A stretch of 64,000 bases of DNA from positions 52,266,001 through 52,330,000 of the forward strand of contig CM060732.1 of assembly GCA_030704615.1 (NCBI GenBank), in the 5' to 3' direction. The DNA is from Takakia lepidozioides. Taxonomy: Eukaryota > Plantae > Bryophyta. The translations under genes were made by a program, and so were the position numbers. Below are positions 1 through 64,000 of this stretch, in pieces. The first letter of the stretch is position 1. Each line of letters begins with the position of its first letter. The notes below the pieces were generated by a model, which did no database searches, was not told where the DNA came from, and worked only from the letters and a program-made list of their open reading frames with translations.

Positions 1-1688
1 ATAATATGGCTGAATGAAATGTGGTGTCTTGGAACGCAATGGCTGGCATGGTGGACCTTCTTGGTCGTGCAAGGCGATTAGATGGGGCAGAGGAATTTAT
101 AGTAGCAAAATGTCAATCCAACCAGATCCTAGGGTATGGAGGGCCTTGTTTGGTGCCTGCAAACTTCATGGAGATGTGGAGGTAGCAGAACATGTGGCGA
201 AAAGCATTGTTAGCAGGCAACAGCTTGTGTGATTACTATGCTGAGCCTTACTGGAGGGATGAACCAAAATGATGTAAGGACAGATGTCAGAAACTTGTGA
301 GGGAGCAGCTGCATTGAGGTTGTAATATGGTTTGTACATTTGGTATGGTAACGTTTCTATGCGTTTGCAGTGCGTGTGCAATCCTGGCAAAATGACAAAG
401 AGGTGCATGGTTGCATCGCCAAAGCTGGAATTGTACCAAATGTGATTCTGAACAATACCCTCATGGACATGTATGCCAAATGTGGGAGCAATGAGGATGC
501 GGAGGGAGTGTTCAACAGTATGGCTGACCGAGATTTGGTATCATGGAATGCCATGCTTGCAGGATATGCACAACAAGGGCGCAGGATGGAGGCCTTGGAG
601 ACCTATGAGCAAATGATGGGGGAAGGGGTGAAGTGCAACCACATCACGTTTGTGTGCGTTTGCAATGTTTGTGCAACCCTAGCAGCCTTGGAAAAAGGCA
701 AAGGGTGCATGGTGACATCATCAAAGCTGGACTTGTACCAAATGTCATTCTGGACACCGCCCTGGTGGACATGTATGCGAAATGTGGGTGCATTGAGGAT
801 GCAAAGGGAGTATTTGACAATGTGGCTGAATGAAATATGGTGTCATGGAATCCGATGATCGCAGGATATGCCCAGCATGGTTGTAATATGGAGGTCCTGC
901 AACTATTTGAAAGAATGCAAAAGAACGGCTTGAAGCCGGACAATATCACTTTATATGTGTTCTCTCTGCATGTAGCCACACTGGCCTACTGAATGAAGAA
1001 AGACGCTACTTCGATTCCCTGAGTCAAGATCATGGTGACACCCCAACAGTATAGCACTTTGGCTGCATGGTGGACCTTCTGGATGTGCGGGACAACTACA
1101 TGAGGCAGTGGACCTTATTAATAAAATGCCAATCAATCCAGATGTTGTGGTGTGCTTGGTGCCTGCAGAATCCATGGCAATGTGGAGATGGCTGAATGTG
1201 TGGCAACATCTATCCTCAAGTGAGATGAGCAGGATGCCGTGACTTATGTGTTGCTATATCAAATATCTATGCTGCAGCTGGCAGGTGGGATGATACTGCA
1301 AAGGTGAGAAGAATGATGAAGGTCAGAGGGGTTAGAAAGGAGCCAGATGACAAAGGAGCCAGATGACAAGTTGCATCCCAGAATTAAGGAAATCCATGCT
1401 GAGTTAAGAAGATTGTCTGGGCAGATGAAGGAGGCGGGGTATGTGCCTGACACACACTTTTTCTTGCATGATGTGGAGGAAAGGAATTTTCTCTTTGCCA
1501 CCACAGTGAGAAGCTGACCATTGGTTTTGGGCTGATTAGCACGACTCATCAAGAATCTTTGAGTGTGTGGAGACTGCCACACCTCCACCAAATTCATCTC
1601 AAAGATTGTTGGCCGAGCAATTGTTGTATGGGACGCTAACTATTTTCCACCACTTTGAAGATGGTGTTCTTGTGGTGATTACTGGTGA
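1..1688 (+). pseudogene. PLS-class PPR-E-DYW pseudogene (two partial tandem copies)
   Basis: Fragments with PPR motifs (NTLMDMYAKCG, VSWNAMLAGYAQQG), E domain (VWRALFGACKLHG) and a DYW remnant (HSEKL, VCGDCH, CGDYW-stop at 1686-1688). Many frameshifts and stops. Confidence 0.9.
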
Positions 1689-2370
1689 AATGATGTTTTC
1701 TTGGAAAGATGCTAGTGTCTTGCTTCATTCATTGATCTGTGTAGCTACTCAGACCATCCACCATTTCCTGATAGTGGGGTCTACCCGACATAGGTGGGAA
1801 GTCAGCCCACAATTGCACTTGACTGAAGGGGTGATTTTTGACTGATTATGGTGACATTGGATGGAAATCAGAGTGCTGTGCTAATTCTGGGTTTGGGTGG
1901 TGGAGCTTCTCCAAAGCTTGAAGATGGAAGTGAATATGAATTTTAATGAGATTGATGAGAGGGGTAGCCCTGTGCACAAGTTTGTTCAGCATCTTAAATT
2001 TGGACATGTTTGTTTGTTTCTTGTGGTGTGGCTTTGGATGGAGCCCTTGACGAACTTGCATGAATATTGTCAAAAGCTAGCCTTAACCCACCAAGATCCA
2101 ATCCCATGGTGGATGCTTGAAAGTTCATATAGTGAATGTAAGGGTATTTGGGTATGTTGTTATTGATTGGTGCCACTTGTGAAAGTTGAACATTGAAATG
2201 CAGATCCGCCATTTTTCTTCCAGAAAAGAACAAAACATGGGATCTCTGCATGTAACACCGTGGGGATGACCCACCTTTTTTTTTGTGAAAAATTGAACCT
2301 AGTTCTCAGAATTCGTCGCTAGTAGTGCGGAGCAACGCGAAGCCCTAGTTTTATTAAAATGGTCGCACAT

Positions 2371-2510
2371 CGGCTGGTAGCTTAGCTGGTAAGTGCACAT
2401 TGTGTCGCCCTGGTGGTTCAGGGTTGGAACCCGCTGCCCTGATTTTTCCCCCTCCTCAAGGGCCTGAATTGTGAGCAGTCACTCCCAAGTTTCCTTTGAA
2501 TTTTTATTTA
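2371..2510 (+). mobile_element. tRNA-derived SINE-like repeat (internally deleted copy)
   Basis: A-box-like TAGCTTAGCTGG and B-box-like GGTTGGAACCC. Shares gctggtaagtgcaca..tgtgtcgccctggtggttc and ccctcctcaagggcctgaattgtg with 16770-16970. Confidence 0.6.
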
Positions 2511-2959
2511 TTTATTTTTTAAATGGTAAGAAAAAAATAACCTTATAAAGCCATGAAGGCTGAGAAACGAGACACCGCTCTTTAAGCACTACAAGTCTTA
2601 AGGGAGGAGAGAGAAAAGTGGGAAGGAGGTGAAGAAAGGTTACCTACGGAGAGCCGAGAAAAACAGGAAGCACAGGGAAAAGACTAAGCAAAGATCGAAC
2701 GTCCTACCCCTTTTGCGCTTTGGGGGATCAAAAGATAACTGCATCTTGGACTTGCCTTTCCTACAACTACGCTTATGCCTCCAATTGATCTCGCTATCGT
2801 CGCCGTCTTTTGGAGAAGGCAGAGCGCTAGCGGAGCTACCAGCAGGCAGGGAGTCCATCGATCCATTCGATTGCCGAATCGGAAGATCTGTCACAGATAA
2901 TTCGCCCCTTCCCCTAGGTGTTGTCAAAGGCAGAAAGCAGTTGGAATCAACTCCCATCG

Positions 2960-4100
2960 CCAAATAGTTGCAAACAAAACAATCCAAGCTTTCATGGCCT
3001 CAAACAAAAGGTCTGAGTGAACCCTACATAGCACCTTCTGCAAACATATATATAAGCTCAACCTAATAGAGTGCGCAAGGCACACCTTACTTTCCAGATT
3101 ATGCCAAAGAGCAATGCCTCTTAGATATTCCTACACCGGACATGATGAGTAAGAGCCACCACCATTAATTTTAAGAGCAAAGCTGCTTCAGAGAGGAGAA
3201 CCAAAGAGCTCTAGTTAGAGTAGAAGGTGGCAATTGGCAATATGTCTCCAGATTGCCTTTGCAAAGGGGCAATTAACAAAGCAATGCTTAATGCTTTCCA
3301 ACTGAATTTTTTTACAGAAAGTACAGAGAAAAGGATTATTAGTGAAGGATTCCCCCATAGGGAGAATTATGTTTGCTAGCCTCCATAGAAAGCCACGGAT
3401 CTTAGAAGATCTGAATTTCCTCCATATGTCGGCCCACACAGATTTCCAGCAGACTGGATGGCCTGGATGCCCACCTACTAGCCCACTTATGATTAAAATT
3501 TTGTTTGGGCATCTGCAGATTGTAATCTAGTTTCACAGAGCAACCGAAGAAGTGATTGTGTTTTTTGGTCATCCAAATCCATTCTCCTGGATCGAATTGG
3601 AGCGCACCGAGAGGAGTAGAGAGAAACCAAATGAAGCTATCATGAACATAATGGTGTATTTCAGGAAAAAAGGGAGGACTGGATTTTCCATAGATAGAGC
3701 AAAACATCCTAATTGCATACAAATGAGTGCTGGAATGCAGCAATATATCAATTGTTGGGTCAAAAAGCACACCATTCTGGCGGACTCTGAAGTAGATCCC
3801 CTGCAAATGATCATGGAGAGAGGATATCGCATAAAAGGCCAAGGTCGAAGAGTTACTAGAGAAACCAAGCCAGAGAGGAAACTTTAGAGATGATGGATGC
3901 GAAAGGAGTTGAGACCAGCTTAGTGACAGGCTCCCAATGACAGTATTCCAACCCAAGGTAACTCTCTTAGCGGTCAGACTTGCAGCAGCAGCGGCCGGAG
4001 AGATTAATGAGCCAGCATCATTTATCCCAAAAATGGAGCATGTGAGATAATCCAACCGATTCCCAGAAGGCCCAACTTTTGCAGCATTGAACTAGAACTT
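2960..4100 (-). mobile_element. Decayed LINE (L1-like) ORF2 3' part with zf-RVT region
   Basis: IWRKFRSSKIRGFLWRLANIILPMG...CTFCKKIQLESIKHCFVNCPFAKAIW matches the non-LTR C-terminal zinc-finger pattern. Broken frames. Confidence 0.75.
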
Positions 4101-4689
4101 CAGAGTCCCGATTGAAGTTCCTAAAGAGAGATTGTTTGATGACCTCGTCAAAAGAACCTAGGGAGCTCTGCGCGAGGAAAGGGTGGATTCTACACCATGC
4201 CCTCCAAATCGACTGCCATGCAAATGTCCGACTCGGCCAGGATTAACATTAGAAGAACCGCCTTGAACAATTTGACTCAGGGAGGGAGGCCATAGTGGGC
4301 TAGTTCTAGGCTTCATCTTCTCTCCTTTAAGTGACCAATTAACGCCAACTTTAATACACAAAAAATTCTCATTTTCCGTTGAAAGGGTGGTCAGGTTGCG
4401 CTTACCACCAACCTTCTTACTGATCTGTGGAATATCATCATGCACACTATCTACTACTTTAAACATTGTCAAATGCGGCTTGAAAGTGATAGAGTGGGCC
4501 CCCTTACTCTGGAATCCTACCATACTGCTGCTAAGGATGTGCATGAAGATGTAGCAGTGTTGGCCTACCTTCGAGACAGCAGCCAATGTGACTGCTAATG
4601 AGAGAGATTGGATCCTACAATGAGCCAAGAGGTTCAAGTGGGAGGGGACTCACATACTCCGGGTATGGGAGGATGGACGAGTGAGGATT

Positions 4690-5150
4690 GTGCCTCATCC
4701 AACACAACGAGCGTAATTGGTACGCCATGCCCATAAGAAGTTGGGACATTTTGGGGGGCGGCGCACTCATTGTTTGCTGCAAGGGCAGTACTGGTGGCGG
4801 GGGCATGCACATGGATGTGCAACGGTTAGTGGCAAAGTGCATGGTGTGTAATAGAGTGTGTGTTTCATTCAATGTACCTACTCCACAATTGCATCATTTA
4901 CCCATTGGGTTACCGATAGAGCCTTGACTTCGCGGGGCCATCGCCATTAACGATACGCCACAACAAGTATGTGTTGGTGAAGGTGGAACATTTCTCCAAA
5001 TGGATTGAATTTGTGGCATTTCCTGACAAGGCAAGTGAGGGAGCCACGTATGCATTCTTCGATCGAGTTTTTAGCCGATTTGGTGCTCTAGGGAAGATAA
5101 TTCAAAGGGAGTTTCAGGCTTTGTGTGAGCAAGCCTTGATAGATCCTCGA
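4690..5150 (+). mobile_element. Ty3/gypsy integrase fragment
   Basis: HHCC zinc finger remnant (LGHFG...VAKCMVC) and core DFAGP...YVLVKVEHFSKWIEFVA...VFSRFG, frameshifted. Confidence 0.8.
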
Positions 5151-6296
5151 GGGGGGTCACTCTTCATATAAATATCATAACATGTGCGATCAAGATATGT
5201 TTATTAATACATTTGTACTTAACATTGGACAGTGATTATGACCCCCTGTGTGTATTTTAATTATCAATTTATCCATCCCTTGTGTATAAAAAGTTATACA
5301 AATTCTTATTTAAAAACAAAACTCTCCCCGGCATTTTGTATGTATTTTCAAGCGTTTAAAAAAATCCTTTGTTCATACATTTACATACTTTGTATTTGGG
5401 CTCAATTTGAAAATTTTATTTTCATCTTTCTCGTAAACATGTCGTTATACGTACCAAACCTTGATAATAAATATTATACATTATTTTTTGAGTCATGTAA
5501 GAGCAATATACAAGGCTGGCTATAAACTTTAGTAAAATTGCCCAAATTGAATTGATTTCTCAAACAACTTAATATATATGAATTCTAAGTGATAGTTATA
5601 TTATATAAAAAGACTATTGTAAAAATAATGGTCATACATTTTCAGTATGAATAAGAGAGTAGTGGTCATAGCATTTCAATGTGTGTGAGAGAAGAGAAAA
5701 TTCACATTGTATATAATACATTAATGACCATCCAAATTATCAACCAATGTCTTGGAGGTTGTTTTATGTGTATATTGTAATTTGATAGGATATTAGTGTA
5801 CTACGTCATTTCGTACATAACATTCTAGAACTGAAGGCTGTTTCTTCTTTTGTAATAACCAAGATAGCCTAAACATTAGTCAGGCACCTTAGGTGTATGG
5901 ACACATTTAGGAAGCAAATTAATCCAAAACAAGTAATGGGAGAGGACAAATCTTTCCAAATAATCTGGGATGCATTATTTGGTGGTTCATCCGTTGGTCT
6001 ATGCCGGACTGTTGGCATGGACCAACGGAGTCATGTAGTCTGTCTCCTACTAGCACACTCTTCTCCTAGTGTTTTTTTTTCTCCTCTCCCTCTATCTCTA
6101 TCTTTTGGTGAAAGTACCCCGCCGCGTTCTTTATGTGCAGAGAGAGAGAGAGAGAGAGAGAGAGAATGTATGTGGAGTAGGGTCTCTGTGTGCAAAGAGA
6201 AATCATTCGGAGGTTGCAAAAGTGATATGCGTGGTTGGTTGGCTGGTTGGTTGCGCATAGGCGGGAGTAAAGCAGGCCGTCAATGCCAGCACACAT

Positions 6297-7322
6297 ATGG
6301 TATTTTGTAAGTTCACCCGCGTAATGACTTTTGTTGTTCATGAAATTTTTGCAGGACATACGAACGTGGGTGTTAGTTGCTCATATAAAGTTTCACATCG
6401 AATTAAGATCACACAAATGGTATTTTGTAAGTTCACCCGCGTAATGACTTTTGTTGTTCATGAAATTTTTGGAGGACATACGAACGTGGGTGTTAGTTGC
6501 TCATGTAAAGTTTAACATCAAATTGAAATCACACAGATGGTATTTTGTAAGTTCACCCGCGTAATGACTTTTTGTTGTTCATGAAATTTTTGCAAGACAT
6601 ACGAATGTGGGTGTTAGTTGCTCATGTAAAGTTTCACATCGAATTGAAATCACACAGATAGTATTTTGTAAGTTTAGCCGCGTAATGACTTTTATTGTTC
6701 ATGACATTTTTGCAGGACATACGAATGTAGGTGATAGTTGCTCATAAAAATTTGTAAATCCAACTAAAATCATGCGGATGGTGTTTTGTACGTTCACTGG
6801 TGTAATGATTTTTGTTGTTCATGAAATTTTTGCATGACCTATGAATGTAGGTGTTAGTTGCTCATGTAAGTTTCAAATCCAACTAAAATCAGCGGATGTT
6901 GTTTTGTAAGTTCAGTGGTGTGATGATTTTTGTTGTTCATGAAAATTTTGCTGGACCTATGAATGTAGGTGTTAGTTGCTCATATAAAGTTTCAAATCCA
7001 ACTAAAATCATGCGGATGGTGTTTTGTAAGTTCGCTGGAGTAATGACTTTTGTTCTTCATGAAAAATTTGCAGGACCTATGAATATAGGTGCTAGTTGCT
7101 GATGTAAAGTTTCAAATCCAACTAAAATCATACCGATGTTGTTTTGTAAGGTCAGTGGTATAATGATTTTTGTTGTTCATAAAAATTTTGCAGGACCTGT
7201 GAATATAGATGTTAGTTGCTTATGTAAAGTTTCAAATCCAACTAAAATTAAGGCGGATGGTGTTTTGTAAGTTCACTGGTGTCATGATTTTGGTTGTTCG
7301 TGATGTTTTGGTAGGACCTATG
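6297..7322. repeat. ~120-bp tandem satellite, about 8.5 copies
   Basis: Unit atggtattttgtaagttcac... recurs at about 6297, 6417, 6537, 6658, 6778, 6897, 7017, 7137 and 7257. Flanked by (GA)n tracts at about 6140 and 7445. Confidence 0.95.
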
Positions 7323-7754
7323 ATTACTCACTTCAACCAATACGGAGCTCTGATCACAAAGACTTGCGGTTGGAATATTTGATTCAAAACAGTTTGCTAT
7401 ACACCTTTATTCTTCACTACAAGATCTAGCATACACTAAAACGAAGAGAGAGAGAGAGAGAGAGCGATGGAGGGAGTAGGAAGAGGGAGAAAACAAAGAG
7501 AGAGAGAAGGAGCAAGAGAAGGAAGAACTAGATTGTGATGTTACTCGTCTAGAGTGGGGTTGCTTTATAGCAGCCTCCGCGGCTTCCCTCTAACTTTCTC
7601 ATGTCGTCCTCACCGTTGATTCAACAGATGGACGAGATGTAGTCTAGTAGTTTCTTCTTTAAAATAACAACACCATAGTTACACACCATTGACTTACTTA
7701 AGATGCATGTACGCATCTATATCCAGATAATATTTAATTCATTATTTTACAGTG

Positions 7755-8159
7755 TCTAATATTCTACTATAAAAAGTACACTATTTTAATGCTTCAAATC
7801 CGTCCCTTCCATCTGAACGGACCAGATTGAGCCACTTGTTTTCCATCCATCCATTGGGTTGGTAATCCAAAGTGTAATTCATCTATCTGTAGTTCCAGCC
7901 TGTAATTTCATCCAGCTTGTATTCTTCATCCATCCAGTGATTTCATCCAGGAAAGACACGACCAACTTAAGTTGGTATATGATACGCAAGTGGATGATTT
8001 TTAATCTAGGGATATTCATCCGGCGAGATTGTCACCCTTGATTGACTAACATCCAACGGTCCATATTAACCATTGCACTCCCCTTGAATTCCACTTCTAT
8101 TCTACGTTGATGTCGAGGAGAGGCCCCATGCTTAAACCCCGTTGCGGGGCTCTACCTAG
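7755..8159 (+). mobile_element. Putative non-autonomous Helitron
   Basis: 3' hairpin CCCCG-TTG-CGGGG (8137-8149) followed 6 nt later by CTAG|T (8156-8159). A TC(T)A..TCTACTAT-type AT-rich 5' end lies near 7755; that boundary is uncertain. Confidence 0.5.
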
Positions 8160-8309
8160 TGAGCACCTTTGCCCGAAGGCACCCAAGGGTCATTCAGCCC
8201 TATTCCTACTACTGCCACTGCCCCCCCCACCACAGGGATAGCCCCTCTTGTGTCCCGACCCCCTGCCCTCAAGGCAAAAGGCCCCGACACGAAGGGATGG
8301 CTCAAATAA

Positions 8310-8610
8310 AGTCTCTTGAGGGAATGACATGATGACCCGCTTGTGGGCCACGACGGGGCCAAGCGAACCGCGATACTCTTGAAGAAAGAATATTTCTGGG
8401 CGGAGCTAAGGGGAGAGGACAAGAAGTATAGCAAGATATGCACCACATGCCAGCAAAATCGGAGTGAGTACAAGAGGCAAGCGGGGCTGTTACAACCCCT
8501 GCCGATTTCCGAAGGACCTTATGAGAGTGTCTCGATGGATTTCATGACGAGATTGCCGCTGTCAAGAGGGTATGTTGCAATCATGGTGGTGGTGCAGAGG
8601 TTCGGGCGGC
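8310..8610 (+). mobile_element. Ty3/gypsy integrase fragment
   Basis: HDDPLVGHDG...YFW...CTTCQQNR...GLLQPLPI...SVSMDFMTRLP. Confidence 0.85.
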
Positions 8611-8919
8611 CAAACGGAGAGAAGTTTCAACACTGGAAGACAAGTAGTCTTTTGGGCTCAAGAGACGCCATGCGTTAGACATTTTTATTTGTTGTAGGCC
8701 TCAAGGTCTTGACAAGGCTGTTGTTTCCTTCAATGCCTATAAATTTAACCTTTTTTCTGGAAAAATTTGTACTCACTCCCAAGCCTATAATAGATATCAT
8801 TAGTCGGTCATTGTGGTACAAGCTTGTGAGCTTGCTTGAACATGTATGTTATTAGGGAGACACATCATCATGAGTTGTTCTAGAGTTTTTGGATACACTT
8901 TTAGTACAATGATTCACAG

Positions 8920-11620
8920 AGAAGAAGCATTTCTATACAATGTCTGCAAATGACTAGAATTAACATATAAACATGCAAGATATTTTTCATCCCTTAGGGT
9001 ATCTAGAAAAGCTTAGGATTTTTGGATTTCATCCAGAGGGTCCTTGATTTTGAGCATCAGATTTACACGCAATGCTGGAAAAACATGTGTAGAGATATTA
9101 GCACTAGATAATGCAGCAATCTCCACTATCCCATTTGGGCAGTTTTTCTCAGCCCATGAAACATGCCCGCATTATCTAAAGCTGACAAAATAAAAACGAT
9201 AATCTAAGTCTTCGATTCTTTATTTTATCAAGTTCGGGGCCACGCACACATCCTAAAAAAATTATAAAAAAAATCTCACTTGTGGAACATGCTACCTTCT
9301 TCCTACCTTCTTTTTTATTTACCCCCTTTATATGACGATTCTCTTCTCTGTCTATATAATGTTTGCAAATGACTAGAATTAGCATATAAAGATAGTACAT
9401 GCAAGATTTTTTTCATCCTAGGGTATCCAGAAAGCATGGGGGGTCACTATATGTATTTTTTCCATATCACGTGCGTACAAAAGTATATTTATACTAGGCT
9501 ATATTTTTTTTTTTCCACCCTATCTTTAGGTAATATTATAAAACGCTTTGTTTCATAATGCTTCTTATTGAACAATATTAGGGTCTTGAATGCCAGCGCG
9601 TGTGGCTGCGGCGGGGCTCGTGTATGGCAGAGGGGTCACATAGGGTGGGAGCGCCCCTCCCTGGACCCGGCCTGTTTGCTAGGCCCACAAAACACATAAG
9701 CTAGTCTAATGGGGCTCACAATATGCACATAAAGCATTAGCTATTGCAAAGGTTTGTAGAAAGTGGCGGGTAGTGTGGTGGTTTAGACCTATGAACAATA
9801 AACATGAAGTTTGGTGTTCATATCTTGTTAGATTATACTATGGCAATAATGTGTGTTATTAATTATATATTTTGTCGAAGGGTCTGGCAGTCCGCTCGTC
9901 GGTTTGCTGGAGGAGGGTTTGCCCAGTCCGTTCGTCGCTATATGCTATATGGGCATGTTTCATGGGTTGAGAAAAACTGCCCAAATGGGACAGTGGAGAT
10001 TGCTGCATTATCTAGTGCTCATATCTCCGCACATGTTTTTCCAACATTGTGTGTAAATCTGATGCTCAAAATCAGGGACCCTCTAGATGAAATCCAAAAA
10101 TCCTAAGCCTTTCAGGCTTGGGGGTCACTCCCCGTATTCTCAAAACCACGTGAGAACAAATATAGGGTGTAGTTTATTTTTTTGAGGCAAATTCTATAAA
10201 AGTTTTACTTAGAAAATATGGTAGGACAATATCTAATCACCCTTATTACCCTTATTACAGATAAAACCCTTTTTTAAAAAAATATCACAAAAAATCCAGA
10301 GTTTTACTTAAAAAATTAATGTAATAAAGGTTTTATCTACAGTGTAATATATCCATCCTTGTGAAGTTTCTCATATTTCATCCAACTCTAATCCATCAGG
10401 ATGAAATTTTCTCAAAACTTCATTCATTCATCAGGCTTATTCAATGAATAAGCCTGGTCTGCCCAAATCTGGGCGTCCTTCGATTATGACGTTTTTGAAT
10501 TTTGAACCATCTCGGAACTTATACTATTTAGATCCAAGTGATATTGTGGCTTTGAATGAGTTCGTGGCTAATGAAAATTAAACTTTTCTTTGGGTCCAGC
10601 ATTTGACTTATGTATGTACATGCTTTGAATTTTTTCAATTATTTAAAAGACAATCTAAAATAGGGTCTAATTAATTGTTGCACAAAAAATTATAAAAAAT
10701 AGGGTATTATGAAAGCCTCTCATTTTTTAATATTAGGGTCTTTGAATGCACCTATGGCCCCGCCGGCCCATGGGTGAGCTCATAAGCCCACCGCCCATTC
10801 ACCGGGTCGGCCAGAATTTTCTAAGTCCTTGTTCATGTACCGCGGCGGACCTTCTAGCAGACCGGGCAGACCCTCCACCAGACCGACGAGCGGATTGGCA
10901 GACGCTGACAAAATAAAAACGATAATCTAAGTCACCGGTCACCACCTTTGGTACCCCGTGGCGGCATTTCGCATATTGGTTGGTTGACTAATGGGAAACT
11001 TTGATTCTTATTTAATCAAGTTCAGGGCCACGTGCACAGCCTCCAAAAATTATAAGAAAAATCTCACTTGTGGAACATGCTACGTTCTTCCTACCTTCTT
11101 TTCTACTTACCCCCTTACACGATGATTCTCTTCTCTGTCTATATAATGTCTGCAAATGACTAGAATTAGCATATAAAGATAGTACATGCAAGATATTTTT
11201 CATCCCTTAGGATATCCAGAAAGGCTTATGATCTTTGGATTTCATCCAGAGGGTCCTTGATTTTGAGCATTAGATTTACACGCAATGCTCGAAAAACATG
11301 TGTGGAGATATTAGCACTAGATAATGCAGCAATCTCCACTGTCCCATTTGGGCAGTTTTTTCTCAACCCACGAAACATGCCCACATTATCTAAAGCTGAC
11401 AAAATAAAAACGATAATCTAAGTCACCAGTCACCACCTTTGGTACCCATGTGGCGGCATTTCACATATTGATTGGTTGACTAATTTGAACTTTGATTCTT
11501 ATTTTATCAAGTTCGGGGCCACGCGCACAACCTACAAAAATTATAAGAAAAATCTCACTTGTGGAACATGCTACCTTCTTCCTACCTTCTTTTTTACTTT
11601 ACCCCTTACATGACGATTAT
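8920..11620. repeat. Complex direct plus inverted repeat block (about 490-bp unit), probably DNA-transposon subterminal repeats
   Basis: 8970-9210 matches 11185-11425. 9213-9440 matches 11001-11220 and 11491-11618. An inverted copy lies at about 9955-10110, and 9870-9930 is inverted relative to 10860-10915. Confidence 0.75.
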
Positions 11621-14003
11621 TAATGTAAATCCTTGTTTAGCTTATTACAGCCCTCGCTTTTTAATTCCTCGACCACTCTCTAATGGACAGGGCCCACACA
11701 AACTTGGGGGCTTACCATCCCCGGACAACCGTTTAGGCGATAATTAATTCAAAATGAAAGTGCCCAATCAATTTTGTGAATTTTTCAGATTTTGGCCTAA
11801 TTGTTGGGAAATTATGGGACCAAAGTGCCTAATGCCCCAAAATTCCACCAAAAAACTTGCAAGCCTCTTCTCATGTTGTTTGTAATAAGATCAAAATTTC
11901 TTTGAACAAAAATCAATACAAATGTATGCGTGCGGAAATAACTACCCTACCAGCTTACCACAACTCAAGAGTACTATTATGTAAGAGGTTTCACCATGCA
12001 CCAGCATACCAATATGAAAACCAGTGCACCCAATGACCAATGTATGAAAGCCCTCTACCAATGTGCCTTACACTAGTGTGGACTATATTGAACTCACCTA
12101 AAGTGTGAGAGCGAAGGGAGAGCTTGCTTGTACTAGCTTGAGCCTTGGAGCACCCACAACAAAGAGGGGCATTTTTAGGGTTTCAAAGGAAATGAAAGGT
12201 AGCCGGAGCCTGGAAGGGCCCATGGGCATTGGGTGTCTATTTTGTAATTCTATTCTTAAGAAAATAAATGTTTTCTCTTCTCATGTGCCTAATTCTAAAA
12301 AATTATAGCATGAAGATGCCTAATTTGAGAAATTGTTTTCAAAACATGCCTAATTTTCTGATTGATTGATTTTATTATTAGGCGCAAAAAAGCCTAATGG
12401 TTGTCCATGGACGGTAATTTAACACCATTCAAACGTTAGAAAGTTAAAGAAAGAGAGTTGATGGATCGCTGGCACAACAAGATGTAAAATACATCACAGT
12501 CAACATTTGTTCAGAATATTCTATCGTTTACAACATCTTTTTCCCAATCCCCTACATAGATTACCTTTTGAAGGTAATGTCTTTTGTACATTATATTCAG
12601 TTTGACTTTGGACGTCATGGCACAAACGGTGGGTTTGTAAGGTCAATGCCAAATCCCAATGACTACGAATGAATGAAACTGTCTCTCATCATCTACGGAC
12701 TAATCCACTAGTAAATTTCTCATCCATACATAACGGAACCACTGGTCGGTGACTGATGAGCCAGCTAAAAATACCCAACTAGTAAGGCTTACTAAACCGG
12801 GCTAAACATTAAACAACTAAACACTGACTAAACACTGACTAAACCTAATGACACCAAACAAAAACGATCACAGAAAACAAACTAAAGCGACCACTTCTAC
12901 TTACCCTACACTAAATAACAAGCAATTCTGTGACTACTTACTCCTACTAACCCACTAGCAAAGCACGAACTAAACCTGCTGACAGTGTAAAAAACGCTTC
13001 AAATGTTTTTAGTGTATTTTGCGTGGCCTTATAGGGCGTAACCCTAAGCGAGGAGCTTACCGGATCGCTAGTTCAAATTTGAATAGTTTTATGCTTGGTA
13101 AAATAACTGGTGAACTGGTTTACCATTGATCTGGTTTACCCTTTGTCGTACTTACAGGCTAGTAACTAATCAGTAACTAAACTCGTACACTGACGAAACT
13201 GAATACTAACTAACCACCGACTAAACCGTCCAACCCTAACGAAAGCATGCGGGCTGCCCGGAGGGGGATAACGCGTAGGGGTGTGGTTTTTCGCGCTGCC
13301 CGTCGGCCGGCGACAAAACATTGACAATGCAGTGACTCGCCGTGTTTTGCATCCTCGTTTTATCCTGGCCGCCAATGTATATTGATGGCGATTTTGCGTA
13401 GAAGATGGGTGGTATTGTGAAAATGGAGAATATTGGTTCCCAGTAACTGAGAGCGATCCGACGTATCGTGGGCGTCGGCTGGGAAAGGGGAGGATGGTGT
13501 GTAAAAGATCGGCACTTTGTCTCTCTGCTTTACATTTCTGGGTTCTTCCGTGCACTCCAGGGTGTTGAGCTTCGCGGGTGACTTCCTTGACAGCTCTCCA
13601 CATCCGCAACCGCCTTTGCTCTAGATTTCGGATAGTCAGCGTTTCCTTGGTAGTTCACTTGTATCTCTCTGCGGCCTCTCTTTCTCTCTCGTTCTTGAGT
13701 TCTTATGTTACGACCAAGACGGTGTGTGGAAGCGAGGAACACCAATACGTAATCTGCTGGAATATTGTGAGCGGGAAGAAATTTTGGGTTTACACTACTA
13801 CCGGATGATATTGATAGGTGCAAATCTTTTGAAGTGGTTCAGTTGGTTCAACCAAAACGTTCTGTGGAGGCGACGAAATACCAAGACCGTAATCTACTGG
13901 ATTGTGAGCGGTAAGAAAGCTGGGTGTACACTATAATCGGACGATTTGACAGGTATAAAGGTTGTGAAGTGGTGCACACAGGAATCTGCACGTAGAAAGG
14001 TGA

Positions 14004-14747
14004 ATGGCCATGAACACGCTAATGGGTGACGGGAATCGTAGAGATGAGCATACTACTAGTAGTAAAGCATCCGGGCGAAGGCCACCGGCACTCAAGATTA
14101 GTAAGGAGTCGCGCTCCATCATTCGGAAACCAGGATTTCCACCGCCCCGCATCATCCACACCTACTCGCCCACGATCATCAAGACCGAGCCCCATAACTT
14201 TATGACGCTGGTGCAGAAACTGACAGGCTCCGCCTACACAAGCTCAATCTCAATGTATGAGAATGCTAGCAGGGCATTCCCCTCTGAAATTATGACTGCC
14301 TGCCCGCCACCTCAGCTAGCGTCGGAATCTTCATCTTCTTCCACATCCGGCTCATGCGAGTCGGGCTCCTACTCTTCGTCAGAGGGAGCTAATCAAGATT
14401 GGCATTCATTGAGAGGTTACATGCCTGCGCACGAGAGTATTCCTGAAGGTAGCGCTGTGAAAGCCATGGGAGCACTGCTGTCACCCTTCACCTCTCAAGT
14501 CTTGGCAGCACTGCCATCGCCGGCTAGCATGGCATCGATGAATGATCTGCCACTATTGTCACCAAGTGCTTTGTACACAACTCGTGATCAGGGAGGTTTT
14601 CCAAAGTCACAGCAATTTAGAGAACCCCTCTTCTCTCCAATAATATCACAGTCTCCGGCAAACTGGTCTCGCTTCTCTGCCGCGTTTCCATCTCCAGGGA
14701 GCACAATTGCATTCAACGATATGGCTTTCATGCTCGACTCACAATGA
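14004..14747 (+). CDS. VQ-motif protein (MKS1/VQ21-like), 247 aa, single exon
   Basis: FMTLVQKLTG fits FxxxVQxLTG and is preceded by RPPALKISKESRSIIRKP and IIHTYSPTIIKTEP. Ser/Pro-rich C-terminus with many SP sites. Confidence 0.9.
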   Translation: MAMNTLMGDGNRRDEHTTSSKASGRRPPALKISKESRSIIRKPGFPPPRIIHTYSPTIIKTEPHNFMTLVQKLTGSAYTSSISMYENASRAFPSEIMTACPPPQLASESSSSSTSGSCESGSYSSSEGANQDWHSLRGYMPAHESIPEGSAVKAMGALLSPFTSQVLAALPSPASMASMNDLPLLSPSALYTTRDQGGFPKSQQFREPLFSPIISQSPANWSRFSAAFPSPGSTIAFNDMAFMLDSQ

Positions 14748-16769
14748 CAGGACCTCAGCTTTGGAGTCCCGACCCTACTCCCAGTCTTTTTGCATATTAC
14801 ATGACATATGTATAGGGTTACTAAATAGGGTGCCTTGAGGTACTGGATAGAATCTGTTAGCATCTGAGGGTAATCTTCGATGTAGGAACCGAAATCTTTT
14901 GTGAGGATATAGATTCTAGAGAAAAAGGAGAATTTCAAATTTTTATGTGGGCGCCTGGTAATGCATGTACGATTGGAGATTGTGTGCACGCTACCAAGAT
15001 GCGGTAGCGACAAGTTACAACTGGTATCAATCACCTTGCGTCCTGCTCACACAGAAGATCAGCAGTTTTTTGGGTGAAAGGACTACAGATTCAGTTGTGT
15101 GACATGTTGATGTCTATAGATCTAGGTGTGAAGCTTGGTTATTCAATGGCAACAGATCTCCGCTTGAGGTATGTCAATGAGCTGCCTATAAGTTGAAGAT
15201 AAGGTTTTGTACAGTGTACTTAAGCAAAAGCCAGTTCCCTGAACTCGACTCGATCATGTAACATCGGTACGGTACATTTCTGTGTACACTCCTCATTAGT
15301 GGATTCAAGCGGTCGGGAGATGGATCAAATGCGTGCTCCGACCACAGAATTTTTACATCTGTGTAGCTCAAATTTTCTTATCAGTCTGTTAGATATCAGT
15401 GACTGAGCTGAGTACTTCAAATAGGATCGAGTTGTCTCGGTTGCAACCTTTGAATGTTCAAGGTTTCTTGAAATATCCTTGTATTGTTCAAATTTGAGTT
15501 TTGGAATGCAGATCTATCTGACAGTCGTGTGCAGCCAGGATTGTAGACCTTACGAATGGAGGTGAGGGGTGATATATGCTGTATCTAGACAGATCTATGT
15601 AGTGGATTTGAAAAAGCAGAAGAAATTTGATTTCGGATCACAAGTGCTCAGTGACTGTTTCGGACTATTCCAGGACAAATTTTTAGCCTGCAGAACCTGT
15701 CAAGTTTCAGTTTTTAGCTATTTCTTTCAATTGTCACAATCATTCTTATTTGGGTGTGAGATTTTTTTAATCTCGGTTATAGCACCAGTGGAAAATAGCC
15801 GTTGTACTACAAGAAACTTGATTTAGTGGCGTCTTTCAAATTTATAAGAGTATACATTCCTGCTATGTATACAAGCAGAACGATTTGCCAAGAAGCCTTC
15901 TTCCCTTTCTCTAATTGAAGACATTTGTTCTTTGATAATCTGGGATTCAACACACAAGTTTGAGAGTTAGGATGTGGAGTTGCCACTCAGTTTCCACACT
16001 GTTGATTGACTATAAAGATTGTAGCTTGCCACCAGAGTCTATGGTGGATCGAGAAACTACACCATACACTCCCAAACCCGCTCTTTTAGTCTCTTTAGCT
16101 CTGCATGAAGTCTATGATCAGCTCACTTACACGTCGCCCCCTGGCATTAGCTCTCTCTCGACCAACACTCCCTTTCGCGCCGGCGAAGTACTTCAAAGCC
16201 TTCTCAAGCAACAATCTACATATCTTCACACCTCCCATGTCCAGGCCATGTTAATCTCCTCTTTGGCCTTCAGTGAATTTAAAGCTGTTATGCATCCGAT
16301 CATTCTATTTCTTCCGTTTCATTTCCCCTAGCATGAAAATCTCAGCTCCCTCTGTAACTCGTTGGAAGGTAAACTTCCTTCCTTCCCACATGGTGCCCAC
16401 ATCTGTCGCTCTTTTTCACTTGATGTGGCCCCATTCCCCCTCTCGAAATAGCTATGACTGAGGTCAGTCTGCATGCCCGCTGGCAGCGGCATCGCTGCCA
16501 AGATTGCATGTGATCAGCTTCCAGCACGATGGATGGATGTTTTGAGCTGAGGAGTAATGAGAACATGGTCGAACCCTTGTTGAGGATTCGAACTTGGACC
16601 CAAAAGTCAAGATATGTAGTAGATGGGCACACAAGTCTTAGACAATCATAAAATCCGTAGATACTAACTCATTAATGCAAAGTTGGGCCCCGCACTGTCC
16701 CACCCCAGTTTCGGTAATGTTCTCCTCCTCTTTGTCGCATCCCTAGAAGATCCATGGAAGTCTGGGAAG

Positions 16770-16970
16770 TGGTGGCTGGTAAGTGCACAGTGTGTCGCCC
16801 TGGTGGTTCGGGGCTCAAACCGCTGCCCTGCCCCGCCTGTGCATTGTTCTTGTCTGGGCGTTGATCGTCCTGTAGGTCTCATGGCCCATAAATGAAAGGG
16901 GGTTGATTCTACCCCCTCCTCAAGGGCCTGAATTGTGGGCTCTCGCTGCGAGGTTTCCTTTAAAAAAAGA
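16770..16970 (+). mobile_element. tRNA-derived SINE-like repeat
   Basis: Homologous to 2371-2510. B-box-like GGCTCAAACC and an A-rich tail. Confidence 0.6.
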
Positions 16971-17115
16971 ATGGAAAAAGAAAAGTGGTGGCTCTGCTCT
17001 TGGGAATACCTTGCGATATTTTCCTGGCGCGCGTGATGTGTACAGTTTCGAAGGTTTTGTACTCTATTTCTCTCCTTGTGGGCGGGAATCGGGAGGTGTA
17101 GGAGAGGGGGAAGGC

Positions 17116-18997
17116 ATGGCAGTACCGGTGAACCCAGCAGAGCCGCCCCCGGAGGACCCCAGGACTCCACCTCAGCTGGACGATCTTATTCAGTTATGCT
17201 ATCTATCCCAGGGAGGGAGAGAAGTGTCTTGTGGGTCGGAATTTACTTGTAATAGAAAGGGGAGGGAGGGGGAAAGGAAAACCAAGTGCTTACTGACCAT
17301 CCCAGTGATCTCTAGATTCGAACTGACCGGACCAGACCAGAGCTGGTTGTGGGTTTCATCTACCAGGCTGGAGAGACAGCACTGTTTTCTGACACTCTTG
17401 GTTGAAGAGTGGGTTGCAGGCAGCCAGATATGGAGATGTGGAGGAAGTAGAAGCTGCTCTGTCACTGGGAACTTCTGTCGATTCCCAAGATATGCAGGGC
17501 CGCACTGGTAGTGGAAATTGCCCCTGGCCCCCTTCCCCTGTTTCTATGTGATGTTGGAGATAGATGTTGAGCTTTGCAAAGTGGAGGAGAACAAAGTTAA
17601 ACCCTAAATTTAGATAACTTAAGTACAGATTGTGTATGAAAGGTCTAAGGGTGAAAGAAAGTCAGCTTTTCTTTTACCCCATTCTGCCTTTCAAGGTTTG
17701 CATTATAGTCGAGTAGCTAGATTATGGGTAGCTTTTCAAGTACTAGCTTGATTCCCAATCTTGCTGTATTTCACTGGTGTATTGCTTGGCTGGCTGGGGT
17801 GTTGATGGGGCCAGCTCTTCACATGGCAGCAGCCAACGGGCATATTGATGTTGTGAAAGTTTTGCTGGACCATGGCGCTGTAAGTTTTGAAGTTCTAAAC
17901 CCTGGAGCATATTACTTCCAAGTCTATGTGCATTGCTGGATGATCTTTTCATTAAGCCTGATGTCCTAAACTTTATAGCTGTTATTGTGGTTGGATGTTC
18001 ACTATGGTTTCATTGTCACGCATTCCATTTCTACCTCACTTTGGTACTGGGTTGTGGACAACAGAGCCCCACACTGCCTTCATCTGTCATGGACAGTGGC
18101 TTTCTGACGTAATTGCAGAGTGTGAACGTTGGCAATATGGAGCAAAATACACCCCTTCATTATGCCACTCTCAATGGACACACCCAGGTCTGTTGATGGT
18201 TCTTTTCCCAGGGTATGCCAAAAGCATTGTCTCAAGATAATGCACGACCCCTGGGGGACTAAATACCTACTCAAAAGTGTAATGCTTATCCAATATACAG
18301 ATATATTAGCCTTGCAGCAGCCAATTCCATGGAATTTGGTGCCTACAAGTTGTGTAACAAGTACCTTAAGGGGTTGCCGTAGATGTCTATAGATACCACA
18401 GTAGTGGTACTGTCAAAGTGAAAGGAAGTGGTGAATGTAATTTTTTTGGTATATACTGAAGTGGAAAGGTTTTTGGGCAGGTGGTGCAAGAACTGATCGC
18501 CAAAGGTGCAAATGTCGCTGCACTTAATATGTAATCATCTCTCTCTCTGGTCCTAGTTATTGGGCAAACCACACACGGCAGGGTTGTGTAAAAGGATTTC
18601 TAGAGGCTATCTGGAAACCCGGATCAATTGTTTATTCCAAGGTAAGTCTTACTGCTGGCGTCAGCCCCTGACAAAGGTAGGTGCTGTTCCTTTGTGTTCC
18701 GCTCAACTGGGCGTGGGGTAAACGGCCACAAGGCTACGGCAAACAACTTCTTATGAGTACATTCTCTGGTTCTTCGTATGGATCCCCTAATGAGCATGGT
18801 AATCAGATTCGATGACTGTTCAGTTTGTGGCTGTCAAACAAGTTTTACAGGGTCATGATCTCTGCATGGGGTACAGGCATGAGCGAACACCATTGGATGA
18901 GGCAGTGAGTTGCGGAGACCGACGACTCATGGATGCCATCACTTCTGCAGCTGCAGCTGCATCTCTCGAATCTGCCAACATCAGTCAAGACCGTTGA
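17116..18997 (+). CDS. Small ankyrin-repeat protein (Yar1-like), about 156 aa, 6 exons
   Basis: Exons 17116-17193, 17420-17507, 17815-17879, 18119-18187, 18481-18530 and 18877-18997 splice in frame: LDDLIQ|AARYGDVEEV...GRT|ALHMAAANGH...|NTPLHYATLNGH...|ERTPLDEAV. The first donor reads TT rather than GT. Confidence 0.85.
18554..18762 (+). mobile_element. Short retroposon (longest copy) in ankyrin intron 5
   Basis: 3' end ggccacaaggctacggcaaacaac.tcttatgagtaca.tct is shared with 19636-19677 (-) and 41521-41591 (+). Imperfect TSD tctctggt(c/t)ct. Confidence 0.6.
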
Positions 18998-20654
18998 ATT
19001 CCTGTACCTCTCATGATGCAATTCGGAGACACGGCATATTGGATTTGGCTTATTGCAGATTCGTGGCCATACAGCCAATGGCGCCTTTGGATGTAGCAGA
19101 GAGAAGGGAGAAGGGCAGGGGAGAAGGGATCCACTTTAGTGAGCTCCTATAGTGGATTTATCTTAGTCTGTGTGATTGGGTCACTTGACAATTTCTCCTT
19201 GTACTCATACACTATGGGAGGAAACGACTTGGTATACAAGTATTTCTAGCAGCTTATAGGGAGAGGGCAAAGTTGTGGATAATTTTGGTAGAAGAGTCAA
19301 AGTGTACTTTGAGGTATCAAAGAGAGGAAAAGGTATCCATTTAAAAAAGACAGCAAGAGGTAATAATTGTGTATTCTTCTGGACCTTACAGCTGGGACAT
19401 ATCTGTGTCTGATGTAACCCCTTGGCTGTGGGGTTCTCACCTACTGGGTTGAAATCAACTAGATATACCAGAACTGTCTTGCACAGGCATCGACAATTCA
19501 GTTACAGGGCTGATGTAATGGTATTGGTATTGCACCAGGAAGAAAAATTGTCGAGGATGCACACCCTTGTGAGGCTGGGATTGAGTTTGGTTGATTTCTG
19601 CTCTTTTGGATTCCTCATAATGTGTTATTTGTGAATAGAATGTACTCATAAGACGTTGTTTGCCGTAGCCTTGTGGTATTTGTGAAAAGAGTGGATCAAT
19701 TGACTGTGCAGAACATCCATGGGCTAGAGAAGGAGGGGATGCCTCTGACATCCTTTTGGACATCTTGGTGCTTTCAAATATGCGTGAGTTCGTGAAGTGC
19801 ATCCGTCTGAAGCAAATTGCTTTAAGGGTAATCTAGTTTCCCTTATGTATCCATATGTAGGATATTACAAGTGCTTGGTTTAGGAGGTTAGATTTGACTT
19901 TGTTATTGTGATTCAAATCTTTATAGGAGGCGCCATGCCTCTGGGCTTGCTGTGGATGCCATAAAGGGCTAGGGGAAGTGTCTATTCTTTTCTGTTGGGT
20001 GCAGATCCATTTACTAGATTTCAAGCTCAGGAGCACCAATGAGATGCTGTGGGTTGATAGCTGCAAAAACGTGCGTCAACGGACGGGCGGTTGGAGAATC
20101 TGGAAGTAGCCAGGGGGAAGTATGTGGCTAGGCCTGGTGGGGGTCGTCGGGGCATTTCCAGTATGGCACTCCCTCCTCTTCAACAGATCCGCAAGTAGCC
20201 AGGGGGAAGTACGTGGCAAGGCCTGGTGAATGGGGATGGTCGGGACATGTCCAGTATGAGACTCTTCAACAGATCCTCCCAGACTTTTGAATTTCTTTTG
20301 CTAGGTGCAAAGGTGTCTCATTTAACTGTCATTCTTACAGACTATGTGCCACCTGTTGATATTCGAAGGAAGAGAGTCTTATATATTGCTGTGAACCAAT
20401 AGTTTCATCTCACATGGAGCAGAAAAGAAGTAGATTGGAGGGTGAGCAGGAAGTCACACCCAATTGGTTAGTTTTACATGGATCTTCTATTTGTTTTGTA
20501 ACCGAGTTGGTGCATTTGCTGTGAAAGTGCGCACCTGGAAGGGTGCCCAACCCAAAAACCTATGTTGCAAGGAGGCTGTCCTCATGAAGAGACCGTTCTT
20601 TGAAGTATTTAGGAGCTACTCAAGTCTGATTCTGACGAGTTTTCAGTATTGCAG

Positions 20655-22150
20655 GATGGCAGGGCTGAATCAGGCACAACTATCTGAACCATGCACCTCC
20701 ACCACAACCCCTACTATCCAAGCAGGGCCAAGAACGACTACATCTCGCTTAGCCATTCTTTCGAACATTTGCCGCGAAATCTTCATGTCCCCACATTTGG
20801 CATACATGTCAACAAGGGCAGTCTCCAGGATGATGTCAGGGACAATTCCTACTTTGATGATGTCAGCATGGACCTCTTTACCCTTTTCCAGGGCTGTCAG
20901 GCTAGCACATGCATTGACAATGAAAATGTAAGTCACCCTGTCAGGCATTACCCCTTCCTGTATCATTCACCCATACATCTCTAAGGCCTCCACACCCTTT
21001 CTGGTCATCCATTAGACCAAGTTCGGCTTCAAGCCTTCCTGTTGCATTTGTTGAAATAATTGCAGGGCCTCCCTAATACATCCATTGCTGAGCATACCCT
21101 GTGCCCACTCTTGTTGGGCCGTCTTGGCCAACACTTGATGGGCCTCCTTTATGCTCCTGCATTTGGCATACATATTGACCAGAGCCGTCTCCAGAATGAT
21201 ATCTGGCACAACTCCAGCTTTGATGATGTCAGCATGGATCTTTTTGCCCTTCACTAGGGCTCCCATGTTGGCACATGCATGTAGAATAGAAGTGAACATG
21301 ACCATGACCGTGCTGGGCGACAACCCTTCCCCTATCATCTGCTCACACATATCAAAGGCCTCCCTACCAAACCCATGCTTGGCATATGCTGTTATCATTG
21401 TACTTCACGTAAACATGTCTCGTTCAGCCATCTTGTCAAAGACTTGGCGTGCATCCACCACACTCCCACACTTTGCATACATGTTGACAAGGGTGTTGAG
21501 TAGAAAGATGCTTGATTGAACCAGCCTTGGCCATGCCTCTATTGGCTTCAGGGGGAAGAGACCTCAAATCCCACGAACCAGAGTAGTTGATATTGGCTCC
21601 GGCCATGGAATGCTGTAATTGCAGGATATGCTCAGCATGGGTGTAATAGGGAGGCCAAGGAGTTATTTGTGCAAATGCAACAGGAAGGCGTCAAACCAAA
21701 TGTGGTGTCATGGACTGCAATGATTGCAGGATGAGTATGGTAGGGAGGCTTTCACAAGCTATACGCAAATGATACCAGAAGGGGTATCACCCAACAGGGT
21801 CTCTTTCATTTGTGTTCGTAATGCGTGTGCAAGCCTGGCAGCCCTGGAAAAGGGCAAGGATGTCCATGCTGACATGGTCAGAGCTGGAATTGCACCACAT
21901 ACATTCTGGAGACTGCCCTTGCTGACATGTATGCAAAATGCGGAAGCATGAAGGATGCGCGTCAATCATTTTGGCTGTATGGTGGACCTTCTTGGCCGTG
22001 CAGGGTGCTTGGATGAGGCAGAGAAGTTTAGGGTTAACCAAACCCCAATGGAACCACATGCTGCTGTGTGGGCCTTGCTTGGGGCCTGCAGAATTCATGG
22101 CAACGTGGAAGTGGCAGAACGTGCAGCAAAATGGCTTGTCGAGTGGAGAT
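20655..22150. pseudogene. Scrambled PLS-PPR pseudogene with internal inversion
   Basis: The plus-strand exon start cag|GATGGCAGGGCTGAATCAGGCACAA matches 49470. PPR repeats then run on the minus strand (about 20735-21530), followed by plus-strand PPR, S2 and E remnants (21605-22150) with frameshifts. Confidence 0.85.
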
Positions 22151-22594
22151 AAAGTGCACCCTTGGTTTTCCTTAACCCTAATATACACACTGTATTGTAA
22201 GACGAGAGGAGACGAATATGAGTTCCAATAGCTGGTAGAGATGAAGCGGCAGCATCAAGGATTTGGGGTTTGTGCGTCCCAATGTATAGGGTTCACAGCA
22301 ACATCAAATGCAATATCTGTACCCATGAAGCAGTGCTTCCATAGCCTGAAGTCCTTTCTAGGTCAGGTGGCAGGCTCGCAGTGCTCCAAACAACAGTGAA
22401 TCAAGTTTGGAGAGCAGAAGTGTGAGCCACATATCACTTGCTGGGTCGCGGAGCTTTGTGTTATCTGAAAGTCTAGAGTATGAGGGTCGGTGTCACTCCT
22501 TCCTGTTCTGGGGGGTTACATGCTATGCCAGTTTCCAATACTTGGGTGCACAGTAAAAGGAGATTTCACGAAAGCTCCTTGTCTATCTGCACCT

Positions 22595-22870
22595 GAATTT
22601 CCATTTGCTTCAAATGCCTTCGCGCAATTCATACTCGAAAATCAAAGCTAGCATGCAGGTATCAGCTTCTATCAAATGTGAGTTCCTCCCGGTAGACAGG
22701 TCCACCAGGCGGTTTAAGAACGCCCCTGGTCCAGTTTGCAATGGATGCGAAAAAAGTGCCAGTTTGCAGGGTTGGGATATTCTCAGTGACCTGATCGTTC
22801 GTGATAGAACCTTCCGTACTCTCACCGACACCATTCATGGTTATTTGCTGACTGTCCGAGAGGATGAATT
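22595..22870 (-). pseudogene. Truncated paralog of the 33254-34783 coiled-coil gene (one N-terminal repeat only)
   Basis: NGVGESTEGSITNDQVTENIPTLQTGTFFASIANWTRGVLKPPGGPVYREEL aligns with HGVGESRNVSESAVMNDQVTESCEHIPTQQSGAFFASFAKRFKGAVLKPPSRSVDQEEL. It is followed by a stop/frameshift, an MNCAK remnant, and then loss of homology. Confidence 0.85.
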
Positions 22871-23243
22871 GTCGCAGCGTTGTACACAACATTCAGAGCT
22901 CTCTGTGTGCACACTCGATCCAGCTCACAGCTCACAGGTAGCTCGCAGCTTCTCGGTCGGTACCTGTAATAGGAACAAAAGATGCTTGAGCATTAATCTA
23001 CTGTTTTGGTTTCCTTACCGCCTATATGCAGCAGTCGGCAGTTACTTCTATAATCAAAATAAACTAGTTGACATGATGCAACTGTAGTATAGAATCAAAA
23101 TAAACTAATTAATGTGATGCAACTATAGTTTGGTTGACTGGACGTAACACAGAGTGCACATGAATTCAAGACTTGCACACATTTGCCCCAGCGATTTCTG
23201 CCATTCCCTCTCCGGTTTCCTTTCGAGCGAATAGCTTTGAAGA

Positions 23244-25928
23244 ATGGCGACGCCCGTGGTAGGTGGTTCAGATGCAAGGGTCGTGGCGAGTCTGGACTTC
23301 GGGACAACTTTCTCAGGATTTGCTTCAGTCCACACATCCGAGCCATCGAAAGTCTGGACATTCTATGAATGGCCTGAGCAAGCAAGCGGCGGTGGAAAAC
23401 CGTACTGCAAGACCCAGACTTCGCTGTACTATTCTGAAGACAAGGGGGGAAAGCTGAAGCTTGAGAGTTGGGGCTGGCCTGCTTCGGTCACTTACGCGAA
23501 AGTCTGTTCCACCCGGAAATCCAAGCAAGTTACTAAACAGGGAGTCGAGCTGGAGAAATCGAAGCAAGTTCCTACAAAGGAAGCCGATCCGGAGAAATGG
23601 AGGCAAGTTCCTACAAAGAAAGTCAACTTAGTAACGCATCAAGCAGGCTCCGAGAATGGACCGCTGTCCCCACAAACGTTGTCCGACAGCTTGGTAACTA
23701 GAACCGTGATAACAGAGCAGCAGGAAGTCGTGCTGGAGAAGTGGAAGCAAGTTCCTACAGAGGAAGAGCTGGAGAAATGGAAGCAAGTTCCTGTAAAGGA
23801 AGTCAAGCTGGTGAAATTACTCAATTTTCAACTAGCAGAATCTGAAGTTCCTGCACAGGATGTCAAAGTTGGCAACCTGACGCATTTCAAGCTTCATCAA
23901 GCAGGCTCCGAGAGTGACCCGCTGTCCACACAAACTTTGCCCGACGGCTTGAGAACTAGGACCGTGATAACAGAGCAGCAGGAAGTCGTGCGGGAGAAAT
24001 GGAAGCAAGTTCAGACTACACAGGAAGTTGAGCTGGAGAAATCGAACCCAGTTCGTACAAAGCAAGTCAAGCTGGAGAAGAAGTTCCACAAACAACATCT
24101 AGCAGGCTCTGAACCTGCAAAGGGAATCAAGCTGGAGAGGAAGTTCCACAAACTTCATGTCGGAGGCTCTGAAGTTCCTGCACAGGATGTCAAAGTTGGC
24201 AAGCTGGTAACGCATTTCAAGCTTCATCTAGCAGGTTCCGAGAACGGTACACTGTCCGCACAAGCTTTGCCCGACGGCTTGACAACTAGGACCGTAATAA
24301 CAGACTATCTGCGAGAGATATCCAAGTTTATCATGGTTCATCTCAAGAACCGCTACGGAAACCAATTAAGCATGCAGGAAGTCCAGTGGTGCTTGACTGT
24401 GCCTGCAATTTGGGACGACCAGGCCAAGCAGCGGATGATATTATTTGCTGAGGAGGCGGGTCTTGTTCGAGGTTCTAGCAATGACATTGCGGCGAGCCCG
24501 CATCCTCTTAAGATAGTCCTGGAGCCGGAGGCAGCGGCTGTGTACTGCCTCCAGAATTTGGAGGGCTTGTCATTTCGAGAGCAAGACAAATTCCTGACTG
24601 TCGACATTGGTGGAGGCACTGTCGATATAGTCGTTCATGAAAAGCTCCAGAGCGGTGACACAACTCTTGGGGTTCGTTCGTGTTGGTCCGAATCTTCGTG
24701 AATGTTTGTTCTGACGTCCATCTTGATTGAAAGTAGCACTTGTTTATTTGAGACCGCCTGATCTCAAACAGCCTTGCTAAAAGTATCTCTTCTCCTCGCT
24801 TGTTCCGTAACTGGCAGCGCCTGTGACGCCAGGTGCTGCGTTCCTTCTCATAAGGAGGCTTGATGTTACATGGTGGATCCAACCAAAGTTGACCTCCACA
24901 TGTGTGTATCAATTGTGCAGTTGAAGGAGGTGACAAGGAGCACAGGCGGTCTGTGCGGGGGAACGTATGTTGACAAGAACTTTCTGCAGCACCTTGCCGA
25001 GCGAATTGGCTGCCTACGCTCCTTCTTCGAGGAGAATCCTTTGACGTTGCTCTCGACACTTCGGTGGTGGGAGGGCATCAAAAGCACGTTCGATGGAACA
25101 CAGAACGCAACCTTCGACACACCCGCCAAGCTTGCCAAAGCCTGGGAGGTCTACGACAGCTACCAACGACTAGGAGAACCAGCTGAACATGGCTATGATG
25201 AGGTGGAGTTCACAGAGAGGGACTTGATGAGCATATTCGATCCGGTGGTGGAGCAGATCATTAAGCTCATCAAAGATGCACTTGATCAGGTCTGGGGGGA
25301 GGTGAAGGTCATCATGGCCGTTGGAGGGTTCTCTGCTAGTCCCTACTTGATGAGGAGATTGAAAACGGAGTTCCAGGACATCGTTGGAGAGGTCGTGAGC
25401 CCGCCCGATCCTGGCAGCGCGGTTTGCGTGGGTGCAGCAATGCTGGGCGTAGCTAAACAAGACATCATTCGTTCCCGGATCTGCAGAAAGACTTACGGTC
25501 AGCGTATAAGTAGAGAGTTTCTTCGTGGAGATCCGGTTAGCCAGCAGTTCACCAACGACGACGGCTATTTGATGTGCGATCACGTCTTTGATGTTTTCGT
25601 CCGAAATGGAGATGAGGTCCCCATCAATCACTCAGTCACTCAATCATTCTTTCCTGGCAGTCATCACGCAAAAACAATGCTGATCGACATCTACAGTACA
25701 ACCAAGAAAAGTCCCCAGTACACATGCGAGGAAGGCGTAGTGAAGGAGGGGGAATTCGTACTGGACATATCTGCAGGAATGCATCTGGACATGGAAAGAC
25801 TAGTGGAAGTGACGATGTTCTTTGGTCGGTCCAGCATTCAGGTGACGGCCAAGGGTGTCAACTTCGACACAACTAGCGGAGGAGCTGGGAACACTATTCC
25901 CGTGGCCTTCAGTGGGGACAACGAGTAA
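23244..25928 (+). CDS. HSPA12-type atypical Hsp70 (copy 1), about 811 aa, 2 exons
   Basis: Exons 23244-24671 and 24921-25928 (GT..AG, phase 0). Motifs DFGTTFSG, WCLTVPAIWDDQAKQRM, LEPEAAAVYC, DIGGGTVD, GGLCGGTYVD and VGGFSASPYL. About 230-aa repetitive insert in lobe I. Confidence 0.9.
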
Positions 25929-28604
25929 GAATGCTACGGGGCCAGAAGAAGAAGACCAAGGTTCTAGTTCAAACTTCAAACCCTGTTGCAGCGGCACCCG
26001 AAAACAAAACACAACATAAGCTTAAGAATTTCGCAATGTTGATCAAACTCCATTTATGCTCACTCACTTCTAAGTTTTGTCCACAACAAATTCCATATAC
26101 AACTTATGTTCGTGGCTGTTGTGTTTTTCCTTGCTGTTTCTGCCCACCGTGGGCTGGTTTCCTGGCTGTATGGGGACCCGTTCCCTTTGTTAACCGCCAC
26201 CGTTTCTGCAGGCTTAACTGTTTCCTTGCCATCTAATGTGTTTTTGGCTTCTGCGTACCGCGATAGTTAGGAAGCCCAGCTCTTCCAAGGAGCCACATTC
26301 CTGCAACACGTGCTTCCAAAAGGGGCTGCCGCAAGAGCTCATCCTCTCTTGTGGTTGGCTAAAGAACTTATGAATTTGGAACAAAACGTTGGCTCTCCAT
26401 GTTGGAGACACAGTCAACTCCACTCGGCCTCTTCTCCCAACTTCGGGCAAGCAACTTGGTTGGAAATGGCTCCCAGAAGGAACCATCACAACCCTGCTTG
26501 GACCCCCGTTTGGAATGAACCTACCAAAGGACCAAACAAACACATGGGGCGATCATCTCTAAATTTTAAAAAAGGGTCTATTGGGGTTCCAGACATCTCA
26601 CCCCAGCTGGACGTGCTCTCGTAGCCAAACAGATACTAGTGACAGGTATAAGTATGGTACTTCGCCTCTCTTTGGAGCTCCTCAGATTGCAAAGATTATG
26701 AAACTGTTGGAAACTTCATATGGGGAGCTGATGTGTGTTACGGTTGTTGGAATCATTGTCATCTACTCTGGAGTTTGAAATTACTATCTACTCTGGAGTG
26801 GTAGGTAAGTAGCCTAAATTGAGAATGGCAGCATAGTATGAACTATAGTATTTAAAGTTTTTCACTTCAAAAAACAAAAAAGTTTATGATGACCCTATTT
26901 AATTTCTGTAATGTCTATATTTGGGTCACTTGATGAAATCTATTTGATGCAGTTTTTTGGGGACTAGCCTCATTGCAAACAATGTTTTTGTTTTTAGCCT
27001 CCTGCCAATAATAAAGGCCCCATGACGTCTGGGACTGTCTGAACGAGGGTGGCTAGTTGCATGCGGGCCCCACATGCACTCCATACGAAAGCCAAGTTTG
27101 ACAAAGATTATAGAATAGAGGGAGCAAAATATCTAGAATGGAGGGTGTACAAGAGTAGGCGGGTGGTAGTGGTTGGATAGTTCGGGCAGGGGAGTTCATT
27201 GTTGGTGGTGGAAAAGTGGGCCGATGGAACAAGGAGGATGGAGGCTTGGAAGTGGGTAGAGGCCTGGCGATAGTTGAGACAGAGGGATGGTAGCCATAGG
27301 CATACAGGGGATGCGGCACACATGTATACAACATGCAGAGCAGGATGGGCCTTGGCTGTACTTTGAAGCTGGATAGCTTTCATATGTTTTTAGGCTCTCT
27401 ATGCAAACATAAGGGTTGGATATACTTTTATGTAGGACGTCTACTGAGTTACATGACAACTTCTACTTTTATTACGTCATATTATCTTTATACGACACTG
27501 ATGTTTATGCTTGAAGCTTTGCGATGTTGTAAGATATCAAGTTGTCAAGCTTGTTCCCACAAGATCCATGCTCCTAGGTCGGATATAGAAGAGCCGCAGG
27601 GATGAGGGGTTAAATAAGTTCAAGAAATGAGCGAAAGAGGAAGCGAGATCCAAGACAAACTCTTCAAGACAAGAGACAACGCTTTGCTCCAAAGGAGACT
27701 GACAATGCTAGATCAAGGGAAACTACTAGCATCTTGTATGGCACATGGACATTTTTTCACATGATATTATAGAAGAACAAATTGATGAAGATGGAAGTAA
27801 GTCTATGACTGGAAGGTGAAAAGAAACACACATTTGAGGTTAGTCAGAATAGATTGGCTGGTGCTCACTACTTTGGGCCCAACACAATTGCAGGATTCAT
27901 AACCACCATATCCAGGCCTCTATCCGTTGACAAAGACCAACCTGCCTTGTCATATTTCTCTATGTTTCATTCTCACATTGTATGCCTATGGAACAATTTT
28001 TGGAAGATTATGAAGTAAATATGAAGCCAAGACAAGCCAATCTTTTTGTTTTTAGCCTCTTGCCAAAAATCTATGATTTTTTCAAAATAATCCTGATATA
28101 TTGTCACTTGAATGTATCCTTGAATGGATTCAATGGTACCTTTGGACGGTAACACCTTGGGCCACAATAGGGGCTCTGGAATATCTCAACACTTTCGAAC
28201 ATCAATCATCGAGCACGGCCATTTTTGGGAAAAAAAAAATGAAAACAAATTCACATAATATTCACTTTTGATTTTACACTCTCTTGACAAAAGAATATAT
28301 CAGCACCGGTGGAATCCATAACTCCACAAATTGAACTTTGTAAGCAACATGACAAGTCAACTCCATGTTTCATCGTCAAGAAAGAAAAGTAGGGCGCAAG
28401 GAAGGTATAGTCCGGTGAGTGTGAACAGAGACCCACAATGCAGTCATTCTGAAATCTATTTATCGACAACCAACCCTTATACTCAAGTTGTTGTCTATCG
28501 TCAGCAGTTACCGCTTTTTTTAGGCTTACAGAAATATCTTGCATATTTTCAGCTTATAGCAGTTTTTGTGTTATACATGAGCTCATGGTTTCTTGTTGAG
28601 TACT

Positions 28605-31600
28605 TGTCAAGAAATGCAGACAGACTTACACGAGTTCTAGGATAGCAAGGAGACATTTTGTCTAACCCACTATGCTTCAACATTGTCTTTGCTGCTTCTA
28701 CCGATGACTAGTGATCAATACAAACTTAGAGCAAACACAGATCAGATTCTTCATGTTAAAACAACGTTAGCACATCTGTGCATACAGATTGCTGCATACT
28801 AAAACGATGCCAGCACAAAAGAGAGGTTTTTGCAACAACTAAAGCTACTTAAAGAAAGCTTAGCTATCAAGAAAATAGGTGAATGCTAGAGGTCACGTGG
28901 TTTTGGACATGAATGTTATAAAAGCCAACACTCCCACTCATTCATCAAAACTGACTATCTTCACATTTGCAAGAAATAGAACAAAGGAAACACAAAGAGA
29001 TGATCGCCTGTTAGAGCTCCCACTCAGTCATCATAAACTACACTCCGACTTGTTTTCCTTTGAAATGTGAGCTCCCCTGATTTCCATCAGATGCAGGCAA
29101 AGGCACCACACCCATGAGCTCTCGAAACTTCTGGAAGAGATCTTTGCATAGTCGTTTAGTAAAAATATCAGCAATCTGCACCCCAATATGAATGTACATA
29201 GGTTGGACCTGCTGTTCATTGTACTTCTCTCGGACAAAGTGGAACTGAATGTCCACATGCTAAGTCTTTTGGTGAAACTCAGGATTCTTCACGAGCTTGA
29301 TAGCTGACTGGCTATTGCAATGTATGACACTGGCTGTCTCTTGAGGAACGTCAATACTCCCAAACAATCGTCTGAACCAAATGGCTTCTTTAGTAGCAGT
29401 ACATGCCGCTATTTATTCAGATTCTGTCGTCGAATTTGAAGTGCACTTTTGCCGTTGACTACTCCATGCAATGGCAGCATTGCCAAAAAGATACACGTAT
29501 CCTGAGCGAGATTTCTTAGTGTCGATGTCACCACCATAATCAGCGTCACAGAAACCTGTAAGAGAGTTATCATTCTCTGTCCCATGATAGCAGATGCCAT
29601 GGGTACAAGTACTCTTCAGGTAACGAATGATTCGCTTAACTGCATTCCAGTGAGAAGTCCTTGGTGCTTCACAGAACTTAGCCACAATTCAGGTAGCATA
29701 TGCAATGTCAGGTCGAGTAGGTATCATTGCAAACATGATACTCCCCACAGCTTCCTTGTATGGCACGTCAATGCAAAGCTGATCGTTACTTTCTTCTTCT
29801 GGAAAGACTGTAAAATTCACGTGTGTGTCTGACGGCGTGGAAACTTCATTGGCATCCTTTAAACCAAACCGATGGATTACCTTCTGGATATAACGTTCTT
29901 GATTTACAAACAGAGCTCTCCTTGCCCTAAAACGATGGATGTGCAAGCCCACATAGTAAGATGCATCTCCTGTGGTTATCTCAAATACAGATTTGAGATA
30001 TTTGACCATATCATCAAACTTGTATCGATCTATGCAACAAGAAATGTCATCGTCCACAAAGATTCCCGACATGGTCTCAACCTTGTCTGTGCTGGAGTAC
30101 ACAAAAGGGATCAGCTTCACTGGCCTTGAGATTGTATTTTGTAAGAAAGTAGTCAAACTTCACATTCCATTGTCTTGCTACCTGTTTAAGGCCATAGAGA
30201 CTCTTTAACAACTTAAAGACTTGATTCTCTTTTCCAATCTGCTTGTAGCCTTCTGGCTGCTTCATATAAATCTCCTCCAGAAGATTACCATTCAAAAACG
30301 CGGTTTTAATGTCAAACCGAACAATCTCCATGTCGTGAGTGACTGCCATAGCTAGAATGATGCGAATGGAGTGATGCTTCACTACGGGTGAGAATGTTTG
30401 ACTGAAATCAATTCCTGCTGTCTCAGAATAGCCTTTGGCAATAACTTTGGCTTTGAAATGCTCGATTTATCAGATTTGTACTTCACCTTATAAACCCACT
30501 TACAGCGCACAACCTTTCCGTTGACAGGTAACTCTTGAAGAATCTATCACGGACATAGCCAAGAGGAACTTACCAGGAGTAAATACCAAAAATTACCAAG
30601 TTATCATGTTACCGGAAATTACCACAATTTACTGTAATTTACTATAATCTATCATGATTTACCATAAATTACCATAAATTACCAAGTTACCAGAAGTTTA
30701 TCAAATTATCGAAAGTAGCTTGGGAAACTGCTCAGGAGATTTCCTTTGGTAGAAACTTCTCCATCAAGAAACCTCCATTGGGGGAAGCTTTTTAGGGAAC
30801 TTCCTACTAGCCAGTATATATAGGAGGCGAGACTGGACACTCTTCAGTCTCGCCAATACAAGTTCAGACTACTATTGTTTCCAGTCTCAGTACTCAGCTT
30901 CTAGTACTCTAGCCCAGTTTCCAGTATCTGACACTCTAGTCCAGTTTCCAGCATTCTGGTATTGAAGTGGTGTTCCAGTATCTTGTACTCTTGTCCATTG
31001 TTATAAAGATCATCTTGATTCATGTTTATCCATCATGCATTCGGCCATGCCGACCTTGACTTCTTGTCTAGTCTTGTACCTCTAGTCCGATTTCTTATGT
31101 GTGTTCAGTCATGTTCTCGTCCTTGACAGAATCCATGTATTGTTTTTCCAGCAAAGATGCATACTCTTCATCCATTGCCTATTGCCACAATTCTGCATCC
31201 TTAGATCTCATGGCCTCACAGAAAAACCTTGGTTCATCTTCAAGATAAGTGTCATCCACTACATAAGCAAATGAAGTGTCACCACGCTTCCGCGATATGT
31301 CCCGCTCACCTAATCGAACAGGTGATCGACGAACCCTAGGAGGTTCATTCTTGTCAAAGCGGCCTTGAGCGGCAACATGGATTTCTTCGATCTTTTCAGC
31401 AACAGAACGTTCTGCAACATTGACTTCTTCACTTTCTTTATCAATAGAAAGCTCTATTTCACTCGGAAATGAACTGTCATCGAACTCCACATCTATACTA
31501 ATAGAGGTTTTCTTGGAAACTGGATCCCACAACTTGTAAGCACAACTCTTTGTGCTATACCCTATCATCAGCATCTTTTGACTCTTTGGTTCTAGTTTCT

Positions 31601-32817
31601 TTCATAGCTGTATTGGAATGTTTTTGAAAGCACTACATCCGAAGACTCTGAGGTGACCAACTGATGGTTTTTCTTTGTACCATAGTTCGTATGGAGTACT
31701 CCATTCGGTTTGCTTGCAGGTGACCTTATTCAAGGCATACATCGCTGTGTTGGCTGCTTCTGCCCATAGAATATCTCTAGCATGTAACATGCTTTCGACA
31801 ACAATTGTTCGATTGTCACGTTTAACATACCCGTTCTGTTCAGGAGTGTAAGGGGCACTATTCTCATGATGGATTCCCTTGCTATCAACATATCATTCAA
31901 ATGCCTTTCCAACCTATTCCTCCCATATCTGTTCGCAATTTGATTATCTTAGTCTGAATATGTTGGAACACCTCTTTTTCTAGGATCTTGAAGCATTCAA
32001 ATGCTTCTGACTTGTTACTGATAAAGAAAATGAAACGGAAGCCATGAGCATTATCCCTGAAAAGAATGTAGGAAGATGCGCCGCCCATGGATTTTACAGA
32101 CATAGGTCCACAAATATCTGAATGGAAAAACTCTCCGGGGGTAAGAGATCTCTCTTTCTCAGGCTGGAGAATGTGTATGTTCTCCTTAGACCTCTGCTCA
32201 TGGATAGCTTTGAGCCTATCCCACATTTTTGTAGCAGTTGTGCATTGGATGAGCATCTCTAGATAATTCTCATCAATCGCTGATGCTATCAGTACTCTTG
32301 TCTGATTATTCTTATCTATTCAGTCATCCTAATCATCTGCTTCTACCAACGTCTCAGTGCCATTGACAATCTTCATATATTTCTTGGCATGGAAAATCAT
32401 TTCCATTTGTATCGCCACAGTGCTCAGAAGCTATGCTTCCTATCAAACTTTCTGATAGGTGCTACATCTCTAGTCTCCATCGCTGTGAACAGATCAGTCA
32501 CGTCTCTTGTTTCTACACTAGCCTAACATGTGTGGGCCCATAACCTGTCAAGAAATGCAGACAGACTTACACGAGTTCTAGGATAGCAAGGAGACACTAG
32601 TGATCAATACAGACTTAGAGCAAACACAGATCAGATTCTTTGTGTTAAAACAACGTTAGCACATCTGTGCATACAGACTGCTGCATACTAAAATGATGCG
32701 AGCACAAGAGAGAGGTTTGTGCAACAACTAAAGCTACTTAAAGAAAGCTTAGCTATCAAGAAAATAGGTGAATGCCAAAGGACACATGGTTTTGGATAAA
32801 TGTTATAAAAGCTAACA
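28605..32817 (-). mobile_element. Decayed Ty1/copia LTR retrotransposon
   Basis: LTRs 28605-28930 and 32546-32817 (TG..CA). TSD GTACT on both sides (28600-28604, 32818-32822). PBS GGTTATGGGCCC and PPT TGAGTGGGAG. gag, integrase (HSDICGPM), RT (DIKTAFLNG, FVDD) and RNase H (FCDADY) fragments with stops and frameshifts. Confidence 0.95.
30545..31128. mobile_element. Solo LTR nested in the copia pol region
   Basis: TSD GAATC (30540-30544 and 31129-31133). Termini TATCACGGAC...GTCCTTGACA form an imperfect inverted repeat. Central TATATATA; no ORF. Confidence 0.85.
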
Positions 32818-33253
32818 GTACTCTGTTCTTGGCAACTGCAACGAAGTAACATCTTGCGGGAAATGCTTGGAAGAATTTGCGTGAACAGAAAATCTGCATG
32901 CTCTTAGATAGAAGGCCCTGGGGTCAAAAATTACAGGCTGGCCTGCATTTCACGAAACCTTCTTGATTTCTCCATAGTTAGTCTTGTTTGTCAAGCTCTT
33001 TTGATGGATCTGATTCAACAATGGAGAATAGTGACAGCACATAAAGACTAACTCTTAATCGGTAACTTCACACAAAAGTTACATACCTGTACTGTTATGG
33101 TAGTTTCTAATCACACAACAAAGGCTATCATATATAAACTGAAGAAGTATAATGAAAGATGCATCAAAAGACCGCGCTCCACTGGAGTCCGTTCCAAGTC
33201 TTTCACTTACACAAGAAAGGCAAGAAAACTTCCAGGTTTCTCTTGTTAAATTG

Positions 33254-34783
33254 CTACAAGCGAATGACATAAACGCGACTTTTCAGTATGAATTTGTGGA
33301 TACGGAATCCAGGCAGAAGGACGAGGGTTACTCTTGGTGGGGTTTCTTCCTCTTCAGTCGGCCCCTCGCCATCCCCCTCTGGATCTTCCGAGACAATACT
33401 CTCCATGTACTCAATGTCGAATGCTGCATTTCTGCCCACTCGGATCACTCTTGCGCATGGCTCAAACGAGAACGTCAGTTTGTGCAACATCCACACGCTC
33501 TTGGCCAATCGGAGGAAGGAGTCACGCAGTCGACCGTCTTGTCTGGTCTCCGTGGGCTCCCCGCTGGATTGCTTGGTGCTTTCTTGGATGGTGTCGAGCT
33601 CCTTGCCGAAGAGCCTTAGAAACTTTTGATTACAGAAACTGAGGAAAGCTTCTCTGTACTCGGCCGGCATGTCAGAAGCTTTCGAGAAGGCCTTGTACTC
33701 CTTGAAGAACGCCGCTGGAAGTTGATCCGGAGGTGGAAACTTGGCCCGCTGATTCTCATCCCCAAAGTCTTCCAGTTCGAAGCCAGAGAAGAAGATGGAA
33801 GACACATAAGCTTGGTAACCAAACTTGACATGAGCTTTTCTGGAGAAGGGGATATCAAGCCACTGTCCGGATTCAGACACGTTGATAGTTCCGCTGACGG
33901 TCATGAATTCCTTCGTGAAATCCGATAATTCAAGCTGCACCTTTTGGAAGGCGCCTTCAAGGAGAACAGGAGTAGCAGAAGAATCGGGAAAGGAGCCGCT
34001 TGTGACTCTCTCGTTCGCTATTTCCCTTTCAAGTAATTTTATTTGCTCCTGAAGTCTCTCAGCCCTTTGCTCTGCTAACCCCGCGTTGTTGTGGTCTGGA
34101 TATCTTTCTTTGCCCTGCTGACGCGCTGAGTTCAGCTCTCCACGGAGGTGATCAATCTCACTCTCGAGTCTGCTGATCTCCATGTGGCCACGTGCAATTT
34201 CCGTTTGCTTCACTGCCTCCACGCAATTCATACACGGCCTTCCTTGGAGTTCGTGATGGTCGACAGATCCACTAGGCTGTTTGAAAACGCCCCTGAACCG
34301 CGCTGCAAAGGATGCGAGAAAAGCTCCAGGTTGCTGGCCGGTTCGGATATGCTCGTAAGACGCAGTGACCTGATCGTTCTTGACAGTGTCTGAAAAGTTC
34401 CGACTCTCACCGATACCATGGATATTTGATGATTGCTCATGCCGATTATGCTGACGCGCTGAGTCCAGCTCTCTACGGAGGTCATCGTTCTCACTCTCGA
34501 GTCTGCTGATCTCCTTGCCACGTGCAACTTCCATTTGCTTCAATACCTTCGCGCAATTCATACACGGCGTTCCTTGGAGTTCCTCCTGGTCGACAGATCT
34601 ACTAGGCGGCTTAAGAACGGCGCCCTTGAACCGCTTTGCAAAGGATGCGAAAAAAGCTCCAGATTGCTGGGTTGGGATATGCTCGCAAGACTCAGTGACC
34701 TGATCGTTCATGACAGCGGACTCTGAAACATTCCGACTCTCACCGACCCCATGGTTATTTGATGACTGTCCGAGAGGATCCAT
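33254..34783 (-). CDS. Coiled-coil protein with GIL1/IRK-interacting-like C-terminal domain (GrpE-like pattern), 509 aa
   Basis: Two 111-aa N-terminal repeats, each ending PCMNC plus coiled coil. The C-terminus FLRLAKSVWMLHKLTFSFEP...FDIEYMESIV...VTLVLLPGFRI...KSRVYV is typical of the plant GIL1/IRKI family. Confidence 0.85.
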   Translation of the reverse strand: MDPLGQSSNNHGVGESRNVSESAVMNDQVTESCEHIPTQQSGAFFASFAKRFKGAVLKPPSRSVDQEELQGTPCMNCAKVLKQMEVARGKEISRLESENDDLRRELDSARQHNRHEQSSNIHGIGESRNFSDTVKNDQVTASYEHIRTGQQPGAFLASFAARFRGVFKQPSGSVDHHELQGRPCMNCVEAVKQTEIARGHMEISRLESEIDHLRGELNSARQQGKERYPDHNNAGLAEQRAERLQEQIKLLEREIANERVTSGSFPDSSATPVLLEGAFQKVQLELSDFTKEFMTVSGTINVSESGQWLDIPFSRKAHVKFGYQAYVSSIFFSGFELEDFGDENQRAKFPPPDQLPAAFFKEYKAFSKASDMPAEYREAFLSFCNQKFLRLFGKELDTIQESTKQSSGEPTETRQDGRLRDSFLRLAKSVWMLHKLTFSFEPCARVIRVGRNAAFDIEYMESIVSEDPEGDGEGPTEEEETPPRVTLVLLPGFRIHKFILKSRVYVIRL

Positions 34784-35287
34784 TGAGGCAGCAATCTCAG
34801 CAATCTCTCTTGCTGCTATGGACCGAAGGGATGCACTGAACCAAACACAGAATGCAAAGGAGCAATGTAACCAGCTTGCGATGAAATGCTCCCTGCATGC
34901 ACAACATTCACAGCTCTCCGATCCAGCTCAGAGGTAGATCTACAGCGCGCACCTTCTCGGTCTATATCTGTAATAGGAACAAAACATGCTCATTAATCTA
35001 CTGTTTTGGTTTACTTACGCCATAGATGTGCAGCAGTCGGTAGCTATTTCTAGAATCAAAATAAACTAGTTAATGCAATGCAACTGTGTCGGCTGGAATC
35101 AAAATAAACTAGTTAATGCAATGCAACTGTGTCGGCTAGAATCAAAATAAACTAGTTAATGTGATGCAACTGCAGTTTGGTTGACAATGCATTCTGGACG
35201 TAACACACAGTCCACATGCATTCAAGACTTGCACACCTTGGCACCCAGCGACTTCCTGTCCCTCTTTTTCGACAATAGCTCTGAAGA
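34784..35287. promoter_or_regulatory. Shared divergent promoter region with a 43-bp tandem repeat x3
   Basis: 504 bp between opposing ATGs. Unit ctagaatcaaaataaactagttaatgcaatgcaactgtgtcgg at 35050, 35093 and 35136. The paralogous region 23048-23130 has two copies. Confidence 0.7.
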
Positions 35288-38084
35288 ATGGCGACGGCCG
35301 CAGGTGGTTCAGATGCAAGGGTCGTGGCGAGTCTGGACTTCGGGACAACTTTCTCAGGATTTGCTTCAGTCCACACATCCGACCCATCGAAAGTCTGGAC
35401 ATTCTATGAATGGCCTGAGCAAGCAAGCGGCGGTGGAAGACCTTACTGCAAGACCCAGACTTCGCTGTACTATATTGAAGACAAGGAGGGAAAGCTGAAG
35501 CTTGAGAGTTGGGGCTGGCCTGCTTCGGTCACTTACACGAAGGTCTGTTCCACAGGGAAATCGAAGCGAGTTCCTAGACAGGAAGTCGAGCTGGAGAAAT
35601 TGAATCAAGTTCCTACTAAGGAGAACGATCTGGAGAAATGGAAGCAGGTTCCTACTAAGAAAGTCGATCTGGTGGAGAGGAAGTTACTCAAACCTCAACT
35701 AGCAGGCTCTGAAGTTCCTGCACAGGATGTCGAAGTTGGTAACCTGGTAACGCATGTCAAGCTCCATCTAGTAGGCTCCGAGAATGAACCGCTGTCGGCA
35801 CAAGCTTTGCCCGACGGCTTGACAACGAGGACCGTGACAACAGAGGAGTCACAGGAAGTCGTGCTGGAGAAATGGAACCAAGTTCCTAGACATGAAGTCG
35901 AGCTGGAGAAATCGAAGCAAGTCCCTACAGAGGAAGTCGCTCTGGAGAAATGGAAGCAAGTTCCTAGAAAGGCAGTCAAGCTGGTGGAGAGGAAGTTACT
36001 CAAACTCAATCTAGCAGGCTCCGAGAATGGACCGCTGTCCACACAAGATTTGCCCGACGGCGTGAGAACTGGGACCGTGATAACAGAGCAGTCACAGGAA
36101 GTCGTGCTGGAGAAATGGACGCAAGTTCCTACACAGGAAGTCGAGCTGGAGAAATCGAAGCAAGTTCCTGCAAAGGGAATCAAGCTCGAGAGGAAGTTCC
36201 ACAAACTTCATGTCGCAGGCTCTGAAGTTCCTACACAGGATGTCAAAGTTGGCAAGCTGGTAACGCTTTTCAAGCTTCACCTAGCAGGCTCCGAGAATGG
36301 ACCGCTGTCCGCACAAGCTTTGCCCGACGGCTTGACAACTAGGACCGTGATAACAGACTATCTGCGAGAAATATCCAAGTTTATCATGGTTCATCTCAAG
36401 AACCGCTACGGAAACCAATTAAGCATGCAGGAAGTCCAGTGGTGCTTAACTGTGCCTGCAATTTGGGACGACCAGGCCAAGCAGCGGATGAAATCATTTG
36501 CTGAGGAGGCGGGTCTAGTTCGAGGTTCTAGCAATGACATTGCGGCGAGCCCGCATCCTCTTATGATAGTCCTGGAGCCGGAGGCAGCGGCTGTGTACTG
36601 CCTCCAGAATTTGGAGGGCTTGTCATTTCGAGAGCAAGACAAATTCCTGACTGTCGACATTGGTGGAGGTACTGTCGACATAGTCGTTCATGAAAAGCTC
36701 CAGAGCGGTGACGCAAATCCTCGGGTTCGTGTTTGTCCGAATCTTCGTGAATGTTTGTTCTGGTCCTGATTGAAAGTAGTGTTTGTTTGAGACCGCAGCC
36801 TGCTCTCTCAACAGATTTTGATAAGAGTATGTCTTCTCGTCGTCTGTCCTTGCTTGTTGCGGAAACAAATAGATCCATACTAGAATTAGAACGTAGGATG
36901 CGGAGACCATGCAGAAGCTGGGATGTTGGCCAATGTTGTTCTCTCCAATCACTTTTAAGTTAGTATTACAACGGCAGAGCCTGTGACGCCAAGTGCTGCG
37001 TTCCCTCTCATAAGGAGGCTTGATGTTACATGGTGGATCGAACCAAGTTGACCTCCACATGTGTGTATCAATTGTGCAGTTGAAGGAGGTGACAAGGAGC
37101 ACAGGCGGTCTGTGCGGGGGAACGTATGTTGACAAGAACTTTCTGCAGCACCTTGTCGAGCGAATTGGCTGCCTACGCTCCTTCTTCGAGGAGAATCCTT
37201 TGACGTTGCTCTCGACACTTCGGTGGTGGGAGGGCATCAAAAGCACGTTCGATGGAACACAGAACGCAACCTTCGACACATCCGCCAAACTTGCCAAAGC
37301 CTGGGAGGTCTACGACAGCTACCAACGACCAGGAGCAGCAGCTGAACATGGCTATGATGAGGTGGAGTTGACGCAGAGGGACTTGATGAGCATATTCGAT
37401 CCGGTGGTGGAGCAGATCATTAAGCTCATCAAAGATGCACTTGATCAGGTCTGGGGGGAGGTGAAGGTCATCATGGCCGTTGGAGGGTTCTCTGCTAGTC
37501 CCTACTTGATGAGTAGATTGAAAACGGAGTTCCAGGACATCGTTGGAGGGGTTGTGAGCCCGCCCGATCCTGGCAGCGCGGTTTGCGTGGGTGCAGCAAT
37601 GCTGGGCGTAGCTCCCCAAGACATCATTCGTTCCCGGATCTGCAGAAAGACATACGGTCAGCGTATATGTAGAGAGTTTCTTCATGGAGATCCGGTTAGC
37701 CAGCAGTTCACCAACGACGACGGCTATTTGATGTGCGATCACGTCTTTAGTGTTTTCGTCGAAAATGGAGATGAGGTCCCCATCAATCACTCAGTCACTA
37801 AACTACTCTTTCCAAGCTATCATGGCTCGGAAACAATGCTGATCGAAATTGTCAGTACAAACAAAAAGAGTCCCAAGTACACATGCGAGGAAGGCGTAGT
37901 GGAGGAAGGGGAATTCGAACTAGACATGTCTGCAGGAATGCACCTGGACATGGAAAGAGAAGTGGAAGTGACGATGTTGTTTGGTCGGTCCAGCATTGAG
38001 GTGACGGCCAAGGGTGTCAACTTCGACGCAAGTGGAGGAGCTGAGAACGCTATTCCCGTGGCCTTCAGTGGGGGCAACGACTAA
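35288..38084 (+). CDS. HSPA12-type atypical Hsp70 (copy 2), about 813 aa, 2 exons
   Basis: Exons 35288-36724 and 37080-38084. Same ATPase motifs and intron position as copy 1, with a differently arranged repeat insert. Confidence 0.9.
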
Positions 38085-38189
38085 AAGGATGTGAGGACTC
38101 GAGGGCTAGAAGAAGACCAAGGTTCTGGTTGGCTCCAGAATGCAACGGTAGAACACATAAGAAGCGTCAGTTATCACGATTTTGAACCG

Positions 38190-40100
38190 TAGATCAAACT
38201 CCATTTTTTCACTCTCTTCAACCATATCAAAGCTATGATGCAGAACTTTCTCTGGGGAGCCAACCCTTCTTCCCCCGTAAGAGGGCTCTTGTTGCTTGGT
38301 GACAGCTCTGCCAGAAGGAATCCATGGGAGGTCTCGGGTTTCTTGATCCCGAAGCACAGATTAAAGCACGGCCGAAGCCCATATTGAAGCCCTGTTGGCC
38401 AAATGGATCCCGAGGTCTTTCTTCCATCTGAAAGCACCATGGAGCAGGATCATTTGGCCTCATCTCGTGGAGGCCTTCCCCACATCCTCCTGTTTATGGG
38501 CTCCTTCTCTTAAATGGATTTTACAGGTAGTAATAGACCCTCCCCCTCCGGCTCATTGGCTTGGAAGTCCATTTGGAGCGCCTGGCAATCTGTCCGCAGC
38601 AATCTGACATTGCGAAGACCAGTAAATTTGGCTGAGGGTCTGCACCAGCCTTTGTTCGGGAACCTTGACCTTGACTCTGAGTCTCTGGCTCATCTTTTCA
38701 TGAAATGGGGATCATCTGGGATTTCTCACATCTGACACATTTGGGATTCGGCAGCCTACCTTTCCACAGCTCAAATTTCATCTTTCATCAGTCCCAGGTG
38801 GGTGGCGAGTGCCTGGCCTCTCATTCTCCACTCTGCCAAAGCCGCGGTGCGAGATCTTCTGACCTATGGTCCTTAAGTTGGAATCCACCAGCTTGACTAG
38901 GGGCTCGTATCCCTAATACAGTGATTTTAGTCTTATCTTCCACAAGAGAATGCTCGCAGCTTGAAATTCTCAGCTTCACTGCATGGTCTGCTATCGTTTC
39001 AAAAGCCCGTGACCAGACCGGCCGCTGATCTGTTCGAAGTCCGAATTATCGACTTGGTTGACAGAAGGATTAATCCGCAACCTCCATTCGGCATGGAAGT
39101 GGAGTGGGCATATGCCACAAAGCTTATCTGGTTTTTGAAGATTCCCCTGCAGGGCAGTACGAACCAGGAGAGATCCTGGATGAATGACTCCCACACCTCC
39201 TTTTTTGGTACAAAGCAAAAATTAACTACTTTCTCTTGATGCCTGCTACCTCTCGCTCTGTGGCATAAAGAGAGGGCAGCTAAGATCAGTGCCTTCCTTT
39301 GAAAATTTGTCAATAGGATTCTCCCTGTGAACTCTTACATCTCTCCTGACTCTCCTAATTGCTCCCTCAGTTCTATCAAAACTACTGAATCGATTGAGCA
39401 TTGCATGCTAGGGTGTTCCATAGTGCACAAGATATCTTTTCGGGGCCATGAAGGCAAACAGGAGCAGAGCCCCAGCGCGAAGGCAGAGAGAGACAGCACA
39501 CACGGGTTTGAACCCCAGACCCACAGGCTGTCTTACCACCGGGCCACGGCCAGAAGTTGGGCCCTCATCAAGTTGTTCGTGCCAGGTAATTTGCGGGTCA
39601 GAATGTCTGGAGTAGAGAACGTCATTCTTGTCCCAGGAGAAATCTAAGTCCGCAAGAAGTTGCTTCCTCCTCTTCAAGCATCTGCAAACAACTTTCCCAA
39701 AAATCGCCCCAGCCGCCCTCCCCTCAGTCATCAGATCCATGTATATTTTGTACTAGATTAATCTGAGACTGGAGACCAAATCTTGTCATTGTGCAGATTG
39801 AGTAAAGGCAGCCAGGTGGATGGCCAGGCAACAGTCTTCCATCTGTAGTACACGGCAAAAATCCAACAGCAGGAGACACCGGCAAAGTCCTCCTTCAGTC
39901 ATTGAGGGTGTTGCTGGTCGTGGGTATGAGCTCGATTGCAACATTTTCTGTCCTCCACCTCCTAAGTCCCTGTAGCAGGCATCTCCTCTCGGGTTTTGCC
40001 TTGCATCTACCCACTCAACCTCACAATTAATGAAGACTGACTTCTTGGGTTATACGCAGATAAATTTCCTCAATCTCGTAATGCCAGGCTCCTAGATCCC
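38190..40100 (+). mobile_element. Decayed LINE ORF2 3' part
   Basis: FLWG...LVAW..LCQKESMGGLG and LWHKERAAKISAFL...RILPVN...ESIEHCMLGC motifs. Broken frames. Confidence 0.75.
39430..39566 (-). mobile_element. tRNA-derived SINE-like insertion within the LINE
   Basis: Minus strand has A-box-like TGGCCCGGTGGT and B-box GGTTCAAACCC at tRNA-like spacing. It interrupts the LINE zinc-finger region. Confidence 0.55.
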
Positions 40101-41520
40101 CCATATCAAGGAGCCAACACCATGATTAGCCCCCATCATATACAAGAAAAGTTCTGCTGGCACTGTTTCGTCGTACTGGAGGGAATTCTGGTTTCACAGT
40201 CTTTGCGACGAACAAAGACAATTACAAGTTCACGGAAGCCAAGGAAACCCATCCGTTGGCGATGATACTCAAGAAAGTGCATGACTTTTTAGCTCGTAAC
40301 TCAAAAACGCTCTCCCTCTCTCAGGACATCTTGGTGCACTTCAATTTGGAAAGAAATTACATGCACTGAATACACTACTATGCATGTGATCCCTGCCTTT
40401 TACTGTTTTGACATTGTGATTACACAGGCCCCAGTCTAGAGGAAAGATGGATTGCATCCATTGAGAGCATGGCATTTCAATGCAGTGCTAAAACTATGGA
40501 GTATATCTCGAATATACTAAGCGCTGACTTTGCTCTAACCAGACAAGGGAACGACTTCACCTCCACTGCTGCTGCAATGGACATCCCTCGGGAGGCAGCT
40601 GAGGTGGAAATAGCTCCTTCGCACCACGAGATCAGATGATGGGCCCGGCTCCCCCGTCTCTCGCACAAGAGGTTTCATGTTTCATCCCCACCAATGGCAA
40701 GCTCCTCTTTCTCTCCTCGGCAATCTTGTTGTCCACGTGCTCATGGCAGCTCTGTGGTGGTGGTTCCTTATCACAGATCCTGAGCCCTTAGACAACAAGA
40801 GATGCCTTGTTTTGATCAGAAGAAATGAATTGGGATTGACCTTTGTTCAAGCAGATAATTTTGAGAGAAATTTCAAAGTAGGGGAAGTTATCGTCACATA
40901 CAAGCAATTGATGAATTAACTTCCAGACCTCAATGCAATCCACTGAGCATATAAAGAACAGTTGCCATAGTGCCAGCATCCGTTAAGCAAGGAAATGAAG
41001 AGTCTGGACTCAACCTTGCAACTAGGTCTCAACTTTATGGACTGAAGACAGAATAGAAGAGCTTACTAGACTAGTAGCACCCCCCTTGGAATCCTGAACT
41101 GTCCAGTTCGACCAGGCCACTGTCACCGGCCATAATTCAACATCCAATGAGTCAATTTTCCTTTCATTGAGCTTATGTTCTTGCAAACAAATAATAAAAG
41201 GAGAGGAGAGGAGATATAGAGCCCATCTTTTAATCTTAGGGCCTGTTCACACATACAGCTAAGGTTAACCTAGAAGCTGACATGGCAGGTAGGTTAAAGA
41301 GTACATGTCCGCACATTCGAGCAGCTATCTTACATGGCAGGTAACTTTCATCAGCAGCTAACCTAAATAATAGAGGTCAGTTATTCCTTTGTATTTTTTG
41401 GTGCTCACTTAACAGCTGTGAAAGCTTCTGTTAAGTTAACTTTTACTAGATTTACATGGAGTTGATTTATCCATCCTGTTCTTATTACTTCATTTATTTC
41501 TGTCTCTATATGGTGTGAAG

Positions 41521-41591
41521 TTCCCGCTCAAACTGGGCGCGGGGTCAATGGCCACAAGGCTACGGCAAACAACGTCTTATGAGTACAATCT
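41521..41591 (+). mobile_element. 5'-truncated short retroposon copy with 12-bp TSD
   Basis: Flanked by TATGGTGTGAAG on both sides. Same 3' end as 18554-18762. Confidence 0.7.
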
Positions 41592-42099
41592 CTATGGTGT
41601 GAAGGCAAATAAGAAATGAATTATTTTACCATGATGTGTGAACACCTAGCTAACTTATCATTGGCACAATTTAACATATCTGCACTAAGTGTGAACTCGT
41701 GGAAAAATACAGTGAAGTTAACATAGCTGCAGCCAAGTTAGCCAAAGCTGTGTTAACCTAGCTGCTTCGTGGCATCTGCCAGGCACATTACAAGATCATG
41801 TCTTGATGACCCGATCAAAGTTTTGTTCTCTTATCATCATGTTTAGAGAGGATATCCAATCAAAAATCAACCACAGGAATAGTCTCCACGAGATCAACAA
41901 TGCCTACAGCTGTGGATCCCAGATGAGCTCTGCAGTCAGAAGTGGTTCTGAACTTCTTCTTTATTGTTCAGAAGGTGTAAAGGGATCCCAACAACAATCG
42001 GAGGTCAAAGAGAGTGTGAGAATGTAAAACACATGAGCCTATAGCATAAATGCCTTTTGGTTTGCCAAAAAAAATTGGAAGCATCTAATTGGAAGCATC

Positions 42100-42700
42100 A
42101 TTGGTTGCATCTAACCTGGACCCTGTCCATTGAAGTTGTGTTTGCCCAAGTGGGACACAACTAGGTCTCTGGTGGCTCCTCAAGCTGAGGCCTACTCTCT
42201 GCTGGGTCACCCTATGGGAAGGTAGGTTTCTACTTAAGAAAGTGAAATCCTTCATTGGCAATTTCTTGTAGGGTGTGTTTCCCACATCCCCCTATCACAG
42301 GGTCTGGTTTCTAAGAAAGCATCTTCCGAGTTTGACCCTGGGGAATGGAACTGGATTCCCTTCCTCTCCTACTCGTCCAGCCCAGGCATCAGTGCCTTTC
42401 TATCCGCAATCAATGCTTTCCAAATGGAGCACCAAATGGGGACACTTCTTTCAAGATCCCATTAATTGGAATGTTATTTGGGAAGCCAATCAGATTCTCT
42501 AGGGTGATTTACTAACCCAGGACCCACTCACCCTTACACGTCAAGCTTGTACTACTGGTTCTACAGAGACTCTGGAGGATTACGTATTCTCCTGCTCCCC
42601 AACAAGTCTCAGCTGCAGCTGATGGCCTTTAACTCTAATTAGGGTCAGATTGACACTAATTGCACTACAGGAATCCCTCTCTTGCCTCTGATTGCATGTC
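42100..42700 (+). mobile_element. Highly decayed LINE remnant
   Basis: KWSTKW...INWNVIW and C..GSTETLEDYVFSC resemble the zf-RVT region. Confidence 0.4.
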
Positions 42701-43621
42701 AACCTGCAATATATATGTCAACCTGCACGGGATGCCCTCCACAACATGCAATATAAAGCATGTCAAACATGTACCTGGCCTCCTTCATCCAGTCAGGGCA
42801 ATCTCTTCAGCTCAGGATGGACTTCTTCCATTGTAGAGGCAACCTGTCATCAACCACATGCACTTCATTCTCCATTGCAATTGAGCTACACAATGGCTCC
42901 TTTGTGACACCTTGATTTTTCTCACCTTCACAGTGTCCTACCACATGCCAACAACAGCACAGATATTCTTTGATTTAGTTTTGACTGCAAGCTCTCAGTT
43001 TGAAAGCTTCTCCAGCGTTGTGACAGGACTAGGTGTGAATGTGAATTGAGATACTGGATACTCCCCACTTGCTCCAAAGATAATCAGCCTCACCTCTGAT
43101 TTGAGGATACCCTTGTTCCACCTTTCCTGCTGCAAAAATGTCAACTGCCATACATTCAGGATTTTCGGTGCGCCAACTGTACCTTGCAAAAATAACAAAT
43201 GGTCTCCCATAAAGTTTTATGTGACTTCCCTTCTGCTCATCAAGCTATACTCGAATTGTGATCAGGGGCAGCTCACAGGAGGTGCAACACTCACAGTCGC
43301 ATTCGACAACAGAAATCATAGCTCTATTGTCTTACAAGAACAAGGAGAAATTGATACCTTTCTACCTTTGTATCTGAAGAAGGCACTTTCTTTCATCATG
43401 TTATAAAGCACCATTCCATTTCATTTCATTTCATCATGTTGCTTGTTTCACAAGTAATCGTCACAACAGCAAAGCCCATCTTTTGGACATGGTTAAAGCG
43501 GTGGGCATCCCCCTCATTCAATAACAGAATCATAGCTCTATTTGCTTACAAGAACAATGAGAGAATATTAACATTCCACCCTCATACCTGAAGGAGCACT
43601 TTCTTTCATCATGGTGGTCAG

Positions 43622-46600
43622 TCACCAGTAATCCCCACAAGAACAATGCCCATCTTGGAAGTGGTGAAAGCGGTGGGGATCCCGCACAACAATTGCTCGC
43701 CTTACAATCTTAGAGATGAACTTGGCAGCTGTGTGGCAGTCACCACACACTCGAAGGTTCTTGATGACATGGAGAGGCGTCCCAGAGGGTGTGCTGATGA
43801 GCCCAAAAGCAATGGCCAGCCTCTCACTGTGGTGGAAGAGAGAAAACTCCTTTTGATCCTCCTCCACATCACGCAATACAAAGCGTGTGTCAGGAACATA
43901 GCCGGCTTCCTTCATCTGCCGAGACAAATTCTTCAGCTCAGCATGGATTTTCTCAATTTGTGGATGTGATTTATCTTCTACTACGAATGCATGCACCTGG
44001 TTGTCCACGTCAATACAGCTGCACCCTGGCTCCTTTATCACACCTCTGTCCTGCATCATTTTTCTTACCTTTACTGTATCGTTCCACCTGCCAGCTGCAG
44101 CATATATGTTAGATAACAGCACATACGTCCCTGCATGCTGTGGATCCCAATTGAGAAGGCATTTTGCTGCACGCACTGCTAGCTTCACGTTGCCATGAAT
44201 TTTGCAGGCACCAAGCAAGGCCCCCCACACCGTAGCATCTGCTTCGATTGGCATTTTGTTGATAAAGTCCTCAGCCTCATCCAATCGCCCTGCACGGCCA
44301 AGGAGGTCTACCATACAGCCAAAATGCTCCACTCTTGGAGTGAGGCCATGCTGTTCACACATAGCATCAAAGTAGTGACCACCTTCATCCACTAGGCCCA
44401 CATGACTACATGCAGAGAGAACTCCTATAAAGGTGATGTCATTCGGCTCCAAGCCTTCCTGTTGCATTTGTTCAAATAGTTGCAGGGCCTCCCTACCAAA
44501 CCCATGCTGAGCATATCCTGCGATCATCACGTTACTTGAGACCACATTTCGTCGGGCCATATTGTCAAAAACTTGACGAGCCTCCTTCATGTTCCCACAT
44601 TTCGCATACATGTCAGTGAGGGCATTCTCCAAATTAATATATGACACAATTCCGGCTTTGACAATGTCAGCATGGACCTGCTTGCCCTTTTCTAGCACTG
44701 CCAGACTGGCACATGCACTCAGAACACAGAGAAATGTGATCATGTTAGGGGTCACCCCTTCCCGTATCATTCGCTCATACATCTCAAAAGCTTTTGAACC
44801 AAAACCTTGCTGAGCATATCCTGAGATCATTGTACTCCATGAGACCACATCTCGTTCAACCATATTGTTGAACACTTGATCTGCATCCTTCATGTTCCCG
44901 CATTTGGTATACATGTTCACAATGGTATTCTCCAAATCAATCGAGGATCTAATTCCAGCTTTGATGATGTCAGCATGGACCTCTTTCCCCTTTTCCAGAC
45001 TTGCCAGGCTGGCACACGCATTGAGAATGCAAATGAACGTGACATGGTCAGGTGTCATGCCTTCAAGTACCATTTGCTCATAGATATTGAAAGCCTCCAT
45101 GCCATACCCATGCTGAGCATATCCTCCAATTATTGCATTCCATGAGACCACATCTCGGTCAGCCATATTATTGAAGACGTGATGTGCATCCTTCATGTTC
45201 CCACATTTAGCATACATGTCAATGAGGGCAGTCTCAAGAATGAAATTTGGTGCAATTCCTACTTTGATGATGTCAGCATGGATCTGTTTGCCCTTTTCCA
45301 GGGCTGCTAGGCTGGCACATGCATTGAGGACACCAACGAACGTGACCACGTTGGGTGTCACCCCTTCCTGTATCATTTGCTCATAGATCTCAAAAGCCTC
45401 CCTGCCACATCCATGCTGGGCATATCCTGCAATCAGTGTACTCCATGAAACCACATTTCGTTTGGCCATTTTGTCAAACACTAGATGTGCATCCTTCATG
45501 TTCCCACATTTGGCATACATGTTCATGAGGGCAGTCTCCAGCATGATATCAGATGCCATTCCAGCTTTGAGGATGTCAGCGTGAACCTCTTTGCCTTTTC
45601 CTGGGGCTGCTAGCCTAGCGCACGCATGGAGAATGCAAATGAATGTGACCTTGTTGGGTGTGACCCCTTCCCATATCATCTGCTCATACATCTCGAAAGC
45701 CTCCCTACCACACCCATGCTGAGCATATCCTGCGATCATCACACTCCATGAGACTACATTTCGTGGGACCATATTGTCAAACACATATTGCGCATCCTTC
45801 ATGCTCCCACATTTCATATACATGGCAGCAAGTGCAGTCCCCAGAACGTCATTTGGTGCAAAACCAGCTTTGGTGATGTCAGCATGGATCTCTTTACCAT
45901 TTTCAAGGGATCCTAAGCTCCCACAGGCCTTGAGAATGGAAATGAATGTGACCCTGTCTGGGGTTATCCCTTCCCGTTGCATTTGCTCATACATCTGGAA
46001 AGCCTCCATACCAAACCCATTTTGAGCATATCCTGCAATCATTGCGTTCCATGAAACCACATTTCGCTTAACCATGTTGTCAAATACTTTAAGTGCATCC
46101 TTCAAGCTCCCACATTTAGCATACATGCTAACAAGGGTATTCTCTAGCATAATATCTGGTGCAACTCCAGCCTTGATGATGACAGCATGGACCTCTTTAC
46201 CCTTTTCGAGAACTCCTAAGCTGGCACATGCCTTGATAATACTAATGAACATGACATTGTTGGGCATGATCCCTTCCAATATGATTTGCTGATAGATCTC
46301 CAGAGCCTCCCTATTACACCCCTGCTTCACATATCCTGCCATCATTACAGTCCACGTAAACAAATCTCGTTCAGGCATTTTGTCAAATACTTGGCGTGCA
46401 TACGTCATGCTCCCGCATTTGGCATACATGTCAACAAGGGTGTTGAGCAAAAAGAGGTTTGGCTTGAATCCGCTTTGGATGATGTGGGCGTGCACCTGGT
46501 TTCCCATTTCAAGGTTTTCAATTTTGATGCACTCCCGCAACAGACAGAGATAAGTACTTGAGTCTGCCGAATTGCTTTGTTTGCTCAACACTTGCAGCGC

Positions 46601-47919
46601 CTCTTTCAGCTTTCCGTACTTACACAGTGTCCTCACCTGCCCACAAGAGCTTGAAGAGTTTTTGTTGACTCCATCACCAGATTGTGCTCGACCTTCTATC
46701 ATGGCAGTGCTAGTTGCTTGCACCCAAAGAGGTTCCCACCAGGCCTCGTTTGTTTGTATTTGTATATCATCTCCTGGATTTTTCTGCAAACACCATCAAT
46801 GAACACCTGAGCAGCCAGCACTTCAACCACAGCCTGGCAACGTACAATAGCAGATTTTTCTTTAATTGAAGGGACAGGAGGTACAATCCAGTCCACAAAA
46901 CATCACAATGCTGCTTCAGTCACAGGCCCTCCTTACAAAACTCTTCACATTCTATTTGAATGAATAAGGCCTCACCTTCTCAAACCTACTCTCTCGTAGT
47001 GAAGGATATGAGAACTCCTGCCAGAGTCCTTCTTTGCTCCTGGCTGGACCTGTGGACAAAAGAGGTAGAAGAAAATGAAAATTTTGTCAACTTTCGATTG
47101 CTTGGTACCATTAAGAGCACCCGGGATTAGACCTACATCTTTACCAGCTCCTCTTTGACCTCAGTTTCTTTGAGGAAGGCTCTCCATAGAAAGTCACCTG
47201 TCTTTCTTCAGGCTTCCCGTCACTCTCTCTCTCTCTCCCCTCCCTTAAACACACTGTGACTGGGAGTACAATCACACTCACAACTGTCACACCTATGTCG
47301 CATTGGGGGCTACACCAGCAGAGCTATCTGTATCGTCCCTTAATCCACACCCTAGTGCGTAGAAAGGCTCAGGAACTGCCCTCAACAGCCAATGTTCGCA
47401 GGGAGTGGTCAATGAGCACACTCACTCTGTCCTTATCCTTCTTCAGTGCGACTGGCTCTTGTTGCTCTTCACTGCTATACATTTAGGAGTGATCTCAAGT
47501 TGAACGTTACGAAATTAGGCAGGAATTTAGTGGCATGGTTATGCGTGAGCCTGAGTGTCAATTGTCTCCTGTATAACCATTGAGTGAAACCTATAGTTCT
47601 GCTGAAAAGGGGCAATGTGGACACTGGATCGCTTCGACACAAATAACTTAAAAGACCAACAAATGCACAAGATTTCCACGTCTGTACCTTCCTGCGACAT
47701 CCCTGGAGTTTTGGGAGGAGTCATGGCCATCACTCGGATCATTCTGGGGTCCGGCATTGCCAAGCTGGGTACCGGTGTAAGCTCTGCAGCCTGACCAGTC
47801 ATCAATCTGCTGCATGATGTGAGGCCCCCTACCAGCTCACCGCCAGGAGAACCCAGGAACGTGGGCATCTCCTCTCCCTGCACGCTCAGGGGAGCTCCAC
47901 AGCTTGCTGAAGCTGCCAT
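43622..47919 (-). CDS. PLS-E-DYW PPR RNA-editing factor with eroded N-terminal PDF-like motif, about 1155 aa, 3 exons
   Basis: Exons 47919-47688, 47049-46976 and 46783-43622 splice in frame (GT..AG). Seven S-motif triplets plus P2-L2-S2, E domains, PG box PGCSCI, HSE...CGDC deaminase signature and terminal DYW. Confidence 0.9.
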
Positions 47920-48061
47920 CGCCACACGACACTCATCCTCCCTCTACCTATTCATCTAAAATTGGTAGAGATCAGCCACCCAAACACAAAGGATCGAGCA
48001 CGGGAATAGGTCCCTTTCGTCTCCACCAAATCTCGCTAATCGTCAATTTTTCTTGTGGCTC

Positions 48062-48525
48062 ATGTTGAGCTTCTACTCTTCGCTCACTGTCTCAGGGATG
48101 GCAGCGTGCTCTTCTTTCAATGAAAAGGCGGGAAGCCTCACATTATGCAGCGGATCAGGGGCCCAGGTTGTGGAGCTGAATTCGCCAATCAGATTGCCAA
48201 TGCCAGGGCCGAGGTCCTTGCACGTGATGGGGCTGGAGCAGAACAGAAGAAAGGTATGCATATGAAAATATTTACGTGTTTTGTTTGGGTCTCTGTGCGT
48301 CGGAGTGAGGCTCAGCTCCTGTAATATCTGAAAAAGACACCTCCTCTCGCCATTGGTTTCACGGAGACATAGAGTCCTTATTTACGTGGCTTGCTTGTGG
48401 CCAAAGCCATGGTGGCGGGGGCGAAACCGAAACCCGATGGAAATGTCGAAGTTGCAAAGCATTTGAACTCTCTCCTCACTGTACAGGGCTGTTTATCATA
48501 GTTGTGGCACAAATTGCTACTGTGA

Positions 48526-48563
<38 letters not shown>

Positions 48564-51500
48564 TTAATTTTATATAAGCCCTGGCCCAGTCTTCTCACCA
48601 AGACCGAGGTCAATTGGGAGCTATTATACTTTGAAGCACTTGCCCTCAATAGATTCTGAAGCAATCAGAAGTTGGCGAAGTTCTCACGCTCTTGCAGTTC
48701 TTGCTCGTAGATCAAGCCATGACCATAGAGTGGCTCTGGCAGGAGTTCTTCTCAGATCCTTCACAGTGGTGGGATAACAGCTTTGCAAAGGTAAGTCTAT
48801 CGTCATAAGGACTCCATAAAGTTTGTCTAGGAGGGCTTCTGACTGAAGCTGGCAACATCATGTTTTGTGGAGTGGAATTGTCCCAAATTGTCTAGATTAT
48901 AACAATATTATTCTGCATTATCAGTGGGTTCAGTAGGTTGTTCTACCTCGTGGCCAGTATATGAAAGCAGGTTGGTCGAGCTTGTTCCCTGTAATTTGAA
49001 AGATGTCCGGAGCTTAGGTGGTTGTAGCATGATCTTTCTGAAGCTTGGTAGCTATGGTTGCTCAGCTGCCTACTGGTGATATTTGCAGCAAAATCGAAGA
49101 TCACCAGACTTAATACATAAGCGCACAAAGGAGGCCATTTGGATTGAGGGTTGGTTGAATCCTCCCTGGGTGACAGAAAAGCTAGCTGCCATGGTGCAAA
49201 GTCCAGCACGATGTGGTGACAATTCTAAGATGAATGTACAACATGGAGGACCAGCCCCAGAATACAATGGGTATTGTTTTCGTGATCATTTAAGGGCTTA
49301 CACTTAAAATAAATGTTACAGATTATTTCAGATTGAATGCAGTGGTTTTGTAACCCTGTTAGCATGTAGGCTGTTCTCAGTGAGGGGTGTTTCTTCGAAA
49401 CATCTGGGAGCATTGGGACATATTATGTGAATATGATGTAAAAGTTTGTAACTAAATTGAGTCATGCAGGATGGCAGGTTTGAATCAGGCACAGTTGTTT
49501 GTTGGACATCAGACTGACAAGATGGGTATCACCTCCACCGTCACCCCTGCTTGTGAAGGAGGACCAAGAGAGGGAGTCAACATGTCTGAGAGTGTGAGAG
49601 CCCTCTGTAAGGCAGGACGACTGAAAGAGGCGCTCCATGTTTTGAACCAACAAGGCATCCAGGTGGACTCGAGTACTTATATCTGTCTCTTGCAGGGGTG
49701 TGTCAAGCTGAAACGCCTCACAGAAGGAAAGCAGGTGCATGCCCACATTATTAGAAATGGATATATACCAAACATCCATCTATTTAACACCCTTGTCAAC
49801 ATGTATGTCAAGTGCGGAAGCATAATGGATGCTCGCCAAGTGTTTAACAAAATGCCTGAACGAGATATGATTACTTGGACTATGATGATGTCAGGATACG
49901 CCAGGCATGGGCATGATGAGGAAGCTTTCAAAACCTATGATCAAATGCTATCTGCAGGGGTGACGCCTGATAGGGTCACATTCATTTGCATTCTCAATGT
50001 GTGTGCCAACCTTGGAGCGCTGGAAAAGGGCAAAGAGGTCCATGCTGACATCATCAAAGCGGGAATTGTGTCATATATAAATTTGGACACTGCCCTTCTT
50101 GACATGTATGGGAAATGCGGGAGCATGAAGGATGCATGTCAAGTATTCTACAGTATGGCTCAACGGGATGTGGTCTCCTGGAATGCTCTGATCACAGGAT
50201 ATGCTCAGCACGGAAGTGGTAGGGAGGCTTTGAAGATGTATAAGCAAATGCAACTGGAAGGGGTAAGCCCGGACAGGGTCACATTCATTTGCGTTCTCAC
50301 TGCATGTGCAAGCCTAGGGGCTCTGGAGAAGGGTAGAGAGGTCCATGCTGACCTCAGCAAAATTGGACTTGCGCCAGACATCATTCTGGAGACTGCCCTT
50401 GTTGACATGTATGCCAAATGCGGGAGTATGAAGGATGCGTCTCAAGTGTTCAACAATATGGCTCAAAAAGATGTTGTCTCATGGAGTGCGATGATAGCAG
50501 GATATGCTCAGCAGGGTTATGCTCGGGAGGCTTTTGAGATCTATGAGCAAATGCAGCGGAAAGGAGTGACACCCAACAGGGGCACATTCATTGGCATTCT
50601 CAATGCCTGTGCCAGCAAAGGAGCTCTGGACAAGGGCAAAGAGGTCCATGTGGACATCATCAAAGCTGGCATTTTGTTACATCTTAATTTGGAGACTGCC
50701 CTTGTTGACATGTATGCCAAATGTGGGAGCATGAAGGATGCGCGTCAAGTGTTCAATGATATGGTTCACCAAGATTTGGTCGCATGGAATGCCATAATTG
50801 CGGGGTATGCGCAGCATGGGGATGGCAGGGAGGCCCTCCGACTATTTGAACAAATGCAAGAGGAAGGATTGCAGCCAGATCGTATCACCTTTGTATCTCT
50901 TCTATCTGCATGTAGTCACGGGGGCCTAGTGGGTGAAGGCCGTCACTATTTCAATTCCATGAGTCGAGTTCATGGGCTCATTCCCACGGCAGAGCATTTT
51001 TGCTGCATGGTGGACCTTCTTGGCCGTGCAGGCCGATTGAATGAGGCCGAGGACTTCATTAGCAAAATGCCAGTCAAACCGGGTGCTTCTGTGTGGAGGG
51101 CCTTGCTGAGTGCCTGCAGAAATCATAATAATGTTGAGGTGGCAGAACGTGCAGCAAAAAGCCTTCTCAAGTGTGATCCACAGCAAGCTTCAGCCTATGT
51201 GCTACTATCCAACATCTATGCTGCAGCTGGCAGGTGGGACGATAGAGCAAAGGTGAGAGAAGTGATGCAGGACAGAGGTGTCAGAAAGGAGCCAGGGCGC
51301 AGCTGCATTGAAGTAGAGAACCAGGTGCACACATTTATAGTAGACAAAAAGTCGCATCCACAAATTGAGGAAATCCATGCTGTGCTGAAGAGCTTGTATG
51401 TGCAGATAAGGGAGGCTGGGTATAAGCCTGACATGGGCTTTATATTGCATGATATGGAGGAGGAGCACAAGGAATCTTCTCTTCTTCACCACAGTGAGAA

Positions 51501-51699
51501 GCTAGCCATTGCTTTTGGACTGATGAGGACGCCCCTCGGGACGCCTCTCCGTGTCATCAATAATCTGAGGATGTGTGGTGATTGTCACACTGCCGTTAAG
51601 TTCATCTCAAAGACTGTTGGGCGTGCAGTCAGTGTCCGGGATGGTAACCACTTTCACCACTTCCAAGATGGAGTTTGTTCTTGTGGGGATTATTGGTGA
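48062..51699 (+). CDS. PLS-E-DYW PPR RNA-editing factor with N-terminal OSB-type PDF motif, about 898 aa, 4 exons
   Basis: Exons 48062-48253, 48698-48790, 49089-49270 and 49470-51699 splice in frame (phases 0, 0, 2). [19 protein letters not shown]|[28 protein letters not shown], then four S-motif triplets, E, HSE...CGDC and DYW. Confidence 0.9.
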
Positions 51700-54600
51700 G
51701 ACGATCAAGATGTGTGAAAGACGGCACGCTGCCACTCACAGCCGTGAGGGTGTAAAACTTATAAATTTGTGATGCGTTTTGTCAGCAGATCTGCAATTCA
51801 AAGAATGAATCTTCCATTAAATGCAACAGCAAGCACTGGAACTTCCTATAATCTGCCCAAGCACCATGATCAAATTAAACCGCAACACTCAAAAGTCACG
51901 GACATCCTTATCCCAGAGGAGTTGTCAGCAGATTGAAGGTACTGTAGGCCTCCGTGAAACCAGGAGTTTTGGGTATCAAAGTTCTGCACGAAAAAGATCT
52001 GAACAAGAATCCTAGGAATATGATACCCTGAACTGCCTAGGTGTTTTTGCAACATTGACCATAGAGATAACCTTTGACCTCAGAACATCCATGACAACTG
52101 ACCTTTGAATCATGTCACAAGCTAAAACCATCTACCACCATCTGAAATTTCAATGTTCGCCTGGCCCATCCCTATTCCAGCATCTAGCCAGTTTTTAGCC
52201 CATGCGGCAGAGGGTGGAAAAATAGATACAACTCATGTAATATAGTAAAATTGGAGGAGTATCAAATGCCACTACCTCCTCAACACGCAGTCGGCAATTT
52301 GTTTTGGGCCCCACTCGCCATTTTTTAACCAATGCTTCTAGGCTGTAGCACCTGCCGCTTTCCATGCAGGATGCTCCTGGCAGCCTGCCACCACACTGGG
52401 AAGTTCAAAGCCAACCAATTCAGGGAGTGGTCGCCAGGCCTGCTCCATATCGCGGTGGATATTTAGCTCCAGACCTTTGGGCAGATGACATTGGATTCCT
52501 TTGTTCAAGGTCTACAAGTTTTGTCCAGATAACAGTAAAGAACAGCTGCAACCCTTCTGTGGTAGAGCAGGAAGCTAGGGATGAGATCAACGATACTGCA
52601 AATAATTTCTTCTGCAGCAGCCAATGCAAGTCACAATTTCACCTTCAGTAAAGCAAGTTTGTTGTGGAATTCTTCAGCCACACCCCGATGGAGGTACTGT
52701 CACTTTGCCGAGACTTCAGCCCAGAGTTTACGGGTGCAGCTGTCTCAGATATTCCCTACTTGTCATATCACTAGACAGATTCTTCACATTTCATTGCAGT
52801 CAGAACGTTGAGAGACGCCCTCAGAGCACAAATTGTCACCCACTCTGGTAGCAATCAAGAGGGATTACAGGGAATCACTATTCATCATATATTTAGAACA
52901 ACTTATGGGCACATATGTAGTTGATTTGGCCCTCGGACAAGCCTGACTTGGTCTACATGCAATGCCATGGAGCAATTGCCTCTGATCTGTAGTTAGAGAA
53001 AGGGCTTCACTTCACACGTTCCAGCAATGTAGTATATGTCATTCTGTCTTTCTTTGATTACGTGGTACTTGTGTGATGGGTACAGTATTTTGCATATTCG
53101 AACTTTAAACTCATGCATTGATGTAACCTTCAGATATAAAAGCTCTCTACTATCTACTCTGCTACAGATATGGGAGGTGATTCACAGATCATAAGTTGAT
53201 CGTCTTGCTTGGCACGATCAATGTGAAAGTTCCATCAACGCATGGCACCATCGTGAGGGTTGTGCAAGCATCAAATTGATTGTGAGATTCAGAGGCTGCA
53301 TGCTATTTAATCTAAAGCCTTTTTCCGTCTTCTGTTTGGACCGCGCACTAAAGGAGCAGATGCAGGAGAGGAGACGTCTTTTGTGCAGTGTTTGTGGGCC
53401 CGTGATTATGAAGACTGCTCAGATTCGTGGTCCTCCTCATCTCTGGGCATTCCAGACGGGCAATCCTCTGAGCAATGATGTGCTAAATTCTTTTTTGCCG
53501 TCCGGGGGGCCCATGGTGCGCGGACGGGAAGGATCTGACCACACAAGAGGTAGGGCCACTTTAGACTACGGTCCAAGACCGAGACCAACTCAAAATGCAA
53601 TGATCCTTTGTTTGGTCACATTGGCTTTATAGCACTACGGACCAGGACCAAGAAAGTTAGGAGTGACATGGCCCCTAACTTAGTGGCATGGATTATGGCG
53701 GGAGATTCTTGGTCTCCCGACCAAGAAACTAAGGACCAATTCTCGGACCGGAGCAAGTATAAAAATCTATGTTTTTTTTCTTCAAACGATGGTGACCGTC
53801 TGTTAGAATCAATCTCAAATGTTTGACGGAAGATGATACACCTCATTTTTAGTTTCTCGGTCGCGGTCTTGGTCTTGGTTCCATGGCCTTTATAGACACC
53901 CACTTTGGTCCCTAGGATAGTAATATTTTAATATGCATCTACGGACAGGTTTTTGGTCTTGGCCCTTGTTTTTACGCCTTATGTTCGCGTGTTGACCAAA
54001 CCCGTGGTTGGACGTGAAGTGTGTTAGCACCTTTTTTTTTTCTTTTTTTCTTTTTTTATTAATTAAAGGGGGACAGGGGCCCTTTTAATCAAATTAAATG
54101 AAACAAAGGTTCACATTAAGGTTCTAAGTGTTAGCACTTAGAACCCCTTTTTGCCGCCCATCTTTTTGTTTTTTGTTTTTTTCATCTAGAACTAGTGTGG
54201 CCTATGATGCTGTTGACCACATATTATACCATCGTTTTACTAAGTATATGCCACATTGTAGGGCCCATCCCGGAAAGGGGGCACTATTAGACCAAGGTAT
54301 ATGCCACACTGTAGGGCCTCCCCTCCAAAAGGGGCAGTAGCTGCAAGGTGAAGTGGCTTTTAGTTAGCTATGGCCGGAGTCTTCTCTCTCTCTCCCATGC
54401 CACAGTGTAGGCCCAAAAGTTATGGAACCACCTCAATGCACACCTACTCATTGAGGGCTTTTCAGCTGTATTAAGCTCAGAAACAGGGTGGAGGCCTTGC
54501 TATTTTTCATGAATTTTTGGTGACAAAAAGACTGGAAATTCAATATCTCCCACACCATAGGTCGACAAATTAAACCACCTCGATGCGCCCCTACTAATTG

Positions 54601-57224
54601 AGGGCTTTCCAGTGGTATTAACCCTTAAGTTCCCAAGCGACCCGCATCTGGTCACTTTGAATTTGCAGTTGGACCTAATTTTTGCAGATCTAATCTGATG
54701 GGGCCCACTCCTGAAGCTTTAATGACAAGGGATTTGTCTCGAGTATGATGTAAAAAACAAAATTAAGAAAAAACAAAAAATATCTTAGATCTCTCATTTA
54801 CGTTTTGGGGCCTGAAAAGGGCTTGTTGACCGACCGCTGACGTGGCAGTAAACAAGCCCAAAACAGATTGCACTCCAAAGGCCATTTTTGGCAGAAAATT
54901 AGAAAAAACACTTCACCTTGTGGTGTGTTAGCATTACATACACACATCCACCATTGGCTTTTAAATTTTTTGTAGAAAAAAAATACTTCATTTGGAGGCA
55001 CATTTTCTGTTGTCAATTTTGAGATTTCAACCCCCATGTAATTGCATGCAAAGCAACCATAGGTGAAAAAATCAGTTGGACCTGCAATTTAGTGGGGTCA
55101 TAGCCACTCCACTATTGATTTGGAAATGGTGGGTCTTGGGGCAAGCAAAATTGGATAAAGCTAGGTTTTGATTTGGTCAAACCAATTTCTTTCTCACTTT
55201 TTCCTTGGGACCTCATATTTGAGGTCCGGGGCCAACGCTATAATCTCACAATTTCCATGGTGGACTTGGCTCATTTTTTGGTATGTCATGCATAAATGGG
55301 CTGGGCCATCTCTATAAGGCTGGAATCTCTGGATGATTTTTGGTAGGTTTCTAGGAGCAATTTACTGCAGCTGGGTACCCAAAATTGGTAAAAAATCAAA
55401 AAAAGGCTTAGGAACTCCCGAAACGACCTGAGCGGTACTATCCAGGGCCCACGTGAGCCTTACACTCCCAATTATTCAACAATGAGAAGCATATGGTGCT
55501 GGTATCACGTACCAAATTTTCAACCACCTACCAAGACTGGTAGGGTATCGTCCATAGTATTAGGAAGCAGATACCATGCCAAAACGGGTATATGCTAAGT
55601 AGTGGCCTGAGGCGATACCAGACCAGTCTAGTACTTCATTCTAGTATACATACCAATATTGATACCAGTTTCTTATCGGTATACCAGTCCAACACTGGTG
55701 TCCACCTTCCAAACAGAAGGCAGTAATCATTCGGGGTGAGATGACACCATAAATTACATTTGCTTCGGCAAGAGTCTTCTTCCAATCTAGGAGAAGCCCG
55801 AACCATCTTCCAAAAAAATGTTCATACACTAGAATTAGGATGGAATCATCCACATCTGTACTTTAATCCATTTATATCATCCATATGTGGAAAATTCATC
55901 CATAATTTATTTTTTATTTGGAGAAGTTTGGCAATTTCATCCATGAAAAACATGGAATTTATGACAGAATATTCCATTTTATTTTTTGAGGTCGAAATCT
56001 GACGAAAATTTGCCAATAAAGAAAACACTGGAGTGTCAAGAATTGCTAAGCCCTTGTTGTGCCTTCCCTTGGTGTGACCTCCTCTCTTTTCCTCCAAAAT
56101 AGTTTCATGATGTATCCTCTCCAGAGTAACACTCCCTCAGGTAATATCACTGTTATTGGACAACTTAAGGAAAAACAATGGTTGAATTTTTAAGTTTATA
56201 ATGGATGAAAGGAGATTCGACTATTCACAAAGAGGAGCCATGAGCCATACGTGGCAAGCCACTTGTTTGCATCCAATGGATGGGCTTTCTGCACGTGGTC
56301 GTGGATTCGAAGTAAGATATTATATATATGTGTCATCCATTATGGTCAATCCAGCTATAAAAGTGGGTAACAGCTAGGCCTAGGTCAACCAGTCCTTGCT
56401 GTCGGGATACCTTGGGAGACTTTTGAATCCGTGTCCACCTCCCAACAAAATGCAACAGCCCTTTCGGAAAAACCGAAAAAAAAAAATGTATCTGCTGCTG
56501 CATCCAAGTGGCGAAATGCTTTGGCGAAACAGGTGGCAGGGGTTTAGCCTGGGAACCAAGGCGCGGCACGTGTCGCAGAACGCAACACGTAAGGCTATAT
56601 CTGGCGCAGCAGCCCCGAAGTTTAGAGGAACACTTCTGCGTAGTTGCGTGTGTGAGAACAGAGTATGAGAGGAACACGAAGACGACAATTCTAACCTCCA
56701 CCAACGAATATCTTATCTTCCTTCGTTGTTGAAGGCATGGCTTGCAAGATGAGGACTAAATTGCCAACATCTTCACAGAGCCAGATCTGCAGCTCTCCTA
56801 GGAAGGCCTAGGTCGAACTGTAGATGCACATGCGGAATTCTTGCAGCTGTATCGAGTTGCTGTACAGCCGTAAATCTGTCAGAGAGAGGAAGTTGTAAGC
56901 CTGTTCTAAGAGTTGTGTTGTAGACAAAAGACAGCAGCCTTTGCTGAAGGACACAGTTGTAGGCCGGGCTCTAGGCAGAGTTCATCTAGATCAGAGGGTT
57001 GAAGCTGGTAACAAGCTGGTCACAACTCTATCCAGTGGCTTCTATAATGATAGCCCGAGTTTGGGCTCGTGGGGAGGGTCTTGCAACAGGTAATTCTCCA
57101 ATAATGCTTAGGGTATCTATATTACGTAGCCAGTTCCACCTTTCTGCATCTCTCACCTAGAGTTCCTTCATGACCTGTGAGTGATCTGTCAGCTCTAGGG
57201 GCCAGGGTACTCATTGACTTGTAT

Positions 57225-58636
57225 ATGAATGATAGCCCGAGTTTGGGCTCGTGGGGAGGGGCTTGGAATCTTAGAACAGGTAATTCTCCAATAAAGCCCA
57301 CCTGGGTATCTATACGTAGACTCAGTTCCACCTTTGTGCATCTCTCACCTAGTGCAGTGACCTGCGAGTCATCTGTCTTCCAGATGAGGTTTTTGGCTGA
57401 GCAGTTTTTTAACATGTATAGTGTCAAAAGTGTTGCAGGGAAAGTACTAGACGATGCACAACCGCAGGTTTAGCCGTGATGTTCGCAATATATGTCCTGG
57501 TTCAGCAGATTATCAGAAAACGTCAACGTGCAAAATTGAGGTCTGCTAATCAAATTGGAAATCTCAAAAGCATTAAAGAGATCTTCAACTCAGCTGTAGC
57601 TCTTGGTACGGGAGTTCCTTTGAATGTATTCTCTTTGAAAGAGCTGGAAAAGGCAACCAACAGCTTTGCCGATGACCTCAAACTTGGCAGCGGTGCGTTT
57701 GGGACAGTTTACCGAGGAACGTTTCGGGATGGAACTGTGGTGGCCATTAAAAGGAGCAACCATGATGAAAGCGTGCATTCTACACAACAGTTTTTGAATG
57801 AGATTAGTATTTTGTCGCAGGTCAATCATCGAAATTTGGTGCGGCTGCTAGGCTGCTGCCTGGAAACGGCAGTCCCAATACTGGTTTATGAGTACATTCC
57901 AAATGGAAACCTGTATGAGCACTTGCATGGAAAGCTGCCCCGTGGAGAGGTCCAGTTGGACTGGAGGAGAAGGTTGCAGATTGCAGTTGAGACAGCTGAG
58001 GCGCTGATGTATTTGCACTCTGCAGCCAAGCCACCAATCTATCACAGAGATGTGAAATCATCGAACATCTTGCTGGACGAAAATCTTACTGTTAGAGTGG
58101 CTGATTTTGGGCTTTCTCGTTTCATCCCGATGGAAGCTACCCATGTCTCGACTGGGGTGCAAGGAACGCCTGGCTACATAGACCCCGAGTACTTTCAGAC
58201 CTACCAACTGAACGATAAAAGTGACGTCTACAGCTTTGGTGTGGTTTTACTAGAAATCCTCACTTCTCAAAAACCACTCGATTTTTCACGGGAGTCTGAG
58301 GCTGTGAACCTTGCGACTTTCGCATCCATGATCATGCTGGAAAGGGGGTGTTTGGAGGAAATAGTGGATGGGTATCTTAAAACAGCTGCTTACTGGGACC
58401 CAGAAGCAGCGCAGAGTGTGGCACAGTTAGCTTTGATGTGCTTGGCGTTTCGACGACAGGACCGGCCATCCATGAAAGAGGTGGTCGAGGAGTTGCATCG
58501 GATCCGAGGACCGATCAGGACGCAAGGATTTCAGTTCATTGAAGGTGTTCACACCTGTCCGGAGGAGTTCATGCTGGAAATACTTGATGATGAAATGGAA
58601 AGTTGTGCAGTTTCGAATACAAGCAGCTCGAGTTAG
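57225..58636 (+). CDS. WAK-like (WAKL14/15-type) RD receptor kinase with minimal ectodomain
   Basis: Exon 57225-57279 joined to 57468-58636. Hydrophobic GLAVMFAIYVLV followed by RKRQR. Kinase motifs GSGAFG, VAIK, IYHRDVKSSN, DFG and GTPGYIDPEY. The first exon is inferred. Confidence 0.8.
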
Positions 58637-61600
58637 ATTGTGAAGATTGCGATCTCCAACAATTTGTGGACCCGTGCATAAATTTTGTACATCAATTGTA
58701 GGCCCTGTGCTCGGAGGCCTGCGTAAGGATTACTTATGCTCTTTACGCTGGTGCGATGCACATTGTGAAGGAGCACAACTTTGAGCATACGAATTGAATG
58801 GCCGAGGTAATGCAGATCAATTTTAACAATCCACTGCCATGGCAGCGGCATACTTTCTTCAACGAGGTCTGCCTGTATGAATGTCGGGCCATCTATGGAG
58901 TACGATTGAATACCGCCAGGTAGAGTATTGAATACCGCCACCGTTCTTACATTAGTATCTCAGACCAGATTTCAATCCACATAGAGTTGAATCAAGATTA
59001 TTCTCTCTAGAGACCCTTGCTTCTATTGATATTCCATCTAGATGTACATGTCTCTGCACATAAGATGCGGACTACTAGAAAAGCAGGCCAGACCTGCAGA
59101 ATTCAAGCTGCAGCAGGACTGCAGTTAGAGTCTTTGACGTTGAAGCTGCAGACAATTTGGCACCAATCTTGCAGGTGAAATTCACAAGGGGCTTTTTAGA
59201 CTTCCCCTATATGCAAAGAGGATATGATGGGCTTTTTCCGACCCCTGACAAAGCTGAAAAATACAACACTCTTGTTTGGAGGATCAGAGGGAAACTTGGA
59301 AACTTGCACACACAAGGATTGACCTCCCTGCACCTCGTGCACCAAATTTGCCATAGAATGTTAGACCTAAAAAATGTTCCACGACCGGGGTAGATGGCAA
59401 GGTGGTTGTACATTACCAAATTGAATCTCCAGTCCCCAATCCAAGTCCATGCAGTGGCTAGGGCGGGTCAATGCCAAGGAGAGCCCTCCAACCACGTAGA
59501 AAACAACACAACCAATTTCCGAGGAAGCATGGTGGTAAAAGGAACACATGCATGGTGCCAAAGGAACACAGACACCTGCCCTAGCCTTGCCTCCGTCTCA
59601 AACTCTGCACCATATCCAGTAGTGGTCTTTGACATCAAGCCCCATTGAATGTAAGATTTGAGTGGCACTTCAACTAGCTTGTTTATGGAGCAAGGCAGCA
59701 GTTTAGGCAGCAGGTTTTCACTCTATTTCACAAGAATTGTGTCTCAGCTGTTACATGACAAGGAAATATCTTAAATCATCATCCTCTCCCTGTGGCCTCT
59801 GGCGCCACAAAACCATGAAAAAATGAAGTGGCTGGAGTGCCTCCCCCTCTCCTGCTGGCAGGAAAAGGGATATGCCTTAAAAGAAGCTACACAGAGAGAT
59901 TCAAAATGACAGCACCATGTCCTCCGCACTGTTCTCTCCATGACTAGTATCCCAATTATGGCACAACGATGCAGCTAGCAAGAGCAGCAACAGATGAGCT
60001 GTATTTCTTTCGCAGCAAGACTAGCAGCACATTATGGGATTCCTGCACTACCCATGTGGCAAACATTTAGGTAGGGTAGGGCTGCCAATCTGCTCCATAA
60101 GAATCGTAGGCCCTAGACTCAATGACTTGAAATTTAGGCAACCAAGAATGAGAAGCCAGTAGATTTTGCAGTTGACAAACACATTCGCGTTTAATCGTCA
60201 GAGGACAGTGGTAACAGAAAGACACATGGCAACATTCCAAAGTCACCCTACAGAGAGAGGAAGTACTATTGCGGATTAGTGCCACAAGCCCTATCACCCC
60301 AATTTGAAATTGAATTCTTTGCAAGAAACCATAGTTTTTCCACTGCATCCTAAGCCACCTCAATTCCTCACGATCCCCACATTCACACCCTACACAAACA
60401 TGTGACCTAAAATCCTCCTCCCCAGACATCACACCTCCCTGCAATCACAACACATACATCATGTTAAAAAGGAAACACCATGCGGCAAGGTTGAGGGCTT
60501 AACATCCACATCGCATGGACATGCACCCATTTGAAAGGGGGAAGGGAGACCAAGGGCTTCAAAAGGGATGCAAGAGGGCCGGAGGAGGACAAAAGACAAA
60601 TTATAACTTCAGAAGCAGGAAGCCAAGCCGTGGATGTACTAGGATACATTGCAGGATTTACTGTTCCGCGATTACAGCATCAGCTGCATCGAAGGCTACT
60701 TGAGCCTTCATCTCCTATAGAGTGCATCTCCTGCAGGCTGTACATGACTCAATCCAAATGAAGTCAAACCAAAGATGTAATACCAATGAGTAATACACCA
60801 ATCAATTATGTTCAAATTTGGTTCATACAGCTTCTGCAGTGCATCGTAAAACATTGCAGCATTACATACCTGAAGCTATTCTTGGTCAATCACCAACTGC
60901 CAAATATTTCACATGTCAATTTGTTGCATAATGACAAGTGTCCTCCTTTCTGAATTCACAGCTGTTCCGCACCCCCGGTAACCCAAAAATGTGCGACCTG
61001 CACAAATACGGATTGAACACCCACTCACTGCAAATCCAACACACCACATAAACACCCTAACTAGTTGATACAAACCCTCTGGAGCTGTCTCCCAAGGAGA
61101 ATGACACTGGTATTTATTATGCCCAGAACTGCACCTGTTGTGTTTGCCAATTGTGAGCTTTTTATCTGTTGACAAGCTAGCCCATTCGCACTGAGTAGCT
61201 CCATAAGCTTTGGTACACTCCTGCACCAATCAGCTGTAGAAGGTATAGTCCCAATCTGCTATTACAGATCTGTTTTTCTACATTAAGTTCTTTTCTGTAT
61301 CCTTAGGTGGTGTTTTAATACAAAGCACCAGTATATTCGAAGACTTAATGTTCATATAGCTTGTTGCTATTGGGTTTGGTGATGGAGCCTTTTCCGAGGC
61401 TGATGATGTCTTTTATTGAAAGAAGCAATCTGACTCAGACCTCTTTTCTAGTCTTGACATGACTTGCCCTATCTCTCACTCACAGATTCCTATCTCTCCC
61501 ACTTATAGATTGTGGCTCTGTACTGCTCCAGAGATATCACAGCAATCTGTGTCACATATGATGGAACTAGAGGGTTAAAACTACCACTGAGTTGAGAATG

Positions 61601-62299
61601 TTCGCACAGTACTTGCAGCTGGATTTCCGGAGGCAGAGTGCACACCCTCACCCTGAGAGAAGACCGAAGGATCTCTCCAAACAAACAAAAGGATATCCCA
61701 CAAAAGCCCATGGCCACAGCTAGCCACGGAAACAAGAAACTTCCCTCTGGACCTCTCTCCCCTACGATGGAAAAGAAATAAATATGCCAGAAGCTTCAGA
61801 TAAACTAGGAGATAGTGGAGAGCTCGTAGAGGAGGATCGATTCAACATCGAACACTGACAGACTCACAAAATTACACAAAGAGTTTCGTGTCTATACCTG
61901 TCTTCGCGTTCCCTGGAGTCTTTTGAGGCGACAGATGCACCACCTGCAAGGATGTCGAGCCAGGCATTGCCAAGGTCAGTGCCCATTTCAGCTCCAAAGC
62001 CTGGCTATTCAATCTGCCGTATGTTATGAGGCCTCCCGCCAGTTGACCGCAAGTCAGGGCCTTGGGCACGCCTATGCTTATGCGCTCAAGAGAGCATTGC
62101 AGCACGCTGTAGACGGGGGTTGCTGACTGTTTTCATCCACAACGTGCACTGTACAAGGCTATTTCAAGCAGCAAACTTGTCAGCTTTTCTCCCCGACAAG
62201 ATTGCACTAGGCTGATAGTGAGAAGCCCAGCTCCAGCCGGCCTCTCAAATGAGCACTAGTTACGAGAATGTGATACGCAGCACGCGTGACAATCCCCAT

Positions 62300-62765
62300 T
62301 CCTGCCTTCGTGGTCTGCTCGGTTACGCTCTGATCTGCCGTGTCTTTAGAATAATCTGGGACTCGGCTCACTGTATTCTGCCCATTTTCCTTGGCTTCAT
62401 TTCCCTTCCTCGCCACAACGTCCGTAGCTTCTCCCGCTTTGCCATCAGCAGCTCCTGCCGCCTCAGCAGCCTTCCGCTTTGTAGCACCCAAAAACGATCC
62501 GGCATTATCTTTGGCTTTCCTGCCCTGATTTTAGACAGCACCAGCAGTTTCGGAAACCTTGTCCTCGACACCTCCCAAAAACTCGCCAGCTTTCTGCTTT
62601 ATTCCATTCCAGATTCCGCCAGCTCTATTCCCATATCCCTTGCTTCATTTCCTGTGGCATCGGCAGTACGAGACGCTTTATCTTGAACGGATCCAGCTAC
62701 ATCTTTCACTGCATCCTTGGCTTCATCAGCTTTGACTGCTGCTCCATCAGTAGTCCCTCCTGCTC
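62300..62765 (-). pseudogene. Group 3 LEA-like gene remnant
   Basis: A/K/E/D/T-rich helical repeats (KADEAKDAVKDVAGSVQDKASRTADATG, KAGEATDVVARKGNEAKE) split across frames with stops. Confidence 0.6.
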
Positions 62766-63585
62766 TAATATACTTACCCTTCCCAACTTTCTCCCTGTCC
62801 TCTAGGAAGCCTATTGACATTGGGTGGACTTGAAACGGGAGTACATTAATGTCTCTGTGACTAAATGCCGGCCTTGTGACCTCGTGTTCTTGTTTGTTTT
62901 GACCTGAAGCGCTTTGCTTCAGGTAAGGTAGTGCATTGGATTTAGTTGGAAAGCTTGGGGCCTTTCCCTCTTTAGAATATGCCTACACGGGCCATTCCCT
63001 GCAACTCCCTGGAGTGTGATCTCTGAATGGTAACAAGCGGACTCCTACCGCTTGGGGGCAGCCCCTCCGCCCAAATTGGGCAGTCGTATGCTCTGTCTAG
63101 CATACTCGGCACTTGGGCTCGGGTTGGGTCCTGTGCTTAAACTTATGGCCTGCGAAAACAATCAAAAATTTAGCTCCTATCAACATCAACACTCCTCAGG
63201 GTGATCCCTGGGAATTGGTTACTTATGCCAAATCTAGGGCTTCATGTGTAGTTTTTGGGGTGAATCCCAGGATGGACGATGTGTCCTTTAAAACTACATG
63301 CTCTAGCTTAGGCTTGGATTTCATGGCTAATGGTACCATCTCGAGACTTGATAACAGGGGTACGTTGAAGGTTGCAATGACCAAAAGTGCTTCTAATAGA
63401 GTCCCGCATCAATTCAATCTCAAAGAAGTTCGTCCCTTGACTGGCTGGAGAGCGGTCTTAGACATTGGTGATTCAATGGGGCACTCTAGGAAGACAACCA
63501 AGGGCAACAACTTCAACTTGAGAGTTTCTAATCCGTTTGATGCTCTGGATGAGGTTGAATCCAAACAGCCAGAAGGACAAGATGC

Positions 63586-63985
63586 CCCTAAGTGTACGAA
63601 ACCTGAACGTCCTGAATCTGAAGGATTTGGTACTCTGAATGGTTTACCAATCCTCAAGGTTTACACAAGACGAACAAATTCTATACACGGGGTAATTGTC
63701 CCCAAGCCGTCAGATGGACAATCTGTCCCTAAGTGTGCAGAGCCTGAACGTCGTGTAACTGAAGGATTTGGTACTCTAAATGGTTTACCAATCCTCAAAG
63801 TCTACACAAGACGAGCAAAATCTATACACGGGGTAATTGTCCCCAAGCAGTCTGACGGACAATCTGCCCCTATGTGTGCGGAGCCTGTGCGTCGTGTAAC
63901 TGAAAGATTTGGTACCCTGAATGGTTTACCAATTCTCAAAGTTTACACAAGACGAGCAAAATCTACACATGGGGTAACTGTCCCC
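63586..63985 (+). repeat. 141-bp (47-codon) tandem repeat x about 2.8 inside an ORF open from 63272 to the window end; probably TE-derived
   Basis: Units start at about 63586, 63727 and 63868 and encode PKC..PER...EGFGTLNGLPILKVYTRR..SIHGVIVPK. An upstream SNPFDAL motif is common in retroelement ORF1 regions. Confidence 0.75.
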
Positions 63986-64000
63986 CTTTGCAGAACGGTT

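Follow-up and report, generated by a model that had tools for sequence, protein, structure and literature searches.

The locus analysed here, in the moss Takakia lepidozioides, is best read (with a probability of about 0.7) as a nuclear gene for a PLS-class PPR-E-DYW factor of organellar C-to-U editing that carries one OSB-type PDF module, likely a clamp for single strands. It lies on CM060732.1 (GCA_030704615.1), within a stretch of 64,000 nt (52,266,001-52,330,000, forward) that is called the window in the following and whose numbering is used for all positions. PPR-DYW proteins are the RNA editing enzymes of plant organelles, and programmable RNA base editors are built on them; we know of no N-terminal accessory nucleic-acid-binding domain in their described architecture. 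The central proposal of a first-pass annotation of this DNA, an in-frame OSB-type PDF module upstream of an intact PPR-E-DYW deaminase, is upheld by the exon frames and by profile matches to both halves of the module.

The gene model is read on the forward strand. Putative exon 1 (48062..48253) opens with the ATG at 48062 and runs through 64 codons in an open frame to a GT at 48254, entering exon 2 in phase 0. Its peptide, rich in Ser and with few acidic residues, is a candidate organelle presequence; no similarity was seen to the N-termini of 32 PDF-bearing proteins, and contig cover over this exon (bins 48031-48292) was little or none. An alternative start codon, ATG 48719, is placed within exon 2. 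Putative intron 1 (48254..48697), whose GT..AG ends were read from the sequence, holds a (GT)n(GA)n microsatellite at about 48524-48562, and reads are apparently cut at 48512-48573. Exon 2 (48698..48790), preceded by ttgcag and followed by gtaagt, provides 31 codons in phase 0 with the first half of the PDF module. Intron 2 (48791..49088, gtaagt...tttgcag), also in phase 0, splits the module between WWDxRxxK and xxxxxPDF, and exon 3 (49089..49270), flanked by tttgcag and gtattg, supplies the second half in 60 codons plus 2 nt and, after it, the beginning of a low-complexity linker. Intron 3 (49271..49469, gtattg...catgcag) leads to exon 4 (49470..51699, catgcag followed by g), with linker, PLS-class PPR tract, E1/E2, DYW deaminase and the stop codon at 51697-51699. 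The junction of exons 3 and 4 (49270/49470) restores a GGG codon in frame with the 742-codon PPR ORF at 49471-51699. Exons 2 and 3 are both open and the splice-site dinucleotides are canonical (6/6), so that the two exons proposed earlier, with the peptide given for them and their in-frame connection to the PPR exon, are borne out at the level of the sequence. Every search, alignment and count treated the exons one by one. The window also contains a kinase ORF, with a best identity of 58-60% (Sphagnum, Selaginella, Ceratodon).

Pfam recognized PF01535 in 12 stretches and PF13041 in 9 stretches of exon 4, followed by the E_motif (E 4.5e-20), Eplus (E 2.9e-4) and the DYW deaminase at full length (PF14432, 1-93/93, E 8.2e-40). 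The translation shows HSE, CGDCH, a PG box (KEPGRS) and the terminal CSCGDYW; with HSE and CGDC in place and PF14432 complete, the HxE/CxxC site is intact, as had been said of it. The predicted protein thus has the tandem P/L/S repeats, E1/E2 and complete DYW deaminase of the PLS-class PPR-E-DYW proteins. Editing factors of this class from Physcomitrium and Funaria (e.g. Funaria PPR77, P0005) have the same PPR tract, E1/E2 and complete DYW, and public members are 47-53% identical to the PPR ORF of the window. In the described factors, however, the presequence runs directly into the PPR repeats, whereas here the PDF module would follow a probable presequence and precede the PPR tract.

None of the three upstream exons matched a Pfam family at E<=10. 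Since Pfam is without a PDF model, profiles were built locally. An OSB-only profile, made from four PDF motifs of PF00436 (SSB/OB) proteins (two from P0121, one from P0123 and one from P0125, 'Protein OSB1, mitochondrial'), was run against the complete six-frame translation of the window (2663 segments). It placed exon 2, from which 21 residues of the module are quoted, at profile positions 2-20 (E 4.6e-7) and exon 3 at positions 21-55 (E 1e-10, 35 residues), the two matches forming abutting halves on one strand and in the correct order. A broader PDF profile gave E 1.2e-10 for exon 2 and E 1e-13 for exon 3, and through the motif PPR N-termini are connected with PF00436-bearing proteins named as OSB (E about 2e-17). 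The signature of about 50 residues, W..FF..P..WWDNR..K......PDFKHK.T.EALW.....P.WV, is found across exons 2 and 3, which were aligned with 32 reference modules (alignment A2); the window module is 45-50% identical to the modules of OSB proteins and 48-63% identical to those linked to PPR. These comparisons show, by sequence, that the module is homologous to OSB PDF motifs. The earlier statement that it fits the motif therefore stands for both halves in the HMM matches but not for every residue, the copy reading PDL instead of PDF and WWDNS instead of WWDNR. OSB proteins consist of an N-terminal OB/SSB-like domain (PF00436) and a C-terminal PDF motif with no PPR or deaminase, whereas the window gene has no OB domain and its PDF module is N-terminal to PPR-E-DYW. 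On its encoded domains the gene is not an OSB; only the PDF module is in common, with its predicted fold and the phase-0 intron within the motif.

The fold was modelled on the canonical module of a Diphasiastrum homologue and not on the window copy. The AF2 model (pLDDT 90.4) is a compact helix-strand-strand-helix unit predicted with high confidence, and in the ESM Atlas it reached TM 0.86-0.89 with four clusters, one of them Streptophyta SSB and the other three PPR/DYW. Searches with this model returned no known fold in the PDB with Foldseek (best E 6.7), in a wide VIA search (best Z 3.1) or in BFVD (best E 0.98), which for so small a domain is weak evidence. Phage clusters of the ESM Atlas matched the model at TM 0.64-0.71, without corroboration in BFVD, and no conclusion on origin is drawn.

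The intron splitting the module is found at the same position and in phase 0 in two OSB genes of angiosperms (Linum and Orobanche) and in five PPR genes (the window gene, Calypogeia L002, Sphagnum L003 and L006, and Diphasiastrum L005). The gene sequences show it to be ancient and common to OSB genes. The Diphasiastrum gene also has the equivalent of intron 3, with the same catgcag acceptor and the same three-part exon layout. The module is present in 25 of the 120 nearest public PPR proteins, including 19 of the 28 from Diphasiastrum; within this set it was seen in none of the 46 seed-plant matches and in none of the Funaria and Ceratodon matches. PDF-PPR architecture was found in liverwort, Sphagnum, clubmoss and fern, with annotated full-length fusions in all four lineages. 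The public proteins (Diphasiastrum complanatum O6H91_* models, Calypogeia fissa P0030 and P0033, Sphagnum P0097 and P0127, Adiantum P0029) share the architecture of the window gene but, unlike the window copy, have the canonical WWDNR/PDFKHK residues. Some have two or three modules in tandem (P0037, P0043, P0028) or no DYW domain, whereas the window gene has one module and a DYW domain, and the models P0007, P0029 and P0068 are truncated inside the motif. The first-pass annotation had mentioned similar N-termini in some moss proteins, correctly, as Sphagnum PPR proteins carry the module along with those of Calypogeia and many of Diphasiastrum; its view of the locus as a special fusion finds no support, the gene being one member of a large family. 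On these sequences the combination is old and common in seed-free plants; its public members are neither named nor described as such. In the searchable literature (that is, outside subscription-only papers) the architecture is undescribed, also in PMC9459714, a 2026 OSB-family survey (PMC13393729) and a 2026 editing-factor survey (PMC13386178), and no relevant searchable paper on the 'PDF motif' mentions PPR fusions.

Splicing was evaluated by comparing 3901 nt of the locus with contigs from runs that are only guessed to be RNA and in which paralogue contigs are mixed. One contig from a probable RNA run (X1 record 3, 262 nt) equals 49087-49269 with 0 differences and carries 38 and 41 extra letters beyond the ends of exon 3 that do not continue on the genome, diverging from it at both predicted splice sites. 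Contig depth in intron 2 is 0-1; over exon 2 the summed depth is very high, from paralogues, with flanking introns at about zero, and exon 4 has exact-match contigs at 49487-49632 and farther along. The junctions claimed at the outset find indirect support in the departure of the exon-3 contig at both sites and in the uncovered introns, while among the contigs of probable RNA runs no read or contig spanning a junction of the locus was seen. This last point would suit a reading in which exons 1-3 are a small independent gene, an upstream ORF or a UTR that never enters the PPR protein. An unspliced product is conceivable, the frame of exon 3 being open to a stop at 49305-49307, and among public models are short ones with PDF only (P0124, 186 aa; P0136, 197 aa), though these look like truncated PPR models. 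We regard such a separation as very improbable, because frames and phases fit at both junctions, the annotated full-length fusions of four other plant lineages have the same exon layout, and the 41 letters by which the exon-3 contig runs past 49269 are non-intron sequence.

A different question is whether the module is still in use at this locus. The window copy keeps 20 of the 24 near-invariant columns, with its Trp, Pro and Asp core residues all in place, and deviates by R→S, F→L, K→I and L→I. The changes R→S, F→L and L→I fall on columns invariant in 32/32 reference modules, and the name-giving Pro-Asp-Phe triplet, with Phe in 32/32 modules, is P-D-L in the window copy. The F→L change is conservative and hydrophobic, and on sequence grounds the homology of the module is not in doubt. 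Its binding competence is nevertheless more doubtful than the first-pass annotation assumed, because three universally conserved residues, including the name-giving F, are replaced, and R→S, F→L and L→I may weaken the nucleic-acid clamp of this copy. A divergent neighbour at 43622-46789(-) has an intact 1055-aa PPR-DYW ORF, but neither the acceptor AG nor the WWDN core survives in its exon-2 homologue (46880-47103); in a broken paralogue near 20 kb, which at 20655 has the same catgcag acceptor and exon start as window exon 4, only a decayed PDF half-motif is left. Together with its two neighbours the locus shows a short gradation from a module that looks intact to decayed relics. Two paralogues in the window no longer carry the module, one of them with an intact PPR-DYW ORF, so that at least part of the family can do without it. 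The PDF exons of the window gene could then be under relaxed constraint or non-functional, with a module in the course of being lost and a protein that starts at ATG 49471 or bears an inert N-terminal appendage; the position of this ATG directly after the exon-4 acceptor, with an in-frame stop 18 nt upstream, would fit such a case. This is unlikely in view of the two open exons with canonical splice dinucleotides, the retained core and near-invariant columns, and the exact-match contig that ends at both splice sites of exon 3 between uncovered introns.

What the module does in PPR proteins we infer largely from OSB proteins. Reports of ssDNA binding concern OSB PDF motifs alone. The PDF motif of OSB1 (AtOSB1) is reported to be sufficient for ssDNA binding (PMC6963530, citing Zaegel 2006; also PMC4166229), OSB1/2 reportedly bind ssDNA in preference to RNA (PMC4166229) and AtOSB2 is reported as a tetramer (PMC6963530); the claims of Zaegel 2006 on OSB are known here through PMC6963530, PMC4166229 and PMC6451138. 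Alignment A2 contains a conserved basic stretch (R..K...K.PDFKHK) flanked by aromatic residues, and the module most likely clamps single-stranded nucleic acid irrespective of sequence. It would be carried on a low-complexity linker of about 70 residues at the protein end facing the 5' side of the bound RNA, where it could strengthen binding or prevent the target from folding, or alternatively anchor the factor to nascent transcripts associated with nucleoids or to ssDNA, while the PPR tract would give site specificity and the DYW domain would deaminate. The preference of OSB1/2 for ssDNA makes a poor fit with a simple RNA-clamp role. Nucleoid tethering, substitution for cofactors and action on ssDNA are speculation. 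In principle, and by analogy only, the arrangement resembles maize PPR4 as presented in PMC9459714, where a generic single-strand-binding domain (RRM) is N-terminal to a sequence-specific PPR tract; that domain is unrelated, however, and PPR4 is a P-class splicing factor with no deaminase.

The tetramer reported for AtOSB2, the small, Trp-rich and compact fold with no solved relative, the tandem modules of some homologues and a net charge near zero, read from the peptide of the window copy, would also be compatible with a protein-protein interface serving self-association or docking to OSB-coated nucleoids or editing-complex partners. We consider an interface of this kind improbable, since the only experimental statement available is the sufficiency of the OSB1 motif for ssDNA binding, and the basic stretch between aromatics suits nucleic-acid contact. 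The clamp for single strands is the preferred reading of the module. Its two-exon cassette may have been shuffled or duplicated at the DNA level in front of a PPR gene in early land-plant evolution, after which PDF-PPR genes would have expanded together with the PLS-PPR family. The shared intron suggests a DNA-level transfer of the cassette between OSB and PPR genes, which would make the two exons a mobile unit.

The window locus is one atypical member of a PDF-PPR family whose first half-exon is often missed by public gene models. Surveys requiring both OB and PDF domains (PMC13393729) would overlook this family, as would those using only hallmark editing domains (PMC13386178). A far-reaching interpretation, which we hold to be decidedly unlikely, is that the PDF-PPR editing factors of seed-free plants make up a class that is ancient, large and as yet undescribed, and in which an ssDNA-binding module physically couples C-to-U editing to the organellar nucleoid. 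If true, the coupling would involve the non-template strand, R-loops or replication intermediates; editing would be co-transcriptional with no need of MORF-type helpers, or single-stranded organellar DNA would even come within reach of the DYW deaminase, and seed plants would have lost the module at the time when MORF/ORRM cofactors arose. The presence of the conserved module on many editing factors of liverworts, Sphagnum, clubmosses and ferns, and its absence from the seed-plant matches examined, raise the questions of how such factors locate or retain their substrates in settings with few MORF-type helpers, and whether editing is tied to nucleoids.

The gene on the + strand at 48062–51699 can be read from the sequence as four exons, the last of which (49470–51699, acceptor catgcag|g) holds a 742-codon ORF. 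Pfam assigns to it PPR repeats (PF01535) in 12 stretches, an E motif (E 4.5e-20), an E+ motif and a complete DYW deaminase (PF14432, positions 1–93 of 93, E 8.2e-40), and the PG box, HSE, CGDCH and the terminal CSCGDYW are all visible in the translation, so that the predicted product is an intact C-to-U type editing factor of the PLS class. Upstream, exon 2 (48698–48790, + strand, ttgcag|..|gtaagt, 31 codons) and exon 3 (49089–49270, + strand, tttgcag|..|gtattg, 60 codons and 2 nt) are open and phase-compatible, and the junction to 49470 completes a Gly codon before the ATG of the exon-4 ORF. Reading these stretches again returned the peptides, the splice sites and the in-frame join to 49470 reported in the first-pass annotation. 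A putative first exon (48062–48253, + strand), with an ATG, 64 codons and a GT at 48254 in phase 0, is possible by sequence logic.

No Pfam model matches the upstream exons and reference motifs were therefore gathered from public proteins; in every search and alignment the exons were compared one by one, unjoined. A pattern scan of the best 120 public relatives of the PPR ORF (47–53% identity) found the N-terminal motif of the window gene in many proteins of Diphasiastrum complanatum and in Calypogeia fissa. A word search with the motif region, gated to subjects of 165–525 residues, matched Sphagnum PPR proteins and also proteins with the SSB/OB domain PF00436 (E about 1e-17, 61–66% identity), among them 'Protein OSB1, mitochondrial' of Linum perenne. 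The proposed kinship with the PDF motif of OSB proteins was borne out by a profile built solely from four PDF motifs of PF00436 OSB proteins, which, against all 2663 six-frame segments of the window, matched exon 2 at positions 2–20 (E 4.6e-7) and exon 3 at positions 21–55 (E 1e-10), as abutting halves on one strand and in the correct order. With a broader PDF profile the values were 1e-13 for exon 3 and 1.2e-10 for exon 2. Column by column, the two exons are 45–50% identical to OSB modules and 48–63% to PPR-linked ones. Exons, frames and homology together support the architecture first proposed, a PDF module ahead of a PPR-DYW protein.

In the window gene the motif is split by a phase-0 intron that follows the Lys of WWDxRxxK and precedes PDF by five residues. 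Mapping of public proteins onto their own genomic loci showed an intron of identical position and phase in two angiosperm OSB genes (Linum, locus L001; Orobanche, L004) and also in the PPR loci L002 of Calypogeia, L003 and L006 of Sphagnum and L005 of Diphasiastrum. The Diphasiastrum gene has the next intron in common with the window gene as well, and there too the acceptor ahead of the PPR exon is catgcag. Such shared placement argues strongly for the hidden exons being genuine exons of an inherited two-exon cassette, and it indicates that transfer of the cassette between OSB and PPR genes probably took place at the DNA level and not by retrocopying.

Two same-organism sequencing runs contain parts of the window, both as Logan contigs for which an RNA origin is a guess, and these were mapped on 47900–51800 (3901 letters). 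Contigs that match exactly are found at a depth of 10–25 on exon 3 and on parts of exon 4, and the depth is 0–1 over intron 2 and most of intron 3. On the PDF exons the summed depth, paralogue contigs included, runs into the hundreds to thousands, since contigs from many paralogues (≥90% likeness) accumulate there. Record 3 of one run, X1 (262 nt), matches 49087–49269 with 0 differences and carries a further 38 and 41 letters at its ends that do not continue on the genome. Its limits differ from the predicted ones by +2 bases on the left and -1 base on the right, which are bases common to exon and intron ends (..AAAG / ..GCAG; ..TGG|G), and the record therefore leaves the genome at both predicted exon-3 splice sites. 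Among the junctions listed by the contig mapping, neither 48790/49089 nor 49270/49470 appeared exactly. The contigs thus speak for splicing of the window gene without demonstrating it. Hardly any contig covers exon 1, and a gap in such contigs is not evidence against an exon. Repeats in putative intron 1, which holds a compound (GT)n(GA)n microsatellite (48524–48562), were skipped in the mapping.

When all retrieved proteins were scanned with a PDF profile, 25 of the 120 nearest PPR proteins proved to carry the module. They comprise 19 of the 28 proteins from Diphasiastrum, both of those from Calypogeia, the single one from Sphagnum jensenii, one of six from Adiantum (a protein model truncated inside the motif) and two JGI entries. 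The module was absent among these 120 from Ginkgo (0/29), Cryptomeria (0/15), Taxus (0/1), Durio (0/1), Ceratodon (0/3) and Funaria (0/1). Some PDF-bearing PPR proteins have two or three modules, and some are without a DYW domain. Three PPR models (P0007, P0068 and P0029 of Adiantum capillus-veneris) start inside the motif, from profile positions 23–26 onward, which shows that annotation pipelines miss the first PDF half-exon. P0124 and P0136 are examples of short 'hypothetical' models that appear to be truncated PDF-PPR genes.

The fold was modeled with AlphaFold2 from a 34-row alignment of 32 reference modules and the two window exons, with a Diphasiastrum module, not the window copy, as first row. 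The model of this Diphasiastrum module is compact and confident (pLDDT 90.4, pTM 0.75), with a helix (2–12), two short strands (17–19 and 32–34) and a second helix (50–60). The intron falls in the basic, variable stretch between the strands, and this appears to be the same stretch as positions 19–30 of the OSB motif, described as varying in length in a 2026 OSB-family survey (PMC13393729). Among solved structures none resembled the model (best Foldseek E 6.7; best Z 3.1 in VIA wide). In the ESM Atlas the fold recurs in four Streptophyta clusters, one of SSB and three of PPR/DYW proteins (TM 0.86–0.89, rmsd 1.2–1.5 Å over 61–62 residues). A Streptophyta cluster of a 332-aa hypothetical protein (TM 0.71) and two phage (Uroviricota) hypothetical-protein clusters (TM 0.64–0.71 over 58–60 residues) also resemble it; a BFVD search found no counterpart, which leaves the likeness to phage proteins uncorroborated.

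For the window copy itself, the chief competing reading is that of a decaying relic. Of 24 near-invariant columns, 20 are retained in this copy, among them every Trp, and the substitutions are R→S (WWDNS), F→L together with K→I (PDLIHK), and L→I; in all 32 reference modules, OSB and PPR-linked alike, three of the four substituted columns are invariant. Its neighbour at 43622–46789 (-), a divergent head-to-head paralogue, has an intact 1055-aa PPR-E-DYW ORF, upstream of which 46880–47103 (-) shares homology with exon 2 and the intron sequence flanking it, with the acceptor AG and the WWDN core lost ('EGLWQEFSYPSLRESRFEK') and no second half-motif detectable for this paralogue; this looks like a decaying PDF module ahead of a still-open editing-factor ORF. 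In a fragmented paralogue at about 20.6–22.1 kb, with PPR-like pieces in both orientations (20736–22145), the exon-4 acceptor and start are conserved at 20655 (cag|gatggcagggctgaatcagg), and about 600 nt upstream a decayed PDF second half at 20017–20070 (+) ('DFKLRSTNEMLWVDSCKN', E 0.003–0.006) is the sole remnant of the motif. The altered invariant residues and the relics in two paralogues argue for gain and loss of the module within the family, and the window copy may itself be drifting. A further PPR-E-DYW-like stretch at 347–1694 (+), with about 70% DNA identity to 50277–51705, brings the cluster to four members of the family or more. The window also encodes a VQ-motif protein (14004–14747, +), a GIL1/IRKI and atypical Hsp70 pair (33254–38084) and a WAK/RLCK-like protein kinase (ORF 57476–58636, +; best public identity 58–60%, to Sphagnum, Selaginella and Ceratodon).

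Domain architecture, homology, shared intron, predicted fold and distribution are established, and any role of the module is inferred. On a bound RNA the N-terminal end of a PPR tract points to the 5' side of the target, and a flexibly tethered N-terminal single-strand binder would thus be placed 5' of the sequence that the tract recognises. In that position it could raise non-specific affinity or hold the RNA unfolded; alternatively, it could tie the factor to ssDNA or to nascent RNA at the nucleoid. The main functional rival is a role in protein docking. As stated in reviews citing Zaegel 2006 (PMC6963530, PMC4166229), the PDF motif of OSB1 is sufficient for ssDNA binding, and OSB1/2 prefer ssDNA over dsDNA or RNA. 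[quoted passage not shown] The window gene belongs, as an atypical member, to a large variant of PPR editing factors that appears to be undescribed.
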